Source: an uncultured SAR116 cluster alpha proteobacterium
Lineage (GTDB): Bacteria > Pseudomonadota > Alphaproteobacteria > Puniceispirillales > Marisalimonadaceae
Length of the DNA stretch: 64,000 nt
Assembly: GCA_902619615.1 (NCBI GenBank)
Contig: CACNFD010000004.1
Location: forward strand, 51,275-115,274
Reading direction: 5' to 3'
The notes beneath the pieces are model-generated. The model saw only the letters and a list, made by a program, of their open reading frames with translations, was not told where the DNA came from and made no database searches. The position numbers and the translations under genes are program-made. Positions within the stretch are counted from its first letter, which is position 1. Every line of letters begins with the position of its first letter. Positions 1 through 64,000 of this stretch are shown here, piece after piece.

Positions 1-613
1 AAATTTTAGCGTCTTTTTTTGATAATCCTTGATTAGCACCTATTTGAGATAAGACTTCAACCAAATAAAAAATATAACCAGGTCCTGATCCTGATATAGC
101 AGTAACATTATCAATTAGACTTTCATTATTTAGGTAAATTATCTTACTGAAAGCAGATAACAGATTATAAATATCTTTATCGTCTGCTTCACTTAAATTA
201 TTACTTTTACAATATCCAGTTACCCCAAATCCAATAGAGGCTGGTAAGTTTGGCATTGCCCTAACTATTTTTATATCATTTTTGATTTTATGCCTAAACC
301 AAGAAAAAGATAAGCCAGCTGCAATAGAAATAAAAACTGATTTGGTCAGATTAAACTTTGAAAAATTTTTTACAGCATCCTGCATTTGCTGTGGCTTCAC
401 AGCTAGAAAAATGATGTCAAAAATTTTTAAATTTTGGGATTCATTTAAGTCTTCTATATTTTCGTAAGCATTCCAACCATCCTTTTGAGCAATATTTCTA
501 AGAAAGGATTCTTTTTCAATTATAAAAAAATTATAATTTAGTTTTTTTAGCATCCACCCTCTTGCAATAGATGACCCCATATTTCCATATCCAAATAAAA
601 GTACGTTTTTCAT
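1..613 (-). CDS. proC: pyrroline-5-carboxylate reductase; C-terminus cut by window edge
   Basis: Not in the ORF track because it runs off the window. My reverse-strand translation from ATG 613..611 stays open to base 1: MKNVLLFGYGNMGSSIARGW...LAVKPQQM...RAMPNLPA...AISGSGPGY (Rossmann GxGxMG plus classic ProC motifs). Confidence 0.85.
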   Translation of the reverse strand, partial: MKNVLLFGYGNMGSSIARGWMLKKLNYNFFIIEKESFLRNIAQKDGWNAYENIEDLNESQNLKIFDIIFLAVKPQQMQDAVKNFSKFNLTKSVFISIAAGLSFSWFRHKIKNDIKIVRAMPNLPASIGFGVTGYCKSNNLSEADDKDIYNLLSAFSKIIYLNNESLIDNVTAISGSGPGYIFYLVEVLSQIGANQGLSKKDAKI

Positions 614-646
614 ACAATTCCTAAGTAATTCTTTTTGTATTAATTT

Positions 647-1135
647 TTATGCACAGCCTTCATTATTCATAAATAATAATTCTAAAGCCGCATTCTCAAT
701 TTTTTCTCCATAAACTATATTATGAACACCTGAAACAAAATTATGAAATAAACAAACTATTAAATCTAATTTAGTTTTTAAAAAATTATAAAGAATATAT
801 TCTTCTATTATTGAAGGGGAAAACACAATTAAATTATATTTAATTTTCATAACATTAAAATCAAAAACAAAAAATCCCTCTTTTAAATTTTGATTTGCAA
901 AATTTATTAAAATAAACAACTCATTTAATTTACTTTTAGGAATTTCTACATCTAGAGTAAACTGAAAACAAATTTTATCTTTATCATCAAATATATTTAA
1001 ATAATAATCAGTTATTTCACCATAATAATAAGAATGATAATCACTTTTTGAGTTTATATCAATTTTCCAATCATGTTTATGAAAGACATTCAATATTTGT
1101 GGAGAAAAAATTATTTTTTTTAATTCATCTGTCAT
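647..1135 (-). CDS. YbjN-domain-like soluble protein (function unknown)
   Basis: 162 aa acidic soluble protein. It resembles the YbjN-family proteins often found beside proC in alphaproteobacteria. Recognition is from memory only. Confidence 0.45.
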   Translation of the reverse strand: MTDELKKIIFSPQILNVFHKHDWKIDINSKSDYHSYYYGEITDYYLNIFDDKDKICFQFTLDVEIPKSKLNELFILINFANQNLKEGFFVFDFNVMKIKYNLIVFSPSIIEEYILYNFLKTKLDLIVCLFHNFVSGVHNIVYGEKIENAALELLFMNNEGCA

Positions 1136-1241
1136 TAAAAACTATATGTAGTAGAAATTTTAATTTTTTATAGAATTGTATACTATATGTTGATTAGTTT
1201 AAACTAAAAGTTACTTTTTTAAATGTTTTTATTAGATTAAA

Positions 1242-1508
1242 CTACAATTTATTTTTTTTAGAAGTTACTTTTTTAACAGTTTTATTTGCTAATTTTTTTT
1301 TTAATAAAATAAATTCAGAACTTAGTTTTTCATGTCTGTCGACTAAAGCCTCAAAATCTTCTCGATTAACAATGCCTTGAGAATTAATAAATCTTTCAAA
1401 TCTACTTTTAATTATGTTATCGATTTCAATTTTTAAGTCAGCAAAAGTTGAGAGCGCTCCAGTAATCAAAGAAGCTGTATCTTTCAAAAATAATTTACTT
1501 TTCTTCAT
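1242..1508 (-). CDS. ubiK: UbiK/YqiC-family accessory factor (coiled-coil)
   Basis: 88 aa. The C-terminal coiled-coil VNREDFEALVDRHEKLSSEFILLKKKL is typical of the UbiK/BMFP family. It is divergent from lgt, as in many alphaproteobacteria. Confidence 0.5.
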   Translation of the reverse strand: MKKSKLFLKDTASLITGALSTFADLKIEIDNIIKSRFERFINSQGIVNREDFEALVDRHEKLSSEFILLKKKLANKTVKKVTSKKNKL

Positions 1509-1602
1509 TAATTTTCCTTAAAATTAAATTTTATATATCTAGTGTTTATTTATTGTAAGATATTTTTTATAAATTGTTAAAATTTTAATAAAGTTGTTTT
1601 AA

Positions 1603-2397
1603 ATGTTTCAATTCCCAAATATTAATCCTATAGCCTTAGATTTTGGAATAGTAAAAATTAGTTGGTATGCACTTTCTTATATTATAGGCATTTTGTCTAG
1701 TTGGTATTTAATATTAAAAATTATAAAATTAAAAAAAATTCAAATTAGTAATAAAATAATAAGCGACTTAGTTAGCAACTGTATGGTTGGTATTGTACTT
1801 GGTGGTAGATTAGGTTATGTAATTTTTTACAATCCTGAATTTTATTTTGATAATTTAATTGAAATTTTTAAAATATGGAATGGCGGTATGTCTTTTCATG
1901 GAGGCTTGATAGGTGTTATATTAGCTGTCATCTATTCGAGTAAAACTTCAAAAATTCCTATTACAATGTTTTCTGATCTTATCTCGATAGTTGCTCCAAT
2001 TGGAATTTTTTTTGGAAGAGTAGCAAATTTTATAAATGGTGAACTTTTTGGAAGAGTAACTAATCATTACTTTGGTATGATATTTCCAAATGGTGGGAAA
2101 CTTCCTAGACACCCTAGCCAATTATATGAGGCTTTTTTCGAAGGGATAGTTTTATTTATAATAATGATTATTTTGATAAATAAACAAAAACTTTTTGAAA
2201 AGAAAGGCTTTCTAACTGCCTCATTTGTATCGTTGTATGGAATTTTTAGATTTTTTATAGAGTATTTAAGGGAACCGGATGGACATATTGGATTAATTTA
2301 TTTCGACTTTTCAATGGGACAAATTTTATCATTACCAATGATAATTTTTGGTCTATATTTCATGATTATTTTTTATAACAAAAAGATGGACCAATAA
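1603..2397 (+). CDS. lgt: prolipoprotein diacylglyceryl transferase
   Basis: 264 aa polytopic membrane protein with Lgt stretches GGMSFHGGLIGV, GRVANFINGELFGR and RHPSQLYEAFFEG. Confidence 0.92.
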   Translation: MFQFPNINPIALDFGIVKISWYALSYIIGILSSWYLILKIIKLKKIQISNKIISDLVSNCMVGIVLGGRLGYVIFYNPEFYFDNLIEIFKIWNGGMSFHGGLIGVILAVIYSSKTSKIPITMFSDLISIVAPIGIFFGRVANFINGELFGRVTNHYFGMIFPNGGKLPRHPSQLYEAFFEGIVLFIIMIILINKQKLFEKKGFLTASFVSLYGIFRFFIEYLREPDGHIGLIYFDFSMGQILSLPMIIFGLYFMIIFYNKKMDQ

Positions 2398-2434
2398 TAT
2401 AAATTTTACTTTATATGAAATAGAATAAATAGTA

Positions 2435-3220
2435 ATGAACATTAAAAAAATACTTCATCCAAAATTAGAATTTAAAGATATCAGCTATGGTTTTTTTACA
2501 CGAGAAGGTGGGCACTCTAAATCGCCTTATGATTCGCTAAATTGTAGTTTTAATGTTGAAGATAATGAGCATAATGTTGAAGAAAATTTAACATTAGTTT
2601 GTAATGAACTAAAATTAGAAAAAATAATCAAGCTAAATCAAATACATTCATCTAAAGTTTTTGTAGTTAAAAATAGAGACAATCAAATTAATAATATTAG
2701 AGCAGATGGGTTAGTGACAAAATTAAAAGGTATTGGATTATCAATACTAGGCGCTGATTGTGCCCCAATTTTATTTTATGACAAAATTTCAAAAATTATT
2801 GGCGCCTGTCATGCCGGCTGGCGAGGAGCAATAAACGGAATTATCGAAACCACTATTGCTAGCATGGAAGATTTGGGGGCAAATAGAAATGACATCATTT
2901 CAGTAATAGGACCTACGATACATAAAGAATCTTATGAAATTAAAAATGATGTAGCTAAAATAGTACAAGGAAGTGTATTTTACAAAAAAAATCATTCGAT
3001 ATTGTTTCACGTAAGTGAAGATAAATATCTATTTGATCTGCCGTTACTTTTGAAGGAAAATCTAAAATATTCTCGAATTAATAATATTGGAGATATAAAT
3101 ATAAATACCTATGAAAAATCTAATTTATTTTTTAGTCATAGAAAATCTACCCACAAAAACTTTCCTAAAGAAGGTAAAACTGGTAGACATATATCTGTAA
3201 TTGGATTGATTAATCATTAG
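2435..3220 (+). CDS. pgeF: YfiH/PgeF laccase-domain family protein (purine nucleoside phosphorylase-like)
   Basis: 261 aa with family motifs GADCAPILF and CHAGWRG. Confidence 0.85.
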   Translation: MNIKKILHPKLEFKDISYGFFTREGGHSKSPYDSLNCSFNVEDNEHNVEENLTLVCNELKLEKIIKLNQIHSSKVFVVKNRDNQINNIRADGLVTKLKGIGLSILGADCAPILFYDKISKIIGACHAGWRGAINGIIETTIASMEDLGANRNDIISVIGPTIHKESYEIKNDVAKIVQGSVFYKKNHSILFHVSEDKYLFDLPLLLKENLKYSRINNIGDININTYEKSNLFFSHRKSTHKNFPKEGKTGRHISVIGLINH

Positions 3221-3364
3221 TATGCCACATTTAATAATTTTTTTTATTCTTTTAATGTTAGGGTTATTTGTATTAATGTTCGTATAAATAAAGACAAGTT
3301 TTTCTTGCTATAACTTTGACTTGACTGCTATTAAATATAATAAAAGACCTTGGGAAAATGTTTC

Positions 3365-4297
3365 ATGAAAATACTGTCTTGCAACTCTAATATTAATTTA
3401 TCAGAAAGTATATCTAAAACACTTAATACCAGACTTGTAAAAGCAGAAATTAAAAGATTTTCTGACATGGAGGTCTTTGTTGAAGTTCAAGAAAATGTTA
3501 GGGGTGAAGACATGTTTATTATACAATCTACTTCTTACCCTGCAAATGATAATCTGATGGAATTGCTAGTTTCATTAGATGCACTCAGACGAGCAAGTGC
3601 GAGAAGAATTACCGCTGTTATTCCATATTATGGATATGCAAGGCAAGATAGAAAATCTGGCCCAAGAACACCCATTTCTGCAAAATTAGTCGCTAACCTA
3701 ATAACTAAAGCAGGGGCAGATAGAATACTTACAATGGACCTACATGCAGGACAAATACAAGGATTTTTTGATATACCCACTGATAATTTATTTGCTGCAC
3801 CTGTTTTTGTTAAAGATATCGAAGACAAATACAAAAATAAACCTGTGGTTATTGTATCTCCAGATGTAGGTGGTGTTGTTAGAGCTAGAGCTATTGCCAG
3901 AAGAATTAATGCAAATTTAGCTATAATTGATAAAAGACGAGAAAAACCTGGATCATCTGAAGTAGTGAATATCATTGGTGATGTATATGAGCATCACTGT
4001 ATAATAGTAGATGACATTATTGACTCAGGAGGTACAATATGCAATGCCGCCCAAGCACTAATTGATGTAGGTGCAATAAGTGTAGATGCATATGTTACTC
4101 ATGGAGTTCTCTCAGGTTCTGCAGTAAGTAATATAACAAATTCCCCATTGAACTCTCTAGTAACTACAAATTCAATAAAAGCTACTGAAGCAGTAAATAT
4201 GTCTGGTAATATAAGACAAATCTCCATTGCTCCTATTATTGGTGAAGCCATTCGAAGAGTTCATATGGAACAATCTGTTTCAAGTCTTTTTGAATAA
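3365..4297 (+). CDS. prs: ribose-phosphate pyrophosphokinase
   Basis: The track ORF starts at TTG 3350; I prefer ATG 3365 (MKILSCNSN...). Motifs [23 protein letters not shown] and the PRPP loop [12 protein letters not shown] are present. Confidence 0.92.
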
Positions 4298-4396
4298 ATT
4301 TTATATTATTTACTTTAAATTTTTTAATTTAAAGGTTATGTATGCTTTAGTCTTTTGCACCCCTGGAGGCAAAAGTGGCTTTTAAGGAGAAATTTA

Positions 4397-5047
4397 ATGA
4401 AAACTATTGATATTAAAGCTGATGCTCGCAGTCAGGTTGGTAAGGGGTCTGCCAGAGCAGCAAGGCGGGTGGGTTTAGTACCCGCAGTTATTTATGGTAA
4501 TAAAAAACCACCAATTCCTATAACACTTAATGCCAATAAATGGCGTCAATTAATGCATAAACCTGGAATATTTAGCCAATTGATGAATATTGAGGTTAAT
4601 AATGAAAAACACTTTGTATTGCCTCGTGATATTCAACAACATCCAGTTTCAGAAGAGGCAGAACATGTTGATTTTTTAAGAGTTACAGAAAATGCTACAG
4701 TAGCTGTCGGTATTAACGTTGAATTTCTGAATGAAGACAAATGTACTGGATTAAAATTAGGTGGAGTTTTGAACGTTGTTAGATCTCAAGTTGAATTAAA
4801 CTGTCCAGCTATTTCAATTCCTGAAAAAATAACAGTAGATTTAGAGGGCCTTAACGTTGGGCATACTATTCATATTAGTGCAATTGAACTTCCTGATGGT
4901 TGTACACCGACTATAACAGATAGAGATTTTACTGTTGCTACTATTGCTGCACCAAGAGGTGGTTTAGGTGATTCTGAAGAAGAAGAAGAGACTCAAATAA
5001 CCGATGAAACTACTGAAGATAAAAAAGAAGATGAAAATGATAGTTAA
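4397..5047 (+). CDS. rplY: 50S ribosomal protein L25/general stress protein Ctc
   Basis: The track ORF begins at 4355, but AGGAG at 4385..4389 lies 7 nt before ATG 4397 (MKTIDIKADARSQVGKGSARAARR...). It is the long Ctc form with an acidic C-terminal tail. Confidence 0.9.
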   Translation: MKTIDIKADARSQVGKGSARAARRVGLVPAVIYGNKKPPIPITLNANKWRQLMHKPGIFSQLMNIEVNNEKHFVLPRDIQQHPVSEEAEHVDFLRVTENATVAVGINVEFLNEDKCTGLKLGGVLNVVRSQVELNCPAISIPEKITVDLEGLNVGHTIHISAIELPDGCTPTITDRDFTVATIAAPRGGLGDSEEEEETQITDETTEDKKEDENDS

Positions 5048-5082
5048 ACTATATTAGTAAAAAGCGAGTTTTAACTTTTAAG

Positions 5083-5655
5083 ATGTTTCTAATAGTAGGT
5101 TTAGGAAATCCTGGAAAATTTTATAAAAATAACAGACATAATATTGGATATAAGATTTTAGACAATATTAGAGAATTATATAATTTTCCAGATTTCTCAA
5201 AAAAATTTAAATCTGAATTTTCTAAATCTGAATTTAACAAAAATATTTTTTTTTTACTTAAACCAACAACATTCATGAATAATTCGGGTATAGCTCTAAA
5301 AGAAATTAAAGATTTCTATAATATAGATATAAATAACATCTATGTGATCCATGATGAAATAGATCTCGATCAAGGTCGTGTCAAAGTAAAAAATGGTGGT
5401 GGACATAATGGACACAATGGTCTCAAGAGTATAGACAAGTGTATTGGTAAAAACTACAATAGAATTAGAGTTGGAGTTTCACGGCCTTCAAAAATATATA
5501 AAGAGAATGTTGATGAAAATATAGCAAATTGGGTTCTTTCTGACTTCACATCTGATGAAAAAAAACAATGGCTTGATAAAACAATCATTTATGTTTCCGA
5601 AATGATTGCATCCTTAATTATAAATCAAAGTGATCTATATGATAGAAATGAATAG
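5083..5655 (+). CDS. pth: peptidyl-tRNA hydrolase
   Basis: Begins MFLIVGLGNPG and carries HNGLKSI. It follows rplY as in most bacteria. Confidence 0.9.
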   Translation: MFLIVGLGNPGKFYKNNRHNIGYKILDNIRELYNFPDFSKKFKSEFSKSEFNKNIFFLLKPTTFMNNSGIALKEIKDFYNIDINNIYVIHDEIDLDQGRVKVKNGGGHNGHNGLKSIDKCIGKNYNRIRVGVSRPSKIYKENVDENIANWVLSDFTSDEKKQWLDKTIIYVSEMIASLIINQSDLYDRNE

Positions 5656-5663
5656 GTGAATAG

Positions 5664-6761
5664 ATGGGTTTTAAATGTGGAATTGTAGGCTTACCAAATG
5701 TTGGAAAGTCAACATTATTCAATGCTCTTACTGAAACCTCATCAGCTGAGGCTGCTAATTACCCTTTTTGTACGATTGAACCTAATTCTGGTATTGTTTC
5801 TGTTCCAGATAAAAGGTTAACCTCACTATCTAAATTAGTTCAATCACAGAAAGTTATTCCTGCACAGATGCAATTTGTAGATATTGCTGGGCTTGTAAGT
5901 GGCGCTAGTAAAGGAGAAGGATTAGGGAATAAATTTTTATCCCACATAAGAGAAGTTGATGCAATAATACATGTAGTAAGATGCTTTGAAAACACAGACA
6001 TAACACATGTAGAAAATAGTATAAATCCTTTAAGAGATTCTGAAATTATTGACACAGAATTAATGTTAGCTGATTTAGAAAGTTTGGAACGTCAAACTCA
6101 AAATTTGTCTAAAAAGGCGAAGTCTAATGATACTGATGCTAAAAATAATTTAAATCTCATGAAAAAGTTATCTAAATTTTTATCCGATGGTATGCCAATT
6201 CGTTTAGTTGATTTAACAGATGAAGAAATAAGAAAAGTAAAAACTTTTAATCTACTTACATCAAAGCCAGTTCTTTATGCCTGTAATGTAAATGAAAATG
6301 ATGCCTCCAATGGAAATGATTTTACTAAAAAAATTTTTGATAAGGCTAAGATTGAAAATTGTGACGCCTTAATAATATCAGGTTCTATAGAATCTGAAAT
6401 TGCAATGTTAGAAGAAACTGAAAAGAAGGAATTTCTAAAAGATTTAAATTTAGAAGAGTCTGGACTGAATAGATTAATTAAAACTGGATTTAACTTACTT
6501 GATCTAATTACATTTTTTACAGTTGGTCCAAAAGAAACTAGAGCATGGACAATAAAAAATTATTCAACTGCCCCAGAAGCTGCAGGTATAATTCATACAG
6601 ATTTTCAAAAAGGATTTATTCGAGCAGAAACAATATCTTATGATGATTATTTAAACTATAAAAGCGAACAAGCAGTTAAAGATGCTGGACGTATGAGAGT
6701 TGAAGGTGCAGATTATATAGTTAAAGACGGAGACGTATTTCATTTTAGATTTAATGTTTGA
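5664..6761 (+). CDS. ychF: redox-regulated ribosome-binding ATPase YchF
   Basis: G1 motif GIVGLPNVGKSTLFNALT and the characteristic C-terminus DGDVFHFRFNV. Confidence 0.95.
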   Translation: MGFKCGIVGLPNVGKSTLFNALTETSSAEAANYPFCTIEPNSGIVSVPDKRLTSLSKLVQSQKVIPAQMQFVDIAGLVSGASKGEGLGNKFLSHIREVDAIIHVVRCFENTDITHVENSINPLRDSEIIDTELMLADLESLERQTQNLSKKAKSNDTDAKNNLNLMKKLSKFLSDGMPIRLVDLTDEEIRKVKTFNLLTSKPVLYACNVNENDASNGNDFTKKIFDKAKIENCDALIISGSIESEIAMLEETEKKEFLKDLNLEESGLNRLIKTGFNLLDLITFFTVGPKETRAWTIKNYSTAPEAAGIIHTDFQKGFIRAETISYDDYLNYKSEQAVKDAGRMRVEGADYIVKDGDVFHFRFNV

Positions 6762-6774
6762 TTGGAGTTAAATT

Positions 6775-7440
6775 ATGAATGAGCTTATAGATATTACAGC
6801 AAAAGATAATCATAAATTTTCAGCATATATTTCTCAACCTTTAGGAAAACCAAAAGCAGGAATTGTAATTATACAGGAAATATTTGGTGTAAACTCACAT
6901 ATTAAAGAAGTAACAGACTTATACGCTAGTAAAGGTTATCTCTGTATAGCGCCGTCATTATTTGATAGAATTGAAAAAAATGTAACCTTAGATTATGACG
7001 AAAAGGGTGTGTCTAAAGGAAGAAATTTAAAAGAATTGTGTGATAAGGATAGTCTAAAAGATATAGAAGCTAGTGTTTCTATAGTATCCTCAGCTGGAAA
7101 AGTGGGTGTAGTTGGATATTGCTGGGGTGGATCTTTATCTTGGAGAATTGGTTGTGAATCTTCTAATATTTCAGCATCTGTTTGCTACTATGGTGGAGAT
7201 ATTCCGAAACTGAAAGATTTAAAACCTAAATGCAAAGTATTAACTCATTTTGGTGAACTTGATAAAGGTATACCATTAAATGATGTTAAAATTTTTGAGC
7301 AAACAAGACCTGAGGTTCTTACGTATACATATCCTGCAGACCATGGTTTTAATTGTGATCATAGAAGTCAATATAATAAAACATGTGCAAATATTGCACT
7401 CGAAAGAACATTGAAATTTCTAGAAAGAAATTTGACTTAA
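6775..7440 (+). CDS. dienelactone hydrolase family protein
   Basis: 221 aa with IIQEIFGVN near the N-terminus, a Cys nucleophile elbow GYCWGG, and ADHGF near the C-terminus. Confidence 0.75.
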   Translation: MNELIDITAKDNHKFSAYISQPLGKPKAGIVIIQEIFGVNSHIKEVTDLYASKGYLCIAPSLFDRIEKNVTLDYDEKGVSKGRNLKELCDKDSLKDIEASVSIVSSAGKVGVVGYCWGGSLSWRIGCESSNISASVCYYGGDIPKLKDLKPKCKVLTHFGELDKGIPLNDVKIFEQTRPEVLTYTYPADHGFNCDHRSQYNKTCANIALERTLKFLERNLT

Positions 7441-7441
7441 A

Positions 7442-8233
7442 TTATTGCTTTTTTATTGGAGCCCAAATTTGCTTCATAGCAAAATAAGATAATGCGGAAA
7501 GCAACAACAAAAATAGCATAACTGAAATTCCCAATCGTTTCCTATCTTCCATTTCAGGTTCAGAGGCCCAAGCAAGAAAAGCTGTTACGTCTTTTGCCAT
7601 TTGATAAGGTGTTGCTTTAGTACCGTCAGCATATTCAACACCGTCGTCGTAAAGCGGTTGTGGCATTCCAATCAAGTTTCCAGAATAATACTTATTATAA
7701 TACATACCGTCAGGTACTTTTTTTTCCGCAGGTGCATCTACATAGCCCGTTAAGAGTGCATGTAAATAATTTGCACCATCAGGTCTGGCTTTTATAATTA
7801 AGGATAAATCTGGAGGGTATGCACCACCATTTGCAGCTCTAGCAGCTTTATCATTTGGGTAAGGTGATACAAATTTGTCACTTGGCCTGGCTGGTCTCTC
7901 TACTACTTCACCATCATCGTTAATAGTATTTACACTATTTTCTGCTGCAAATGCTTTAATTTCATCATCATTGTAACCTATAGACTTTAAATTTCTATAA
8001 GCTAAAAGTCTCATTCCATGACATCCTGAGCATACCTCTTTATAAACTTGAAGCCCTCTCTGTTGTGAAGCTCTATCAAAGGTACCTAAAATTCCAGAGA
8101 AAGACCAATTTAGCTGTGGGTAACTTATTTTTTCACCTGCTGCGAATGAAAAATTTGACGAACAAATTACTACTAAACTTAAGCAAAGTTTTAAAATATT
8201 ATAAGAAAAAAAATATGATGATCTTTTAATCAT
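7442..8233 (-). CDS. petC: cytochrome c1 of the bc1 complex
   Basis: Signal/anchor sequence, heme-binding CSGCHGM and a C-terminal TM helix. It abuts petB at 8233/8234. Confidence 0.88.
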   Translation of the reverse strand: MIKRSSYFFSYNILKLCLSLVVICSSNFSFAAGEKISYPQLNWSFSGILGTFDRASQQRGLQVYKEVCSGCHGMRLLAYRNLKSIGYNDDEIKAFAAENSVNTINDDGEVVERPARPSDKFVSPYPNDKAARAANGGAYPPDLSLIIKARPDGANYLHALLTGYVDAPAEKKVPDGMYYNKYYSGNLIGMPQPLYDDGVEYADGTKATPYQMAKDVTAFLAWASEPEMEDRKRLGISVMLFLLLLSALSYFAMKQIWAPIKKQ

Positions 8234-9484
8234 CTATTTTTTCTCCCTCATAGCAAAAGCAGAAGCAGCAGATCCTCCGCCTAAAATTGGTTCAGATATA
8301 GAAATTGGAAGTGGTTTTGTTTTTTCTATGTAAGGTAACAATGGAAACAAAATTAGGAAGTGAAAGAAGTAATAAGCTGTAGCTATCCTTGACAATATAA
8401 CATAAATTCCTTCGGCAGGCATTGCACCTAGATAACCTAATAAGATACAGTCAAATAAAAGTATCCAAAAGAAGATTTTAAATATAGGTCTAAATTGAGA
8501 TGATCTAACTGGTGATCTATCTAACCATGGCAAAATAAACAAAACTGCAATTGCACCAAACATAAAAAGCACTCCACCAAGCTTATCTGGAATAGCTCTA
8601 AGAATTGCATAGAAAGGAAGAAAATACCATTCAGGAACAATATGGGCTGGAGTTACCATAGGATTGGCTTCAATATAATTATCTGGATGCCCCATAAAAT
8701 TTGGAAAGAAAAAAACAGCTGCTGCAAAAAATGATAAAAATACGCTCAATCCAAATAAATCTTTAATCGTGTAGTAAGGACTGAAAGGTACAGTGTCCTG
8801 TGTTCCTTTAACATCAATACCTATTGGGTTATTAGACCCAAAACGATGCAAGGCAATCAGATGCAAAATTACAACACCTACAATCACAAAAGGTAAAACA
8901 AAGTGTAGTGAGAAAAATCTATTTAAAGTGGAATTATCAACGGAAAAACCACCCCATAGCCATGTTACGATACTCTCCCCTACTAATGGTATAGCTGAAA
9001 ATAAGTTTGTGATGACTGTTGCTCCCCAAAAACTCATTTGTCCCCATGGTAAAACATATCCCATAAATGCTGTAGCCATCATTAATAAAAGTATTAAAAC
9101 ACCTAATATCCATAAAAGCTCTCTAGGGGCTTTATAAGATCCATAATATAATCCTCGAAAAATATGGATATAAACCACAATAAAGAAAAAACTAGCTCCA
9201 TTCATATGAATGTATCTTATAAGCCATCCATGATTTACATCTCTCATAATTCTCTCAACAGAATCAAATGCGTAATCAACATGGGCTGTATAATTCATAG
9301 ATAAAACAATTCCTGTAATAATCATCGTTACCAAAGCAAATCCAGCAAGAGAACCAAAATTCCAAAAATAATTTAAATTCTTTGGTGTTGGATAATGATT
9401 AAGCTCATGATCCATAAAAGAAAATACAGGTAATCTGTGATCAATCCATTTTACAACCGGATTTTTAAACTTAGACTTTGACAA
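8234..9484 (-). CDS. petB: cytochrome b of the bc1 complex
   Basis: 416 aa polytopic protein with HMNGASFFF and [13 protein letters not shown]. Confidence 0.95.
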
Positions 9485-9505
9485 TTATTACTCCTAAAAT
9501 AAAAT

Positions 9506-10048
9506 TTAACCAATTTTAATAATGTTATCTGACAAAAACTTGTAAGAAGGAACTTCAAGATTAGTAGGTGCTGGACCTTTTCTAATCCTACCAGAATGGT
9601 CATAGTGAGATCCATGACAAGGACAAAACCATCCACCATATTGGCCTTTAACATCCCCAGATTTTTGGCCGAGGGGAACACAACCTAAATGTGTACAAAC
9701 ACCAACTAATACAATAAATTTTTCGTTAGGAACCCTTTCCTCATCTGTTTCAGGGTGTCTCATTTCATCTAAAGAAACTTCTTTAGCTTGCTTAATTTCT
9801 TCAGGTGTTCTATGACGAACAAATACAGGCTTACCTCTCCAAGTTACAGTTATGGCTTGACCTTCTTCTAGCGAGGACAAATCTACCTCAGTAGATGCTA
9901 GTGCTAAAGTATCTGCAGCAGGATTCATTTGATCAATTAATGGCCAAGCAACTGATGCAGCACCAATGCCAGCCATGGCATAAGTTGAAATTATTAAGAA
10001 ATCTCTTTTACCTTCGTTATCATTTTTTGACTTAGAATTTTTGGGCAT
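9506..10048 (-). CDS. petA: ubiquinol-cytochrome c reductase Rieske iron-sulfur subunit
   Basis: Rieske boxes CTHLGC and CPCHGS, plus an N-terminal TM/Tat-like anchor. Confidence 0.93.
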
Positions 10049-10149
10049 TTATCTCACTTTTTAAATATATTATTTATATAACATTGTAAAAAAAAAATTC
10101 CAGTGTTTTTTAAAATGATTCTAAAAAAGAATTTAATAATTTTTGGGAT

Positions 10150-11079
10150 TTAATCCCAACTCACTCTTGGAGGCAAACTCATTAACACTGCTTCGGTATT
10201 CCCGCCAGTTTTTAAACCAAAAATTGTTCCTCTGTCATATAGTAAATTGAACTCCACATACCTACCTCTTTTTCTTAGTTGAAATTCTCTTTCTTTTTGA
10301 TTGAATTGTTTATTCAATCTACTTTTAATAATTTTTAAATATGAAGAAAGGAATGTGGAGCCAATATCTTGAATAAATGAGAAATCTTTTTCCCAGTCTT
10401 CATTACACAAATAATCAAGAAAAATTCCACCAACTCCCCGAGGTTCTTCTCTATGTGGCAAATAAAAATAATCATCACACCAACCTCTAAATTTAGGATA
10501 ATATAATTTATCGTATTTATCACATAAACTTTTTAAATCTTGATGGAATATTTTTGATGATTCTATGTCATTAAAGGTTGGGGTAAGATCACCTCCACCA
10601 CCAAACCAGAGTTTTTTTTTATCTCCCTGACCTGTTACTAACATCCTCGTATTCATATGTGCAGCAGGCACATGTGGGTTACACATATGTGAGACAACAG
10701 AAATACCAGATGCCCAAAACAAACCATTTTCTTCTGCACCAGGAATTTGTCCCCTGAACTCTCTGGAAAATTTACCGTGAACTGTAGATATATTTACGCC
10801 AACTTTTTCAAAAACACTACCATGCATAATTGAGATGACGCCCCCCCCACCACCATCTCTGTCCCATGACTTTTGGGTAAAAGCAGTTTTTTCTTTAATT
10901 GCTCTATCATTTTCAATTTCTTGAAAAGATTTACAGATTTTATCACGAAGTTCTTTAAACCATAGACTTGCTAATTGTTTTTTGTTCTTTAATGTTTTGA
11001 TATCATCCAAACATTTTTTTGCATTTAAAGTTTTAAGCATTTGAACTTTTACTGACATATATTTAATCTTCTTATCCAT
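10150..11079 (-). CDS. hemF: oxygen-dependent coproporphyrinogen III oxidase
   Basis: GGGGDLTP and RKRGRYVEFNLLYDRGTIFGLKTGG are present. The start could instead be ATG 11058. The gene overlaps the upstream gene's stop by 8 nt. Confidence 0.9.
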   Translation of the reverse strand: MDKKIKYMSVKVQMLKTLNAKKCLDDIKTLKNKKQLASLWFKELRDKICKSFQEIENDRAIKEKTAFTQKSWDRDGGGGGVISIMHGSVFEKVGVNISTVHGKFSREFRGQIPGAEENGLFWASGISVVSHMCNPHVPAAHMNTRMLVTGQGDKKKLWFGGGGDLTPTFNDIESSKIFHQDLKSLCDKYDKLYYPKFRGWCDDYFYLPHREEPRGVGGIFLDYLCNEDWEKDFSFIQDIGSTFLSSYLKIIKSRLNKQFNQKEREFQLRKRGRYVEFNLLYDRGTIFGLKTGGNTEAVLMSLPPRVSWD

Positions 11080-12322
11080 TTTTTAAGAAATATATTATTT
11101 CTTTTTGTGAACTTTTAAAATTGTTGTTTACCCAAAATTCTTCGGCTTTGAAAAATAATTTTTCGACTTGATCATAAGTAATTTTTTTCTTTAATTTTAA
11201 TATATCGTTTCTAACTAATGGAAATATAGGCCAGTTTGTTTCAAACAAATCAACGTTTTTTATTTTTTCAAGGGAAAAAACATGCAATAACGCAAATTTA
11301 TACCAATCAAATGGTATCCGATCTTTTTTAAATAAACCTTGTTTCTTAGACTTTATACTACACCTAAATTCCCATATTAATTTAAGAAGTTCGATCTTTT
11401 TTTCCCTAACTTCAAGTATAATCAAAAAATTATTTTTAATATTATTTTTTAAATTTATTATCTGTCTTAAAAAATTTAAAAATTTAGTTTTTCTTTTATT
11501 CAAATCAAACCTATTGATAATCATTTCTATATTACTTTCTCCATATAAATGGATCATTATTACAGAAATTAAATCTAATTTTTCATTTTTAATCAAAGTT
11601 GTTGCATTAAATTTTATAAAATCAATTATTTTGAATTCATTGAGCATAAATCCAGCATGATTGCTGAATTTATCCTTATTGTTTTTATTAATTAAAAGAT
11701 ATTGATCTACAGTTAATTTAGTCATCATTAAAAAACACTTATGACAATTCTTAACTAATAGTATTTTATCAATCTCGTCTCTAATTCTCTTGTTTGATAA
11801 ATTAATGATATTTGGCACTCTTGAAATTATTTTTTTTTCAATATTTTTGGTCATTTTGTTGTAAAAATTTCCAGAAAACCGACAAAATCTTATAATTCTT
11901 AAATAATCTTCTTCAATTTTTTTTATTGGATTGCCTATAAAGGTAAGCTTTTTTTTATTAATATCATGTTCTCCATTAAGGGGGTCAATTAAATTTCCCA
12001 GTGAATCTAAATATAAACTATTGATAGTAAAATCTCTTCTTTTCACATCTTCTTTCAAACTAAATGCATTATCTACTAATGCAGATCTTCCATAGGAAAT
12101 TAAATCTTTTCTAAAACTTGTTATGTGATACTCTTTTTCGTTGATTATTAATGAAATAGTTTTGTATTTTATATAGGTGTCATTTACTCTAATATTATTT
12201 TTTCTAATTTTTTTTGCGAATTTTTTTATATCTTTATTTATGACGAAATCAATATCAGTAACTTCTTCATTAATTATGTAATCCCTTAAAGCTCCACCAA
12301 CAACCCAAATTTTAACACCCAT
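11072..12322 (-). CDS. cca: CCA-adding enzyme / poly(A) polymerase-family tRNA nucleotidyltransferase
   Basis: N-terminal head domain VVGGALRDYII..DIDF and RRDFTINSLY. The C-terminal half is divergent. Confidence 0.7.
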   Translation of the reverse strand: MGVKIWVVGGALRDYIINEEVTDIDFVINKDIKKFAKKIRKNNIRVNDTYIKYKTISLIINEKEYHITSFRKDLISYGRSALVDNAFSLKEDVKRRDFTINSLYLDSLGNLIDPLNGEHDINKKKLTFIGNPIKKIEEDYLRIIRFCRFSGNFYNKMTKNIEKKIISRVPNIINLSNKRIRDEIDKILLVKNCHKCFLMMTKLTVDQYLLINKNNKDKFSNHAGFMLNEFKIIDFIKFNATTLIKNEKLDLISVIMIHLYGESNIEMIINRFDLNKRKTKFLNFLRQIINLKNNIKNNFLIILEVREKKIELLKLIWEFRCSIKSKKQGLFKKDRIPFDWYKFALLHVFSLEKIKNVDLFETNWPIFPLVRNDILKLKKKITYDQVEKLFFKAEEFWVNNNFKSSQKEIIYFLKNG

Positions 12323-12409
12323 ATTCTCAGCAAGATTGAAGATAACTTTAATATTTTTATCTATTTCAATAAAATTTTTAAATTTATTTTTAATTATTCG
12401 AATACCTCT

Positions 12410-12664
12410 TTACTTCGAAAAATTTCCATCTTTGACTTTCCCATCAATTAATGAGGGAGGTTGATAAGAATAACCTGGGTCATAGGAATCTATTTCTAAA
12501 TATAAAAAAGCAAATAAAATAAAAATACAAAACCCAATAACGCTAACTAATGTTGAAAAAAAAATTTGATCATTTTTTGTTAATTTATTCAAAATATATT
12601 TTGTTAAGAAAAAAAGACCTATAGAAAATACAACTGCTAAAAAAATAATTAAATATCGTCGCAT
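12410..12664 (-). CDS. small membrane protein, unknown function
   Basis: The track ORF (to 12730) overlaps the Nudix gene. ATG 12664 (MRRYLIIFLAVVF...) gives an 84-aa protein with two TM helices. Confidence 0.4.
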   Translation of the reverse strand: MRRYLIIFLAVVFSIGLFFLTKYILNKLTKNDQIFFSTLVSVIGFCIFILFAFLYLEIDSYDPGYSYQPPSLIDGKVKDGNFSK

Positions 12665-13272
12665 GGTGGAAACTCCCTCAAACCTAATCCTGCAGATATA
12701 GTTACCAAAACTCTTGCTGTTAACCCCCAAATATTCTTACCATCGAAATTTATTGTCCATGTCATAGACATACTTGAGTTGATAGGTGGTTTTTCTCTCA
12801 GATGAAACTCCGGCAATAACAGACAATCAGTTGGAGGAAAGAAAATTTGCTCTACCTCACTCAAATTTGGTTTTAATAATTTTTGCCAATTTGTTTTAGA
12901 TTTTATAATACCTAGAAATGGTGTAACTACATAACCTGTACCAGTAAAAAATTTTGGGAAATTTCCTACTATGCTGTAATGCTCCTTATAAATATTTATT
13001 TCTTCTTTCGTTTCTCTTATCGCTGTCTCTTCTAAATTTAAATCTTCATTTTCTTTTCTACCACCCGGGAAAGCAATTTGCCCTGCATGTTTTCTTAAAT
13101 TATCTTTTCTCTTGATCATTAAAATCGAACTACTTTTTTTAATTTCGTCATTAATAAATAATACCAAAACACTTGCTTTATTATAATTATAGTCTGGCCG
13201 TTCTTTATCACCGGCATTTCTTACTCTATAAATACAAGTTTCAAGATCAGTTTTGGATACGGTTTTTATCAT
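12649..13272 (-). CDS. Nudix hydrolase, CoA pyrophosphatase-like
   Basis: Nudix box GGRKENEDLNLEETAIRETKEEINI. Size and context resemble NudL-type CoA pyrophosphatases. Confidence 0.75.
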   Translation of the reverse strand: MIKTVSKTDLETCIYRVRNAGDKERPDYNYNKASVLVLFINDEIKKSSSILMIKRKDNLRKHAGQIAFPGGRKENEDLNLEETAIRETKEEINIYKEHYSIVGNFPKFFTGTGYVVTPFLGIIKSKTNWQKLLKPNLSEVEQIFFPPTDCLLLPEFHLREKPPINSSMSMTWTINFDGKNIWGLTARVLVTISAGLGLREFPPCDDI

Positions 13273-13311
13273 AGACTTAAAGTTTAAATAATTATTTTTT
13301 AAATATTAATA

Positions 13312-14265
13312 ATGTATTATTATGATTTATTAAACAATGATGAAACTTTAATGTATATTTATTTACCTATAGCAGAGCAGCCAATTCACGCATTAGTAAT
13401 TTTAGGTGTTGGCGCATTCCTTGGTCTTATAATGGGATTAGTTGGTGTGGGTGGAGGGTTTCTTCTTACCCCAATCATGATGTTTTTGGGCATACCACCA
13501 CCAGTAGCAGTTGCTTCAGTGGCCAATCAATTAGTTGCGCCTTCAGTTTCAGGTGTTTTGTCTCATTGGAAAAGAAGTAATGTTGATTTTAAAATGGGAA
13601 CCGTATTACTGCTTGGTGGTGTTGTAGGATCTTCGATAGGAGTGCTTTTATTTAATTTTTTAGGGAAAATTGGACAGTTAGACTTTGTTATTAAGTCATC
13701 CTACGTAATTTTTTTAACACTAATTGGAAGTCTAATGTTTACAGAATCACTTAGACTAGTTTTAAGAACAAGAAAAGGGAAAATCTCAAGAGGAAAACTT
13801 CATCAACATAATTGGTTACATGGATTACCTTTTAAAATTAGATTTAGGAAATCAAAATTATATATTTCAATATTATTACCTATTTTAATTGGGGTTATTG
13901 TAGGTATCCTTGCTGCTCTGATGGGGATTGGTGGTGGCTTTATTATAGTGCCAGCAATGATATATCTTTTAGGCATGCCTACATCTTTAGTTGTTGGAAC
14001 ATCTTTATTTCAAATCATTTTTGTTGCTGCAAACACCACTATTCTACAAGCATCTCAAAACCAAACTGTTGATATAGTACTGGCAACAATATTATTATTT
14101 GGTTCTGTTATAGGGGTTCAAATAGGTTCAAGGTATACAAATATCTTAAAAGGTGAATATTTAAGATTAATTTTATCTAGTATCATTATTTTAGTTAGTT
14201 TAAAACTTTTAATTGATTTGATTGCTGTTCCTTCTGATCTTTTTTCAGTGATAATAAGCAGGTAA
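13312..14265 (+). CDS. TauE/SafE (DUF81) family anion exporter-like membrane protein
   Basis: 317 aa with two repeated halves, each carrying a GVGGGF / GIGGGF motif. Confidence 0.8.
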   Translation: MYYYDLLNNDETLMYIYLPIAEQPIHALVILGVGAFLGLIMGLVGVGGGFLLTPIMMFLGIPPPVAVASVANQLVAPSVSGVLSHWKRSNVDFKMGTVLLLGGVVGSSIGVLLFNFLGKIGQLDFVIKSSYVIFLTLIGSLMFTESLRLVLRTRKGKISRGKLHQHNWLHGLPFKIRFRKSKLYISILLPILIGVIVGILAALMGIGGGFIIVPAMIYLLGMPTSLVVGTSLFQIIFVAANTTILQASQNQTVDIVLATILLFGSVIGVQIGSRYTNILKGEYLRLILSSIIILVSLKLLIDLIAVPSDLFSVIISR

Positions 14266-14271
14266 TTTAAA

Positions 14272-15021
14272 ATGAATTCTTTTTTTCATATTAAAATATT
14301 TTTTTTAATATTATTTCTAACATCAAACACTTATGCACAAAATCAGATAGTTGCGGATTTATCACAAGAAAATGTAAAAATTTCAACAGATTTTCAAGGT
14401 GCTAAGATACTTTTATTTGGTGCTTATGACGGTAAAAAGGGAGATGATATAATTGTTATTGTTACAGGACCTAGAGGATTAGTTACCGTTCAAAAGAAAG
14501 AAAAAATACTTGGTGTTTGGGTTAATACAAGAAAAGTTAATTATATTAACGCTCCAAAATATTTAAGTATTTCATCAAATAGAAAAATCGAAGAAATTCT
14601 TAATAAAAAAACTCAAAAGATATCAGAGATTGGATTAAATAATTTGAAAATAAGGATTCAACCAGGTATTAAAGTTGAAAGCGAAAAAGAATGGAGACAG
14701 GCTCTTACAAGAAACATGTTGAAATCAAACTTATGGAGTATAAATGAAAATTCAGTATATTTGAATAAAGATGCTCTTTTTAGATCATATTTGGAATTAC
14801 CTTCAAATGTAATTACTGGTCAGTTTGAAGTAAAAATTTTACATTATCGTAATAGTAAACTTGTGTCACAACAAATTAATTCAATCAATGTTTCAAAATC
14901 AGGTATTAGTGCAGAAATTTACAATATAGCTCAAAATTACTCTACATTGTACGGTATTTTTGCAGTTTTTTTGGCAGTTTTAGTTGGTTGGGGATCCAAT
15001 CTAATTTTCAGGAAAGTTTGA
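14272..15021 (+). CDS. TIGR02186 (Alph_Pro_TM)-like exported protein with C-terminal TM anchor, unknown function
   Basis: Signal peptide (LFLTSNTYAQ) and a C-terminal TM helix. It starts 6 nt after the TauE gene; the pairing is recalled as conserved in alphaproteobacteria. Confidence 0.5.
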   Translation: MNSFFHIKIFFLILFLTSNTYAQNQIVADLSQENVKISTDFQGAKILLFGAYDGKKGDDIIVIVTGPRGLVTVQKKEKILGVWVNTRKVNYINAPKYLSISSNRKIEEILNKKTQKISEIGLNNLKIRIQPGIKVESEKEWRQALTRNMLKSNLWSINENSVYLNKDALFRSYLELPSNVITGQFEVKILHYRNSKLVSQQINSINVSKSGISAEIYNIAQNYSTLYGIFAVFLAVLVGWGSNLIFRKV

Positions 15022-15031
15022 TGAGATATTA

Positions 15032-15538
15032 ATGACTAATAAAAAAATAGTTAAGAAGTCACAAGTTTCAAAAACAAGAAATAGATTATTCTTAGTTGTA
15101 GCAGATGATAGTAAGGAATTACATCAAGCCCTATATTATGCTGCAAGAAGAGCAGCGACAGCTGGCGGAGAAGTTGCATTATTTAGATGCATTGAACCTA
15201 TTGAAGGACAGCTTTGGGGTGGGGTTACGGAAATTATGGAAGCTGAAGCTGAACAAACTAGTAAAAATTTACTTCTAGAACTAAGTGAATATTGTGAAAA
15301 TTTGGGAGCTCCTAAGCCTAGAACATTTGTTAGAAAGGGCATACTTCATGAAGAACTCTTTAATTTAATAGATAAAGAAAAAGCTATAAGGGTTTTAGTG
15401 TTAGGTGTTTCAACTGAACATGGAAATCCTGGACCTTTGATCAACTATGTTATTAATAAGGGGAGCACGGAATGCAGAGTGCCTATTACTATAGTACCTG
15501 GAAATCTTACAGATGAACAAATTGATGCACTTGTTTAA
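15032..15538 (+). CDS. universal stress protein (UspA)-like protein
   Basis: 168 aa alpha/beta protein: LFLVVADDS near the N-terminus, VLVLG, and a C-terminal CRVPITIVPG typical of the Usp fold. Confidence 0.5.
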   Translation: MTNKKIVKKSQVSKTRNRLFLVVADDSKELHQALYYAARRAATAGGEVALFRCIEPIEGQLWGGVTEIMEAEAEQTSKNLLLELSEYCENLGAPKPRTFVRKGILHEELFNLIDKEKAIRVLVLGVSTEHGNPGPLINYVINKGSTECRVPITIVPGNLTDEQIDALV

Positions 15539-15597
15539 AATAACAGTTGCTTTTATATAAACTAACTTTATACGTATATTAAAATAAAAGGTAATTT

Positions 15598-16128
15598 ATG
15601 TTTAAAAAATTTTTTATAATTATTTTAGGGGTAATATGTATAACCATGGTAAAACCAGTAAAAAAAGCAACTGCAAACTCAAGTAAATTTATAACAATTG
15701 AAACATCTAAAGGCAAAGTTGTAATCGAAACCTTACCAAAAATTGCACCTAATCATGTAAAAAGAATTAAGGAATTAGTTAAGAAAGGGTTTTATGACGG
15801 AATTATTTTCCATAGGGTTATAGAAGGATTTATGGCTCAAACAGGTGATCCAGATGGAAATGGTACTGGTGGCTCAGGGAAAAATTTAAAAGCTGAATTC
15901 TCGGATTACGAATACAAATATGGAACTGTTGGAATGGCAAGATCTATGAACCCAGACAGTGGAGACAGTCAGTTCTTCATATGTTTTGACGGATGTGGTC
16001 ATTTAACAGGTCAATATACAGTTTGGGGTCAAGTTGTCTCGGGCATGGAAGCAGTTGAGAACCTAGCAGCAGGAGAGCCTCCTAGTATTCCAGATAAAAT
16101 GATATCGGTTAAACTTGGTAAAAAATAA
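15598..16128 (+). CDS. periplasmic cyclophilin-type peptidyl-prolyl cis-trans isomerase
   Basis: Signal peptide, then FHRVIEGFMAQTGDP and SQFFICF. Confidence 0.9.
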   Translation: MFKKFFIIILGVICITMVKPVKKATANSSKFITIETSKGKVVIETLPKIAPNHVKRIKELVKKGFYDGIIFHRVIEGFMAQTGDPDGNGTGGSGKNLKAEFSDYEYKYGTVGMARSMNPDSGDSQFFICFDGCGHLTGQYTVWGQVVSGMEAVENLAAGEPPSIPDKMISVKLGKK

Positions 16129-16130
16129 AA

Positions 16131-17546
16131 TTAAATTTCAACTACCCTAATTGAATTGGTTGAACCAGATATTCCAAAAGGCATACCTGCAACAACCACT
16201 ATGGTATCACCGTGTTTGGCAAAATTTTGAGTTTTTATAATTTCTCTGGCCTCTTGTATTGCTGCTTCATAACCTTGAACTTTACTTAAAAAAGGACAAG
16301 CTCCCCATAATAGTGACAGCTTTCTTTTTACATTAATTTCAGGTGTCATAACTACTAGCAATAAATTCGAACGTTCTCTGGACATTCTATAAGCTGTATT
16401 TCCAGACGCTGTAAAAGCAACTACAGCTTTTGCATTTACAGACTCAGCTAAACTAACAGCAGAACGTGATACTGCATTATAAATAAAGTTTTCTATTCTT
16501 AAATTTTGTGGTCCATCGCCTGGATTTATTTTAATATGGTTTTCAGCTGATGTTATTATTCTATCCATAATGCTTACTGTCTCAAGAGGATAAGAACCAA
16601 TAGCTGTTTCTGCAGATAGCATAACTGCATCTGCACCATCAAAAACAGCAGTAGCAACATCAGAGGCTTCCGCTCGTGTTGGCGATGGTGTTTCAATCAT
16701 AGATTCTAACATTTGTGTAGCAACAATGACTGGCTTACCCGCTTGTCTACATTTAAGAATAATTTCCTTCTGAATGCCTGGAACTTCTTCAGGTGCTAAT
16801 TCAACTCCTAAATCACCTCTTGCGACCATTATACCATCGCAGGCAGTAATTATTTCATTTAACTCTTTTAAAGCAGATGGCTTTTCTATTTTTGCAATTA
16901 CACCTGCTTTATCACCAATATATTTTTTTACTTCTTCTACATCTTTTAATTTCTGAACAAAAGAAAGGGCTATCCAATCAATTTCTTGATTTAATATAAA
17001 TTTGAGATCCTCAATATCTTTGGAGGTTAAAGGGCTTGTATTAAGCACAATATCAGGAAGGTTTAAACCTTTATTACTTTTAATAGATCCTCCTACTACA
17101 ACTTCAGTTTTTATTTCATCTTTCGATATATCTTTTACCTTAAATTGTAGCTTTCCATCATCCATAAGTATGTTCGAGCCAATTGACAAACTTTTAAAAA
17201 TTTCTTCGTGTGGTAAATTTACCCTTTTAAAATCTCCAATTTCTGGATCCTTATCAAAAATGTAATTACTACCCTTGATCACTTTTGATTCATTTTTTAC
17301 TGCTCCAATTCTAAATTTTGGTCCTTGGAGATCAGCAAGAATCGCAACATTAGAATTCATTTCTTTTTCTGCGGACCTAATGTATGTAATTCTTTTTAAG
17401 TGCTCACCTTGATTGCCATGACTAAAATTTAAACGAAAAACATTTACACCTATTTTTATAAATTTTTTTATAATTTCTGGATCATCTGTTGCAGTTCCAA
17501 TTGTTGTAACTATTTTAGTTGATCGTGGTAACTTAAAATCATTCAT
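16131..17546 (-). CDS. pyk: pyruvate kinase
   Basis: TKIVTTIGTAT, NFSHG, MVARGDLGVE and ATQMLESM are present. I prefer ATG 17546 (AAGGA 6 nt upstream) over the track start at 17567. Confidence 0.9.
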   Translation of the reverse strand: MNDFKLPRSTKIVTTIGTATDDPEIIKKFIKIGVNVFRLNFSHGNQGEHLKRITYIRSAEKEMNSNVAILADLQGPKFRIGAVKNESKVIKGSNYIFDKDPEIGDFKRVNLPHEEIFKSLSIGSNILMDDGKLQFKVKDISKDEIKTEVVVGGSIKSNKGLNLPDIVLNTSPLTSKDIEDLKFILNQEIDWIALSFVQKLKDVEEVKKYIGDKAGVIAKIEKPSALKELNEIITACDGIMVARGDLGVELAPEEVPGIQKEIILKCRQAGKPVIVATQMLESMIETPSPTRAEASDVATAVFDGADAVMLSAETAIGSYPLETVSIMDRIITSAENHIKINPGDGPQNLRIENFIYNAVSRSAVSLAESVNAKAVVAFTASGNTAYRMSRERSNLLLVVMTPEINVKRKLSLLWGACPFLSKVQGYEAAIQEAREIIKTQNFAKHGDTIVVVAGMPFGISGSTNSIRVVEI

Positions 17547-17668
17547 TATTTGTCCTTTTCTTTTCATATTTATACATTAATTTTCAAAAAAATATTAAAT
17601 TTATTTTTTAAAAAATTAAAATCGGCAAGCTATTTGCAAACTCTTTATGTAATATAGGAGAAATATAG

Positions 17669-17878
17669 ATGGCGCAGATTGTTCCCTTTCCACTTGATAA
17701 AGTAAGGAAGTCAAAAAAAGAAAATATTTTTGAGGAAAAACATATTTTGCATATGATTAAAAATATTAGACAAAATTATCCTCCATCACTTTGGAACACT
17801 GTTTATCAACTTACAAAACACGGTCATATTAATAAAAATGAAATCAATAACCCAGCAGAAATAAAACCCCAAAATTAA
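17669..17878 (+). CDS. hypothetical small protein
   Basis: 69 aa with a good SD (AGGAGA) a few nt upstream of the ATG. No family recognised. Confidence 0.35.
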   Translation: MAQIVPFPLDKVRKSKKENIFEEKHILHMIKNIRQNYPPSLWNTVYQLTKHGHINKNEINNPAEIKPQN

Positions 17879-17951
17879 ATTTTTACCAAATTTCATCCAA
17901 AAAAATAAAAGGATTTCATAATAAATAAAAATTATTTAAAGTTATCCCACA

Positions 17952-18614
17952 ATGGAAACAAACTTTAAATATCCTATTTTATATACTTTCAGAAGATGTC
18001 CTTATGCAATGAGAGCAAGATTTGCCATCAGATCATCTAAGCTAATAGTTGAAGTGAGAGAAATTAAGTTACAAGAAAAACCATCTGAATTTTTAAAATC
18101 ATCTCCAAAAGGGACTGTACCAGTTTTAATTACAAACTCAGGTGAAGTCTTAGAAGAAAGTTTTGATATAATTAACTAGGCCTTGAATAAAAATGATCCA
18201 GACAAATGGCTTGCTAAAGGAAAACTAGAAAATCAAGAGATCAAAAAAATTTTATACGATCTTGAAAATAAATTTAAACCTAATTTAGATAAATATAAAT
18301 ACTCAAGTAGATTTCCTGACATTGATCAATATTTATATAGAGACAAAAATCTAGACTTTCTAAAAAAATTAAATTCTTACCTCAAAAATAATAACTCACT
18401 TAATTGTGAATATCTTACTTTATTAGATTATGCTATATTTCCATTTATTAGACAATTTAGAAATGTTGATCAAGAGTGGTTTAACAAATTAAATTTTGGT
18501 TTTTTGAATAATTGGATAAATCAAATCATTGATAGTGAAGACTTTTCATCTATAATGAAAAAATTCAAAAAATGGGAACTAAATGATGTCCCAATTTATA
18601 CAAATTTTGAATAA
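17952..18614 (+). pseudogene. glutathione S-transferase (thioredoxin-like N-domain plus GST C-domain) interrupted by one in-frame TAG at 18177..18179
   Basis: Track ORFs 17952..18179 and 18183..18614 share one frame and are separated only by TAG-GCC. The first carries the GST N-domain (FRRCPYAMRARFAI...SPKGTVPVL) and the second the C-domain. Confidence 0.65.
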
Positions 18615-18637
18615 TGTATTTGCATAGGAGAAAATTG

Positions 18638-19840
18638 ATGTCAGAAGCATATATTTGTGAAGGAACAAGAACACCAATTGGAAAATTTGGGGGAAGTTTA
18701 TCTTCTGTTAGAACAGATGATCTTGCAGCTTTGCCTCTTATAGCAATGAAAAACAAATTAAAAAAAACTGATTGGGAAAACCTAGAAGAAGTCTTTTATG
18801 GTAATGCCAATCAGGCTGGTGAAGACAATCGTAACATTGCAAGAATGGCTCTGCTTTTAGCAGATTTTCCACATACTGTGCCTGGTATCACACTTAACAG
18901 GCTATGTGCTTCAGGTATGGAGGCTATTTCAAGCGCTTCAAGAATGATTAAATCTAATGAAGCAGATATGACTATTGCAGGAGGCGCAGAAAGCATGAGT
19001 AGAGCTCCTTTTGTTATGCCTAAAGCTAGTTCTGCGTTTTCTAGGAATGCAGAAATTTATGATACAACTATAGGTTGGAGGTTTGTGAACCCTAAAATGA
19101 AAACTAATTACGGTATAGATTCAATGCCAGAAACTGCAGAAAATGTTGCTGAAAAATATCAAATTAGCAGGGATGACCAAGATAAAATGGCTCTTTCCAG
19201 TCAAATAAAGGCCTCTGCCGCAATTCAAAATGGAAGATTGGCTAAAGAAATTACTCCCGTAGAAATCCCTCAAAGAAAAGGTGAAGTATTAATATTTGAC
19301 AAAGATGAACATCCTAGAAGCACATCAATTGAAAAACTTTCTTTACTCCCAACACCATTTCGAAATAATGGTACTGTTACTGCAGGAAATGCTAGTGGCG
19401 TTAACGATGGTGCGGCAGCAATGATTATTGCAAGTGAAGAGGGAGTTAAGCGAAATTATTTAACAGCTAGAGCAAGAATAATTTCGGCAGCTAGTTCGGG
19501 AGTTGAGCCAGCGTTTATGGGTATTGGACCTGTGCCAGCTTCTTTAAAAGCCCTTAAAATAGCTGGCATTACAATTAAAGATATTGATATTATTGAAATA
19601 AATGAAGCATTTGCTGCACAAGGTTTGGCTAGTTTAAGGTCTCTTGGTATTGAAGATGACGATGATCGAGTAAATCCTAATGGAGGAGCAATAGCACTTG
19701 GCCATCCTCTTGGTATGTCTGGAACAAGATTAGTTCTTACGGCAACTCAAGAATTAATCGAAAAAAACTTGAAATATGCATTATGTACAATGTGTGTTGG
19801 TGTTGGTCAAGGCAGTGCAGTTATAATTGAAAGAGTCTAA
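18638..19840 (+). CDS. acetyl-CoA C-acyltransferase (thiolase; 3-oxoadipyl-CoA thiolase-like)
   Basis: AGGAG precedes ATG 18638 (MSEAYICEGTRTPIGKFGG). Active-site NRLCASGMEA and C-terminal CVGVGQG are present. Confidence 0.9.
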   Translation: MSEAYICEGTRTPIGKFGGSLSSVRTDDLAALPLIAMKNKLKKTDWENLEEVFYGNANQAGEDNRNIARMALLLADFPHTVPGITLNRLCASGMEAISSASRMIKSNEADMTIAGGAESMSRAPFVMPKASSAFSRNAEIYDTTIGWRFVNPKMKTNYGIDSMPETAENVAEKYQISRDDQDKMALSSQIKASAAIQNGRLAKEITPVEIPQRKGEVLIFDKDEHPRSTSIEKLSLLPTPFRNNGTVTAGNASGVNDGAAAMIIASEEGVKRNYLTARARIISAASSGVEPAFMGIGPVPASLKALKIAGITIKDIDIIEINEAFAAQGLASLRSLGIEDDDDRVNPNGGAIALGHPLGMSGTRLVLTATQELIEKNLKYALCTMCVGVGQGSAVIIERV

Positions 19841-19845
19841 ATAAC

Positions 19846-20967
19846 CTATTTAGATTGATATGCTTGTCGATCTATAGATACCGAGCTTACATAAATAAAT
19901 ACGTTATCATGTATTAATAATTGCTTATTTTTAAGATTATATGTCGTTATCCTTGCTCTAAGTTTTTGTTTTTTTCTATTATTTTTGAAATTTTTTAATT
20001 CAATTACTAATTCAGAGAATGCTGAGTTTTTTTCAATTTCAATCGAAGATATTAAACCTTGCAATTCGTTTTCAGTGATTTGTGTCTTTATGCGTGAAGA
20101 TGAAATAAGTATATCTCTAGACCTAATCCTAACTCTTACTATATCATTTAATTTACCTGGCAACCCTGGAACAACAAGCTTTTGTCCATTTAAATCAAGA
20201 GTTGTAATATGTAAGTTCTTATCATACCTAGAAACTATCCCCTCTAAAATGGAGCTTGACTCAAATTTGCCAGTCAGATCTACAAATGACCTTCTATTAA
20301 AGATATTTGAAACACTACCACTATCAATTTTCTTACCATTTTTTATTAATACGATTTGATCTCCAATTTGAGATATTTCTTCAATTGAGTGGGTAATATA
20401 TATAATTGGTATTTTAAATTTTTTATTAAAATCTTTTAAAAAAACTAATAGCTTAGCTTTGTATTTTATATCTAAATCTGACATAGGCTCGTCTAGAAGT
20501 AGATAATTAGGATGTTTTAGAATTGTTCTAGCAAGAACCACTCTTAATTTTTCACCTCCGGACAAATTCTCAGGTGACCTTTTTAAAAGAGAATTCAATT
20601 CAAGTTTATTAATTAAATATTCTTTACTTATTAAACTTTTATTTTGAGTGTTTAATTGATTCCTTTTTATAACAAAATCAAGGTTTTCTTCTACACTTAG
20701 GTGTTCAAATAATATTGGATTTTGAAACATTATTCCAAATGGCCTCTTATTAGGAGGATATTTATCTACGTTGTGAAGTTCATTTCCATTGAAGAGAATT
20801 CTAGTTTCTAAATTATTAATAAATCCACCTAATGCAGAAAAAATTGTGGTTTTTCCTGATCCATTTGGACCATATAAAATAGTTATCCCGTCATTTTTAA
20901 AATGATGCTCAAAATTTAAAAATAAATTTCCAATTTTACCATTTAACAAAACTGACAAATTTGACAT
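19846..20967 (-). CDS. modC: molybdate ABC transporter ATP-binding protein with C-terminal TOBE/Mop-like domain
   Basis: Walker A GPNGSGKTT, signature LSGGEKLRV, Walker B LLLDEP, plus a C-terminal extension of about 130 aa. Confidence 0.75.
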   Translation of the reverse strand: MSNLSVLLNGKIGNLFLNFEHHFKNDGITILYGPNGSGKTTIFSALGGFINNLETRILFNGNELHNVDKYPPNKRPFGIMFQNPILFEHLSVEENLDFVIKRNQLNTQNKSLISKEYLINKLELNSLLKRSPENLSGGEKLRVVLARTILKHPNYLLLDEPMSDLDIKYKAKLLVFLKDFNKKFKIPIIYITHSIEEISQIGDQIVLIKNGKKIDSGSVSNIFNRRSFVDLTGKFESSSILEGIVSRYDKNLHITTLDLNGQKLVVPGLPGKLNDIVRVRIRSRDILISSSRIKTQITENELQGLISSIEIEKNSAFSELVIELKNFKNNRKKQKLRARITTYNLKNKQLLIHDNVFIYVSSVSIDRQAYQSK

Positions 20968-21659
20968 TATTTAACTCTTACAACTGTTCTTTTGTTAAAA
21001 TAAAATAGAGTCAATAATATAATAAATGACAAAATTAACATTCCACCTGCTAAAATATGTGCATTGCCAAAGGATAATTGTTCTACATGATCATAAATCG
21101 AAATAGCAATTACTTTTGTTTTACCGTGAATGCCGCCTCCAACCATTAGAACAATTCCAAATTCACCTAAGGTGTGCGCAAATGATATTATTAAAGAAGT
21201 AAAAAATCCTCTTTTACATAAGGGTATTATCACATTAAAAAAAGTATCTAATGGACTAGCCCCTAAACTATAAGATGTCCTAATAGTATCTCTTCCTATT
21301 TTTTCAAATGAAGCTTGAAGAGGCTGAACCCAAAAAGGAAGAGAATAAATTATAGAAGCCATAACTAAACCGTAAAACGAAAAAATTAATTGTTCTCCCG
21401 TTAGTATTATAAAAATTTTTCCTAATGCAGTTTCAGGGCTAAAAATAATAATAAGATAAAAACCAATAACTGTAGGTGGTAACACAAGTGGTAACGTTAC
21501 AATTGTTTCAATAAATGGTTTGGTCTTTTTTGACTTAAATGCTAAAAAATACGCTAAAGGGGTGCCTATTAAAGCAAGTAAAAAACAAGTAACAATAGCT
21601 AACTTTAATGTAATTAAAATTGCAGTAAAATCTGAACTTAAATGTTGATAAATATCCAT
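20967..21659 (-). CDS. modB: molybdate ABC transporter permease
   Basis: 230 aa, about 5 TM, with a ModB/CysTW-type EAA loop region (SYSLGASPLDTFFNVIIP). Its stop overlaps the modC start by 1 nt. Confidence 0.75.
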   Translation of the reverse strand: MDIYQHLSSDFTAILITLKLAIVTCFLLALIGTPLAYFLAFKSKKTKPFIETIVTLPLVLPPTVIGFYLIIIFSPETALGKIFIILTGEQLIFSFYGLVMASIIYSLPFWVQPLQASFEKIGRDTIRTSYSLGASPLDTFFNVIIPLCKRGFFTSLIISFAHTLGEFGIVLMVGGGIHGKTKVIAISIYDHVEQLSFGNAHILAGGMLILSFIILLTLFYFNKRTVVRVK

Positions 21660-21732
21660 ATTAAAAGACTAACTAAATTTGGAATTGATTTTGAGTATTA
21701 TATCCTAACTAGATTATAATGGGGAATTATAA

Positions 21733-22620
21733 ATGTCATTTATAAAAACAGATGATAATGTAAAATTATTTTATGAGTCTACTGGTAAAGGTGAACCGAT
21801 AATATTTGTTCATGAATTTGCTGGTGATTACAGAAGTTGGGAACCACAAATTAATTATTTGTCTAGATATTATAAATGTATAACATTTTGTGCTAGAGGG
21901 TACCCACCATCTGAAGTTCCAGAAAATGAAAGCAGTTATAGCCAAGAAAGAGCATGGCGTGATATTTTGAGCGTAATGGATAATCTTCAAGTAGAGAAAG
22001 CACATATTGTTGGCTTATCCATGGGTGGATTTGCAACTCTTCATCTAGGGATAAATGCTCAAGATAGAGTTTTAAGTCTTGTAATAGCTGGTTGTGGATA
22101 TGGCGCCTTACCAATTGACAAAACTAATTTCAATAAAGAAGCAGACTTTTCTAATATTTCTTTGGATAGTGCAAAAATTATTTTAAATGAGGGAATGGAT
22201 AAATTTGGATCAGAATATGCCCTAGGTTCTTCTAGAGTCCAATTTCAAAATAAAGATCCAAAAGGTTGGCAACTATTTAATGACCAACTAATTAAACATG
22301 ATCCTATCGGCTCAGCTAATACTTTATTGGGTGTTCAAAATAAAAGACCTAATTTATATTCTTTAGAAAAAGAAATAAGTGGCATAACTTGTCCAACACT
22401 AATTATAAATGGTGATGAAGATGATATGTGTCTTGAAGTAGGTCTATATTTGAAAAGGTCTATTAAGACAGCTGGTTTGTTAATAGTTCCAAAAACAGGG
22501 CATACAATCAATTTAGAAGAACCAGATTTTTTTAATAATCATCTGCTTAAATTTTTTACTGCAGTAAATTCATCTTCGTGGGGTAGTAGAGATCATAGAG
22601 CAAAAATAATAAAATTCTAA
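21733..22620 (+). CDS. alpha/beta hydrolase
   Basis: Oxyanion region FVHEFAG, nucleophile elbow GLSMGG, and a C-terminal GH in PKTGHTINLE. Confidence 0.7.
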   Translation: MSFIKTDDNVKLFYESTGKGEPIIFVHEFAGDYRSWEPQINYLSRYYKCITFCARGYPPSEVPENESSYSQERAWRDILSVMDNLQVEKAHIVGLSMGGFATLHLGINAQDRVLSLVIAGCGYGALPIDKTNFNKEADFSNISLDSAKIILNEGMDKFGSEYALGSSRVQFQNKDPKGWQLFNDQLIKHDPIGSANTLLGVQNKRPNLYSLEKEISGITCPTLIINGDEDDMCLEVGLYLKRSIKTAGLLIVPKTGHTINLEEPDFFNNHLLKFFTAVNSSSWGSRDHRAKIIKF

Positions 22621-23102
22621 TCTCTAAAATTTTCATATTGTAATGGGTGCTTAATATTTAATTCTTTTATTAATTTTATTGCTGCTTGAAGATCATCCCT
22701 TTTTTTACCAGATACTCTTACTTCATCACCTTGAATAGACGTTTGTACTTTACTTTTTGAGGATTTAATTGCCTTAACTATCTTTTGGGCAACTTCTCTA
22801 TCAACACCTTGTTTGATTAGTACAATTTGTCTAATGGAATTACCTGATGCAGCTTCTGGTTTTTCAAATTCCAATGCGCCTGTGTCAACTTTTTTTCTAG
22901 TAAGGTGAGTAATAATAAGATCTTCAACTTGCTTTCTTTTCAAATCATCATCAGCTTTGATTATAATTTTATCTTCTTGCTGCTCTACCTCACACATGCT
23001 TCCTTTAAAATCATATCTAGTACTAATTTCTTTTTTTACACCATCTAAACCATTTTGAACTGAAGGCATATCTATTTTACTTACTATATCAAAGCTAGGC
23101 AT
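22617..23102 (-). CDS. yajQ: YajQ family nucleotide-binding protein
   Basis: Begins MPSFDIVSK and has the typical length of about 160 aa for UPF0234/YajQ. Confidence 0.85.
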   Translation of the reverse strand: MPSFDIVSKIDMPSVQNGLDGVKKEISTRYDFKGSMCEVEQQEDKIIIKADDDLKRKQVEDLIITHLTRKKVDTGALEFEKPEAASGNSIRQIVLIKQGVDREVAQKIVKAIKSSKSKVQTSIQGDEVRVSGKKRDDLQAAIKLIKELNIKHPLQYENFRD

Positions 23103-23241
23103 TTTTTAATCCCCATAAAGTATTATTCATTATCATAATATTAAATTTTTATTTCTCAAACAATCTAAATAAAAGTTGATAGAAATTCCTTAAAATTATA
23201 GATTATGTATTTATTAATACTAACTATAAATAAAGTTTTTA

Positions 23242-24039
23242 ATGGATATTATCTTTAAATTAATTTTACTGATACCTATAATTTTAAGTACAGTTTTTCT
23301 TTTTATAAATATTGGAATATGGACAATATTTCCATTCTGGATTTTATGTGGATTAATTGATGTCTCTAGACACAAAACAATGGATCTAAAATTAATTAAA
23401 GAATATTTCATAGGTAAAGGTTTTTTAACTTTTTTACTATCACCATTAAATCTTTTATCTGATCTTTTATCTCATAGAAATCTTCATACTTATAAAATTG
23501 AAGATCTTCCCCAAGGTCATCAAAATGAAATCAATGACGTTATTTCGCTATTTGACAAAAAATATAAAGAGATTGCAAAGAGATTCAAAGAAAATCCAAA
23601 TGATAATAGAACAATGTTATTTTATAAATGGTATGGATATGAACTGGATGATTCAATTGAAGAATTTAATAATGAATATAAATATATAAAAACTATTGGC
23701 GTTTCACTTTTTAGAGAGAAGACTTCAACGTCCAGACATTTTGGTCCTCTAAGAATGACTTATCGAATTTTGTATAATTTTAATAAAGTTAAAAAGGAAG
23801 GTTCTTTTATTGAAGCTGATGGTAGAATTCATAAGTGGAAGTCTGATCCATTGTTTATTTTTGATGATACATTAATACATCAAAGCTTTAACGAAGAAGA
23901 TGATTTAAGATTTTGTGCTTTTATTGATATTATTAGACCCTCTCATTTAGACAATATAATCAAACTAATTTTAAAATCTGTCGGTTTTTTATTAAAAAAT
24001 ACTAGAAGTATATTTTATAAAAACTGGAAAATGATATAA
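23242..24039 (+). CDS. aspartyl/asparaginyl beta-hydroxylase (LpxO-like) family protein, membrane anchored
   Basis: N-terminal TM helices. The C-terminal part LFIFDDTLIHQSFNEEDDLRFCAFIDIIRP resembles the Asp_Arg_Hydrox family core. Confidence 0.55.
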   Translation: MDIIFKLILLIPIILSTVFLFINIGIWTIFPFWILCGLIDVSRHKTMDLKLIKEYFIGKGFLTFLLSPLNLLSDLLSHRNLHTYKIEDLPQGHQNEINDVISLFDKKYKEIAKRFKENPNDNRTMLFYKWYGYELDDSIEEFNNEYKYIKTIGVSLFREKTSTSRHFGPLRMTYRILYNFNKVKKEGSFIEADGRIHKWKSDPLFIFDDTLIHQSFNEEDDLRFCAFIDIIRPSHLDNIIKLILKSVGFLLKNTRSIFYKNWKMI

Positions 24040-24042
24040 AAA

Positions 24043-25182
24043 CTATGCATTTGGCACTAGGATCTGTCTAACAACTTCACCCTTTGACAATTTATCAAAA
24101 CCTTCATTCAAGTTATCAAATGTAATTTTGCCATCTATAAGCTTATCTACTGGTAAACGTCCTTGTTTATATAAGTTTAAAAATCTAGGTACATCTCTTA
24201 CAGGAACACATGAACCCATATAGCTTCCTAAAATTGATTTTTCCTGTGCAACTAAATCACTATGATTAAAACTAAATTGAGTATTTATTGGCGATAAACC
24301 AGCAGTAACCACAGAACCCCCATATCTTATTATTTGATAAGCGGTATCCATGGCTTGTATTACCCCAGCTAGATCAATAGCATAGTCAACACCACCATTT
24401 GTTAAATCCCTTATTTCTTCAACCATATTATTGTTTCTACTATCAAAACAATGTGTTGCACCAAGTTCTTCTGCTCTACTAAATTTTGATGGATCAATAT
24501 CAACTGCAATTATAGTTTCAGCTCCTGCTAGCTTTGCACCAATTATACCATTTAGCCCTACACCTCCTAATCCAATAATTGCGACTGAATCTCCTGGTCT
24601 TATTCTAGCAGTATTAATTACAGCGCCGACACCAGTCATAACAGCACACCCAAAAAGAGCTGCATCTTCAATATTAAAGGCTTTATCAATTACAACTACA
24701 GATCCCCTATCAACTACATTATATTGAGACATACATGAAATCCCAGTATGGTGATTAAGCCTATTACCCTCCATATCTGTCAATCTGCTTCCACCTGACA
24801 TTAAATCACCTTTACCTTTTGTTGCAGCTGCGAGTTCACATACTTGAGGTCTTCCTTCAAGACATCTTCTACATCTTCCACAAGATGGTGAAAATTGAAA
24901 TGCAACATGATCTCCAACTTTTATGTCTTTTACAGCACTTCCCAACTCAACCACTTCACCAGAACCTTCATGGCCAATTACTAATGGCAAGGGCATTACT
25001 CTGGATCCATTTATAACTGATAAGTCAGAATGACAGAGACCAGCACCCATAACCTTCACAAGCACTTCATTTTCGAGAGGAGGTGATATATGGATTTCCT
25101 CAATAGATAGTGGCTTAGAGTCTTTATATGGGGCAATTAATTTATTATTTCTAATAACTGCAGCTTTACATTTAATTGACAT
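24043..25182 (-). CDS. Zn-dependent alcohol dehydrogenase (class III-like, 379 aa)
   Basis: Catalytic Zn ligands GLCHSDLS and GHEGSG, structural Zn loop CGRCRRCLEGRPQVC, Rossmann GLGGVG. Confidence 0.85.
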   Translation of the reverse strand: MSIKCKAAVIRNNKLIAPYKDSKPLSIEEIHISPPLENEVLVKVMGAGLCHSDLSVINGSRVMPLPLVIGHEGSGEVVELGSAVKDIKVGDHVAFQFSPSCGRCRRCLEGRPQVCELAAATKGKGDLMSGGSRLTDMEGNRLNHHTGISCMSQYNVVDRGSVVVIDKAFNIEDAALFGCAVMTGVGAVINTARIRPGDSVAIIGLGGVGLNGIIGAKLAGAETIIAVDIDPSKFSRAEELGATHCFDSRNNNMVEEIRDLTNGGVDYAIDLAGVIQAMDTAYQIIRYGGSVVTAGLSPINTQFSFNHSDLVAQEKSILGSYMGSCVPVRDVPRFLNLYKQGRLPVDKLIDGKITFDNLNEGFDKLSKGEVVRQILVPNA

Positions 25183-25542
25183 TTAAACACTCCTATTTTT
25201 AATATTTACCGGTTTCCCATGAGGTGTAGACAAATAAGCTTGAGTCCAGTCTTCTTTTAATAGCATCAAAGTATCTTTATTACTTACTTTTTTTATAATG
25301 AGGATTTCCTCAAGGGCATTTAACCAACAAGAAAAATAATCATTACTACCATCTAAGTTTTTTGTGAGTAATCTTTGTTTTTTTAGAGACTCTCCAAAAA
25401 CTTCTACAAACTCTTTCCAGCTGAAATTTCCTTTTTCTGACATTTGAACTGTAATGGCAAATAATTGACTATGCCAAGGATTTTGGAAAACAATTTGATC
25501 TTCAGTTTTATTTGTAAAAGGTAAATTATAATCAGATTTCAT
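25183..25542 (-). CDS. nitrile hydratase accessory (activator) protein
   Basis: 119 aa. VFQNPWHSQLFAITVQMSEKGNFSWKEF matches the beta-subunit-like NHase accessory family. It lies directly downstream of the NHase beta gene. Confidence 0.75.
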   Translation of the reverse strand: MKSDYNLPFTNKTEDQIVFQNPWHSQLFAITVQMSEKGNFSWKEFVEVFGESLKKQRLLTKNLDGSNDYFSCWLNALEEILIIKKVSNKDTLMLLKEDWTQAYLSTPHGKPVNIKNRSV

Positions 25543-25558
25543 TTTTATCTTTTTAAAA

Positions 25559-26299
25559 TTAATGTGGAAAAAGTTTTAGGTATGGTTCCCACAAGTCTAA
25601 GAGGATACCGTCATTTTCATTCTCGGCCAATTCTCCCCATATCTCTGAAGCCTTAAACTCTACAGTATACAATGGTAAGGGGTTCTCTCCTAAACTATGA
25701 GCATTTTTATCAGGAAAAACATGATTATTGTTGTAAGAATGAATAACACCCACCCTTCCCATAGCATATTTTGGCAAACGAGTGTGTCCACCACTAATAT
25801 CTTTATTTGGACTATAATTTTGTGTAATAACTTTGTCACCTATATCAAAAACTGGACTTATATTTATATCTCTAACAGATGGGCCTCCCCAACCTAGTGT
25901 TTTCTGGACATCTTTGGCTAACCAGGTTCTATGATCAAGTTTTATATCGTTATCAGAAAATTTTTTTAAAGTTCCATTCTCGGCGGCATAAACATAATCT
26001 TTTAATTCACTTATTGAAATAAGTTCTTTATCAATTAAAAGATTAGTAAGAGCTGCTAACCATTTTTCGTAATAAGAAAAATTTACATAATCTTTTGGCG
26101 GTAAACATTCTCTATAATGACGACTAATATCTAGATTCCATTCTCCTAATGCTCCAGCAGCTAGAGTAATCGCCCATGCTTTTGCATGCCATTCATATTT
26201 GAAGGTTGGTTCAAGGTTAATTACTTCATTTTTATCATCTCTTGGAATAGGAATTGATCCATCACCAAAACGACCACCCATGTCATGCAATCTGCTCAT
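25559..26299 (-). CDS. nthB: nitrile hydratase beta subunit
   Basis: Begins [12 protein letters not shown] and carries [12 protein letters not shown] and [10 protein letters not shown]. Its start overlaps the alpha stop (ATGA). Confidence 0.88.
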
Positions 26300-26937
26300 T
26301 TTATTTCCTTTGGTAATCCAGTACCTATCATTGAATTTCTAGTAACTAATTCTGCAAGTTCACTTTCATTCATTTTTTCAGTACCTTTAGGCCTCATTGG
26401 TAATACCAAATATCTTATTTCAGCAGTTGAGTCCCATACCTTTATCTGAACTTTTGGATCTAATGATAAACCAAATTCTAAAAGAACTTTTCTAGGTTCT
26501 CTAACTGTTCTAGATCTATATTCATCACTTTTATACCAAGTTGGTGGAATGCCAAGGACTGGCCATGGATAACAACTACATAATGTACAGACTATTACAT
26601 TGTGAATTTCAGGTGTATTTTCTACTACAACCATATTTTCACCTTGTCTACCTTGGTAACTCAATTCTCTAATTGCTGAAGTAGCATCAGTCAAAAGTCT
26701 TTTTTTATATTCTGGATCTACCCACGCTTTAGCAACCACATTTGCACCATTTTTTGGGCCTATTCGATTTTCATAAGTATCAATCAATTCATCTAAAGTT
26801 TTAGAAACTATTAATCCTTTGTTTAAAAGTAAAGTCTCTAAGGCTTTTACTCTTAATTCAGGATCAGATGGTAAATGTGAATGAGCATGATCATCTGCAT
26901 GATGATGATCTTCAACTATATTTTTCTTTTCACTCAT
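26296..26937 (-). CDS. nthA: nitrile hydratase alpha subunit, cobalt type
   Basis: Metal claw [10 protein letters not shown], where Thr and Tyr mark the Co-type (Fe-type has S..T). RVKALETLL and [12 protein letters not shown] are also present. Confidence 0.9.
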
Positions 26938-26964
26938 AATTCAATCTCTTTTTTAATCATATTT

Positions 26965-28011
26965 CTAATCTGGAATTAAAACAATTCTACCATTAACTTT
27001 ACCTGATCTTAAATCAGACATTGCTTGATTTGCTGTCTCTAAACCTTGTTTTTTTACTGGTATTAGTTTTATTTTCCCAGATTTAATAATATTAACAAGT
27101 TCTTTTAATTCTCTTAACTCTCCTACATAAGAACCTCTAAGCGTCATTGATCTCATTGGTACCAATGGTAGTGATAGTTTTAGCGAGCCACCATATAAAC
27201 CTACCACTATTACCATTCCACCTTTTTTTACTAATGTTAGACCCAAGTCACTCGTTTCAGGTCTACCAACAAAATCTATAGCCGCAGAAGCTCCAATTCC
27301 AATTTTATTTCTAATTTCAGTTTCTTCGTCTGGTGAGAAAGCTTCATTTGCACCAGCCTCAATAGCTTTTTTCCTCTTCTCTGGATCATTGTCTATTACT
27401 AAAATTTTTGCTTGGTGTATTGCAGGTGATAATAAAATACCATTTATGCCAACACCACCTGCACCAATAATTATAATCCAATCATCTTTTGAAGTTGTAG
27501 GAATTTTTTTTAAAGCACTAAATGCAGTTAGACCTGAACATGCGTATGGTGCCGCTTGCGCAGGATCCATATCACCGTAAGAAACTATATATTTACTATG
27601 AGGTACAATTATATGATCAGAATAGCCTCCATCAAGACGAGCACCTAAATATTTAGGAGCCTCACATAATGTTTCATTATTTTCTAAACAAGCTGTACAT
27701 TTTCCACAACCAATCCACGGAAATACTATTCCAGCGTCACCTATTTTAATATCTTTTATATCCTCACCTAAAGCTACTACAGTTCCAGTAATCTCGTGTC
27801 CTGGGGTAAATGGTAATTTAGTGCCCCTGTCAGCCAAAGTTATTCTTTTTCCATCTCCTAAATCAAAATAACCATCTGCCAAATGAAGATCACTATGACA
27901 AACACCACAAGCTGTAATCTTTACAAGAACTTCATCTCCTTTAGGTTGTGGATTTTCATATTCCCTTAATTCTAAAGGTTCACCAAACTCAATAACCTGA
28001 TAACTCTTCAT
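26965..28011 (-). CDS. Zn-dependent alcohol dehydrogenase (348 aa)
   Basis: GVCHSDLH, GHEITG, structural Zn loop CGKCTACLENNETLC, Rossmann GAGGVG. Confidence 0.85.
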   Translation of the reverse strand: MKSYQVIEFGEPLELREYENPQPKGDEVLVKITACGVCHSDLHLADGYFDLGDGKRITLADRGTKLPFTPGHEITGTVVALGEDIKDIKIGDAGIVFPWIGCGKCTACLENNETLCEAPKYLGARLDGGYSDHIIVPHSKYIVSYGDMDPAQAAPYACSGLTAFSALKKIPTTSKDDWIIIIGAGGVGINGILLSPAIHQAKILVIDNDPEKRKKAIEAGANEAFSPDEETEIRNKIGIGASAAIDFVGRPETSDLGLTLVKKGGMVIVVGLYGGSLKLSLPLVPMRSMTLRGSYVGELRELKELVNIIKSGKIKLIPVKKQGLETANQAMSDLRSGKVNGRIVLIPD

Positions 28012-28038
28012 TATAGAATTCTCCCCATCTAAAAATTA

Positions 28039-28911
28039 TCAACTTCTTTTTGAAGTTTCGTACTTGCTTGATATTTCATAATAATCATCAAATCCAATTT
28101 TTTGTCTTAAATCATTAAAATCTAGTAATAACTCGGATCTATCTTCATCTTTAATTAGTAAATTTAATGAGTTTATCATTGCTTTCATTGCTGAACTCAT
28201 AATGGTAAGTGGATAAACGGCAAGTTTATAACCAATTTCTGTCAATTCTTCCATGGATAAATTTGGTGTAATACCTCCCTCAACAATGTTAGCTATTTTA
28301 ACACCAGGAATTTCTTTACATATTGTTCTCATTTCTTCTTTGTTTTTTGGAGCCTCAACAAACATGATATCTGCCCCAAGTTCATAAAATTTTTGTGATC
28401 TTAATATTGCCTCACTCAGACCATGAGTATGATTGGCATCTGTTCTGGCCATAATTAAAATATCATAACCTTCATTTCTCATATCAGTAGCTGCTCTTAT
28501 TCTATCAAATGCCTCCTCACGATTTACCACATCCTTTCCTGGAGTGTGACCACAACGCTTGGGCGCTAATTGATCTTCAATCAATATGCCAGCACAACCT
28601 GCCTTGGCACATTCTTTCAATGTTCTACGAACGTTCATGGCATTTCCATAACCAGTGTCCCCATCTACTATCATTGGTATATCAATTGCGTTACAAATAT
28701 TGTTTGCTTGGTCAAAAACTTCTGAGAAGGTCATAAGCCCAAGATCTGGAGATCCTATCCTAGAGGCGGACGCAGCAAAACCTGACATAAAGGTTACATC
28801 AAAATTTGCTTGTTGTATTAATTTTGCAGATAAAGCATCAAAACAAGACGGTATTGGAATAAAAGGTTTTTCTTTTAAAATCTTTCTTAAATTATCAGGC
28901 TTACTTATCAT
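28039..28911 (-). CDS. isocitrate lyase/PEP mutase superfamily enzyme (methylisocitrate-lyase / oxaloacetate-decarboxylase-like)
   Basis: DGDTGYGN and IEDQLAPKRCGH (the lyase-type K-R-C-G-H loop). Confidence 0.8.
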   Translation of the reverse strand: MISKPDNLRKILKEKPFIPIPSCFDALSAKLIQQANFDVTFMSGFAASASRIGSPDLGLMTFSEVFDQANNICNAIDIPMIVDGDTGYGNAMNVRRTLKECAKAGCAGILIEDQLAPKRCGHTPGKDVVNREEAFDRIRAATDMRNEGYDILIMARTDANHTHGLSEAILRSQKFYELGADIMFVEAPKNKEEMRTICKEIPGVKIANIVEGGITPNLSMEELTEIGYKLAVYPLTIMSSAMKAMINSLNLLIKDEDRSELLLDFNDLRQKIGFDDYYEISSKYETSKRS

Positions 28912-28959
28912 TTTATTTCTTTATATATAAGTCCTATAAATCTTAGTATTAAGAATTAC

Positions 28960-31257
28960 TTAAGCTAAGTTAAAGCCTAGTTTACTTATGTTACCAGAGT
29001 CAATTGTAAACTCTGTCAAAAGTTCTTTTATGTTGCCAGTTTGTCCAAAACGATCAACACCGAGTGGTATTACTTTATGACCAAGTACAGAGCCTAACCA
29101 AGATAATGTTAGTTGGTGACCATCAATCACCGTCAAAATTTTAGTGTCTCTTGGAATTTCTTTTAATAAACTTTCAGCATGAGATTCAATTGTATTTTGA
29201 TTTGAAGATAATTGTTTATTTTTCCAATCATCTAACATTCTATCAGAACTCGTAATAGCTAAAACTCCAATATCTCTAAATTTTTCTCCTAAAATTGTTG
29301 TTGCTTCTATTATCTCTGTAGCAATGACACCTTGATAAGCTAGTATAATTTCTGGATTTGATCCAGGTTCCTTCAACCAATATCCTCCTTTTAAAACTTG
29401 ATCTTTAAAATCGTTTGTTAATTCTCTATATGGTTGTTCTATAGATCTTGTACTTAGCCTTATGTAAACAGAACCACCATTTTCATCCTGCAAATAATTA
29501 AAGCTATAATTCAAGATTATTGACAATTCATCTGCAAACGCTGGCTCAAAACTTAAAAGGCCTGGCTGACTGATCCCAGTTAATGGTGTTCCTATAGATT
29601 GATGTGCACCGCCCTCTGGCGCTAGGGAAACACCAGAGGGAGTTCCTACAATTATAAATCTTGCATCTTGATAACATGCATAATTCAAAGCATCTAATCC
29701 TCTAGCAATGAATGAGTCATATACAGTCCCTATTGGGAACAATCTTTCATTAAATAATTCATGAGAAAGACCAGCAGATCCAAGCATTATAAATAAATTC
29801 ATTTCAGCAATACCAAGCTCTATATGCTGTCCATCTGAAGAAAAAACCCACTTTTGAGCTGATGGTATTTTCCGATCTTTAAATATATCAGAAGTATCTT
29901 TTCTACTGAATAATCCTTTTTTATTTATCCAAGATCCAAGATTAGTGGAAACCGATACATCGGGTGATGTGGTTAAAATTCTTTGGGTAAATTCAGTATT
30001 GTTTTTTGCATAAGAGTCTAGAATTTTTCCAAACGCACTTTGAGTAGATATTTTATTATCATTTATCAATACAAGTTCATCAATTACTACTTTATTTCCA
30101 CTAAATTTTCTATGACCTGCTTTTTGAAAAGGAAGTTTTTTGATATATTCGTGAATGTTTAATTTGGTTTTTTCATCGGAAAAATTATTCCATTCCTCAC
30201 CATCATTAATTTCTAATTTAGATTTAAAATCATTCATTTGAGCTTTAGTCATAAGACCAGCATGATTGTCTTTATGGCCCGCTAATGGAGTGCCCCACCC
30301 TTTAATTGTATATGCAATAAATGCAGTAGGTTTATCATCTTTTATATTGTTAAATGCTTCACATAACGTTGAAATACAGTGACCACCTAAATTTGACATT
30401 AATTCTAAAAAATCAGAATCAGATCTTTTGTTAATTAATTTTGAAACCTCAGATTGATCGCCAATATCATCTAAGATTCTTTTTTTAAAAACTTCACCAC
30501 CTTCAAATGTCAAAGCTGAATATAATTGATTGGGACAATCATCAATCCATTTTTTTAATTTATTTCCACCAGGCTCTTTAAATGCTTCCTCTTGTAATTT
30601 TCCATATTTTAATACCACAAGGTTCCAATCAAATGCTGAAAAAACAGAACTTAGTCGCTCTGAAAGTCCTTCATGAACAACACCATCAAGTGACTGCCGA
30701 TTATAATCAATTATCCACCAAACATTTCTTAAATCATGTTTCCAACCTTCTTGAAGACACTCATAAACATTACCCTCATCTAGCTCTGCATCACCAACTA
30801 ACGCAATCATTCTCCCTAAAGGTTTATTTTTATAAAATTTTTTTCTTGCAACATAATCCTGAATTAGAGAAATAAAACTTGTCATTGCGACACCCAAACC
30901 TACTGATCCAGTTGAAATGTCAACATCGTCTATATCTTTTGTTCTAGACGGGTATGACTGTGCTCCGCCAAAACCTCTAAAATTTTCAATTTTTTCTTTA
31001 GTTTGTAATCCGGATAAATACTGAATAGCATGAAATACAGGACTAGCATGAGGTTTAACTGCAACTCTATCCTCTGGCCTTAAAATATTAAAATATAAAG
31101 CTGTCATTATTGAAACAATTGATGCAGAACTTGCTTGATGACCACCAACTTTAAGGCTATCTTGATTTTCTCTAATATGATTTGCATTATGGATCATCCA
31201 ACAAGCAAGCCACAAAACTTTCTTTTCAATTTTTTTTAAAATATCAACATGATTCAT
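28960..31257 (-). CDS. stand-alone AceE-like (homodimeric 2-oxoacid dehydrogenase E1 / transketolase-fold) ThDP-dependent enzyme
   Basis: 765 aa. GGHQASSAS is near the N-terminus, the ThDP motif is GDAELDEGN...IIDYNRQSLDG, and a Pyr-domain EMN-type region (IAEMNL) is present. Confidence 0.75.
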   Translation of the reverse strand: MNHVDILKKIEKKVLWLACWMIHNANHIRENQDSLKVGGHQASSASIVSIMTALYFNILRPEDRVAVKPHASPVFHAIQYLSGLQTKEKIENFRGFGGAQSYPSRTKDIDDVDISTGSVGLGVAMTSFISLIQDYVARKKFYKNKPLGRMIALVGDAELDEGNVYECLQEGWKHDLRNVWWIIDYNRQSLDGVVHEGLSERLSSVFSAFDWNLVVLKYGKLQEEAFKEPGGNKLKKWIDDCPNQLYSALTFEGGEVFKKRILDDIGDQSEVSKLINKRSDSDFLELMSNLGGHCISTLCEAFNNIKDDKPTAFIAYTIKGWGTPLAGHKDNHAGLMTKAQMNDFKSKLEINDGEEWNNFSDEKTKLNIHEYIKKLPFQKAGHRKFSGNKVVIDELVLINDNKISTQSAFGKILDSYAKNNTEFTQRILTTSPDVSVSTNLGSWINKKGLFSRKDTSDIFKDRKIPSAQKWVFSSDGQHIELGIAEMNLFIMLGSAGLSHELFNERLFPIGTVYDSFIARGLDALNYACYQDARFIIVGTPSGVSLAPEGGAHQSIGTPLTGISQPGLLSFEPAFADELSIILNYSFNYLQDENGGSVYIRLSTRSIEQPYRELTNDFKDQVLKGGYWLKEPGSNPEIILAYQGVIATEIIEATTILGEKFRDIGVLAITSSDRMLDDWKNKQLSSNQNTIESHAESLLKEIPRDTKILTVIDGHQLTLSWLGSVLGHKVIPLGVDRFGQTGNIKELLTEFTIDSGNISKLGFNLA

Positions 31258-31379
31258 TTCTTTACTGTAGCATCTTTCAAATGGAATGAATGACTAAATA
31301 TTATAAAAATACTTCTAAATTTAATATTATCTGCTAATATAAATATATTAGTAAAATATTATATTAAAATAGGTTTTGT

Positions 31380-31847
31380 TTGAGCAATATTGACAAAATA
31401 GATCAAAAAATTATTTTTTTTCTTCAGCAAAATGGTAAGTTAACTAATTTTGAGTTAGCTGAAAAAGTTGGCTTGTCACCATCTCCTTGCTTACGAAGAG
31501 TAAAAACCTTGGAGCAAAAAGGTTTAATAGCTGGATACACAGCTATTATTGATGAAATTGCTTTTGGTTATCCAGTAACTGCTTTTGTGTCTGTTAGATT
31601 AGAGAATCAAACAGATCAAATTTTAAAGTCATTTGAAAAAGAAATAACATCTTTAGATGCTGTTATGGATTGTTGGTTAGTAACTGGAAATAGAGATTAT
31701 TTATTAAGAGTTGTTGCAACTGACTTAAAAAACTATGAAATCTTTATGAGAGAAGAACTCACAAAGGTTAAAGGTATTGCATCAATAGAAACAAATTTTG
31801 CGCTAGGAAGAGTTAAGACAATAAATACCTTACCTATAAATTATTAA
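31380..31847 (+). CDS. Lrp/AsnC family transcriptional regulator
   Basis: TTG start. HTH LTNFELAEKVGLSPSPCLRRVKTLEQKGLI plus a C-terminal RAM/AsnC_trans_reg domain. It is divergent from the NHase operon. Confidence 0.88.
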   Translation: MSNIDKIDQKIIFFLQQNGKLTNFELAEKVGLSPSPCLRRVKTLEQKGLIAGYTAIIDEIAFGYPVTAFVSVRLENQTDQILKSFEKEITSLDAVMDCWLVTGNRDYLLRVVATDLKNYEIFMREELTKVKGIASIETNFALGRVKTINTLPINY

Positions 31848-31867
31848 TTATTTATGTTGTATGAAAA

Positions 31868-32773
31868 TTGATAAAGAATTTAAAAAATATAAATGCTGGA
31901 GATTTAAATGTAAGCTACTTTGAGGCGGGTTCAAGAAAAGGTTTACCTGTAATACTTCTTCATGGCTTCCCATACGATATTCACGCTTACAAAGAAGTAG
32001 TTCCGTTATTAATGTCAAGCTGTAGAATAATTATTCCTTACTTAAGAGGGTATGGACACACATTTTTTTTACAAAATGATACGATACGTTCAGGTCAACA
32101 AGCAGCACTTGGATTTGACTTGTTGAAACTTATGGATGCACTTAAAATAGATAAAGCAATTTTAGGGGGATATGATTGGGGTGGCAGGGCAGCTTGCATA
32201 GTTGCTGCACTATATCCAAATAGATGTTTAGGTTTAGTTTCCTGCAACGGCTACAATATTCAAGACATAAAAAAATCATTAATACCAGTTAAGCCAGAAA
32301 TTGAACAAAAATTATGGTATCAATATTTTTTCCATAGTGAAAGGGGGCGAAATGGTCTTTTAAATCAACGTCATGATTTTATAAAATTTATATGGAAAAC
32401 ATGGTCACCAACTTGGAATGTTAATAATAATTTATATAATTTAAGTGCTAATGCTTTTGAGAATCCTGATTTTGTAGAAGTAGTCATTCATAGTTACCGT
32501 CATAGATTTGGACTGGTATGTGGCGACAAAAAGTTTGAAAAAATAGAAAAGAAATTATCTAACCAGCCTGTTATTTCTGCGCCTGCCATAACAATTGATG
32601 GTGATAATGACGGCGTGACCGGATTATCTGATATTGCAAAAATTAAACAAAAATTTTCAAGTCATCTTAAACATGAAATTCTTCCAAATATTGGCCATAA
32701 TGTGCCTCAGGAGGACCCTAAAAATTTTTCCGAAGCCATATTACATATAATGAGGATTCACAAAAATTTATAA
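31868..32773 (+). CDS. alpha/beta hydrolase, epoxide hydrolase / haloacid dehalogenase-like (Asp nucleophile)
   Basis: HGFP oxyanion motif, GGYDWGG elbow with Asp in the nucleophile position, and a C-terminal His in GHNVPQE. There is no early ATG, so a TTG start is assumed. Confidence 0.7.
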   Translation: MIKNLKNINAGDLNVSYFEAGSRKGLPVILLHGFPYDIHAYKEVVPLLMSSCRIIIPYLRGYGHTFFLQNDTIRSGQQAALGFDLLKLMDALKIDKAILGGYDWGGRAACIVAALYPNRCLGLVSCNGYNIQDIKKSLIPVKPEIEQKLWYQYFFHSERGRNGLLNQRHDFIKFIWKTWSPTWNVNNNLYNLSANAFENPDFVEVVIHSYRHRFGLVCGDKKFEKIEKKLSNQPVISAPAITIDGDNDGVTGLSDIAKIKQKFSSHLKHEILPNIGHNVPQEDPKNFSEAILHIMRIHKNL

Positions 32774-33976
32774 ATTCGCAATCTTTGTGGGTACTCCAAA
32801 TTCTTTTCTACATATTATAGCCAAACGTTTAATGCCCTCATCAATTTCTTTAATTGAAGGATTACCAAAGCAAAGTCTCATTTTATGTCCACCACTTTTG
32901 TTAATTGACCATTCATTTCCTGGATTTATAGCCACACCATCTTTTAATGCCAATTCGTAAAGACGAGATGTGTCTACTTTTTTATGCATATCAACCCAAA
33001 CAAAAATTCCACCATCAGGTTTTTTATATTCAGCAGAAGATCCAAAATATTTATCCAAAGCATTACAAATAGCCTCTGATTTTTTTTGCAATTTATTTTT
33101 TAGTGTTTTGACATGTGAATTAAAATTTTCCGTACAAAACTCTGCCAGTGCCATTTGTTCTAATGATCCGCTACCAGCATCAGTTTTATAAGGTAATATT
33201 CTTGATAAAACATCCCAATTTGCAATTAAATACCCAACTCTAAGTGCAGGTGCAATTGATTTAGAAAAAGATCCACAGTAAGTTACATATCCTTCTTTAT
33301 CAAATGACTTAATCGCAGGGGGTCTTTCTTTTTCAAAAAGAAGATCTGCGTAACAATCATCTTCAAAAATTGGTATTTGATATTTTTTTGATAATTTTAT
33401 TAGTTGCTTCCTTTTAGCAACAGACATTACTGTTCCAGTAGGGTTTTGAATTGTTGGGATCGTGTAAATATATCTTGGGATTATTTCTTTTTTCTGAAGA
33501 TCATTTAACTCTTGCTCTAGGATTTTTAAATTCATTCCGTCTTTTTCTAAAGGTATTCCGACCATATTTACACCAAGTCTTCTTAGCCTTGAAATAGTTC
33601 CTCCATAATTTTCCTCTTCAATTATTACTGTATCCCCTTTTCTAAGGAATGTCTGGTTTACAAGATCTAAAGCTTGCAATGAACCAGAAAGAACTAATAT
33701 CTCTCTTTCGGAGCAATTAATTTTTGAACTAATTTTCAATTGATTTGATATAAATTTTCTTAATGGTAAAAAGCCCTGAGGACCACTTTCTAGTCCATAT
33801 TTAGCTAAAGTTTTTCCCTCTTTTAATATTATTTTATTGAGAGAGTCCTTTATAGATTGCACAGGGATACTATCACTATCAATATGCCCTCCTACAAAAT
33901 TGTATTTTGGAAAACCTTTCCATTCCACTGCTGGTTTTAGAGCATCTAAATGTAAAAAATTATTAATGTTAAACAT
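32768..33976 (-). CDS. PLP-dependent aminotransferase, class I/II (2-aminoadipate/MocR-like subgroup)
   Basis: 402 aa with NPTG and SFSKSIAPALRVGY (PLP lysine). Confidence 0.8.
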   Translation of the reverse strand: MFNINNFLHLDALKPAVEWKGFPKYNFVGGHIDSDSIPVQSIKDSLNKIILKEGKTLAKYGLESGPQGFLPLRKFISNQLKISSKINCSEREILVLSGSLQALDLVNQTFLRKGDTVIIEEENYGGTISRLRRLGVNMVGIPLEKDGMNLKILEQELNDLQKKEIIPRYIYTIPTIQNPTGTVMSVAKRKQLIKLSKKYQIPIFEDDCYADLLFEKERPPAIKSFDKEGYVTYCGSFSKSIAPALRVGYLIANWDVLSRILPYKTDAGSGSLEQMALAEFCTENFNSHVKTLKNKLQKKSEAICNALDKYFGSSAEYKKPDGGIFVWVDMHKKVDTSRLYELALKDGVAINPGNEWSINKSGGHKMRLCFGNPSIKEIDEGIKRLAIICRKEFGVPTKIANL

Positions 33977-34068
33977 TTCTCCTCCTATAGTATAAACTTA
34001 TATCAAAGATTCCTTTTGTAAAATATTTATAAAGATTTATATTTTTACATAATGGAAAGAATATAGTT

Positions 34069-34437
34069 ATGCTATCAATCGAAAATTGGATAAACAACAT
34101 AAATTCCAATAAAAGATTAATTGAAAATGGTCGTTGGTTAAATATCACTTTCACATTTGGTATTGGAGACAAAGATTATTTATTTGAGATACTTAGTGGA
34201 AATGTATTGTCTATAAATGAAAGAGAAATTTTAACACAAAGTGGAACTTTTAAAATTTATGGTCAAAGGGATAGTTGGAATAAACATTGGTTAAAAGTAC
34301 CTCCTAGAGATTATCATGATATATTTGCTATGCTTGCAAAAAAAATTATATATATAGATGGAGATCTAACCCCATTTATACAAAACCTTCAATATTTTAA
34401 AGATCTAATAGCTTCTAATAGGGATATGCATGACTGA
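34069..34437 (+). CDS. SCP2 sterol-carrier-like small protein
   Basis: 122 aa. The pattern (FTFGIGDKDYLFEI...FKIYG...DGDL...) resembles the SCP2 fold. It overlaps the next gene by 8 nt. Confidence 0.45.
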   Translation: MLSIENWINNINSNKRLIENGRWLNITFTFGIGDKDYLFEILSGNVLSINEREILTQSGTFKIYGQRDSWNKHWLKVPPRDYHDIFAMLAKKIIYIDGDLTPFIQNLQYFKDLIASNRDMHD

Positions 34438-35278
34438 TTTGAACTTTGAGGATATAATTGGCAGATATTTTAATTTAAATTTAACAAAGGACAATTATAG
34501 AATTTATGTTGAGGAAGCAGGACAGGGGACTCCTCTATTATGTCTGCATACAGCCGGGTCTGATGGAAGACAATTTCGACATATTTTAAATGATAAAAGA
34601 ATTACAAATAATTATAGAGTAATTGTTTTTGATTTGCCTTGGCATGGGAAATCCAACCCACCTGAAGGTTATGAATTGAAAGACTACAAACTAACTACAA
34701 ATCTTTACAAAGAAATAATAATGTCTTTTTGTAAGCAATATAAATTAATTGATCCAGTTATAATGGGTTGCTCGATGGGTGGAAGAGTAGTCTTACATCT
34801 TGCCCTAGAACATTGTGATTACTTTAAAGCTGTGATTGCACTTGAAGGTTCTGACAAACTTGAACCTTATTATGATCTAGATTGGCTGCACAGACCAGAT
34901 GTTCATGGTGGTTTAGTTCAAGCGGCATTTGTTTCCTCACAAATAGCACCTCAAAGTCCAAATAATTTTAAACATGAAACTTTATGGCATTATATGCAAG
35001 GAGGGCCCGGCGTTTTCAAAGGAGATCTTTATTTTTATTGGCATGACGGAGACTTTGACGACCGTTCAAATTTAATAGATACTTCAAAATGTCCGGTATA
35101 TCTTTTATCAGGTGAATATGATTGTTCTTGTACACCTGAGCGGACACTAGAAACGGCAAAAAGAATTAAGGGATCTAGAGCAACTATAATACCAGGAATA
35201 GGTCATTTTCCTATGTCAGAAAATCCAGATTTATTTAAAACTTATATCTATCCAATATTAGATGAAATTTTAAAATAA
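34430..35278 (+). CDS. alpha/beta hydrolase
   Basis: LHTAGSDGRQF, nucleophile elbow GCSMGG, and a C-terminal GHFPMSENP. Confidence 0.7.
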   Translation: MTDLNFEDIIGRYFNLNLTKDNYRIYVEEAGQGTPLLCLHTAGSDGRQFRHILNDKRITNNYRVIVFDLPWHGKSNPPEGYELKDYKLTTNLYKEIIMSFCKQYKLIDPVIMGCSMGGRVVLHLALEHCDYFKAVIALEGSDKLEPYYDLDWLHRPDVHGGLVQAAFVSSQIAPQSPNNFKHETLWHYMQGGPGVFKGDLYFYWHDGDFDDRSNLIDTSKCPVYLLSGEYDCSCTPERTLETAKRIKGSRATIIPGIGHFPMSENPDLFKTYIYPILDEILK

Positions 35279-35280
35279 AC

Positions 35281-36057
35281 TTATCCGGCCTTTTCTATAT
35301 TCCCACAAACACTTACAGCTTGACCAGAAATATTTTTCCCAAGAGGACTACACAAAAAATGAGCTTGCTCTGCTAAATCTTCGTGAGTTACAAATCTATT
35401 CAATGATGCACCAGATAAAATTTCGTCTCTCATTACTTCGAAAGATACTTTTTTAACTTTAGCCTTTGCATCAATAACTCGGTTTTGTCTCTCGCCTTCA
35501 ACAATACCTGGTAAAAGTGCATTTGCTCTTATACCCCGAGGACCTAGTTCAATTGCTAAACTCTTCACCATGCCTATAACCGCCCATTTTGTAGCTGCGT
35601 ACGGTATTCTGTAAGCAAAGCCAACTCTACCAGCAACAGAAGATACCGACAGAATTGATCCATCGTTATTCATACGTGGAACAACTAGTCTCATTGTTTC
35701 AAAATGACTAGTAATATTAACTTGTAAACACTCTTGCCAACCTCCTAGCGTTTGCTCACCAACACCAGCTGTCTCTCCTGCAATCCCAGCATTATTTACT
35801 ATAATGTCAATTTCTTTTAGGTAATCAAACCCGGCTTCAACCATAGATGAGATCAATTGGGTTTGCCTAAGGTCACATACAACTGCTTTAATATTATCAT
35901 TAACATCATTGACTTTGTTCACAGCTTCAGGATTAATATCACATACAAAGACTTTGGCTCCTGCTTTTTCAAATCTTTTAGCTATTGCATAACCAATCCC
36001 ATCAGCTCCAGCTGTTATAAGAGCTTTTTTACCTTCAAGAAGTTTTTCGTAGTTCAT
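35281..36057 (-). CDS. short-chain dehydrogenase/reductase (classical SDR)
   Basis: TAGADGIG cofactor motif, NNAG, and catalytic YAATK. Confidence 0.85.
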   Translation of the reverse strand: MNYEKLLEGKKALITAGADGIGYAIAKRFEKAGAKVFVCDINPEAVNKVNDVNDNIKAVVCDLRQTQLISSMVEAGFDYLKEIDIIVNNAGIAGETAGVGEQTLGGWQECLQVNITSHFETMRLVVPRMNNDGSILSVSSVAGRVGFAYRIPYAATKWAVIGMVKSLAIELGPRGIRANALLPGIVEGERQNRVIDAKAKVKKVSFEVMRDEILSGASLNRFVTHEDLAEQAHFLCSPLGKNISGQAVSVCGNIEKAG

Positions 36058-36067
36058 TTTTAACTTT

Positions 36068-37000
36068 CTAATTTATGTTAGTATTATTTTTTCCTTTTAG
36101 CCCTAACATTTGTCTTGCTTCATCAGGTGTAGCAATCTCCAGTGAAAGTCCTTCTAGGATTTCTCTTACCCTTTTTACTTGATCAGCATTTGTCTTAGCT
36201 AAATTACCTGGACCGTCCCATAGAGAATCTTCAAGACCAACACGCACGTGAGAACCTAAAGAAGCACCAGTTGCATTCATCCTCATTTGAGTTGCTCCAG
36301 CACCGACAACTGACCACTCATAACCTACTTCACCAAATAATTTATCAGCTGTTTTTTTCATATGTAATAAATTGTCAGCATCAGCACCAATACCACCCAT
36401 TATTCCCATAACAAATTGAATAAAGTAAGGACCTTTTAACATACCTTCTCTATGAAAATAATGAAGATTATATAAGTGACCAACATCATAACATTCAAAC
36501 TCAAATTTAGTTTCATTTTCATAACCAAATGTCATTATGTTTTCAATATCTTCAAAAGTATTTTTAAAAAGAGAATACTTACTTTTCTCAAGCATTTCTT
36601 TTTCCCAAGGGTGTTTTAACTGATTATGTCTTTTAAGCATCGGAAAAAGCCCGAAATTCATAGATCCCATATTTAATGAAGCAAGTTCTGGTTTAAAATG
36701 CATTGCAGGCTTCATTCTCTCTTCCACTGTCATTTGTGGACCACCTCCAGTTGTAATGTTTATCACTGCATCACAAGAGTTATGAATGGTTGGTAGAAAT
36801 TTTTGAAATTCTTCCGGATCTTGAGTTGGGTGGCCATCATCCTCATCTCGTGCATGCAAATGCAAGACAGCAGCACCAGCTTCATGTGCTGCTAATGAAT
36901 GTTCAATAACTTCTTCTGCCGTCACCGGTAAAAACTCTGACATTGAAGGTGTATGTATCGCTCCTGTTACTGCACAGCTGATAATTACTTTTTTAGCCAT
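36068..37000 (-). CDS. BKACE family beta-keto acid cleavage enzyme (3-keto-5-aminohexanoate cleavage enzyme family, DUF849)
   Basis: 310 aa TIM-barrel protein: ISCAVTGAIHTP, Zn site LHLHARD, and a C-terminal VGLEDSL. Confidence 0.85.
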   Translation of the reverse strand: MAKKVIISCAVTGAIHTPSMSEFLPVTAEEVIEHSLAAHEAGAAVLHLHARDEDDGHPTQDPEEFQKFLPTIHNSCDAVINITTGGGPQMTVEERMKPAMHFKPELASLNMGSMNFGLFPMLKRHNQLKHPWEKEMLEKSKYSLFKNTFEDIENIMTFGYENETKFEFECYDVGHLYNLHYFHREGMLKGPYFIQFVMGIMGGIGADADNLLHMKKTADKLFGEVGYEWSVVGAGATQMRMNATGASLGSHVRVGLEDSLWDGPGNLAKTNADQVKRVREILEGLSLEIATPDEARQMLGLKGKNNTNIN

Positions 37001-37936
37001 TTAAATATCCTCTCCTAATTCAGATTTAAGCTTTCTAATTAATGCAATCATTTTATTTCTTTTTTCTACTCTATTATCCCTTTGATCATAAGATAATCTT
37101 TTTCTTTGATCCATTTCTAATTTATTTAAATATTCTTCTGAATATTCAGGAACACTATTTTGCTCCTTAGCTAAATTTTGTATACCTTTTTTATATCGAG
37201 TAAAAGAATCTTTGATACCCTCTGGTGCATTTAAATCCATAATCTCAAAGGGACCCATGAATGCCCACCTTATACCTAATGCATGTTTTAAAGCTATATC
37301 GATATCTTCCATAGAAGCAAACCCTCCTTCGTGAAGTCTAACTGCTTCGTTAAGAAGAGCACCCTGCAATCTATTTAAAACAAAACCTTCTGCCTCTTTA
37401 TTTATAGTAATAGCTGCATATTTAGCTTTTTTGTATATTGAGACAGCTTGTTTAATAATTTTTGGGTCGGTATCCACCCCACCTGAAACTTCAACAAATG
37501 GGACAATGTGAGGAGGCAAGGCGGGATGTGCGTTGATACATCTATGTTTGTGTTTTACAAGCTCTGAAATTCTAGAAATCAGAAGATAAGATGAAGATGA
37601 TGCAATAATTGTATTTTCTGGAGTCAATTTATCTAATTGTGCAAACACTGATTTTTTTAGCTCTAAATCCTCTGACACACTTTCTTGAACTAAGATTGAA
37701 TCATTGCAAGTTTCTTCAATAGTACAGTTCAACTTTATGTTAGAACTTATCTTTTCTTCATCTGTTTCAGGGTTAATGATACGTAAATCTTGGATTAATT
37801 TATTCGCTAAATCTTTAAATTTTGTAAAACTATCTTCACTTTTGTCATAAACAAAACATTTAAAACCAGAATTAGCAAAACCTATTGCCCAGCTTGCTCC
37901 AATTAGACCAGCACCACAGATGCCAATTTTATCCAT
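37001..37936 (-). CDS. 3-hydroxyacyl-CoA dehydrogenase family protein, L-carnitine dehydrogenase-like
   Basis: I prefer ATG 37936 (MDKIGICGAGLIGASWA, Rossmann). The track's 8 extra codons (to 37960) are the U-tract and 3' stem arm of the terminator hairpin after dctM. The gene abuts the BKACE gene at 37000/37001. Confidence 0.8.
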   Translation of the reverse strand: MDKIGICGAGLIGASWAIGFANSGFKCFVYDKSEDSFTKFKDLANKLIQDLRIINPETDEEKISSNIKLNCTIEETCNDSILVQESVSEDLELKKSVFAQLDKLTPENTIIASSSSYLLISRISELVKHKHRCINAHPALPPHIVPFVEVSGGVDTDPKIIKQAVSIYKKAKYAAITINKEAEGFVLNRLQGALLNEAVRLHEGGFASMEDIDIALKHALGIRWAFMGPFEIMDLNAPEGIKDSFTRYKKGIQNLAKEQNSVPEYSEEYLNKLEMDQRKRLSYDQRDNRVEKRNKMIALIRKLKSELGEDI

Positions 37937-37946
37937 ATTAAATCCC

Positions 37947-37977
37947 AAAAAAAACCGCATCTTTCAGATGCGGTTTT
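37947..37977 (-). terminator. rho-independent terminator/attenuator between dctM and the dehydrogenase gene
   Basis: Perfect inverted repeat AAAACCGCATC-TTTCA-GATGCGGTTTT. On the minus strand the GC-containing stem is followed by a T8 run. Confidence 0.6.
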
Positions 37978-37987
37978 CATTAACTTG

Positions 37988-39379
37988 CTAAATTAGCCGC
38001 GGAAGCCATAATGCCATTTCTGGTTGATAAATAACAAATCCTAGACCAATCAATTGTATAATAACAAAGGGTACCACTCCTCTATATATGCTTAAAGTAG
38101 CAACTTCTGGAGGGGCAACCCCTTTCAAATAAAACAAGGCGAAACCAAATGGTGGTGTAAGAAATGAGGTTTGGAGATTTATAGCCATTAAAACTAAAAA
38201 CCAAACCAATGTTTCTTTACGCCCATCAAGACCAGTTAATTGGGATACATGATCTCCAAAATCTAATAGAACAACCAATGGAGCAAAAATTGGTAAAATG
38301 ATAAGAGTTATTTCAACCCAATCTAAAAAGAATCCAAGTAAAAATGTCATTCCCATTAATAAAAACAATAAACCCCAAGATCCAAGACCTGCTTTTTCTA
38401 TTAATTCCTCAACAATATAATCGCCACCAAGTGATCTGAATACATAGGCAAAACAAGTTGCACTTAAAATAATCATAAACACCATTGCAATCGTAAGACC
38501 TGAAGAGTGTAAAACACTTCTCAACATTGGGAGTGTAAACTTATTACCTATTATAGCTAGAAAAGTTGCACCAAATGCACCTACAGCTCCAGCCTCACTA
38601 GGTGTAGCCCAACCAAGTAAAATTGAACCTTTTATGAGTGTAATCAAAGCAACAGGTGGCAAAAATGCTTTTAAAACCATTTGTGGCAATCTACCTTTTT
38701 CATATTGAAGCTCACCTTCATTTACAGCAGGGGCAACATTTCTATCAATAGAACACCACACAAAAATAAATATTAAATACATTAAGGCTAGTGTTAATCC
38801 TGGAATAACTGCACCCATGAACAGATTTCCAACAGAAACTTGCATAATATCAGCCATAATAATCAACATAATACTTGGAGGAATTAAAATACCTAATGTT
38901 CCAGAGGCAGCAATTACTCCTGTTGAAAGCGCATGACTATATTTATTTCTTAACATTGTTGGTAATGCTAATGCTGTCATCATTGTAACCGACGCTCCAA
39001 TGATACCTGTCATAGCAGCTAACACAGTACCCATGACAGTCACTGACATCGCAAGACCACCGGGAACTTTTCTTAGTAAAATTTGGGTTGTTCTTAATAA
39101 ATCATTAGCAATACCACTTCTTTCCATCATAGTACCCATAAATACAAAGCTAGGTATGGCAACTAATATTAAGTTTTCAGCAGAAAATCCCCACATTCTA
39201 GGAACAAAATTAAAAAATTCTGCAATTTTAAACACTCCAAATAGATAACCAATAAATCCATAAGTTATTGCTACTCCACCAAGTATAAACCCAACAGGAT
39301 ATCCTATGAATAAAAGTATCCCCATCGTCAGAAACATAAAAATTGGCAGATATTCTATGATAATATCAACAAAATCCAT
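37988..39379 (-). CDS. TRAP transporter large permease subunit (DctM family)
   Basis: 463 aa polytopic membrane protein with typical DctM composition and length. Confidence 0.88.
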   Translation of the reverse strand: MDFVDIIIEYLPIFMFLTMGILLFIGYPVGFILGGVAITYGFIGYLFGVFKIAEFFNFVPRMWGFSAENLILVAIPSFVFMGTMMERSGIANDLLRTTQILLRKVPGGLAMSVTVMGTVLAAMTGIIGASVTMMTALALPTMLRNKYSHALSTGVIAASGTLGILIPPSIMLIIMADIMQVSVGNLFMGAVIPGLTLALMYLIFIFVWCSIDRNVAPAVNEGELQYEKGRLPQMVLKAFLPPVALITLIKGSILLGWATPSEAGAVGAFGATFLAIIGNKFTLPMLRSVLHSSGLTIAMVFMIILSATCFAYVFRSLGGDYIVEELIEKAGLGSWGLLFLLMGMTFLLGFFLDWVEITLIILPIFAPLVVLLDFGDHVSQLTGLDGRKETLVWFLVLMAINLQTSFLTPPFGFALFYLKGVAPPEVATLSIYRGVVPFVIIQLIGLGFVIYQPEMALWLPRLI

Positions 39380-39387
39380 AACTACAC

Positions 39388-39864
39388 CTATGCTTTCTCA
39401 TTTTTAATATTATAATTTTCAAATTCTCCAGTATATCTCTGCCAAGCAACTATCCTTGAAATTCTCCATCCATATTTAAGTGAGAGAAGAAACAAACAAA
39501 CAAAAATAGTCATTGTTAATAAAGAAGAATTTTTTGCAAGAGCATCATAGAAACATAACCCTACTATCACTGATGGAGCTAAAGCAATTATGTAAGATGA
39601 AATTAATTCATATTTACGTATAACGCTAAATATCGAATAGATTACTGAAACTGAAGCAAATAACCAAAAATAGTAAATCAAATTATTACTTTCTAAAATT
39701 GATAGAATAGCAGCCAGTCCAATTATTCCATAAATCGTTCCAACAAAAACACCATAAGCAGCCAATTCATATTGTGATTGGGCTAAAGTTAAGTTCTTAG
39801 CCTCAATTAAATAAGGAGTTTTTTGTTTATCAAATATATAACCAGGAACTTTTGAAAACCACAT
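39388..39864 (-). CDS. four-TM membrane protein of unknown function encoded inside the TRAP operon
   Basis: 158 aa with four hydrophobic segments. It lies 8 nt upstream of dctM and 39 nt downstream of dctQ. No family recognised. Confidence 0.5.
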   Translation of the reverse strand: MWFSKVPGYIFDKQKTPYLIEAKNLTLAQSQYELAAYGVFVGTIYGIIGLAAILSILESNNLIYYFWLFASVSVIYSIFSVIRKYELISSYIIALAPSVIVGLCFYDALAKNSSLLTMTIFVCLFLLSLKYGWRISRIVAWQRYTGEFENYNIKNEKA

Positions 39865-39903
39865 TGCTTATCTCATAGATATTTTAACAGAGGAATTTTG
39901 ATC

Positions 39904-40515
39904 TTATTTAGTTTTATCATAATCAAGTACCATAAGATCAAGTTTCTTTTTATTATCGCCCCATATAACTGCAATTAATTGTATCATAACTGACAAACCG
40001 CCAAGAAAAAGGAAGAAATATCCAATAGGCAGAAATGTTTTAATAATCCATCTGTTACTTAAACCAACTAGCGAGGCGGATACCTCATTAATCACATAAG
40101 AATCTACCATGTAAATCCAAGAAAAATAAACACATATAAGTGTAAATGGAAGCATGAAGAAAATATTACCATAAAATTCAACTTTTGCCTTAGATCGAAA
40201 GTTAAAGTTTTCTCTAAGAAAATCGACTCTTACATGCCTGTTATGAGTGTAACCATAACCTAAAACCAGACAAAAAACGACTGTGTGAAGGTGCCATTCC
40301 ATTTCTTGCATTAATGTTGATTCAAAAAATGAACCAAAATTTTGGACCATAAATATTTGTATCCAAACTAATTTTCTAGCAACAACATCCCACATTGTTA
40401 TTATAACTAGGGGAACTAAAAGCCAAGTACTGGCTCTACCAACTCTATTTACAAGTTCACGAAGCTTTTCACTTAATGAAATGAGACCTTCCATGTTTTG
40501 TTCTGTAAGTGCCAT
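39904..40515 (-). CDS. TRAP transporter small permease subunit (DctQ family)
   Basis: 203 aa with 4 TM helices, located between dctP and dctM. Confidence 0.8.
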   Translation of the reverse strand: MALTEQNMEGLISLSEKLRELVNRVGRASTWLLVPLVIITMWDVVARKLVWIQIFMVQNFGSFFESTLMQEMEWHLHTVVFCLVLGYGYTHNRHVRVDFLRENFNFRSKAKVEFYGNIFFMLPFTLICVYFSWIYMVDSYVINEVSASLVGLSNRWIIKTFLPIGYFFLFLGGLSVMIQLIAVIWGDNKKKLDLMVLDYDKTK

Positions 40516-40589
40516 TATTCTCCCCCAGAATACCTAATCTCTATTAAATTTAATTAGCTTATTAAATACAAAATTTCAATTTATTTATC

Positions 40590-40630
40590 AAAAAAAAAGT
40601 ACACTTGTTAGATAAAATAACAAGTGCACT
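40590..40630 (-). terminator. rho-independent terminator/attenuator after dctP
   Basis: The minus-strand RNA AGUGCACUUGUUA-UUUUAUC-UAACAAGUGUACU forms a 13-bp stem followed by U9. The one non-Watson-Crick position is G.U on the minus strand but A.C on the plus strand, which supports minus-strand function. Confidence 0.65.
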
Positions 40631-40647
40631 TATATGTTTATAAAGAA

Positions 40648-41706
40648 TTAGTACTTTTTAGCTTTTAGATAAGCTCTTGAAGACCAAATACTGTAGTCCT
40701 CTCTAAACTTGTTATAGCTTGCAGTAATTTCTTTGAAAAGAGGGTCAGAAGCTGACTTCTCCTCAACAACAGCATCCCAAGCTTTCTTAAACTTGGAGAT
40801 TTCTGAGTCAGGCCATGTTACGAATGTAACACCTTTTTTCTCGAGTTCTGCCATAGCAGGAACTTGCTTAGCATCGGATCTAACTAATGCCCACCACATT
40901 GTGTCACGACATGCTGTATTGATAACAGCTTGTTGTGTCTTAGTTAAACCACCCCATCCTTTGGTGCTCATCAATAGCTCACCAATTGATGTTTGCTGGT
41001 GCCAACCTGGGAAATAGTTAAATTTAGCTAACTGATAGAAACCATAACTTAAGTCGTGTGTAGGCATAGAAAATTCTGTTGCATCAATAACACCTTTTTC
41101 TAGAGCTGGGTAAATATCTCCACCAGCAAGTAACTGTGTTGACACACCTAATTTACTCATAACCATAGCACCAAGACCGAAGAAACGCATTTTCATGCCT
41201 TTCAACTCTTCAACATTGTTGATTTTCTTTCTAAACCAACCTGATGTCTCAGGAGCGTGAGTTAAACAGTTAAGAGCTTTAAGGCCATACTCACCATAAA
41301 TTCTGTCTTTTAACTGCTGACCTCCGCCATATTCCATCCAACCATGGTACTCACTAGCACCTGGACCAAAAGGAACAGCTGTGAAGTAAGAAACTGCAGG
41401 GATTTTACCAGCATGGTAACCTGGTGTTGTATAACCTGCATCAACTGATCCATTCTTAACAGCATCCCAAACTTCTAATGAAGGTACAAGAGCGTTTGGC
41501 TCGTGAAATCTCAACTGGACGTCGCCACCTGAAATTGACTTAACTTTGTTAGAAAAATAAACAGCAGCTTCACCATTAATAGCAACTTGGCTACCCCAAG
41601 TACTTTGCATTTTCCAACGTAGCTTATCAGCATTTGCTGAAACAGCTACTAAACTGGTTGCAGCTAAAGCTACAGCGCCTACGAATAGGCCAGATTTGAA
41701 TTTCAT
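40648..41706 (-). CDS. TRAP transporter solute-binding protein (DctP family, mannitol/chloroaromatic COG4663-like subgroup)
   Basis: GGGAGGA SD precedes ATG 41706. Signal peptide MKFKSGLFVGAVALAATSLVAVSANA, then HAGKIPAVSYFTAVPFG and WFRKKIN. Confidence 0.85.
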   Translation of the reverse strand: MKFKSGLFVGAVALAATSLVAVSANADKLRWKMQSTWGSQVAINGEAAVYFSNKVKSISGGDVQLRFHEPNALVPSLEVWDAVKNGSVDAGYTTPGYHAGKIPAVSYFTAVPFGPGASEYHGWMEYGGGQQLKDRIYGEYGLKALNCLTHAPETSGWFRKKINNVEELKGMKMRFFGLGAMVMSKLGVSTQLLAGGDIYPALEKGVIDATEFSMPTHDLSYGFYQLAKFNYFPGWHQQTSIGELLMSTKGWGGLTKTQQAVINTACRDTMWWALVRSDAKQVPAMAELEKKGVTFVTWPDSEISKFKKAWDAVVEEKSASDPLFKEITASYNKFREDYSIWSSRAYLKAKKY

Positions 41707-41761
41707 GAAATTCCTCCCTAGTATTATAAAAAAGGCTATTACCAAGAAATTTTAGAATTAC

Positions 41762-41797
41762 TTTATAATTGCCCGATTAAAAGAAACAATTGTTTCT
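41762..41797 (-). promoter_or_regulatory. candidate dctP promoter with overlapping palindromic operator
   Basis: Perfect 16-bp palindrome AGAAACAATTGTTTCT at 41782..41797. On the minus strand its right half supplies a TTGTTT -35-like hexamer, 16 nt upstream of TATAAA (41767..41762). Confidence 0.3.
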
Positions 41798-42076
41798 CAA
41801 CTGATACATATCTTTCTTAATTATTTCAATAAAGGCAAGTAAAAACTTATAAAATTTCAAATATTTTTTTTCTTGACTTGCATTTTTTTTATTTTGCCTA
41901 TTTTATAATCTATGATTTTTAAATTATTAAATTCGCTTAATTTTTGAACGCATTATTTACTATCAAACAGTAAAAGTCATCAAAACAAATTTGAAGCGGA
42001 ACATCCCTAAAAACATACGTAAATCAAAGAGATTTACTCTATAAATTTGAATTCTTGAAAAATTCGGTTAAACGAA

Positions 42077-42886
42077 TTAATCGTCAAAGTGTCCTGATGA
42101 TGCAAAATAACCACCGTGAGTAGTTACTAGTGGATCAGTCGAATCAATAAACCCATCTTTTTTTTCAATTATACTTCTAAATTTTTCCGCGTTATCTTTT
42201 GGGTTATAACCTATATGTTTGGCATATTTGTTATCGATTAACACCGAATCATTATTTGATACTCCAAAAATTACAGAGTGTTGTACATTAGTACTATTTA
42301 TACACGCAATAATAATACTCTTCAAATCATCATAACTTAACCATGTTGAGAGCATTCTATGATCTTTAGGCTCAGGAACACACGAGTAAATTCTTACTGA
42401 TACAGTTTCTAGTTTATATTTGTCCCAATAATACTGAGCTAAGGACTCTCCAAAAACCTTTGACAAACCATAATTGCTATCTGGTCTAGGCATTGCTTTA
42501 CTATCTATAACTTCAGATCTTGGATAAAAACCAACTGTATGAACTGAACTTGCCCAAATAACTCTTTTAATTTTATTTTTTCTGCATGCTTCATATAGAT
42601 TATACATGCCTATAATGTTTGAATTTAAAACATTATCCCAAGAACCTTCTATACTTTGACCACCCATATGAACTATGCAGTCTATATCTTTTGTTAATTT
42701 TAATATTGATTCTTTTGAAGCAAGATCAGCAATTTCAACTTCCTCGTTATGAAATTTTTTTTCTAAATCCACCTTGTCAGAAATTTTAAGCAAATCACAT
42801 TCTTTAGATAATGTTTCCCTTAATTGATTGCCTAAGGCTCCAGCAGCTCCAGTTAGTAAAATATTATTAAATTTATGTTTAGACAT
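42077..42886 (-). CDS. uronate dehydrogenase-like NAD-dependent dehydrogenase (extended SDR)
   Basis: 269 aa with LLTGAAGALG and YGLSK. RIYSCVPEPKDHRMLSTWLSYDD closely matches my recollection of the Agrobacterium/Pseudomonas Udh motif RIGSCxPEPxxxRMLSTWxSxDD. Confidence 0.7.
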   Translation of the reverse strand: MSKHKFNNILLTGAAGALGNQLRETLSKECDLLKISDKVDLEKKFHNEEVEIADLASKESILKLTKDIDCIVHMGGQSIEGSWDNVLNSNIIGMYNLYEACRKNKIKRVIWASSVHTVGFYPRSEVIDSKAMPRPDSNYGLSKVFGESLAQYYWDKYKLETVSVRIYSCVPEPKDHRMLSTWLSYDDLKSIIIACINSTNVQHSVIFGVSNNDSVLIDNKYAKHIGYNPKDNAEKFRSIIEKKDGFIDSTDPLVTTHGGYFASSGHFDD

Positions 42887-42896
42887 TTCTAACTCC

Positions 42897-43778
42897 CTAT
42901 CTTTTTTGACTTTTTATATATTCTCTCCAAAAAGTGAATAAACCTGCTATAATTACTATTGCGGAACCTATAATTGTTTCATTTTCTAATTTTTCATTAA
43001 AAACTAACACACCTATAATTGAAACAAAAACCAATTGTAGAAATGTAAATGGCTGTAGTATAGAAGCCTCACTGTATTTGAAAGCATTAATCATAAGAAA
43101 ATGTCCACTAGCACCCAAAATACAAATTGCTAATAAAGACAACCAATGAGAATTCTCAATTGAGGTGTAAAAAAAAGGACCAATTGCGCCTAATATGACA
43201 AAACCAGTAATTCCAGTATAAAAAAGACTTGTATCAGGACTATCTTCACTTGATACATATCTGGTAAGAATCTGATAAACAGCAAATGCAAACGCACAAC
43301 CTAGAGCTATTAGAGATAATGGATCAAAAACTTTTGATCCAGGTCTAAGCATGATGAGAATACCTATAAAACCAACTAAAATTGCAGACCACCTTCTCCA
43401 ACCAACTTTTTCTTTTAAAATAAATACTGAAAGAGCTGCTACCATTAATGGACAGCTGGCAAAAATTGCATGTGTTTCTATAAGTCCAATTTTTAAAAAA
43501 AGATAGTGAGCAAAACACATCTCTACAGCAAGAATAATACCTCTTAAAATTTGGATGAATTTAAACTTACTTTTTGAAACAAGAATAACACTTTTGTTTC
43601 CTGTACTGTTAATCGATATTACAAATAGAAATAAGAAGAGATATCGAAACATATTAATAGCTATTACATTATAATAATCTGTTAGGTATCTTGTAACCCC
43701 ATCCATTACAGACAAACATGATACAGCAGCAATTATAAACAATATGCCCTTTGCATTTGAAGAAATATTTAGAGGCAT
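42897..43778 (-). CDS. EamA/DMT superfamily transporter
   Basis: 293 aa, 10 TM, two EamA-like halves. Confidence 0.8.
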   Translation of the reverse strand: MPLNISSNAKGILFIIAAVSCLSVMDGVTRYLTDYYNVIAINMFRYLFLFLFVISINSTGNKSVILVSKSKFKFIQILRGIILAVEMCFAHYLFLKIGLIETHAIFASCPLMVAALSVFILKEKVGWRRWSAILVGFIGILIMLRPGSKVFDPLSLIALGCAFAFAVYQILTRYVSSEDSPDTSLFYTGITGFVILGAIGPFFYTSIENSHWLSLLAICILGASGHFLMINAFKYSEASILQPFTFLQLVFVSIIGVLVFNEKLENETIIGSAIVIIAGLFTFWREYIKSQKR

Positions 43779-43801
43779 AATTTATTTTTTCTTTCTAGGG
43801 T

Positions 43802-44686
43802 TCAATAAAAATCGATTGTCCTTTTAATCCCATATTCAAGAGAAGTATACTTAAATTTTTTAAATATATTAGAAGGCTCATTTCCTCGTATTTCATCTAC
43901 TACACTTAATGGATTGCCATTGATTCCTATATCCGCCAGCGGTATGTTTTTTTTAATTAAATTTATAAAATCACTAACATCAGCTGTTATTCCGTTTAAA
44001 TTAAAAGTTAATGCACCTGAAGGAAGATGAGCTATTGACATTTCAACTAAATTTGCAACATCTTCAACATAAACAAAACCTGCCTTGCCTGAAAAGTTTA
44101 CAGTATAACTATCTCCTTGTTTTGCCGCCTTACAGGCTAAGGTTACCCCTGCAGTTCCCCCAACTTCTCTTCCTGGCCCATAAATTACATATGGCCTAAT
44201 TCCAACACTTGAAATAACAGCTTCATTAAAATACGCCCTTGCAACCCCTTCAACGGCTAACTTATATGCACCATAATGGGTTTCTGGTAATGGGTAATAA
44301 TGATCTTTTTTCCCAAAAACACCTGCACTGCTTGCATAAACTAAAAACTTAATGTTATTTTTTTTCAAAGCTTCAAAAACATTAATTGAGCCGAGGAGAT
44401 TTACTTTAGCGCCTAAAATAGGATTTGAACTACAGTCTGGGGTCATCAAACCAGCCAAATTTATAACATGGTCCATATTATTTATTGCTTCTTGGACCTG
44501 ATCATAATTTGTTATATCACCATTAATAAATTTAATTTTTTTAATATCCTCACTAATAACATAGCTGAGCAATTCTTTATGGATTTTTAAGTCAAAAATT
44601 GAAACGTTATAACCTTTTTTCAAAAAGGCTCTTACTATCCAGCTTCCTAAAAAGCCGCAACCTCCAAAAATTATAATTTTTTTCAT
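43802..44686 (-). CDS. NAD-dependent epimerase/dehydratase family protein
   Basis: IIIFGGCGFLGSWI Rossmann motif and catalytic YGAYK. Confidence 0.8.
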   Translation of the reverse strand: MKKIIIFGGCGFLGSWIVRAFLKKGYNVSIFDLKIHKELLSYVISEDIKKIKFINGDITNYDQVQEAINNMDHVINLAGLMTPDCSSNPILGAKVNLLGSINVFEALKKNNIKFLVYASSAGVFGKKDHYYPLPETHYGAYKLAVEGVARAYFNEAVISSVGIRPYVIYGPGREVGGTAGVTLACKAAKQGDSYTVNFSGKAGFVYVEDVANLVEMSIAHLPSGALTFNLNGITADVSDFINLIKKNIPLADIGINGNPLSVVDEIRGNEPSNIFKKFKYTSLEYGIKRTIDFY

Positions 44687-45661
44687 TTAACTTCTCTTTT
44701 TCAATACCATTGATTTAGCAGCTTTTCCTATTTCTTTTATACATTTAGCAGCTTTAGGAAAATGTAAAGAATTCGACAAAAAACCATGGATCTGACCGGG
44801 ATATAATTTATAAGTCACTTTATTACCAAAGCTTTTTAATCTATTTGTATAAGCCATTCCTTCATCCAGCAAAGGATCCAACCCAGCCGCAAATATAAAT
44901 GTTTCAGGGAGATTATATAGATCCACGGCAAAAAGTGGTGATGCCTCCCAGTTAACTGCATCATTACTTGAATTAAGATAATGTTTAACGAAATATTCCA
45001 TAGTATCAAAAGTTAAAGTCATACCTTCTAGAAAAATGTCCATGGATCTCATTGTTAGCGTTAGATCAACACAAGGATATACCAATATCTGACCTCTTAT
45101 CGGAATTACCTTTTTATCCCTTGAGTTAATAGCCAAAACAGTTGCTAAATTACCGCCAGCGCTATCCCCACATACAAAAATATTTTCAAGATCAATAAAA
45201 AATTCATTTTCAAAATTTACAAGGCTATTTAAAACATCCTTTACCTCTTCTACTGCATAAGGGAACTTATGTTCTGGGGACAAACTATAATCCACCGCCA
45301 CAACAATCATTTGAGACTCTAAGCAAATTGATCTGCAGGTAAAGTCATGAGTATCCAAATCCCCCATGACGAAACCACCTCCATGAAAAAATACTATAAT
45401 TGGAATTTTAGTTTTTTTATTAAAATAATTTGGAAAATAAAATCTTAATTTAACATCTTTGTTAAATCGGTTTTTTATTTTTAAATTTTCTGAATGATAA
45501 ATTTTTGGAGGTGTTAAATTATCTTCCCTTAACTGTCTCAAACGTTCAGTTCTTAATTCTACTGGATTTAATAAGTGATGTAATTTTGAATTACTTTTAA
45601 TACGATTTTTTAAAAAAATATCAGTTTCTTTATCAATTATCATTGATTTATGCATTCCCAT
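44687..45661 (-). CDS. alpha/beta hydrolase fold-3 (hormone-sensitive-lipase family) esterase
   Basis: HGGGF oxyanion motif, GDSAGG nucleophile elbow, and a C-terminal GQIHGF. Confidence 0.85.
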   Translation of the reverse strand: MGMHKSMIIDKETDIFLKNRIKSNSKLHHLLNPVELRTERLRQLREDNLTPPKIYHSENLKIKNRFNKDVKLRFYFPNYFNKKTKIPIIVFFHGGGFVMGDLDTHDFTCRSICLESQMIVVAVDYSLSPEHKFPYAVEEVKDVLNSLVNFENEFFIDLENIFVCGDSAGGNLATVLAINSRDKKVIPIRGQILVYPCVDLTLTMRSMDIFLEGMTLTFDTMEYFVKHYLNSSNDAVNWEASPLFAVDLYNLPETFIFAAGLDPLLDEGMAYTNRLKSFGNKVTYKLYPGQIHGFLSNSLHFPKAAKCIKEIGKAAKSMVLKKRS

Positions 45662-45749
45662 ACTGATTCATTTTGTTCTTTTAGCTTTATATTTTTAATA
45701 AAGTTTATTTATAATAAAAAATCTAGTGAATTTTTTTAAGGAGATAACC

Positions 45750-46634
45750 ATGACTACATTAAAAGGAATTATTGCACCTTTTACAACTCCATTTAAGGCA
45801 AATGGAGAAATTGATCTTACTTTAATAAAGCCACAAGTAGATTGGTTAATTGAAAATGGTGTTCATGGTTTAGCTGCTGGAGGTAGCACAGGTGAAGGTC
45901 ATGCTTTAAGCAGAGATGAGTATTTATCCCTAATGACAGAAACTGCTTCATCTTTAAATAGCAGGGTACCTTTAGTTGCTGGTATTATTGCTAATTCAAC
46001 ATCTGAAGTAATTGAAAGAGGTAAGTCAGTAAAGTCTCTTAACGTTGAAGCTCTTCAAATAACACCACCAAGTTATTTATTTAGGCCTGACGATGATGCA
46101 ATGGTAAGACATTTTAGTGAGATACATGAAGAATGCCAGATACCAATATTAATTTATAATGTTGTACCTTGGTGCTATTTATCACCTGATTTACTATTAA
46201 GAATTATGGATGAAGTTCCAGGAGTTTTAGGAGTAAAACAAAGCGCTGGTGATATGAAACTTTTTGCTGACCTCATTAGAAGAGCAAAGTCTAAAAATAT
46301 GATTTTTAGTGCTGTTGATGCTCTTCTTTACTTATCATACAAATTGGGAGCACCGGGATCAATTGCAGCAATTTTAACTGCCGCCCCAGGTCCTTCTGTC
46401 AAATTATGGGATGCTGTTATTGAACAAGATTGGGAAACTGCAAAGGATCTTCATGAAAAACTAATGCCTTTATGGGATGCAATTGGCTTAGATAATATGC
46501 CATCTCTCTGTAAATATGCTCAAAGTTTACAAGGTCTTAAAAGTGGTTTTGCCAGAAGACCAACTTCTCCTGCAACCGATAATCAGAAAGAAAAAGTGAG
46601 GGAAGCCCTAATTAATCTAAACCTTATAAAATAA
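45750..46634 (+). CDS. dihydrodipicolinate synthase/N-acetylneuraminate lyase family class I aldolase/dehydratase
   Basis: AGGAG precedes ATG 45750. GGSTGEG, IYNVVPW and the Schiff-base region LGVKQSAGD are present. Confidence 0.8.
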   Translation: MTTLKGIIAPFTTPFKANGEIDLTLIKPQVDWLIENGVHGLAAGGSTGEGHALSRDEYLSLMTETASSLNSRVPLVAGIIANSTSEVIERGKSVKSLNVEALQITPPSYLFRPDDDAMVRHFSEIHEECQIPILIYNVVPWCYLSPDLLLRIMDEVPGVLGVKQSAGDMKLFADLIRRAKSKNMIFSAVDALLYLSYKLGAPGSIAAILTAAPGPSVKLWDAVIEQDWETAKDLHEKLMPLWDAIGLDNMPSLCKYAQSLQGLKSGFARRPTSPATDNQKEKVREALINLNLIK

Positions 46635-46650
46635 GATTAAGAGGATCAAA

Positions 46651-47610
46651 ATGTATCTTAATTATCCAAAGCCGACAGAATCAATAAAAGTTGCAAAAAA
46701 TGACTTAAAAAAATGGGGTTATTGTTTACTTAAAAACGCTATTCCACAAGATCTTAATAACAGGGCTATGAAAAGATTAATTGAACAGGCTAATGCAGAA
46801 AAAGAATTAAATCTGGCATACGAGGATGGCAGTGAAAAAAAGAAATGGGGTGAATTCCATAAAAATACTGATGCCCTTGGGGTCAACCAACGAGTATGGA
46901 TGTTGCCTAATAAAGGCAAAGTATTTTTAGATATTTTAGCAAAACACAACTATGTAGATTGCGTAAAAGAAATTGTTGGAGATGAATTCCTAGTTTCAAG
47001 TTTTGGAGCAAATATTGCTAAGCCTGGAGGGGTTGCAATGGATCTTCATACTGATCAATGGTGGTTTCCAGACCCAGTAAATAGAAATGATGATTTTTTG
47101 CCTCCAGGATCTATTAAAAGAAACAAATTTAATATCAAAATCAATGAAAATATTAATAACAATAACGAACTTATTTCAAGGCCAGCTGTAACAAACGTTT
47201 TAATAATGCTAAATGGAATGAGTAAAGAAAATGGGGGTACGCGTATTGTCCCAGGATCTCATTTATTTGGACGTCATCCAGATAAAGTTTTAGATAAAGA
47301 TATAGAAGTTATATCTGCTGAAGGCCCCCCTGGTTGTGCTATTGTTACGGATGGTAGGGTATGGCACGGAACAGGTGCAAATATTACAAAGGATAATAGG
47401 CTTGCATTATTAATAACTTTTTGTGGCCCACAATTTAGACCTCAAGAAAATTTTACCTTAGGTATAAAAAAAGATGTTTTTTCAAATTTAAATGACTATC
47501 AAAAAGAATTACTAGGGTTTAAAGTTTGGAATGGATATGGAAGAATTGGAAATCCTACTGATACATTTCTTGATATAGAAAACCATGAAATTGGTGAATT
47601 AAAAATTTAA
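46651..47610 (+). CDS. phytanoyl-CoA dioxygenase (PhyH) family Fe(II)/2-oxoglutarate oxygenase
   Basis: HxD in DLHTDQWW, distal His in RVWHGTGAN, and RIVPGSH. Confidence 0.8.
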   Translation: MYLNYPKPTESIKVAKNDLKKWGYCLLKNAIPQDLNNRAMKRLIEQANAEKELNLAYEDGSEKKKWGEFHKNTDALGVNQRVWMLPNKGKVFLDILAKHNYVDCVKEIVGDEFLVSSFGANIAKPGGVAMDLHTDQWWFPDPVNRNDDFLPPGSIKRNKFNIKINENINNNNELISRPAVTNVLIMLNGMSKENGGTRIVPGSHLFGRHPDKVLDKDIEVISAEGPPGCAIVTDGRVWHGTGANITKDNRLALLITFCGPQFRPQENFTLGIKKDVFSNLNDYQKELLGFKVWNGYGRIGNPTDTFLDIENHEIGELKI

Positions 47611-47671
47611 ACTATTGCCTAAACTTTATTTACGTATCATAAAATCTACCTAAAGATTAGATTGGTACATT

Positions 47672-48901
47672 ATGAATTTTATAATTGAAAATGCTAGATG
47701 GTTGTTAGCAACAGCTCTTTTGTATTTTAGTTCCTGTTTTGGGCAAACTTTTTTTATTTCATTATTTGCTGGTGAAATTAGACAAGCATTTGATTTGTCT
47801 CATGGCGATTGGGGCGCTATCTACTCTGTGGGAACATTAGTTTCTGCTATGGCTATGTTAGTTTTTGGTGGGTACATTGATAAATATAAAATTACATCAA
47901 ACATAAAAATTGTAATCATTTGCTTAAGCCTCCTTTGTTTAAGCATGACCTTTATTGAGATTTTTTGGCTTCTTCCATTAATAATTTTTGGACTCAGATT
48001 TTTTGGTCAAGGAATGCTAATGCACATACCTGCTGTGGCAATTGGTAAATGGTATGGAAAAAACAAGGGTAAGGCTTTATCTTTATCGATAATGGGATTT
48101 TCAATTGGGGAAGCAATATTCCCAGTAGTATTTGTGAGTTTGTTTACAATTATTGGTTGGAGAAATAGTTGGGTTATTGGAATGATTATATTGTTATTCT
48201 TATTACCTGTAATATTGAAGTTATTATCCAATGAAAGAATTCCTAACAGTAAACAAGAGAACATTTCTGATCAATTAGGTATGCAGAATAAGCATTGGAC
48301 CAGAAAACAGGCTCTTAATCATTGGGTGTTTTGGGCTGTGATAGTGCCTTTTTTAATTCCTCCGATTTTTTCTACTGCCTTCTTTTTTAATATGGTTCAC
48401 TTAACAGAAATTAAAGATTGGTCTTTAATTTCTTTTACTGCCCTATTTCCATTCTATACTTCAATGTCCATTTTCACTACTTTATGCTCTGGTTGGATCC
48501 TAGACAAATTTGGTGTTGAAAAAATTTTACCATTCTACTTACTACCAATGTCCTTAGGATTGTTAATATTTTCTTTAGGTAACACATATCTTCATGCAAT
48601 GATTGGACTTGCCTTTCTAGGAATGACCCAAGGATTAGCAATGACAATCGGGGGAACTTTTTGGCCAAATTACTACGGAACAAAAAATTTGGGATCTGTT
48701 AGATCTTTATCAACATCAACAATGGTGTTTGGGACTTCATTAGGTCCAGTAATAGTAGGTGTGCTATTAGATTTTGGACATAATTATAATTCTATTTTAT
48801 TAGGAATGTGTATATTAGCTATGTTTGCAAGCATTTCTTTAGCTATTACCATGAAGCATGCACCAAAACTATTATCTAACAATATCAAGAAGGGAGCTTA
48901 A
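47672..48901 (+). CDS. MFS transporter
   Basis: 409 aa, about 12 TM, with loop motifs typical of the MFS. Confidence 0.8.
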   Translation: MNFIIENARWLLATALLYFSSCFGQTFFISLFAGEIRQAFDLSHGDWGAIYSVGTLVSAMAMLVFGGYIDKYKITSNIKIVIICLSLLCLSMTFIEIFWLLPLIIFGLRFFGQGMLMHIPAVAIGKWYGKNKGKALSLSIMGFSIGEAIFPVVFVSLFTIIGWRNSWVIGMIILLFLLPVILKLLSNERIPNSKQENISDQLGMQNKHWTRKQALNHWVFWAVIVPFLIPPIFSTAFFFNMVHLTEIKDWSLISFTALFPFYTSMSIFTTLCSGWILDKFGVEKILPFYLLPMSLGLLIFSLGNTYLHAMIGLAFLGMTQGLAMTIGGTFWPNYYGTKNLGSVRSLSTSTMVFGTSLGPVIVGVLLDFGHNYNSILLGMCILAMFASISLAITMKHAPKLLSNNIKKGA

Positions 48902-48902
48902 C

Positions 48903-49352
48903 ATGTTGAACATTTATCTTTCAGGAGAAATTCACACTGATTGGCGTGAAGAAATAATCAATTTATGCAAAAATGAAAATTTAAATATTTCTTTTTCCTC
49001 TCCAATAATAAATCATGAAGCTTCTGATAATTGTGGAGTCGAAATATTAGGACAAGAAGAAAAAAATTTCTGGAAAGACAGTAAAGGTGCTAATATTAAC
49101 TCTATAAAAACAAGAAAAGCAATTAAAGATGCTGATATTGTGATTGTTAAATTTGGAGAAAAATATAAACAATGGAATGCAGCTTTTGATGCTGGTTTTG
49201 CTGCAGCTTTAAACAAATCTATAATTGTAATCCATAATGATGAGCATCAACATGCATTGAAAGAAGTAGATGCAGCAGCATCTGCTGTTGCAAAAGATCA
49301 GTATCAAGTTGTAAGAATCCTAAAATATATTCTAGAAGGTTCTCTAAATTAA
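48903..49352 (+). CDS. YtoQ family protein (nucleoside 2-deoxyribosyltransferase-like fold, function unknown)
   Basis: ATG 48903 lies 1 nt after the MFS stop. Begins MLNIYLSGEIHTDWREEI and carries QWNAAFDAGFAAALNKSIIV, matching my recollection of the YtoQ family. Confidence 0.7.
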   Translation: MLNIYLSGEIHTDWREEIINLCKNENLNISFSSPIINHEASDNCGVEILGQEEKNFWKDSKGANINSIKTRKAIKDADIVIVKFGEKYKQWNAAFDAGFAAALNKSIIVIHNDEHQHALKEVDAAASAVAKDQYQVVRILKYILEGSLN

Positions 49353-49371
49353 ACTAAGTTAGAAAATTTTA

Positions 49372-49836
49372 ATGTTTCATATAATTTTGTATAATCCTGA
49401 AATCCCACCTAATACAGGTAATATTATTAGGTTAGCAGCTAATACTGGCACTCAATTACATTTAATTAGACCATTAGGTTTTAATCTAAGTAATAATTCA
49501 CTTAAAAGAGCCGGCCTAGATTATAAAAAAGATGCAAATTTTTTTTTACATGATAGTTTTGATTTATGTTTAAATTCAATAAAGTGTAATGAAGTTTATG
49601 CATTTACCAAATTTGCTAAAAAAACTTTTACTAAAATAAAATTTAAAAGAAATGATTGCTTCTTATTTGGAAGTGAAACCGGCGGATTACCTGATAACAT
49701 CTTAGATAAAATTAAAGTTACAAATAAGCTTAGGATACCCATGATTATGAATAGTAGAAGCCTTAATCTAAGTAACTCAGTGGCAATAACAGTTTATGAA
49801 GGACTAAGACAAAATAAGTTTGAAAATTTAATTTAA
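49372..49836 (+). CDS. trmL: tRNA (cytidine/uridine-2'-O-)-methyltransferase TrmL (SpoU family)
   Basis: 154 aa. Begins MFHIILYNPEIPPNTGNIIRL and carries FGSETGGLP and LNLSNSVAI. Confidence 0.88.
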   Translation: MFHIILYNPEIPPNTGNIIRLAANTGTQLHLIRPLGFNLSNNSLKRAGLDYKKDANFFLHDSFDLCLNSIKCNEVYAFTKFAKKTFTKIKFKRNDCFLFGSETGGLPDNILDKIKVTNKLRIPMIMNSRSLNLSNSVAITVYEGLRQNKFENLI

Positions 49837-49863
49837 AGATTAGTTTAAGGTTTAAGTTTAGAT

Positions 49864-50496
49864 ATGGGTATTTATGAATGGCTGTCTATTACACTTATTT
49901 GTGTAGCAGGTGCAACAACACCTGGACCAAGTGTTTTAGTAATAATTTACATAAATAATACTAGAGGCTTTTTATCAGGAATCATGGCTTCATTAGCGCA
50001 TGGGCTTGGTATATTTATTTATGCCCTAATCTCTATTTACACTATAAGTCTAATTGATAAAAATTTACCCATAATGATACCATTCATTCAATTGATGGGT
50101 GCAATATTTCTTATATTTTTTGGTTATAAAATAATTTTTTTTAAAACAAATGAAAAAAACATAAACAAGAATTATATAATATCAAAAAAAGTTACAGATA
50201 GTTTTTTTTGGGGACTTACAACATCTCTAATAAACCCAAAAATTCTAATTTTTTTTACATCTGTTTTTAGTCAGTTTATAAATAACGACTTTAATGACTA
50301 TAACAAAGTTGGGATTGGATTATTAGCAGCAGTAATTGACACAGTCTGGTATATTTTAGTTTCCTACTCAGTTAACCTTCCAAAATTAAAAAACTACATA
50401 ATCCTTCATCAAGAATTATTTTTTTTATTTTTTGGGTTTATTTTAATTATTTTTTCTATTTATTTAATTAGTATGTCAATTGAGTATTTTATTTGA
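49864..50496 (+). CDS. LysE/RhtB family amino-acid efflux protein
   Basis: 210 aa, 6 TM, with an N-terminal TPGPS motif. Confidence 0.75.
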   Translation: MGIYEWLSITLICVAGATTPGPSVLVIIYINNTRGFLSGIMASLAHGLGIFIYALISIYTISLIDKNLPIMIPFIQLMGAIFLIFFGYKIIFFKTNEKNINKNYIISKKVTDSFFWGLTTSLINPKILIFFTSVFSQFINNDFNDYNKVGIGLLAAVIDTVWYILVSYSVNLPKLKNYIILHQELFFLFFGFILIIFSIYLISMSIEYFI

Positions 50497-51870
50497 TAAT
50501 CTATTAAGCCCATTATCTGAAGATATTTTTAAAACATCAAAATTTTGATTATTTTCTATTTTCATCCAATCAATAGTACTTAATTGATCACATTTTGGGC
50601 AATGTAATTCCCAATGATGATTTTTATTACCACAGGAATAACAAAAATAATTATATCCTTCTTTAGCGCTTGCAGCTTTTTCAAGATAATTCTTAACTAC
50701 TTCAGGATTATTTTGAGATCCAGCTATATCAGCTAACGCTTGATATGCTCTGGTTGTAAGTTTATCCTCGGGAATATCTTTTAATAGTTTTTCAGCCTCT
50801 CCCCAAATTTCCTCTGAAATAGCGTAACATGCCACTTCTATTTTAAGATCATTTTTAATTTCTTTGGAAAATTTTTTATTCAAAAGATTTATCGCTTTTG
50901 AAACACGAGATCCTGATGTTTTTAAATTCCATTTTTTTGATAGTTCTTCTAAAATATCTGGGTTAGCTGTTAATAAAAAAGTTTTTTCTAATTGATCGAT
51001 TGACTTTGTCTTTGAACCAATACCTTTAATAAGGCCTGACAACTTTACAGAAACTCCAATATGACTTGGTTTTTGTTTATACGCTTCTTTTAAATGATTG
51101 GTAGCAAGATAACTTTTTTCATCTTCTAAGTAATCTAATGCCTTTAAGTAATTTAAATCCGCTGATATATTTTTGTATATATTATCTTCCATAAAATTAA
51201 GTTTTTTTAATTTATTTAGGTATACAATAGAATTTGAAATGTCTTTCAGCTTTGCATATGAAAATAATAAAACTTCTAAAATTTGTTTTGACTTAGGTTC
51301 AAATTTAAGGGCCTTTAGACCTTCATTAATAATTTCATTTAAATCTTTTTTATCAAATATTGCTTGTCTCATAAGTGCTAAATGACCAACAAATGCTGTA
51401 GATGGTTCATCAGTAAGCTGCTTAAAATAATTTTTTGATAATTCTTCATTTTCATTAGAGTTTTTATTTATTTTGTTAAAGACATTAATATGTGTGTTTA
51501 ATAATTTACCCAAATTTTTATCCTTAGTATTCCTTGATACTAAAGCAGCTTCTTTTGCTGCAGTTTCTAATTCTCCATGACTTGCTAATAAAAATGCCTT
51601 TACTAATTTTTGTTCGACTTTTTTATTATTGTTAGCTTCAAATCGTCTTAATGTCGCTTTTGGCAAATTCAAAAAAGCTAGCCAAATTCTGTCAATAAAG
51701 ATTAAAATTACAGAAAATAAAATAATAATTATAATAAACCTGTCTGTAGGTATTTGAATTCCCCACTCCATCCAATTTATAGATGTTACTCCCGGACGCT
51801 CAGAAAAGAACTCTGATAAATACCATATAATGGAGATAAATATAATTAGTTTTAAGATTTTAAAAATCAC
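50476..51870 (-). CDS. HemY-like heme-biosynthesis-associated TPR membrane protein with C-terminal zinc ribbon
   Basis: N-terminal two-TM HemY_N-like region, a helical repeat body, and CYSC-x11-CPKC near the C-terminus. It lies downstream of hemC-hemD. Confidence 0.7.
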   Translation of the reverse strand: MIFKILKLIIFISIIWYLSEFFSERPGVTSINWMEWGIQIPTDRFIIIIILFSVILIFIDRIWLAFLNLPKATLRRFEANNNKKVEQKLVKAFLLASHGELETAAKEAALVSRNTKDKNLGKLLNTHINVFNKINKNSNENEELSKNYFKQLTDEPSTAFVGHLALMRQAIFDKKDLNEIINEGLKALKFEPKSKQILEVLLFSYAKLKDISNSIVYLNKLKKLNFMEDNIYKNISADLNYLKALDYLEDEKSYLATNHLKEAYKQKPSHIGVSVKLSGLIKGIGSKTKSIDQLEKTFLLTANPDILEELSKKWNLKTSGSRVSKAINLLNKKFSKEIKNDLKIEVACYAISEEIWGEAEKLLKDIPEDKLTTRAYQALADIAGSQNNPEVVKNYLEKAASAKEGYNYFCYSCGNKNHHWELHCPKCDQLSTIDWMKIENNQNFDVLKISSDNGLNRLSNKILN

Positions 51871-51886
51871 TTATTCACTCTTTTTT

Positions 51887-52738
51887 TTAATTTTGATTTA
51901 ATGCTCTTTCAAAGCTATCTATTGAGTCTTTTATAGTTTCTTTCCAATTGTTAGGAAGTGTCTTTATGATAGATAAAAAATTATTAAAATTTTTGTTCTC
52001 AAGTTCTTTTTCTGCCATCGTAATTAATCCTCTAGGGGTGGTGTTATCTGAAAACTTTCTAAGTTTTAAAAAACCTGCAAAATAATTTTTCAATCTATTC
52101 AAATAGGTTTGTTCACTTAGAACTTCATCGTAATTGGAAGATGAACCAAGGTCTTTTTTTGAGAGAAGTTTTTCTATTATTATTTTACCTTCTTTTATAA
52201 GTTCTTTTTGAGATTTCTCTATATTTTGTGAAAACTTCCTGTGCTCATAAGAGTTTTTAACTTGAACAGCATTATTGTTTTGTTCTATTTCTTTATTTGC
52301 TGTTTCAGTTTTGTTTTCTAAAATTTTAATTTTATTTGAGATTTTATCTAGCTGTTCATTTATCAATAACAGGGAATTACCTTGATTTTTAATTTCAAGG
52401 TTTATTGTTTCGCTAGTATTAAAATCAAGTTTATTAAGCTTATTTTTAAGTAATTTAATTTCTGTATTAATTTCATTAATTTTTATATTTTCTTTATCTT
52501 TTAAAGCCTCAATCTCGTTGTTTAGTTGAATGATTTTATTTGACTGTTGTTCAATATGATTTGGCAAATAATATAGTGTTAACCAAATTAAAATTATAAT
52601 AAACGAAAACACGATTATAAATGGTATTAAAAAAATAGGATTTTTTAAAATAATTGTTTTTTGTGTATCATCTACTGGCTCCATATCGATGATTGTTTCT
52701 TTATCACTCTTAACTTTATGAGTTTTGGCTTTTATCAT
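51887..52738 (-). CDS. alphaproteobacterial Mic60 (mitofilin)-like membrane protein
   Basis: One N-terminal TM helix, a long Asn/Lys/Glu-rich coiled coil, and a C-terminal segment (TPRGLITMAEKELENKNFNNFLSIIKTLPNNWKETIKDSI) with the mitofilin-domain pattern. Synteny is hemC-hemD-X-hemY. Confidence 0.6.
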   Translation of the reverse strand: MIKAKTHKVKSDKETIIDMEPVDDTQKTIILKNPIFLIPFIIVFSFIIILIWLTLYYLPNHIEQQSNKIIQLNNEIEALKDKENIKINEINTEIKLLKNKLNKLDFNTSETINLEIKNQGNSLLLINEQLDKISNKIKILENKTETANKEIEQNNNAVQVKNSYEHRKFSQNIEKSQKELIKEGKIIIEKLLSKKDLGSSSNYDEVLSEQTYLNRLKNYFAGFLKLRKFSDNTTPRGLITMAEKELENKNFNNFLSIIKTLPNNWKETIKDSIDSFERALNQN

Positions 52739-52755
52739 CGTTATGTCCCTGTTTA

Positions 52756-53505
52756 CTAAGGTAATTTGATTATATTATCTAAAAATTCTTTAGTAAAATT
52801 TTTCTTGATAACTTTTATATTTCTCCAACCTAAACTCTCTGCTTTTTTAGCAACATTTTCACTATTAACATATAAAGTTGCTTTATTTTTAACAATGTTG
52901 AATAAATTGTAATTTTCTAAAATTTGTTTTGCAATTGAAATATTTCTTGACGAAAATATGACTAAATTTAAGAAATCATATTCAATTAAATCCATTTGCA
53001 AAGGCCTCGGCAATTCTAAAATTGGATGGGTGCTATAACCTTCGAAAATTTCTATTTTTCTGTTGTTATTTAATAATTTTTTTTCAAGTTCAATACTTCT
53101 ATTTTTAGCAGCAATCCATAAACCATAATCTTCTTTTTTAGTGTTAATAACAATTAGCTTATGTAAAGATTGAGAACTATTATTTGCTTGTAAAATATTA
53201 GTATAAGATAATTTTTTCAATTGATATGTGGTTTCAAATCCTACAGAAAAAATTCTTATATCTTTAGTGAAATTGCCCATTGTGTCTAAAATTATCTTTT
53301 CAAGAATTTTTAATGCTTTAGGACTTGTTATAATAATATAATTAAAATCATTTTTAGAAATATTTAAGCTTTTAAAATCTTCATATTTTAATGTTGTTAT
53401 AGGAAACGGTTTTGAAAAAAACCCATTATCATTTAGATATTGTGAATTCCTTTCAGCGTCTTTTTTTTCTCTAAGGACAAAAGTTATTGTTTTTGATTTT
53501 TTAAT
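52756..53505 (-). CDS. hemD: uroporphyrinogen-III synthase; start codon unresolved (candidate ATT at 53505)
   Basis: The track ORF starts at ATG 53280, but the same frame is open for 75 more codons up to a TGA at 53511..53509. These encode IKKSKTITFVLREKKDAERNSQYLNDNGFFSKPFPITTL...YIIITSPKALKIL, the expected HemD N-terminal half-domain. AGGAG at 53517..53513 lies 7 nt before the ATT. Confidence 0.7.
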   Translation of the reverse strand: MKKSKTITFVLREKKDAERNSQYLNDNGFFSKPFPITTLKYEDFKSLNISKNDFNYIIITSPKALKILEKIILDTMGNFTKDIRIFSVGFETTYQLKKLSYTNILQANNSSQSLHKLIVINTKKEDYGLWIAAKNRSIELEKKLLNNNRKIEIFEGYSTHPILELPRPLQMDLIEYDFLNLVIFSSRNISIAKQILENYNLFNIVKNKATLYVNSENVAKKAESLGWRNIKVIKKNFTKEFLDNIIKLP

Positions 53506-53529
53506 CCATCAACTCCTTGTTTAATGAAG

Positions 53530-54444
53530 TTATTTAAATAAAAAGTCACCGTTGGTTTGAGCTTTAATTTTATTTCCTAACTCTTTACCTAACTTAATTG
53601 CGTCTTTTATCGATCCTTTAATTTTAGATCTAATTACTTTCGTACCATCTAAAGTTGCAATTGCTCCATATAATATTAATTCTTTACTATCGGTAAAATG
53701 TGCGCTTGCTGAAATTGGAGATCTACAAGAACCATCTAAAGTTTTTAATAGACTTCTTTCCGCTAAAGTTTCAAAAAAAGCCCTTTCATCGTTAATTTTA
53801 TTTAAGAGCATCTTTAATTGTTTTTGATATTTAATATTACCATTTGTAGTAGACTGAATTGCAATAACTCCTTGAGAAGATGCTGGAGGAATAATTTCAT
53901 TTGGAATTATGTTACCAACGTTTATATTTAACCTATCCAAACCTGCTTTGGCTAATATAATTGCATCATATAATCCAGAGTTTAGCTTTTCAATTCGAGT
54001 TTCAACATTACCTCTCAGAATCTTTATGTTTAAATCAGGCCTATAATATTTAGCAAAAGCAGCTCTTCTTACAGAACTTGTTCCCACAATTGCTTTATCT
54101 GGCAAATTATCGAATGAATCATAATTTCCTAACAAGACATCACTTCTATCACCTCTTGGAAGAACAGCTGAGATTTCAGTATTCTTTGCAATATCTGTTT
54201 CCATATCTTTCATTGAGTGAACAGCAATATCTGCAAGCCCACATAAAATAAAATGTTCTAATTCCTTAATAAAAAGACCTTTACCCCCAATTTCAGACAA
54301 AGATTTATTTAAAATTTTGTCTCCTGATGTGGTAACTTTAATAGTTTCAGTTTCAATATCTTTTCCAAAATAATTTTTAACAATATCCACTTGTCGTAAA
54401 GCGAGTTCTGATTTTCGAGTAGCAATTCTTATTTTAAGTGTCAT
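53530..54444 (-). CDS. hemC: hydroxymethylbilane synthase (porphobilinogen deaminase)
   Basis: Begins MTLKIRIATRKSELALRQ and carries GTSSVRR and the cofactor Cys region LDGSCRSPI. Confidence 0.93.
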   Translation of the reverse strand: MTLKIRIATRKSELALRQVDIVKNYFGKDIETETIKVTTSGDKILNKSLSEIGGKGLFIKELEHFILCGLADIAVHSMKDMETDIAKNTEISAVLPRGDRSDVLLGNYDSFDNLPDKAIVGTSSVRRAAFAKYYRPDLNIKILRGNVETRIEKLNSGLYDAIILAKAGLDRLNINVGNIIPNEIIPPASSQGVIAIQSTTNGNIKYQKQLKMLLNKINDERAFFETLAERSLLKTLDGSCRSPISASAHFTDSKELILYGAIATLDGTKVIRSKIKGSIKDAIKLGKELGNKIKAQTNGDFLFK

Positions 54445-54602
54445 TTTAATTTATTAATCTTTTATATTATCAAGTTATTTATTAATTCTTGAATATTTCT
54501 ATACACTTATAGTAAATCGTAAAACATACAATATTAATTTATATTGCATTACTTAGTTTTAAATTTAATTTATAGTAAAATTTTAATTTACTTAGGAATT
54601 TT

Positions 54603-55697
54603 ATGCGTGGTTCTAATGATATAAAAATACTTGGTATTGAAACAAGTTGTGATGATACAGCAATTGGCGTGGTTACTTCAAAAAGAGATATTTTGTCTAA
54701 TGTTGTAATCAATCAAAACTCAAATTTAAATAATTATGGTGGCGTTGTACCTGAAATAGCAGCTAGGGACCATCTATCTAACTTAGATCACGCAATTAAT
54801 AGAGCATTAGAAGAATCAAAGCTAAATTTAAAAGACATTGACTTAATTGCAGCTACGGGAGGACCAGGATTAATTGGTGGCGTAATTGTAGGTACTGTAT
54901 TTGCTAAATCTTTAGCTATGTCCCTTGAAAAACCTTACGTTGCTGTCAATCATTTAGAAGGACATGCATTAACAGCTCGTTTAACAGATAATATTGAATA
55001 TCCTTATCTTCTGCTTTTAGTTTCTGGAGGCCATACTCAAATAATTGCGGTAATTGAATATGGGAAATATACAAGAATAAGTTCAACTCTAGACGATGCA
55101 GCTGGAGAAACTTTTGATAAGGCTGCAAAAATACTTGGGATTGGTTTTCCAGGCGGGCCCATAATAGAAAAAATGTCTAAAGATGGTGATCCAACCAGTT
55201 TTTATTTACCAAGACCAATGCATAAATCTAAAAATCCAAATTTTTCTTTTTCAGGCCTAAAAACAGCTTTTAATCAGATAGTAATGAAAAATAAATTAAA
55301 CAAAAAGATAATAAGTGATTTATCAGCCAGCATTCAAAAATCTATAACAGATTGTTTAATTGATAGAACAAGATTAGGAATTACAAAATTTAGGGAAATA
55401 CTAGGTAATTTATCTAATATTCAACTTGTTGTGTCAGGAGGTGTTGCTTCAAATTTATATATTAGAAAAGAATTAAAAAAACTATGTTTAGAAACAAATA
55501 GTGTCTTTTTTGCACCTCCATTAAATTTGTGCACAGATAATGGTGCTATGATTGCGTGGGCAGGCTACGAAAAGTATAATAATGAAGGTGAAAGTAATTT
55601 AAACTTTAAGCCAAGGCCAAGATGGCCATTAGATCCCAACGCACATTTAATAAACCCTATACATCATAATATTGGGAAAAGTGGAGCAAAAGCGTAA
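54603..55697 (+). CDS. tsaD: tRNA N6-adenosine threonylcarbamoyltransferase
   Basis: GIETSCDDTA, NHLEGH and VSGGVASN are present. Confidence 0.93.
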   Translation: MRGSNDIKILGIETSCDDTAIGVVTSKRDILSNVVINQNSNLNNYGGVVPEIAARDHLSNLDHAINRALEESKLNLKDIDLIAATGGPGLIGGVIVGTVFAKSLAMSLEKPYVAVNHLEGHALTARLTDNIEYPYLLLLVSGGHTQIIAVIEYGKYTRISSTLDDAAGETFDKAAKILGIGFPGGPIIEKMSKDGDPTSFYLPRPMHKSKNPNFSFSGLKTAFNQIVMKNKLNKKIISDLSASIQKSITDCLIDRTRLGITKFREILGNLSNIQLVVSGGVASNLYIRKELKKLCLETNSVFFAPPLNLCTDNGAMIAWAGYEKYNNEGESNLNFKPRPRWPLDPNAHLINPIHHNIGKSGAKA

Positions 55698-56681
55698 ATG
55701 TCAATTTATTCAAATATATGTTTTTATGGAGGTGGCGCGTGGGGACAGGCATTAGCAATAACCCTTTCCACATTAAATAATAATTCTACAATTTTAGTAT
55801 CTGATAAAACTAGAGAAACACAAATAAATAATAGTAAATCAAAAAGATTCCCTAATTTAAAATTAAGTCCTTTGATACGAGCAACTACAAATAAAGAAAA
55901 AGCCATAAAAGATAGTGATTTAATTTTTATTACCACGGAAAGCAAAAGAGTTTTATTAGCTATCGAAGAAATCTCCTCTTTTTCTAAAAACAAAATTAAT
56001 GTAATTATTACTTCAAAAGGTTTTGCAACAAAAAAAGGAAAAACGTTTAATGAAATTGTAGAAAATAAATTTCATAACATATTACTTTCTATACTAACCG
56101 GACCCACTTTTGCTGACGAAATTGCTAATAAAAAGCCTGCAGCAGCAATAGTAGCCAATAAAGATATTGATATAGCCACTTCTATTTGCGAACTATTTCA
56201 CAATTCCAATTTAAGGCTTTATCCTAGCAATGATCCAATCGGAGCGTCTATTGCTGGTGCAATAAAAAATATAATTGCTATTGGTGCTGGTATTGTTGAA
56301 GGCTTAGAATTAGGTGATAATGCTAAAGCTGCGCTTATTACTAGAGGCATTTCAGAAACATGCGAATTAATTAAAAAAGTTGGTGGAGATCATGCAACAG
56401 CCTTTGGTCTTGCTGGAATTGGAGATATGAGCTTAACATGTAGCGGTCCACATTCTAGAAATATGGCATACGGGATTGACATAATTAAAAATAATTATCA
56501 GCACCCCACACGTCTAGTAGAAGGATTAAACGCTCTAGATGCTGCTGTTGCTTTATCTAAGGATCTTAATGTAGAGCTACCAATCGTAGGAGCCATTTAT
56601 AAAATTATAAATAAAAAAGCTGATATCAATGATATCATAAAAAACTTACTTGCCAGACCAATTAAAAATGAATTTTTATAA
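55698..56681 (+). CDS. gpsA: NAD(P)H-dependent glycerol-3-phosphate dehydrogenase
   Basis: YGGGAWGQALA Rossmann motif plus GPTFADE and GAIKNIIAIGAG. It starts directly after the tsaD stop. Confidence 0.9.
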   Translation: MSIYSNICFYGGGAWGQALAITLSTLNNNSTILVSDKTRETQINNSKSKRFPNLKLSPLIRATTNKEKAIKDSDLIFITTESKRVLLAIEEISSFSKNKINVIITSKGFATKKGKTFNEIVENKFHNILLSILTGPTFADEIANKKPAAAIVANKDIDIATSICELFHNSNLRLYPSNDPIGASIAGAIKNIIAIGAGIVEGLELGDNAKAALITRGISETCELIKKVGGDHATAFGLAGIGDMSLTCSGPHSRNMAYGIDIIKNNYQHPTRLVEGLNALDAAVALSKDLNVELPIVGAIYKIINKKADINDIIKNLLARPIKNEFL

Positions 56682-56714
56682 ATCTAGTATTAAATTAATA
56701 TAACAAACAATTCT

Positions 56715-57095
56715 TCAAGATTTATTTTCTAGTTTTTTTTCTCTGTATATAAAATATAAATTTCTAGCGTATATAAACACACCAACCGACTGTCCGGCAA
56801 TTATAACAGGATCTTGTCTCCAAATTGCATAAGTTAATAAAACCAGTCCACCTGAAATTGAAAAATACCAGAAAGCTATGGGTATAATTGACCTGCCAGC
56901 ATTTTCACTGCTTATCCATTGAATGATAAAACGTGTTGCAAACAGTGCCTGCCCTCCAAAACCAATAATAATCATAATTGCTTCTGGATGATTTAATAAA
57001 TAAGGCTCCATAAATGGTAGAATAACAATTATTAACTCATTTAAAAAAATTGCACCTTTTTCTATCTGGTTTGATAAGAATGATATAAAATTCAT
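56715..57095 (-). CDS. lipid-A-disaccharide synthase N-terminal (LAB_N) domain membrane protein
   Basis: 126 aa, 3-4 TM. GQALFATRFIIQWISSE...IPIAFWYFSISGG matches the LAB_N pattern. It lies downstream of GT2 and ArnT-like genes. Confidence 0.6.
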   Translation of the reverse strand: MNFISFLSNQIEKGAIFLNELIIVILPFMEPYLLNHPEAIMIIIGFGGQALFATRFIIQWISSENAGRSIIPIAFWYFSISGGLVLLTYAIWRQDPVIIAGQSVGVFIYARNLYFIYREKKLENKS

Positions 57096-57108
57096 TACAA
57101 ATTCCTAA

Positions 57109-57840
57109 TTATTTTAAAATCTCTTTAAAAGAAGTATTTTTTGGCATTCTATTTCTTAGCCAGATTACGCCTAGCACATCAAAAAACCCAACTATTAGTC
57201 TTCCAAAATTAGTATAATTTGAAGTCCCTGCTACTCTTTTCCTATGCTTAACATTGAATTCTAAAACCTTGGCTCCCTCCCGTAAAACAAGAGTTGATAA
57301 ATATCTATGCATATGGTCAAAATAAGGTAACCTTAGATATAACTCTTTATGAAATACTTTGATACCACAACCTGAATCGGGGTGAGTATCCTTTAGCAAA
57401 ATAAATCTACAATATTTCGCAAAGGATGATGCCCATAACCTAGTAATACTATCTTTACGATTTACTCTAACTCCACCAATTAATATTAACTTATCTTTAT
57501 GGCTTTTAAGAGTATCAATCATTTTTGGAAGATCTGATGGATCATTTTGACCATCTCCATCCAAAGTTGCTATTAATGTTGAATTTGATACTTCAATACC
57601 AGTTCTTAGAGCTGCAGATTGACCATGACTATTTTTATGACTAATAACCCTTAACTTTTTATTATTTTTCAAATTATTTCTTAATTCTAATTCAGTTTCA
57701 TCGTCTGATCCATCATTTACATATATTATTTCATAATTAAACTTTTTTAAAGACTGTTGAATTTCATTTATTAGACTACTAATATTTCCTGCTTCATTTT
57801 TAACAGGAATAACCACAGATATTTCAGTTGTTTTAGACAT
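57109..57840 (-). CDS. GT2 polyprenyl-phosphate glycosyltransferase (ArnC/dolichyl-phosphate mannose synthase-like)
   Basis: ATG 57840 gives MSKTTEISVVIPVKNEAGNI. DGSDD and LDGDGQNDP (DxD) are present. Confidence 0.8.
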   Translation of the reverse strand: MSKTTEISVVIPVKNEAGNISSLINEIQQSLKKFNYEIIYVNDGSDDETELELRNNLKNNKKLRVISHKNSHGQSAALRTGIEVSNSTLIATLDGDGQNDPSDLPKMIDTLKSHKDKLILIGGVRVNRKDSITRLWASSFAKYCRFILLKDTHPDSGCGIKVFHKELYLRLPYFDHMHRYLSTLVLREGAKVLEFNVKHRKRVAGTSNYTNFGRLIVGFFDVLGVIWLRNRMPKNTSFKEILK

Positions 57841-57884
57841 ATTTAATATTGCAATAATTGAATATATAGCAATCAATAGCTATT

Positions 57885-59612
57885 TTAATTAGCAAGGTCA
57901 AACAATTGATTTTGAAAAATGTATATTTCTACATGTCTTCCTTTAGCTATATTAAAACCTTTTACTATAGATATTTCTTTTAATTTTAAATTTAGGTCGT
58001 TTGTTGTTTCTAAGAATTGTTTTAGATCACTTTTTTCTATTAACGCTGTATTGTTTTTGCCCTCTGCCATAAAAATAGCAACTTCGTGCGGACTAGATAA
58101 TAAAACATTTCCATTTAATAAAAAAACAAGACTTGGTTCATGATAACCTGAGGATGCAATGGCATCAGTCTTAACTTTTGCTAATTTATTTATAATTGTT
58201 TTACTTGGATATAAATAGTCTAGTTTAGGTAAAACAAAATTGTAATTAATAATGTTAAAAATTGACCCAAGAGCAATTATTGCCAATAAAACATTAGAAA
58301 AATTTTTACCAATATCTAGATATAAAATTTTGAAATTAAAAATCAAAGTAAGGGACAAAATAAAAATTACAATTCCAATTATGACAAGTAATATTGTGAG
58401 AAATGTTAAAATAATATCATTTTCAATATTAAAATTAGAAGATATGTAAAAGATACCTCCACTTAAAATAATTCCTCCAAAGCTAAATAAAACACAAGAA
58501 AAATAGGTAATTTTTTGAAGTATAACATTTTTAATTTTTTTAATATTTGACTTGAACTGGAATATTCCACCTATAGCAAGAATTGCAATTGCTGGCAAAA
58601 CTGGAAGAGTATAATGGAAAAGTTTTGTTGGAATTATTTCAATAACAATCCAAAAAGGTAAAATCCAACAGATTAAAAATCTTATAATCATATTAGCTTT
58701 GTTTTGTATACAAAATAAAATTAAACAAGGTAAGAAAGTTGCAATAGGCCAGATTGAAATTGATAATGTCAACAAATGAGTTCCAGGCCAAGCACCATGA
58801 CCTTCTTGACCACTCTTCAATTTACTAAAAAAGTCTTCTTCAAAAGCTTTTTGTAAAAACATTCCGTTTGTTTCTTCATCAATTGCAAAAAACCAAGGCA
58901 GAATGACTAAAGAACAAATTAAAAAACCTAAAATGGGTCTTAGAGATTTTATAAGATTTATAGATTTGTGAATTATAGAAAAGGAGATAACTGTAAGAAA
59001 CAGTATAGCTATTGAAAGAGGACCTTTTACCAAAATTCCAAAGGAAAAAGCTAGCCATACTATTGTTGGGTAAAGGTATTTAACTTTGTAAGTATTATCT
59101 CTATCCAAAATTATTTTAAGTAAAAAATATTGCTGAACACAAATTAAACACAAAAGAGTAGCGTCAGTTTTGGCTAAATGAGCTTCTCCCATAAATACAA
59201 TTGATGATGCAAATAGTAATGTTACTATAAGGGTCTGATAAAGCGGGAAAATCAATCTAGTTATTAAACCAACAAAAACTAATGTTACAATAGAGCTTAA
59301 TAAAGATGGTATTCTATACGACCCAATATTTTCCTGACCAAATATTTTTGCTGAAATTGCTTGAAGCCAATAGATACCAATTGGTTTCTTTGCCCTAATT
59401 TCATCTTGAAATTTTATATTTACGTAATCACCACTTTGAATCATTTGACTGCTAGCTTGAGCAAAACGGGCTTCATCCCGATCTATAGGAGGTATTGAGT
59501 ATTGCCCAGAGAAAAGAGCTAAAATTATTAAAATAATCAATGAACCTAAAATTAAAAAATTTAATTTTTTTAATTTTTTAAAAAATTCTGAAAATTCTAA
59601 AATATTTTTCAT
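57885..59612 (-). CDS. ArnT/PMT-family (GT39/GT83) membrane glycosyltransferase
   Basis: 575 aa, more than 10 TM. The first periplasmic loop DRDEARFAQASSQMIQSGDY...KKPIGIYWLQA is typical of ArnT-like enzymes. Confidence 0.8.
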   Translation of the reverse strand: MKNILEFSEFFKKLKKLNFLILGSLIILIILALFSGQYSIPPIDRDEARFAQASSQMIQSGDYVNIKFQDEIRAKKPIGIYWLQAISAKIFGQENIGSYRIPSLLSSIVTLVFVGLITRLIFPLYQTLIVTLLFASSIVFMGEAHLAKTDATLLCLICVQQYFLLKIILDRDNTYKVKYLYPTIVWLAFSFGILVKGPLSIAILFLTVISFSIIHKSINLIKSLRPILGFLICSLVILPWFFAIDEETNGMFLQKAFEEDFFSKLKSGQEGHGAWPGTHLLTLSISIWPIATFLPCLILFCIQNKANMIIRFLICWILPFWIVIEIIPTKLFHYTLPVLPAIAILAIGGIFQFKSNIKKIKNVILQKITYFSCVLFSFGGIILSGGIFYISSNFNIENDIILTFLTILLVIIGIVIFILSLTLIFNFKILYLDIGKNFSNVLLAIIALGSIFNIINYNFVLPKLDYLYPSKTIINKLAKVKTDAIASSGYHEPSLVFLLNGNVLLSSPHEVAIFMAEGKNNTALIEKSDLKQFLETTNDLNLKLKEISIVKGFNIAKGRHVEIYIFQNQLFDLAN

Positions 59613-59696
59613 TTCTTCAACTTTTACATTAATTTAGAAATATCATATTTTGATAGTAATGTTATAATTTAAATCTTAGTACAAGGTAATTAAATA

Positions 59697-61160
59697 ATGG
59701 TATATAATTTTAATGAGATTCTAGATGGATTTTGTGAAAATAAAAAAATAAAATCAATTCCTCTTTATCTTTTCAAAGATATAAAAAGCTTAAATTCAAC
59801 TAACTTAATATCAGAAAAACAAAAAAAATTTTTAAATACAAGTTTTGCACTAGACTTGCAGCATTTCGGATTTTTCCCAGATGAACAATTTGTTCTTGGT
59901 GGAGCAATTGCAATAGTTAAAAAATCCCTTGAACCAAAAGAAAGCTTAATTGACCAAGCAGCTTATCTATCACAAAAACTTCCAAAGAGAAAATGGAGTG
60001 TTCAGTTTGTTGACGAATTTGACAATTTTGACAAGTTAAACTTTATTTTAGGATGGGGGTTAGCGTTCTATAATTTTTCCATAAAAAAAATAAACAAAAA
60101 TTCTTATGAAAATCAGGCATTATGCTTATCTGAATGTAGAAAGGAAGTTTCAAAAAATTCATTAGAAAACTGCTTTGCAGAAATTCGAGGTATTTTTCTA
60201 GCAAGAGATTTGATAAATCTGCCACCAAATATTCTAACACCTTTTAACTACGAAAAAGTAATTAAAAAATCATTTAAAAAATTTTCGCCTAAAATTTTAA
60301 CATACAAAGACAAACAACTAGAAAAGAATTTTCCCTTAGTAGATTTAGTTGGCAGATCTTCCGAAAACAAACCTGTGCTAATTGACCTTCAATGGAATAA
60401 AAATAAAAAAAATAATTACCCTAACATTGTTTTAGTTGGTAAGGGAGTTACGTTTGATAGTGGTGGTTTAGATATAAAACCATCCAAAAGTATGTTATTA
60501 ATGAAAAAAGATATGGGTGGTAGTGCAGTAGTTCTAGGCATAGCTTATGTATTAATGTCCATAAATTGTCCTATTAATATAAGAGTAATATTACCACTTG
60601 CTGAGAATTCAGTCTCCGAAAAGTCTATGAGACCATTAGATATTGTTTATTCAAGAAACCAAACACCCGTTGAAATCGGTAACACTGATGCTGAAGGTAG
60701 ACTATTACTTGCCGACGCACTCACTTATTGTCAGGAGGATAAAGTAAAAAGTGATTTTATTATAGATTTTGCAACATTAACTGGTGCCGCAAGAGTGGCT
60801 TTAGGCACAGAATTACCCGCATTATTTACAAATAATGATAAATTAGGTGAAGATATTATAAATGAAGGTGCAAAACAAATTGACCCAATGTGGAGATTAC
60901 CTTTATTCAACCCTTATAATAAACAACTTGATAAAAATAATAATGCAATAAGTAGTACAGGCTCATCAGGAACAGGCGGTGCAATAACAGCAGCATTATT
61001 TCTAAATAGATTTATTAATAAACATACAAATTGGGCACATATTGATTTAATGGCTTGGAATACATCATCACGACCAGGATTTCCTGTGGGTGGAGAGGCT
61101 ATGGGATTAAGGACTATAGTAAATATGATTATGAAATATTGTTCAAAAAGTAAACTTTAA
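59697..61160 (+). CDS. pepA: leucyl aminopeptidase (M17 family)
   Basis: VGKGVTFDSGG, KKDMGGSA and NTDAEGRLLLAD are present. Confidence 0.88.
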   Translation: MVYNFNEILDGFCENKKIKSIPLYLFKDIKSLNSTNLISEKQKKFLNTSFALDLQHFGFFPDEQFVLGGAIAIVKKSLEPKESLIDQAAYLSQKLPKRKWSVQFVDEFDNFDKLNFILGWGLAFYNFSIKKINKNSYENQALCLSECRKEVSKNSLENCFAEIRGIFLARDLINLPPNILTPFNYEKVIKKSFKKFSPKILTYKDKQLEKNFPLVDLVGRSSENKPVLIDLQWNKNKKNNYPNIVLVGKGVTFDSGGLDIKPSKSMLLMKKDMGGSAVVLGIAYVLMSINCPINIRVILPLAENSVSEKSMRPLDIVYSRNQTPVEIGNTDAEGRLLLADALTYCQEDKVKSDFIIDFATLTGAARVALGTELPALFTNNDKLGEDIINEGAKQIDPMWRLPLFNPYNKQLDKNNNAISSTGSSGTGGAITAALFLNRFINKHTNWAHIDLMAWNTSSRPGFPVGGEAMGLRTIVNMIMKYCSKSKL

Positions 61161-61161
61161 A

Positions 61162-61953
61162 TTAATTCAAAATTTTAATTGCTGTGTCATAAATATTCTT
61201 GTCTCTTGCAACAACTACAGAGTACTTACTTAGTAAATCATTTCTTAAATTAATTTCGTTAGATTTCCAGTCAGATACAATAATGTTTTTTGCTTTTAAT
61301 ATCGGTATCAATGGTAAGATATCATATGAAGAAAGACCCTCTTCAATTACTAAATCCAAACCTCCTTTAATTACCAAACAATAATTATGACAATCTCCTG
61401 ACCAGACATGATACTTAGATTTTTTTATCAAAGTTTCATATTTTTGTTTACCAATATCAGAAAACAAATGTGGACCTGTAGAGGCAACTGTTGCTTCAGA
61501 TATGCTGGTGATAGATTTATAATCTGTTATAAAAGATGAATTATTAAGTAAACACCTATTTTTATAGCCAATCCATCTTTCATTCAAGGCAGGAAAATCA
61601 GCCATACCAATTATAGGCTCCCCTTTAAATGCAAGAGATATTAATGTGCCCCATAAAGGCCTTCCAATAATATAACTTCGTGTTCCATCTATTGGATCTA
61701 TAATCCAAGTATAATCTGAATTATTTGATGCAAGCCCCATCTCTTCAGCAAATATATTATGATTAGGAAATTTGGCTGTAATGGTTTCTCTTATTATCTT
61801 TTCAGCATTTATATCATAGTCAGTTACAGGACTTCCATCATCTTTAACTTTTAAAGTTAGATTTGAGTTAAAACCTTCTAAAGTTATAACTTTTGAACGA
61901 TCAGCTAATAAATTCATAAAATCTGAAATTTCAATAAATTCAGCTTCGTTCAT
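61162..61953 (-). CDS. inositol monophosphatase family protein, probably histidinol-phosphatase (HisN-type)
   Basis: AEEMG, WIIDPIDGTRSYI and WGTLISL are present. The length of 263 aa fits HisN of alphaproteobacteria. Confidence 0.7.
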   Translation of the reverse strand: MNEAEFIEISDFMNLLADRSKVITLEGFNSNLTLKVKDDGSPVTDYDINAEKIIRETITAKFPNHNIFAEEMGLASNNSDYTWIIDPIDGTRSYIIGRPLWGTLISLAFKGEPIIGMADFPALNERWIGYKNRCLLNNSSFITDYKSITSISEATVASTGPHLFSDIGKQKYETLIKKSKYHVWSGDCHNYCLVIKGGLDLVIEEGLSSYDILPLIPILKAKNIIVSDWKSNEINLRNDLLSKYSVVVARDKNIYDTAIKILN

Positions 61954-61997
61954 TCAAGCAACCTTTTCAAAAGGGATATTTTTCATTTATATTTTAT

Positions 61998-62531
61998 CTA
62001 TGGTAAGGCAACAGGATTATCGCTCTTTGTTCTTAACCACGCGATAAGATCAGCTCTATCTTTTGTTTTTGACAAACCTGCATAATTCATTTTAGTACCT
62101 TTATAAAACAGCTTTGGTTTATATAAAAACTTATTAAGCTCTTCGTAAGTCCATTTTCCAGATAATGATGCTAAAGTTTTTGAATAAGCATAGTCTGCTT
62201 TGCCTTGATCCTTGTTAACGATGTTATAGAGATTAGGTCCTACTTTATTAGCTCCTCCAGCATCAAATCCATGGCAAGCAACACATTTTTTAGAAATTTT
62301 CTGACCACTCTCAATATCAGCATTAGCCAAAAGAGCAAGTATTGGTTCAACTACTATTTCTTTAGTTTCTTTTATTTTAGTTTCAGCTTTTTCAGGAACT
62401 TCTATTGGATATGCATTTGATAATTCGGTATCAGGACTAACAAGTAAGTTACCAATCTTTCCGAAGATCATTATCAATAAAACACCTGACAATAGTGCTG
62501 CTGCTATTTTATTAAATTTCAATGCGTCCAT
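61998..62531 (-). CDS. membrane-anchored class I cytochrome c (CycM-like)
   Basis: N-terminal TM anchor, heme motif CVACHG, and a C-terminal KMNYAGL (Met ligand region). Confidence 0.8.
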   Translation of the reverse strand: MDALKFNKIAAALLSGVLLIMIFGKIGNLLVSPDTELSNAYPIEVPEKAETKIKETKEIVVEPILALLANADIESGQKISKKCVACHGFDAGGANKVGPNLYNIVNKDQGKADYAYSKTLASLSGKWTYEELNKFLYKPKLFYKGTKMNYAGLSKTKDRADLIAWLRTKSDNPVALP

Positions 62532-62674
62532 AAATTAATCCACAAATAAAAATTTTAATAAATAATTATTTACATGCAAGAAATGCTTTCTTCAAGTATA
62601 AAAGTTAAAAAGGGTAATAAATTATTTCCAAGAAATTTTAAATATAATTTAATAAAATTCATGGAGCTTTAAAA

Positions 62675-63433
62675 TTGAAATATACTGATACCATTATTAT
62701 GATACCTGCTAGAATAGGTTCATCAAGACTCCCTCAAAAACCTCTTCTTAAAATCAATGGTATCCCATTAATAATTCATGCATACAATTGTGCAAAAAAT
62801 GCAAAATTAAATGTTCCAGTTGTTGTAGCAACTGATGATAAGTTAATTTTAGAAACTGTGAATGATTGGGGGGGAACTGCATTAATGACTTCTCATCAAC
62901 ATGAAAGTGGGTCAGATAGAATATTAGAGGCTCTGGAAAAATTTGATCCTGAAAAAAAATACAAAAATATTATCCATCTGCAAGGCGATCTTCCAAATAT
63001 TTCAGGAGATTTAATTCAAAAGTTAGCTCAGGTAGCTAATGATCCATTGAAGGAAATCACAACCGTTATTGTAAAAGCTTCTCCTGACGAATTTGACAAC
63101 CCATCAGTTGTTAAAGTAGCAGCAACTTTCAAAAAAGATAACCCAAAAATAGATGATGTTGGAAGGGCGTTATATTTCAGTAGAGCTTGCATTCCAACAG
63201 GAAGTGAAAATATTTGGCATCATATCGGCATTTATGCTTGGCGAAGAAATATATTAGAAAAATTTGTAAAATTAAAACCTTCTCCTCTGGAAAAATCAGA
63301 AAAACTTGAACAACTTCGTGCACTTGAATCAGGAATACAAATACACACAATTATTACATCTGAACATCCCATTGGAGTGGATACTAGATCAGATTTGAAT
63401 AAAGCAGAAAATTATTTTAAAGACTTAGTTTAG
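62675..63433 (+). CDS. kdsB: 3-deoxy-manno-octulosonate cytidylyltransferase
   Basis: MIPARIGSSRLPQKPL, SGSDR and IHLQGDLP are present. The track start is TTG. Confidence 0.9.
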   Translation: MKYTDTIIMIPARIGSSRLPQKPLLKINGIPLIIHAYNCAKNAKLNVPVVVATDDKLILETVNDWGGTALMTSHQHESGSDRILEALEKFDPEKKYKNIIHLQGDLPNISGDLIQKLAQVANDPLKEITTVIVKASPDEFDNPSVVKVAATFKKDNPKIDDVGRALYFSRACIPTGSENIWHHIGIYAWRRNILEKFVKLKPSPLEKSEKLEQLRALESGIQIHTIITSEHPIGVDTRSDLNKAENYFKDLV

Positions 63434-63476
63434 TTATTCATATAATAAAATAAAACAAACTAAATAGAGATAAAAA

Positions 63477-64000
63477 ATGAATGATAAAAGTAAACCTATA
63501 ATTGCTTTTCAAGGTATGGCTGGAGCATATTCAAATATGGCATGTGAGGCTTATTTTCCCAACTCTGAAACTCTTCCATGCACTTCATTTGAAGACATGC
63601 TTAACTCAACTAAAAATGGCGAATCAGATTATGCAATGGTTCCTGTAGAAAATTCTTTGGCAGGGAGGGTTGCAGACATTCATCATTTAATACCAGAAAG
63701 TGGATTATTTATAGTTGGTGAACATTTTCAGAGAGTAAACCATCAATTACTAGGACTTAAAACTTCTAAACTAGAAGATCTGAAATATATTAAAAGTCAT
63801 GCACAAGGACTTGCTCAATGTAGAAAATTTATAAATAAACAAGGTCTAATTCCAATACAGCATATAGATACTGCTGGAGCAGCAGAAGAAGTTTCAAGAT
63901 TGGAAGATCCTAAAATTGCTGCAATAGCTTCAAACATGGCAGCAAAAATCTATGATCTTAAAATTTTAAAAAATAATATTGAAGATGCAGAACATAATAC
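63477..64000 (+). CDS. pheA: prephenate dehydratase; C-terminus cut by window edge
   Basis: Not in the ORF track. My translation from ATG 63477 reads MNDKSKPIIAFQGMAGAYSNMA...YAMVPVENSLAGRV...SHAQGLAQC, which carries PDT-domain motifs. Confidence 0.85.
   Translation, partial: MNDKSKPIIAFQGMAGAYSNMACEAYFPNSETLPCTSFEDMLNSTKNGESDYAMVPVENSLAGRVADIHHLIPESGLFIVGEHFQRVNHQLLGLKTSKLEDLKYIKSHAQGLAQCRKFINKQGLIPIQHIDTAGAAEEVSRLEDPKIAAIASNMAAKIYDLKILKNNIEDAEHN

Follow-up and report, generated by a model that had tools for sequence, protein, structure and literature searches.

A cobalt-type nitrile hydratase within a candidate mosaic operon of SAR116 bacteria

When the genes for a nitrile hydratase (NHase) lie among those for two alcohol dehydrogenases (ADHs), a C-C lyase and a ThDP enzyme, do they all serve one nitrile pathway, or do several functions share a single gene string? 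The question is raised by a minus-strand string of seven ORFs (24043-31257) within a 64 kb stretch of SAR116 DNA, the whole of which is referred to below as the window. In order, the string encodes an AceE-like E1, a lyase, ADH1, NHase alpha, NHase beta, the NHase accessory protein and ADH2, with inter-gene gaps of 48, 27, 27, -4, 16 and 0 nt. The seven gene calls of the original prediction are borne out by ORF coordinates, by Pfam and NCBIfam profile searches and by motifs, both [10 protein letters not shown] and EDQLAPKRCGH being found in the sequence, and the divergent Lrp/AsnC gene that it placed at 31380 is confirmed by position and Pfam. A literature search found no description of this gene set, in line with the original view of the route as undescribed. 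The attribution of the DNA to Pelagibacterales was wrong; the host belongs to a low-GC subclade of SAR116 (Puniceispirillales, AAA536-G10 / Ca. Levibacter relatives), bacteria that are abundant in the ocean. The features of the locus are as follows.

24043..25182, minus strand: ADH2, Zn-dependent, class I/III-like alcohol dehydrogenase (PF00107, PF08240); its start abuts the accessory stop
25183..25542, minus strand: NHase accessory protein (activator), homologous to the beta N-terminus (TIGR03889, 75.2 bits; cut-off 46)
25559..26299, minus strand: NHase beta (TIGR03888, 200.8 bits; cut-off 152.2)
26296..26937, minus strand: Co-type NHase alpha with a VCTLCSCY claw (TIGR01323, 311.6 bits; cut-off 249.85)
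26965..28011, minus strand: ADH1, Zn-dependent medium-chain ADH, AdhP / Sulfolobus-ADH-like (PF08240, PF00107)
28039..28911, minus strand: C-C lyase of the PEP-mutase/ICL superfamily with EDQLAPKRCGH (PF13714 PEP_mutase, 150.5 bits)
28960..31257, minus strand: stand-alone AceE-like ThDP enzyme of the homodimeric-E1 type, 765 aa (TIGR00759, 172 bits; cut-off 860)
31258..31379, no strand: AT-rich divergent intergenic region of 122 nt, presumed to be a shared promoter/operator
31380..31847, plus strand: Lrp/AsnC-family regulator, divergent from the operon (PF13412, PF01037, PF13404)
31868..32773, plus strand: alpha/beta hydrolase (PF00561), co-directional with Lrp after a 20-nt gap; context only, membership uncertain
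32768..33976, minus strand: class I/II aminotransferase (PF00155); context only, membership uncertain

The tight packing noted in the original prediction stands as far as the gap lengths are concerned, but it has no value as a signal, short gaps being usual in this genome. Across the window, same-strand gaps have a median of 16.5 nt and are <=50 nt in 37 of 46 cases, and co-directional runs, in which unrelated housekeeping genes also occur, are 11, 7, 7, 6 and 6 genes long. Such norms would suit a string of unrelated neighbours in a gene-dense genome, with shared regulation or function limited to the three NHase genes, as would two patterns described below, i.e., the region-wide synteny shared by clearly unrelated genes and the independence of the modules in other lineages. 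Chance adjacency on this scale is nevertheless rather improbable. No intergenic gap of the string contains a terminator-like site and none is longer than 48 nt, and the alpha/beta overlap and the 0-nt accessory/ADH2 junction leave no non-coding room, so that an upstream promoter could only lie within coding sequence. In addition, the aldehyde-active dehydrogenases that follow E1 homologues elsewhere support at least a link between E1 and ADH. Within the divergent region (31258..31379), promoter matches were at consensus level only and at chance frequency, and there was no Rfam match.

The NHase genes are a complete canonical Co-type set. NHase alpha matches PDB entries 3qxe, 1v29 and 1ire at 246-284 bits, the start of beta overlaps the alpha stop (ATGA), and alignment of beta to 1v29_B reveals conservation of the Arg of the ..SR.. 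motif, SYYEKW and GHTR. As predicted, the cluster has no linked amidase: a tblastn search of the 64 kb window, with four amidase-signature amidases as queries, gave no match, and a GGSSGG-type amidase motif and the HxxDADH Ni/Co-transporter motif are absent from all six frames of this DNA. Among the neighbouring genes, the Pfam matches were confined to alpha/beta hydrolases, an aminotransferase and the like, and no aldoxime dehydratase was seen in the Pfam results for about 20 window genes or, by eye, among the rest. Lack of an amidase, which had been regarded as unusual, is instead common: of 28 other NHase loci, an adjacent amidase was present within the fetched flanks in only 9, and the classical layout is thus not universal.

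At the other end of the string, the E1-like protein spans positions 73-844 of the AceE model, without the first ~70-80 AceE residues, and among PDB entries it matches E. coli E1p best, over residues 80-847 (125 bits). The ThDP motif GDAELDEG...N is invariant across its family, which numbers 956 clusters (50% identity, E<=1e-30), and a conserved His aligns near E. coli His407. The family is uncharacterised, and its members may act as decarboxylases, as carboligases or in dependence on E2. The N-terminal segment of AceE serves in E2 docking; since the SAR116 enzyme does not have it, release of a free aldehyde (or acyloin) from a 2-oxo acid is predicted. Together with Lrp, E1 is an independent unit. 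Among 83 metagenome loci with an E1 at 51-62% identity to that of the window, 69 were assessable for Lrp, and 28 of these (41%), representing 28 unrelated lineages with a GC of 0.42-0.72, carry a divergent Lrp homologue (39-52% identity) beside E1. NHase, ADH1, ADH2 or the lyase was adjacent to E1 in none of the 83 loci; downstream of E1, L100-type loci have an aldehyde dehydrogenase and L086 an SDR.

Between these two ends, the lyase has as its nearest solved structure the petal death protein (1zlp, 205 bits), followed by 4iqd and 1mum, and it scores 254 bits against the PrpB model TIGR02317, under the cut-off of 354. It is missing between E1 and ADH1 in 12 SAR116 loci. In at least 18 SAR116 loci, the genes of a TRAP transporter separate the E1-like gene from the lyase; they are absent from the window, whose seven genes therefore represent a reduced version of a string of ten. 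The TRAP binding protein has no close solved relative, and the usual ligand of DctP-type binding proteins is an organic anion. ADH1, with both zinc-site cysteine motifs in its sequence, is nearest to PDB entries 2eer and 1jvb (219-230 bits). ADH2 scores 318 bits against TIGR03989 (cut-off 440), 265 bits against the class III FDH profile (cut-off 544) and about 250 bits against class I/III ADHs in the PDB.

The gene set is syntenic in 47 SAR116-type loci, over which identity falls to 76-78% for NHase alpha and about 50% for beta, and it is also present in all three SAR116 contigs that were picked via the E1-like gene rather than via NHase. The NHase is flanked by the two ADHs in all SAR116 loci seen (47 + 3), and NHase and ADHs may be coupled there. 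Thus, a check on conservation of the neighbourhood comes out in favour of the set, but the flanks (YajQ, an Asp/Arg hydroxylase, hydrolases and the aminotransferase) are kept equally well; what is conserved, then, is an entire region shared by close relatives and of one evolutionary origin. Of the context genes, the alpha/beta hydrolase at 31868..32773 is variable among relatives (missing in L011, L033, L041-L049 and L060), and the aminotransferase at 32768..33976, syntenic in all SAR116 loci, is a possible source of 2-oxo acid.

Outside SAR116, the evidence points to the NHase cassette as self-sufficient and horizontally transferred. Five SAR202 genomes hold all three NHase genes and only these, in differing gene contexts. 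The SAR202 copies are 83-87% identical in nucleotides to the window, versus 74-77% for other SAR116 genera, and the cassette has a GC of 0.33-0.35 in flanks of 0.37-0.45. They also keep the 3' end of ADH1 (about 16 nt) and the 5' end of ADH2 (about 22 nt), stubs which indicate that the cassette came from a SAR116-type operon and that the ADHs were lost after transfer. In L006 and L009, two of these genomes, the 3' end of tRNA-Met is directly repeated on either side of the cassette, and these partial repeats are located downstream of a full tRNA-Met. SAR202 genomes have E1-like homologues of their own (P0466), which could supply partner functions in trans.

These patterns bear on the original prediction that all of the genes form a single route that handles a functionalised nitrile. 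In the ten-gene form, a carboxylated nitrile, such as a 2-oxo-acid cyanohydrin or a cyano-acid taken up by TRAP, would be converted to the amide by NHase, after which its carbon skeleton would be processed by the ADHs, the lyase and the ThDP enzyme, so that an amidase would not be needed. Compatible with such a route are the order E1-(TRAP)-lyase-ADH1-NHase-ADH2, kept across SAR116 lineages so deeply diverged that NHase beta is at ~50% identity, the absence of an amidase within 64 kb, the organic-anion preference of DctP-type proteins combined with the lack of a close solved relative, and a Ser in the beta pocket, conserved in SAR116 and SAR202, where Bacillus smithii NHase beta has a Phe beside the conserved Arg. 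However, the association is of single origin and inseparable from region-wide synteny, lyase and TRAP are dispensable in many carriers (TRAP in the window too), and SAR202 kept the NHase genes alone while discarding both ADHs. Furthermore, E1 relatives occur with NHase in 0 of 83 loci, NHase relatives elsewhere occur with E1, ADH or lyase in 0 of 28, and, to our knowledge, no plausible ThDP chemistry on an alpha-keto-amide has been established. With an adjacent amidase so often lacking in other loci as well, the claim that these enzymes act on the nitrile-derived amide is unsupported, and a dedicated route is quite unlikely.

Because the NHase trio stands alone in SAR202, Lrp/E1 occurs without NHase elsewhere, and lyase and TRAP are variably present, the string is interpreted here, with moderate confidence, as a mosaic, probably co-transcribed, rather than as one linear nitrile pathway; its co-transcription, all of its substrates and the direction of flux are what we infer. 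The oldest module would be the Lrp-family regulator and the divergent E1-like enzyme, which may decarboxylate an amino-acid-derived 2-oxo acid to a free aldehyde or acyloin, with ADH1 and ADH2 then interconverting aldehyde and alcohol by an Ehrlich-like logic. An optional second module, consisting of the TRAP transporter (lost in the window) and the petal-death-protein-like lyase, may take up a carboxylate and split a 2-hydroxy acid, and the 2-oxo acid so formed would enter the first. The third, a standard Co NHase (alpha, beta and activator), would convert nitrile to amide unaided, and the amide might be used directly or be hydrolysed by an unlinked hydrolase. Several points count against the mosaic reading: the NHase stands between the ADHs in all SAR116 loci seen, SAR202 may have partner functions in trans, the E1 family is uncharacterised, an Ehrlich-type route ending in alcohol would be an odd investment for an aerobic oligotroph, and a divergent Lrp accompanies E1 in just 41% of assessable loci.

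Another possibility is that nitrogen rather than a shared carbon skeleton unites the set, whose genes would scavenge nitrogen under a feast/famine (Lrp) regulator. The aminotransferase, E1 and ADHs would take amino-acid nitrogen and discard the skeleton as alcohol, and NHase would yield a usable amide (e.g., asparagine from beta-cyanoalanine) or an amide for a housekeeping amidase. Lrp/AsnC regulators are typically amino-acid sensors, the Lrp/E1 pairing is widely conserved, and a syntenic aminotransferase is nearby. The host subclade, moreover, is streamlined, low in GC and tied to N-poor surface water (PMC8547437), and the SAR202 cassette is cargo at a tRNA-Met hot spot, which recalls the tycheposons of Prochlorococcus, described as bearing cargo cassettes for nutrient acquisition (10.1101/2020.12.28.424599). 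Yet, nothing connects nitrogen status with the regulator, the Lrp and hydrolase genes separate the aminotransferase from the operon, and without an amidase no ammonia would be released unless the amide itself is a metabolite, which leaves this explanation doubtful.

Compared with known systems, the string shows partial likenesses. The E1-like protein shares domain order and the ThDP-binding motif with E. coli AceE, but it is far under the AceE cut-off, has no E2 or E3 gene nearby and is placed in a widespread, unnamed family of its own, whose genes often have that of an Lrp regulator as partner. BkdR, an Lrp-type protein, controls branched-chain keto-acid dehydrogenase, and a resemblance to this control and to Ehrlich-type routes of a 2-oxo-acid decarboxylase and an alcohol dehydrogenase, inferred from gene layout only, is seen in the amino-acid-type regulator beside a ThDP 2-oxo-acid enzyme and in the aldehyde- or alcohol-active dehydrogenases that follow it; the SAR116 enzyme, however, is of the E1p type and not of the pyruvate-decarboxylase/IlvB type. 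The lyase has the KRCGH gating-loop motif with catalytic Cys of the petal death protein, 2-methylisocitrate lyase and 2,3-dimethylmalate lyase, but falls under the PrpB and carboxyPEP-mutase equivalog cut-offs and is without prpC or prpD neighbours and optional in its string.

The likeness to the tycheposon-type tRNA islands of Prochlorococcus concerns the SAR202 copies only, the window having no tRNA gene; it lies in the bracketing of the cassette by partial tRNA-Met repeats in tandem islets, although the fetched SAR202 DNA has no integrase or replication module. The aldoxime-nitrile clusters of Rhodococcus and Pseudomonas chlororaphis combine oxd, NHase, amidase and acyl-CoA synthetase, and the SAR116 window shares with them an NHase and activator under a nearby regulator but not these defining partners. 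Further counterparts are the Co-type NHase operons of Pseudomonas putida NRRL-18668, Bacillus smithii, Geobacillus pallidus and Pseudonocardia thermophila. Although the SAR116 genes differ from these in their order (alpha, beta, activator), in being set between two Zn-ADH genes, in having no linked amidase, cobalt transporter or aldoxime dehydratase and in a beta subunit that is only moderately similar (about 117 bits), they have in common the CTLCSCY alpha claw, a two-domain beta, a small beta-like activator and translational coupling, with all three proteins above NCBIfam equivalog cut-offs and strongly matching solved structures.

All seven minus-strand open reading frames originally predicted for the string, which is centred on a nitrile hydratase (NHase), were recovered with gaps of 48, 27, 27, -4, 16 and 0 nt, as was the divergent regulator, and profile searches confirmed every family assignment that had been made from the sequence alone.

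Features of the window (coordinates, strand, identity)
24043-31257, minus strand: string of seven genes, in order E1-like ThDP enzyme (765 aa, AceE-like), PEP-mutase/ICL-family protein (lyase), Zn-ADH (ADH1), NHase alpha, NHase beta, NHase activator, second Zn-ADH (ADH2)
28039-28911, minus strand: lyase
26296-26937, minus strand: NHase alpha
25559-26299, minus strand: NHase beta
31380, divergent from the string: Lrp/AsnC gene
31868-32773, same strand as the Lrp gene and 20 nt downstream of it: alpha/beta hydrolase, haloalkane-dehalogenase/epoxide-hydrolase-like
35281-41745, minus strand: separate cluster of SDR, BKACE (beta-keto-acid cleavage enzyme), 3-hydroxyacyl-CoA dehydrogenase and a second TRAP transporter (DctM, DctQ, DctP)

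Both dehydrogenases are medium-chain Zn-ADHs by profile search, and their PDB matches, inspected for clues to substrate, were generic ADHs only. Tight packing was considered as evidence for an operon and found uninformative. Same-strand gaps in the window have a median of 16.5 nt (37 of 46 are 50 nt or less) and co-directional runs comprise 11, 7, 7, 6 and 6 genes; since short gaps and long runs are usual in this genome, packing alone says little. No terminator-like site was seen in the intergenic gaps of the string, all of which are at most 48 nt, a size normal for the genome, and Rfam gave no riboswitch or other RNA element between 22 and 34 kb. On the far side of the Lrp gene, the alpha/beta hydrolase could be a candidate amide- or ester-hydrolysing partner; it is without a counterpart in several relatives (L011, L033, L041-L049, L060). 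The separate cluster further along is syntenic in L169-L171, three SAR116 contigs, and has a make-up like that of gene sets for carnitine or beta-keto-acid catabolism.

A Pelagibacterales origin is ruled out, as every close locus is SAR116; the nearest genomes comprise single-cell and metagenome assemblies of SAR116, together with the cultured Ca. Levibacter, and they belong to the streamlined SAR116 subclade of about 30% GC that has been described (PMC8547437). A genome scan with NHase alpha yielded 80 loci, against which all proteins of the window were scored. The neighbourhood proved to be conserved insofar as the string is carried by 47 SAR116-type loci, with identities down to 76-78% for NHase alpha and about 50% for NHase beta, but the flanks (YajQ, an Asp/Arg hydroxylase-like gene, two alpha/beta hydrolases and an aminotransferase) hold their positions equally well, and the conservation signal is therefore one of region-wide synteny and a single origin. 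The content of the string varies among relatives. The lyase gene is missing from the interval between the E1-like gene and ADH1 in 12 loci (L001, L011, L031, L041-L045, L047-L050), and a 2.9 kb TRAP transporter (DctP, DctQ, DctM) lies between the E1-like and lyase genes in at least 18. Each of the three SAR116 contigs retrieved via the E1 protein instead of the NHase has the TRAP genes too. Given this turnover, the window is read as carrying a ten-gene string reduced to seven genes. Solved structures were searched for the specificity of the TRAP binding protein (L008, 5156-6151), the best matches scoring about 110 bits with mixed ligands. The TRAP genes of two loci, L038 (5098-7901) and L008 (5156-7958), share 98-99% amino acid identity, whereas the E1, lyase, ADH and NHase genes beside them are only 70-89% identical, a discrepancy that reflects either a chimeric assembly or an exchange of the TRAP module by recent recombination across SAR116 genera. 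SAR116-type sequence and synteny also occur under other taxon labels, namely Lewinella (L039, 3226 nt), Rhodobacterales (L031, L040) and Planktomarina (L033), probably through binning errors.

The NHase itself carries the familiar marks of its family. NHase alpha has the claw motif C-(T/S)-L-C-S-C, in which a Thr and a Tyr mark the Co type, and scores 311.6 bits on TIGR01323 (cut-off 249.85); a thiocyanate hydrolase was rejected, as the alpha subunit is above the cut-off of the NHase model but reaches 197 bits on the SCNase model, below its cut-off of 291. In NHase beta both the N- and C-terminal domains match (PF21006, PF02211; TIGR03888, 200.8 bits against a cut-off of 152.2), and alignment with 1v29_B places the Arg of ..SR.., SYYEKW and GHTR among conserved positions, the conserved Arg and Tyr presumably being those that contact the claw. 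The activator, a homologue of the beta N-terminus, scores 75.2 bits on TIGR03889 (cut-off 46). The enzyme is thus one more ordinary nitrile hydratase of the Co type (EC 4.2.1.84), predicted to bind cobalt and to hydrate nitriles to amides. At about residues 55-62 of NHase beta, within ..LD[IVTK]SR.., a Ser stands beside the conserved Arg where the Bacillus smithii enzyme has Phe; it is kept across SAR116 and SAR202 copies (L002, L006, L020, L022, L042, L060) and could mean that the pocket for the substrate is smaller or more polar.

The same three genes, alpha, beta and activator only, are found in five genomes of SAR202 (Chloroflexota) that come from independent studies; the neighbouring genes vary there, with no amidase, ADH, E1 or lyase among them.

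NHase cassette in SAR202 and its counterpart
L006, 4698-6524: cassette
L009, 1357-3182: cassette
L010, 1190-3030: cassette
Window, 25161-26980: equivalent stretch

The SAR202 alpha genes are 83-87% identical to that of the window at the nucleotide level, other SAR116 genera being lower at 74-77%, and the cassette has a GC content of 0.33-0.35 against 0.37-0.45 in its flanks. Homology with the window runs from 16 nt ahead of the ADH1 stop codon to 22 nt inside ADH2, and the stub ATGTCAATTA..TGTAAAGCTG is kept in the SAR202 copies; since the cassette thus ends in about 16 nt of the 3' end of ADH1 and about 22 nt of the 5' end of ADH2, the donor was an operon of the SAR116 type from which both ADH genes were cut away. 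The comparison shows a recent transfer from SAR116 to SAR202, with the three NHase genes alone retained. In two of the loci the cassette is bracketed by partial copies of tRNA-Met(CAT), which are direct repeats of its 3' portion, with the full copy upstream.

tRNA-Met(CAT) copies
L006, 205-279: full copy
L006, 3516-3640 and 6529-6653: repeats
L009, 312-386: full copy
L009, 1268-1313 and 3182-3259: repeats

No integrase was found in the fetched DNA of L006 and L009. The arrangement looks like tandem islets formed by serial, tycheposon-like integration at a tRNA hot spot; cargo islands with serial integration at tRNA sites have been described in Prochlorococcus (10.1101/2020.12.28.424599), and the SAR202 NHase islets share their tRNA-repeat signature. 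The SAR202 copies amount to a natural deletion experiment, in which the NHase genes are kept without their SAR116 neighbours, with the caveat that SAR202 genomes own E1-like homologues elsewhere. That the genes of the string are unrelated neighbours would suit these bare cassettes; we regard it as quite improbable.

The E1-like enzyme leads a separate existence. It scores 172.1 bits on the AceE model TIGR00759 (positions 73-844), far from the equivalog cut-off of 859.9 for the homodimeric pyruvate dehydrogenase E1, and its alignment starts at AceE residue 80 (model position 73), the missing N-terminal segment being the one that docks AceE on E2; by eye, no lipoyl or 2-oxoacid_dh (E2/E3) gene is present in the window. 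The ThDP/Mg motif GDG-X(25-30)-N occurs as the variant GDAELDEG...NRQSLD, aligned with GDGEMDE...NLQRLD of Escherichia coli, and does not vary in the family alignment; a conserved His stands two residues off the position of E. coli His407 and may be its counterpart. The family comprises 956 clusters (50% identity, E<=1e-30) annotated just as 'transketolase' or 'pyruvate dehydrogenase E1', and we know of no characterised member. Scanning metagenomes with aligned intermediate relatives gave 80 loci, which with three others make 83; their E1 is 51-62% identical to that of the window, and their GC content spans 0.42-0.72. In 69 of them the upstream sequence was long enough to be judged, and 28 of these have a divergent Lrp homologue (39-52% identity), laid out as in the window. 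The next same-strand gene after E1 is an aldehyde dehydrogenase in L100, L105, L110, L111 and others, and an SDR in L086.

Divergent Lrp/E1 pairs and a linked dehydrogenase
L087, 1094-1660 and 1771-4230: Lrp and E1-like genes
L088: Lrp/E1 pair
28 of L089-L168: Lrp/E1 pair
L100, 3253-4965: aldehyde dehydrogenase

This recurrent pairing with a dehydrogenase suggests that the enzyme may yield an aldehyde, which fits both the lack of the AceE N-terminus and that of nearby E2/E3 genes. None of the 83 loci carries an NHase, and ADH1, ADH2 or the lyase is adjacent in none; judged from its neighbourhoods, the Lrp/E1 pair is an older unit, independent of the NHase and widespread across very different genomes. 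More distant homologues in Chloroflexota (about 38% identity) consistently have a gene for AP_endonuc_2, a xylose-isomerase-like TIM barrel, in front of them, a neighbour that was considered as a clue and is uninformative for the window locus.

AP_endonuc_2 genes
L081, 7137-7919
L082, 681-1463
L083, 7181-7957

The lyase belongs to the lyase branch of its family, with EDQLAPKRCGH containing the gating loop K-(R/K)-C-G-H and its catalytic Cys, and its best PDB matches are all lyases. It differs from 2-methylisocitrate lyase (PrpB; 253.8 on TIGR02317, cut-off 354.4) and from PEP mutase (111.9 on TIGR02320, cut-off 319.55), and no prpC/D or phosphonate genes lie near it. A phosphonate reading (PEP mutase, decarboxylase, ADH) is ruled out by the KRCGH loop, the low PEP mutase score and the E1-type ThDP enzyme.

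The original prediction of a single pathway for all the genes was not borne out on any of its defining points, because the association has no independent recurrence in unrelated lineages: none of the 28 NHase loci outside SAR116 and SAR202 has an adjacent E1, ADH or lyase gene, the SAR202 loci hold an NHase without the other genes of the string, and the E1 loci lack an NHase. The dedicated route for functionalised nitriles that it envisaged, which would account for the seven genes travelling together in SAR116, is quite unlikely. We instead favour, at about an even chance and with substrates that are predicted, a mosaic that is probably co-transcribed and has three parts. The first would be an Lrp-controlled module (E1-like enzyme, ADH1, ADH2) taking a 2-oxo acid to an aldehyde and then an alcohol; the second, optional, part would provide uptake by the TRAP transporter and cleavage by the lyase, which is petal-death-protein-like; the third would be the canonical cobalt NHase cassette, converting nitrile to amide unaided. 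The genes could alternatively form a nitrogen-scavenging set joined by regulation, not by a shared skeleton, for which the divergent Lrp gene could speak; this we consider rather unlikely. Very unlikely, in our estimate, is that the ancestral ten-gene string (Lrp, E1-like, TRAP PQM, lyase, ADH1, NHase set, ADH2) encoded an undescribed, amidase-independent route for carboxylated nitriles, in which a candidate substrate, such as a cyano-amino acid or the cyanohydrin of a 2-oxo acid arising from marine HCN, would be imported by TRAP and hydrated by the NHase, while the lyase, the ThDP enzyme and the ADHs would break down its skeleton. Were that route true, one of the surface ocean's most abundant NHases would belong to a specific biogeochemical cyanide/nitrile sink; should the mosaic reading prove correct, the claim of a novel pathway should stay out of annotation.

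The genomic context of the NHase is new, being undescribed in the papers that can be searched, among which none was found linking NHase to SAR116 or to the ADH/ThDP/lyase set. It was already established in 2008 that NHases occur in each of the Global Ocean Sampling samples and that a large branch of them is exclusively marine (PMC2603476). The variant of the window has thousands of near-identical metagenomic proteins, and this very abundant marine enzyme is now placed in the low-GC SAR116 subclade, with its branch assigned to SAR116 and SAR202 hosts and a recent export of the bare cassette to the latter documented. A widespread, unnamed, Lrp-paired family of E1-like ThDP enzymes is flagged as well. 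Since a cultured carrier with a closed genome has been identified, Ca. Levibacter (L060; PMC12509534), nitrile use in the ocean becomes testable; NZ_CP159808.1 is among the closed genomes of carriers.

In Arenicellales NHase loci, a conserved ORF of ~400 aa directly precedes NHase alpha; Pfam gave no match for the two copies that were searched.

Arenicellales ORF of ~400 aa
L052, 8770-9957
L054, 8744-9940
L057, 8725-9939
L058, 8769-9971

Set against the classical nitrile-catabolic operon, in which the NHase adjoins an amidase, the window lacks both this adjacency and a linked cobalt transporter or aldoxime dehydratase, as had been noted from the sequence. With four amidase-signature amidases as queries, tblastn gave no match in the window, the 47 SAR116 loci or the five SAR202 loci; the GGSSGG-type amidase motif and the HxxDADH motif of Ni/Co transporters (NiCoT/NhlF) are absent from the six frames of the window, Pfam found no amidase among the neighbouring genes, and no cobalt transporter or aldoxime dehydratase was seen in the roughly 20 genes scanned with Pfam, nor by eye elsewhere in the window. 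The lack of an amidase, which had been thought unusual, turns out to be common: an amidase-signature gene is present in the fetched flanks of only nine of the 28 NHase loci outside SAR116 and SAR202, and around the others lie MurJ, PAPS-reductase-domain proteins, unknown proteins and the like. That the NHase-amidase layout counts as classical reflects how few strains have been characterised.

Follow-up and report, generated by a model that had tools for sequence, protein, structure and literature searches.

The minus strand of the analysed window, a 64-kb stretch of DNA from a SAR116-cluster alphaproteobacterium, carries what is rather probably an operon-like catabolic module, which would take up a beta-hydroxy carboxylate via a TRAP transporter, oxidise it at C3 and split the product with a BKACE, an enzyme that cleaves beta-keto acids. 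Seven ORFs were confirmed on this strand, all of which could be assigned to families with strong scores, except for an ORF of 158 aa (m158; Table 1). The order is dctP, hairpin, dctQ, m158, dctM, hairpin, HADH, BKACE and SDR. HADH and BKACE meet at positions 37001/37000 with a gap of 0 nt, the stop of BKACE and the start of SDR are separated by 10 nt (36058-36067), and the motifs IGICGAGLIGASWA and LHLHARD were found in the translated ORFs. Gene order, both spacings and the motifs had been described in an earlier sequence-only reading of this DNA and are all present. Its gene positions also held, apart from two start codons. The start of HADH was reassigned to the ATG at 37936 (311 aa), because the ATG at 37960 assumed before sits inside the hairpin between dctM and HADH; homologues of HADH and a separate gene call on an identical contig also have 311 aa. 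For dctP, the TTG at 41745 was replaced by the ATG at 41706, which is located 6 nt downstream of GGAGG.

Table 1 Features of the TRAP-HADH-BKACE-SDR locus (positions in the window)
Feature	Position	Strand	Characteristics
dctP, TRAP solute-binding protein	40648..41706	-	352 aa with signal peptide; PF03480 4e-40
Hairpin and T-run directly 3' of dctP	40588..40631	-	14-bp stem, -16.8 kcal/mol, z = -5.3
dctQ, TRAP small membrane subunit	39904..40515	-	203 aa; PF04290 3.5e-10
m158, 158-aa membrane protein, candidate fourth TRAP component	39388..39864	-	four predicted helices; no family match
dctM, TRAP large membrane subunit	37988..39379	-	463 aa; PF06808 2e-66
Terminator-like hairpin and T-run between dctM and HADH	37947..37978	-	-18.2 kcal/mol, z = -4.5
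HADH-family NAD-dependent dehydrogenase, lambda-crystallin/L-gulonate 3-dehydrogenase-like	37001..37936	-	311 aa; PF02737 and PF00725
BKACE, Zn-dependent beta-keto acid cleavage enzyme	36068..37000	-	310 aa; PF05853 5e-104
Classical SDR, NAD-type	35281..36057	-	258 aa; PF00106 and PF13561

According to the proposed mechanism, a TakP-related TRAP system composed of DctP, DctQ, DctM and m158 would import a small monocarboxylate bearing a 3-hydroxyl group, probably a C5-C6 compound with further oxygen functions. Our best guess is a C5-C6 oxygenated 3-hydroxy acid, with a 2-deoxy-aldonate (e.g. 2-deoxyribonate), 3-hydroxy-5-oxohexanoate and 3,5-dihydroxyhexanoate as candidates. In the cytoplasm, the SDR and/or the lambda-crystallin-type HADH would use NAD+ to turn the 3-hydroxyl into a 3-keto group. 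We infer both this choice of substrate and a stereochemical split between the two enzymes: by family analogy the SDR would be D-specific, as in 3-hydroxybutyrate dehydrogenase and deoxyribonate dehydrogenase, and the HADH L-specific on free acids. The Zn-dependent BKACE would then convert the beta-keto acid and acetyl-CoA to acetoacetate and an acyl-CoA two carbons shorter, so that the carbon would reach CoA metabolism without ATP cost. Import of a beta-hydroxy carboxylate, NAD-dependent oxidation and BKACE cleavage had been put forward in general form before; this scheme fits every family assignment and agrees with the recurrence of TRAP, SDR, HADH and BKACE genes in unrelated taxa.

The cleavage enzyme passes the NCBI equivalog model NF053538 (3,5-dioxohexanoate/beta-ketohexanoate type) with 512 bits at a cut-off of 430, although this model probably owes its name to in vitro screening. 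Comparison with the PDB yielded 417 bits for 3E49 and 406 bits for 8RIO/8RIP. The protein groups with 3E49 and Paracoccus BKACE15 in a clade of 310-aa enzymes, and BKACE15 is the nearest characterised relative. BKACE15 has been tested on C5-C6 beta-keto acids of neutral or oxygenated type; it acts on 3,5-dioxohexanoate and 5-hydroxy-3-oxohexanoate and accepts beta-ketopentanoate and beta-ketohexanoate. The motifs with H47 and H49 (LHLHARD) and E257 (GLED), which we take to be the Zn ligands, align identically with those of 8RIO/3E49, and E169 and R253 correspond to E171 and R254 of BKACE15. Both the Zn motif and the catalytic residues are conserved.

The best NCBIfam model for the HADH-family protein is NF004783/PRK06129, with a score of 303.7 bits that is below the cut-off of 347. 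Among solved structures, lambda-crystallin/L-gulonate 3-dehydrogenase (3F3S/3ADO) scored 179 bits, while the values for other HADHs were 97 or lower, and close homologues are named 'L-gulonate 3-dehydrogenase' by JGI. L-gulonate 3-dehydrogenase works on a free acid; by analogy, the protein probably oxidises a free L-3-hydroxy acid. The SDR passed no cut-off of any NCBIfam SDR model. It is 43-47% identical to BKACE-adjacent SDRs of Burkholderia sp. SFA1, Sagittula, Ponticoccus, Thalassospira, Sedimentitalea and Marinobacterium. In the PDB, 5UNL matches it best (220 bits); next come the domain of malonyl-CoA reductase that reduces malonate semialdehyde, and 3-hydroxybutyrate dehydrogenase. Behind beta-2 the SDR has the NAD-type Asp, and at Tyr-3 a basic residue (Arg), as in 3-hydroxybutyrate dehydrogenase and the malonyl-CoA reductase domain.

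In the PDB comparison, DctP falls into the clade of TakP-like monocarboxylate binding proteins, with 7UG8 ('ketoacid-binding protein'), 4PET, 4YZZ/4YIC, TakP (2HZK) and 5CM6 as best matches. The carboxylate-binding Arg is conserved (R174, corresponding to R177 of TakP), as are Y97 and E211. In contrast, the TakP pair Q156/E240 is swapped to E153/Q237, and the pocket is more polar and roomier than that of TakP (Y99G, V245G, P243S, T153H, V97T). DctQ is 40-53% identical to its counterparts from related four-gene TRAP operons, and DctM scored 270.5 bits with TIGR00786 (cut-off 268.45). TakP binds 2-oxo or 2-hydroxy acids rather than 3-hydroxy acids, and none of the other solved DctP relatives is known to bind anything but 2-oxo or 2-hydroxy acids, which speaks against the proposed mechanism.

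The protein m158 has no match in Pfam or NCBIfam. Its family is small, with 56 representatives at 50% identity and 464 clusters at 90%, and features the invariant residues Y9, T16, P17, Q29, E33, Y131 and R134. The AF2 model consists of four long helices, for which no fold match was obtained in the PDB, and a profile comparison with DctQ revealed no similarity. Of 69 metagenome loci, 65 have a TRAP gene immediately upstream in the same orientation. Because this unnamed family nearly always follows TRAP genes, m158 may be a fourth transporter component that is specific to this TRAP clade.

The whole string from dctP to SDR, including m158, is kept in about 27 SAR116 loci, across which the identity drops to 53-60% for HADH and to 37-42% for m158. 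One of these loci features a second dctP paralog directly after the SDR gene. Members of the same TRAP clade were also observed in the orders SDR-BKACE-P-M-Q-m158 (a metagenome contig) and BKACE-M-Q-m158 (an Ectothiorhodospiraceae MAG). Clusters of TRAP, GntR, SDR, HADH and BKACE genes occur in Sagittula, Sedimentitalea and Marinobacterium, and in Thalassospira the cluster combines the same enzymes with a Liv-type ABC transporter and GntR, with a TRAP system nearby. In 38 BKACE loci outside SAR116, the orthologous SDR was found 16 times, an HADH 10 times and TRAP genes 7 times. In many bacteria, orthologous SDR-BKACE pairs adjoin GntR regulators and transporters of the MFS, TRAP or Liv type. 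Beside the cluster, the window has neither a glycerate kinase nor a CoA-transferase nor a gene for acetoacetate activation, which counts against the proposed mechanism. Its neighbour genes are sugar-acid-like and comprise two extended-SDR sugar dehydrogenase-like genes, an esterase/lactonase candidate and a DapA-family aldolase/dehydratase. Genes for an SCP2-fold protein and an alpha/beta hydrolase are arranged tail-to-tail with the SDR gene.

A terminator hairpin after dctM had been noticed before and proved to be real by its folding energy: none of 200 shuffles folded equally well as the stem at 37950-37978 with its T-run, which a simple terminator scan had overlooked. This hairpin lies between the transporter and the enzyme genes, which speaks against a common module. 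A further strong hairpin follows dctP (stem 40597-40631). Across SAR116, both are conserved in place, the former with compensatory stem changes, the latter with differing stem sequences. The distance from the T-run to the ATG of HADH is only about 15-25 nt in these lineages, which leaves no room for a promoter. Transcription would read through the hairpins, which probably grade expression along a single transcript, with the binding protein in excess of the membrane subunits and these in excess of the enzymes.

Two of the alternatives are specific cases of the preferred mechanism. Catabolism of a 2-deoxy-aldonate of the 2-deoxy-D-ribonate type is possible, albeit at a low probability. The SDR would yield the 2-deoxy-3-keto-aldonate, from which BKACE would form acetoacetate and glyceryl-CoA or a similar product; the C3 epimer or a related acid would be left to HADH. 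There is genetic and biochemical precedent for this gene set: Paraburkholderia bryophila combines SDR and BKACE with a transporter and HADH, and Pseudomonas has gntR-SDR-BKACE-MFS. The proteins of the window are 45% (SDR) and 62% (BKACE) identical to those of the GntR-SDR-BKACE-MFS cluster of Burkholderia sp. SFA1, and the sugar-acid-like neighbours and the more polar DctP pocket point in the same direction. However, the surroundings revealed neither a glycerate kinase nor a gene for handling glyceryl-CoA.

The second case, which we consider unlikely, is the lower half of phloroglucinol/triacetate degradation, in which oxidation of imported (S)-3-hydroxy-5-oxohexanoate or 3,5-dihydroxyhexanoate would yield 3,5-dioxohexanoate, and cleavage of the latter acetoacetate and acetoacetyl-CoA. 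The threshold and name of NF053538 and the activities of BKACE15 on 3,5-dioxohexanoate and 5-hydroxy-3-oxohexanoate argue for it, and a dihydroxy acid would suit two dehydrogenases. The proven pathway of Clostridium combines the HADH-family free-acid enzyme TfD, the BKACE TAL and the SDR PGR (PMC10470551). The TRAP genes of Sagittula adjoin a degradative HMG-CoA reductase, an enzyme acting on the 3,5-dihydroxy acid mevalonate, and in Ponticoccus a cyclase-family gene is located at most 5 kb from the HADH-BKACE pair. However, no DPGC/cyclase homologue was found in the window (best tblastn E = 0.12) or in the clusters of Sedimentitalea and Marinobacterium. The TR(S/N) NADPH motif of PGR is missing from the SDR, which is NAD-type, and the marker residue Trp16 of CsTAL is Ile15 in BKACE. 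Free 3-hydroxy-5-oxohexanoate is not known to have a marine source, which also counts against this route.

The TRAP system could also be functionally independent, e.g. a general importer of 2-oxo/2-hydroxy monocarboxylates that is adjacent in SAR116 by inheritance alone, with the substrate of the HADH-BKACE-SDR trio entering or arising by another way. A general monocarboxylate importer is suggested by the fact that most four-gene TRAP operons of the clade in metagenomes stand alone among unrelated neighbour genes; the conserved hairpin between dctM and HADH and the pyruvate-like ligands with a cation in solved relatives are in line with it. This is nevertheless improbable, as the clade and BKACE are neighbours in three or more lineages whose gene orders differ, and the same trio is elsewhere accompanied by other TRAP types. 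The second dctP copy flanking the enzymes in one SAR116 genome, the promoterless interval before HADH and the cation-site and pocket residues unlike those of TakP also argue against independence.

Salvage of plain short or medium 3-hydroxyalkanoates (C5-C6 monomers from polyhydroxyalkanoates or lipids) is quite improbable. The SDR would act on the R isomer, HADH on the S isomer, and BKACE would release acetoacetate and propionyl- or butyryl-CoA. The acceptance of beta-ketopentanoate and beta-ketohexanoate by BKACE15, the similarity of the SDR to 3-hydroxybutyrate dehydrogenase, the preference of TakP-type pockets for aliphatic chains and the SCP2-fold and alpha/beta hydrolase genes are consistent with it. 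On the other hand, the pocket substitutions of DctP go polar, an acyl-CoA synthetase together with ordinary beta-oxidation would process such acids, and the neighbours are sugar-acid-like, not lipid-like.

L-carnitine catabolism, the lead of the sequence-only reading, is rejected as highly improbable. HADH would be carnitine dehydrogenase, the TRAP system would import carnitine and BKACE would split dehydrocarnitine to acetoacetate and betainyl-CoA; HADH and BKACE do form the core of the known pathway (PMC9321204). Two carnitine dehydrogenase models match HADH (E about 1e-40), but the scores of 134-143 bits are far below the cut-offs (414 and 592). The equivalog that BKACE passes is another one, and assays of its clade used keto acids that are neutral or oxygenated. 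A betainyl-CoA thioesterase, not evident in that reading either, is absent from the locus, and so are BBOX and a betaine-type ABC/BCCT transporter. DctP belongs to the TakP monocarboxylate clade, and the orthologous SDR-BKACE pairs adjoin GntR and MFS, TRAP or Liv-type transporter genes, not betaine genes. Judged by what the reading had itself named as refuting, its generic version survives and its carnitine version fails. The relevance for SAR11-type cells was misplaced, given the SAR116 host.

The canonical marine carnitine island of SAR11 comprises a betaine ABC transporter, CDH, BKACE, a thioesterase and BBOX (PMC12421898), of which the transporter, the thioesterase and BBOX are all absent from the SAR116 locus. 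Use of 2-deoxyribonate genetically requires SDR and BKACE, to which Paraburkholderia adds HADH and a transporter (bioRxiv 10.1101/205583). The genes of that pathway show the same layout as the SDR-BKACE pairs beside GntR regulators and transporters.

The seven minus-strand reading frames proposed earlier from the sequence were all recovered, with strong family scores wherever a family matches (see the table below). They encode the TRAP components DctP, DctQ and DctM, a 158-aa membrane protein, an enzyme for the cleavage of beta-keto acids (BKACE) and two putative 3-hydroxy acid dehydrogenases (HADH and SDR). Two starts were corrected. The new HADH start codon, an ATG, yields a protein of 311 aa and agrees with homologues and with an independent gene call; the ATG listed before lies inside a hairpin. 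The new dctP start is an ATG with GGAGG in front of it. The HADH and BKACE genes abut and the SDR gene follows 10 nt past the BKACE gene, as described in the sequence-only reading. The hairpin 3' of dctM was likewise borne out, with a folding energy of -18.2 kcal/mol (z = -4.5), and none of 200 shuffled sequences folded as well. It consists of AAAACCGCATC-TGAAA-GATGCGGTTTT, followed by further T.

Features of the gene string and of its surroundings (positions in the window)
Feature	Position	Strand	Match or remark
122-aa ORF, SCP2 fold	34069-34437	+	pLDDT 80.7; TM 0.78 to 2CX7 (predicted structure)
Alpha/beta hydrolase	34430-35278	+	start overlapped 8 nt by 122-aa ORF; ends 2 nt from SDR stop
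SDR	35281-36057	-	PF00106, PF13561
BKACE	36068-37000	-	PF05853, 5e-104
HADH	37001-37960 as listed, true start 37936	-	PF02737, PF00725
dctM-HADH hairpin and T-run	37947-37978	-	intrinsic-terminator-like
DctM	37988-39379	-	PF06808, 2e-66
158-aa ORF	39388-39864	-	no family match
DctQ	39904-40515	-	PF04290, 3.5e-10
Second hairpin and T-run	40588-40631	-	3' of dctP
DctP	40648-41745 as listed, start moved to 41706	-	PF03480, 4e-40
Extended SDR (Azf/uronate-dehydrogenase-like), DMT/EamA transporter, second extended SDR (erythronate-dehydrogenase-like), HSL-family esterase	within 42077-47610	-	directly upstream of TRAP
DapA-family aldolase/dehydratase, PhyH-type dioxygenase	within 42077-47610	opposite strand	divergent

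Across SAR116 lineages (homologous loci L003-L038), the two hairpins occur at conserved positions. Their stem sequences vary with compensatory changes, reading CCGCATC/GATGCGG in some lineages and ATACCGAAC/GTTCGGTAT in others. The distance from the T-run to the HADH start codon is only 15-25 nt in the SAR116 loci. We infer that the hairpins act as attenuators or stability elements inside one transcript and do not mark an operon boundary, and the compensatory stem changes suggest that graded expression or mRNA stability is under selection. A scan of positions 34000-46000 against Rfam revealed no riboswitch or leader, the sole match being a sub-threshold chance one on the terminator. A perfect palindrome upstream of dctP (GAAACAATTGTTTC) was considered as an operator and rejected; it occurs in none of the 169 fetched loci and is at chance level when mismatches are allowed.

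At 99% protein identity, the closest genomic matches are SAR116-cluster MAGs and single-cell genomes, among them that of 'Candidatus Levibacter sp. Uisw_134_01', which is complete and carries the gene string (locus L015). Because the best matches belong to this cluster, the window does not stem from a SAR11-type cell. The order dctP-dctQ-158-aa gene-dctM-HADH-BKACE-SDR was observed in about 27 SAR116 loci, i.e. those with enough flanking DNA, and it persists although identity falls to 53-60% for HADH and to 37-42% for the 158-aa protein. Genes of the module also turn up in many marine metagenome clusters, some of which have hundreds of member sequences. The first search for HADH homologues yielded nothing but SAR116 metagenome proteins that are near-identical and bear generic names. 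In the literature, no paper connecting BKACE with SAR116 was found; the single paper connecting BKACE with TRAP was set aside, as it concerns a different SAR11 island.

On the downstream side, the pair of SCP2-fold and hydrolase genes borders the cluster in every SAR116 locus and seems to be confined to SAR116 (216 homologues). At E <= 1e-10, no solved structure is related to the hydrolase, and it is not similar to the hydrolase of the Thalassospira cluster. Upstream of the TRAP genes, the genes between 42077 and 47610, of which the HSL-family esterase is LipP1-like (278 bits), have the look of a sugar-acid island, which may supply the module. Farther away, beyond a transketolase/E1-like gene, minus-strand positions 25559-28911 (corresponding to 10282-13125 of the homologous locus L161) hold genes for a PEP-mutase/isocitrate-lyase family protein, a Zn alcohol dehydrogenase and the alpha and beta subunits of a nitrile hydratase, which have no obvious tie to the module.

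The P, Q and M components of the transporter are encoded together, with matches to PF03480, PF04290 and PF06808. DctP belongs to the monocarboxylate clade of TakP, an alpha-keto acid TRAP binding protein, and scores 174-206 bits with the 'ketoacid-binding protein' 7UG8, of which no mention was found in the literature, and with 4PET, 4YZZ, 2HZK (TakP) and 5CM6. Mapping of the TakP ligand site (PMC1839085) onto DctP showed that the carboxylate-binding arginine R174 as well as Y97 and E211 are kept (TakP Arg177, Tyr100 and Glu214). The cation site of TakP is formed by Gln156, Glu214 and Glu240 (PMC1839085). In DctP, two of these ligands are exchanged (Gln156 to Glu153 and Glu240 to Gln237), which means that the TakP set is not reproduced. 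This Gln/Glu exchange is common to the whole DctP clade, including the proteins of Sagittula and Sedimentitalea, and was present in no solved structure found in this analysis. Compared to TakP, several residues of the pocket are smaller or more polar (Y99G, V245G, P243S, T153H, V97T).

The 158-aa protein is a member of a small, unnamed family: a set of 1.84 billion proteins contains 56 representatives of it, and clustering at 90% identity gives 464 clusters. Named members are all 'hypothetical', except for one JGI 'dipeptide/tripeptide permease'. Four long helices are predicted, and residues Y9, T16, P17, Q29, E33, Y131 and R134 are invariant in the family. Searches gave no Pfam match, no similarity to DctQ profiles and no fold match in the PDB. 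The family loci, which include L081-L160, L168 and L169, tie the gene to TRAP genes: of the 69 metagenome loci that extend at least 250 nt upstream, 65 have dctQ (58) or dctP (7) directly upstream on the same strand. The protein may be a fourth component of one TRAP clade.

That the transporter is functionally independent of the enzyme genes is conceivable, given the terminator-like hairpin between dctM and HADH and the fact that the clade's four-gene TRAP operons are mostly surrounded by unrelated genes, the neighbours of the stand-alone operons having no common theme. We regard such independence as unlikely. The same TRAP clade adjoins BKACE in other lineages with differing gene orders, namely SDR-BKACE-dctP-dctM-dctQ-158-aa gene on a metagenome contig and BKACE-dctM-dctQ-158-aa gene in an Ectothiorhodospiraceae MAG. 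In Marinobacterium, Sagittula and Thalassospira, the SDR-HADH-BKACE trio occurs with TRAP systems of other types, and a second dctP is present beyond the enzymes in one SAR116 genome. In that genome (locus L018, approximately 12037-13100), the second dctP lies right after the SDR gene, such that two dctP genes bracket the enzymes; this paralog (76% identical) has changes in the pocket (H150T, G242N).

With 347.9 bits, BKACE clearly exceeds the cut-off of PF05853 (24.8), residues 4-301 covering model positions 1-274 of 274. It also passes the curated cut-off of 430 for NF053538, the NCBIfam equivalog '3,5-dioxohexanoate:acetyl-CoA acetone transferase', with 512 bits (residues 2-308, model positions 4-309 of 310). 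By model score, it is a member of this type and is predicted to cleave 3,5-dioxohexanoate with acetyl-CoA, the relative that has been assayed being BKACE15. The models for the lysine-fermentation BKACE (Kce) and for the 3-oxoadipate BKACE were tried and did not fit. Among solved structures, 3E49 (417 bits) and the Paracoccus denitrificans enzyme BKACE15 (8RIO/8RIP, 406 bits) come closest, and Kce scores 129 bits. H47 and H49 (LHLHARD) and E257 (GLED) are present, and both motifs, the putative Zn site, align identically with BKACE15. E169 and R253 are the conserved equivalents of the catalytic residues E171 and R254 of BKACE15. Among the described BKACE groups, G7 is inactive and has no catalytic residues, and G5 is the carnitine group (NetSyn and ASMC papers). 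The position of Glu14 in Kce is occupied by Ile15 ('TGAIHTPS'), as in 3E49 and BKACE15. Glu14 of Kce binds the amino group, and the triacetate lyase of Clostridium (CsTAL) has Trp16 at the same position (PMC10470551).

The best model for HADH is NF004783/PRK06129, although its score of 303.7 bits is under the cut-off of 347. The best solved relatives are the lambda-crystallins 3F3S and 3ADO (179 bits, full-length), compared to 97 bits or less for other HADHs. From its sequence, HADH thus resembles PRK06129 and lambda-crystallin proteins and is not a certified family member. Like lambda-crystallin/L-gulonate 3-dehydrogenase, it has the motifs NAHP and NRLQ and the Arg of 'G(I/M)R(W/Y)AF', which presumably have catalytic and carboxylate-binding roles. 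L-gulonate 3-dehydrogenase (EC 1.1.1.45) works on free L-3-hydroxy acids. If the product of HADH is the substrate of BKACE, its natural substrate would have to be free of a 2-hydroxyl group. As a further difference, the window HADH is bacterial.

No NCBIfam model was passed by SDR. An Asp follows strand beta-2 ('VCDINPE'), a position at which this residue points to NAD preference. At the position three residues before the catalytic Tyr, SDR has Arg, the same as the malonate-semialdehyde-reducing domain of malonyl-CoA reductase, whereas 3-hydroxybutyrate dehydrogenase has Lys; both of these enzymes take free beta-oxygenated carboxylates. Considering the two dehydrogenases together, SDR may, by analogy with the known behaviour of the two families, be D-specific and HADH L-specific, which would make them stereo-complementary. 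SDR is 43-47% identical to an SDR adjoining BKACE in six organisms, i.e. Burkholderia sp. SFA1 (GntR-SDR-BKACE-MFS), Sagittula stellata, Ponticoccus, Thalassospira, Sedimentitalea and Marinobacterium. Across 38 BKACE loci outside SAR116, an orthologous SDR next to BKACE was found in 16, HADH in 10 and TRAP genes in 7. The BKACE of Palleronia stands alone amid polysaccharide genes, and the match on a Paracoccus denitrificans plasmid has no annotation in PLSDB.

The generic mechanism proposed in the sequence-only reading, a module for a beta-hydroxy acid, holds, while its candidate substrate carnitine fails. As in L-carnitine catabolism, an HADH-family dehydrogenase gene translationally abuts a BKACE gene, whereas the SDR conserved with BKACE is an addition compared to the carnitine module. 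HADH scores far below the cut-offs of the carnitine 3-dehydrogenase models (NF005716, 142.8 against 592; NF005471, 134.2 against 414), and BKACE, which clusters with 3E49 and BKACE15, falls to another equivalog. As noted earlier, a betainyl-CoA thioesterase is not evident: the genes examined between 28960 and 51870 include none. The same region has no betaine or carnitine transporter, the transporter being a TRAP of the TakP clade. The marine SAR11 carnitine island carries a betaine ABC transporter, a thioesterase and BBOX (PMC12421898), all of which are missing here. Taken together, L-carnitine catabolism is highly improbable.

The full phloroglucinol pathway is excluded by the missing cyclase-family gene, the NAD-type SDR and the missing marker residue of CsTAL. 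In Clostridium scatologenes, the anaerobic pathway comprises PGR, DPGC, TfD and TAL (PMC10470551). The adjacency of three enzyme families (SDR, HADH-type free-acid dehydrogenase and BKACE) is shared with this organism, and the end reaction, in which triacetate and acetyl-CoA yield acetoacetate and acetoacetyl-CoA, may be shared as well. However, the SDR of C. scatologenes is the NADPH-dependent PGR, whereas the window SDR has no TR(S/N) NADPH motif of phloroglucinol reductases. The window BKACE is of the 310-aa clade, with Ile in place of Trp16. Neither Pfam scans of the cluster and its relatives nor a tblastn search of the entire window with a cyclase-family protein (best E = 0.12) revealed a ring-opening enzyme of the cyclase family (dihydrophloroglucinol cyclohydrolase, DPGC), and a carboxylate importer takes the place of the phenol MFS.

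Three candidate substrates remain. A 2-deoxy-aldonate is supported by a genetic precedent and by the sugar-acid flavour of the neighbourhood. A 3-hydroxy-5-oxo- or 3,5-dihydroxyhexanoate is in keeping with what the BKACE clade accepts in vitro and with there being two dehydrogenases; in addition, a degradative HMG-CoA reductase adjoins the TRAP genes in Sagittula. Plain C5-C6 3-hydroxyalkanoates are the third candidate. The mevalonate-type enzyme next to a TRAP hints at 3,5-dihydroxy acid substrates in roseobacters. On the Sagittula stellata E-37 plasmid (locus L163, 249-9654), the order is degradative HMG-CoA reductase-SDR-dctMQP, divergent from GntR-SDR-HADH-BKACE-SDR.

The most far-reaching interpretation, which we consider possible rather than probable, is a dedicated route for a marine dissolved organic compound that has so far gone unrecognised as a substrate of bacteria, for example a 2-deoxy-aldonate or a 3,5-oxygenated hexanoate. 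Uptake would proceed through an undescribed four-component TRAP clade with the 158-aa protein as obligatory fourth subunit and a rearranged cation site in the binding protein. Two stereo-complementary dehydrogenases would then funnel the substrate to BKACE, which would make CoA esters without ATP.

SAR116 is an abundant heterotrophic clade of the surface ocean. If the acid consumed were identified, the few carbon sources known for SAR116 would be joined by one more defined compound, and a physiological role could be assigned to the BKACE15/3E49 clade, our knowledge of which so far stems mostly from in vitro screens and the deoxyribonate pathway. The TRAP-associated fourth gene is a modest additional novelty. 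Should the 158-aa protein be a genuine subunit, the view of TRAP transporters as three-component systems would have to be extended for this clade.

Among known systems, TakP (SmoM) of Rhodobacter sphaeroides (2HZK/2HZL; PMC1839085) has the same long type of binding protein (188 bits), which forms a helix-swapped dimer in TakP (PMC1839085). In contrast to TakP, the window clade has a fourth conserved membrane gene with dctQM. BKACE15 (PDB 8RIO/8RIP/9HNF) is of the same 310-aa clade, with an identical N-terminal motif 'VTGAIHTPSMS' and roughly 60% identity to the window BKACE (59.5%, tblastn, P. denitrificans homologue). The contexts differ, since the window BKACE is found with a TRAP and two dehydrogenases, whereas BKACE15, the physiological role of which is stated as unknown, has a context of aromatic-compound degradation (PMC11961710).

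A precedent is the oxidative 2-deoxy-D-ribonate route (Price et al., bioRxiv 10.1101/205583; Pseudomonas simiae, Paraburkholderia bryophila, Burkholderia phytofirmans). Genetic and biochemical evidence has established the layout gntR-SDR-BKACE-transporter for this route, in which 2-deoxy-D-ribonate is converted via 2-deoxy-3-keto-ribonate to acetoacetate and glyceryl-CoA. The cluster of P. bryophila also holds an HADH-family gene, the mutants of which have a milder phenotype (bioRxiv 10.1101/205583). In both cases, an SDR (the 3-dehydrogenase of the deoxyribonate route) adjoins BKACE, and a dedicated transporter is encoded with them, in the window the upstream TRAP. The chemistry, predicted for the window, leads from a 3-hydroxy acid via a 3-keto acid to acetoacetate and an acyl-CoA. 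Since this layout and chemistry were shown genetically and biochemically, the gene set has a validated precedent. The window SDR and BKACE are 45% and 62% identical, respectively, to those of the look-alike GntR-SDR-BKACE-MFS cluster of Burkholderia sp. SFA1, which are not the validated genes (PS417_07245/07250, BPHYT_RS04775/04760). The window differs in having a TRAP instead of an MFS transporter; a GntR or AraC regulator is missing, the operon includes no lactonase, and there is no glycerate kinase gene close by.
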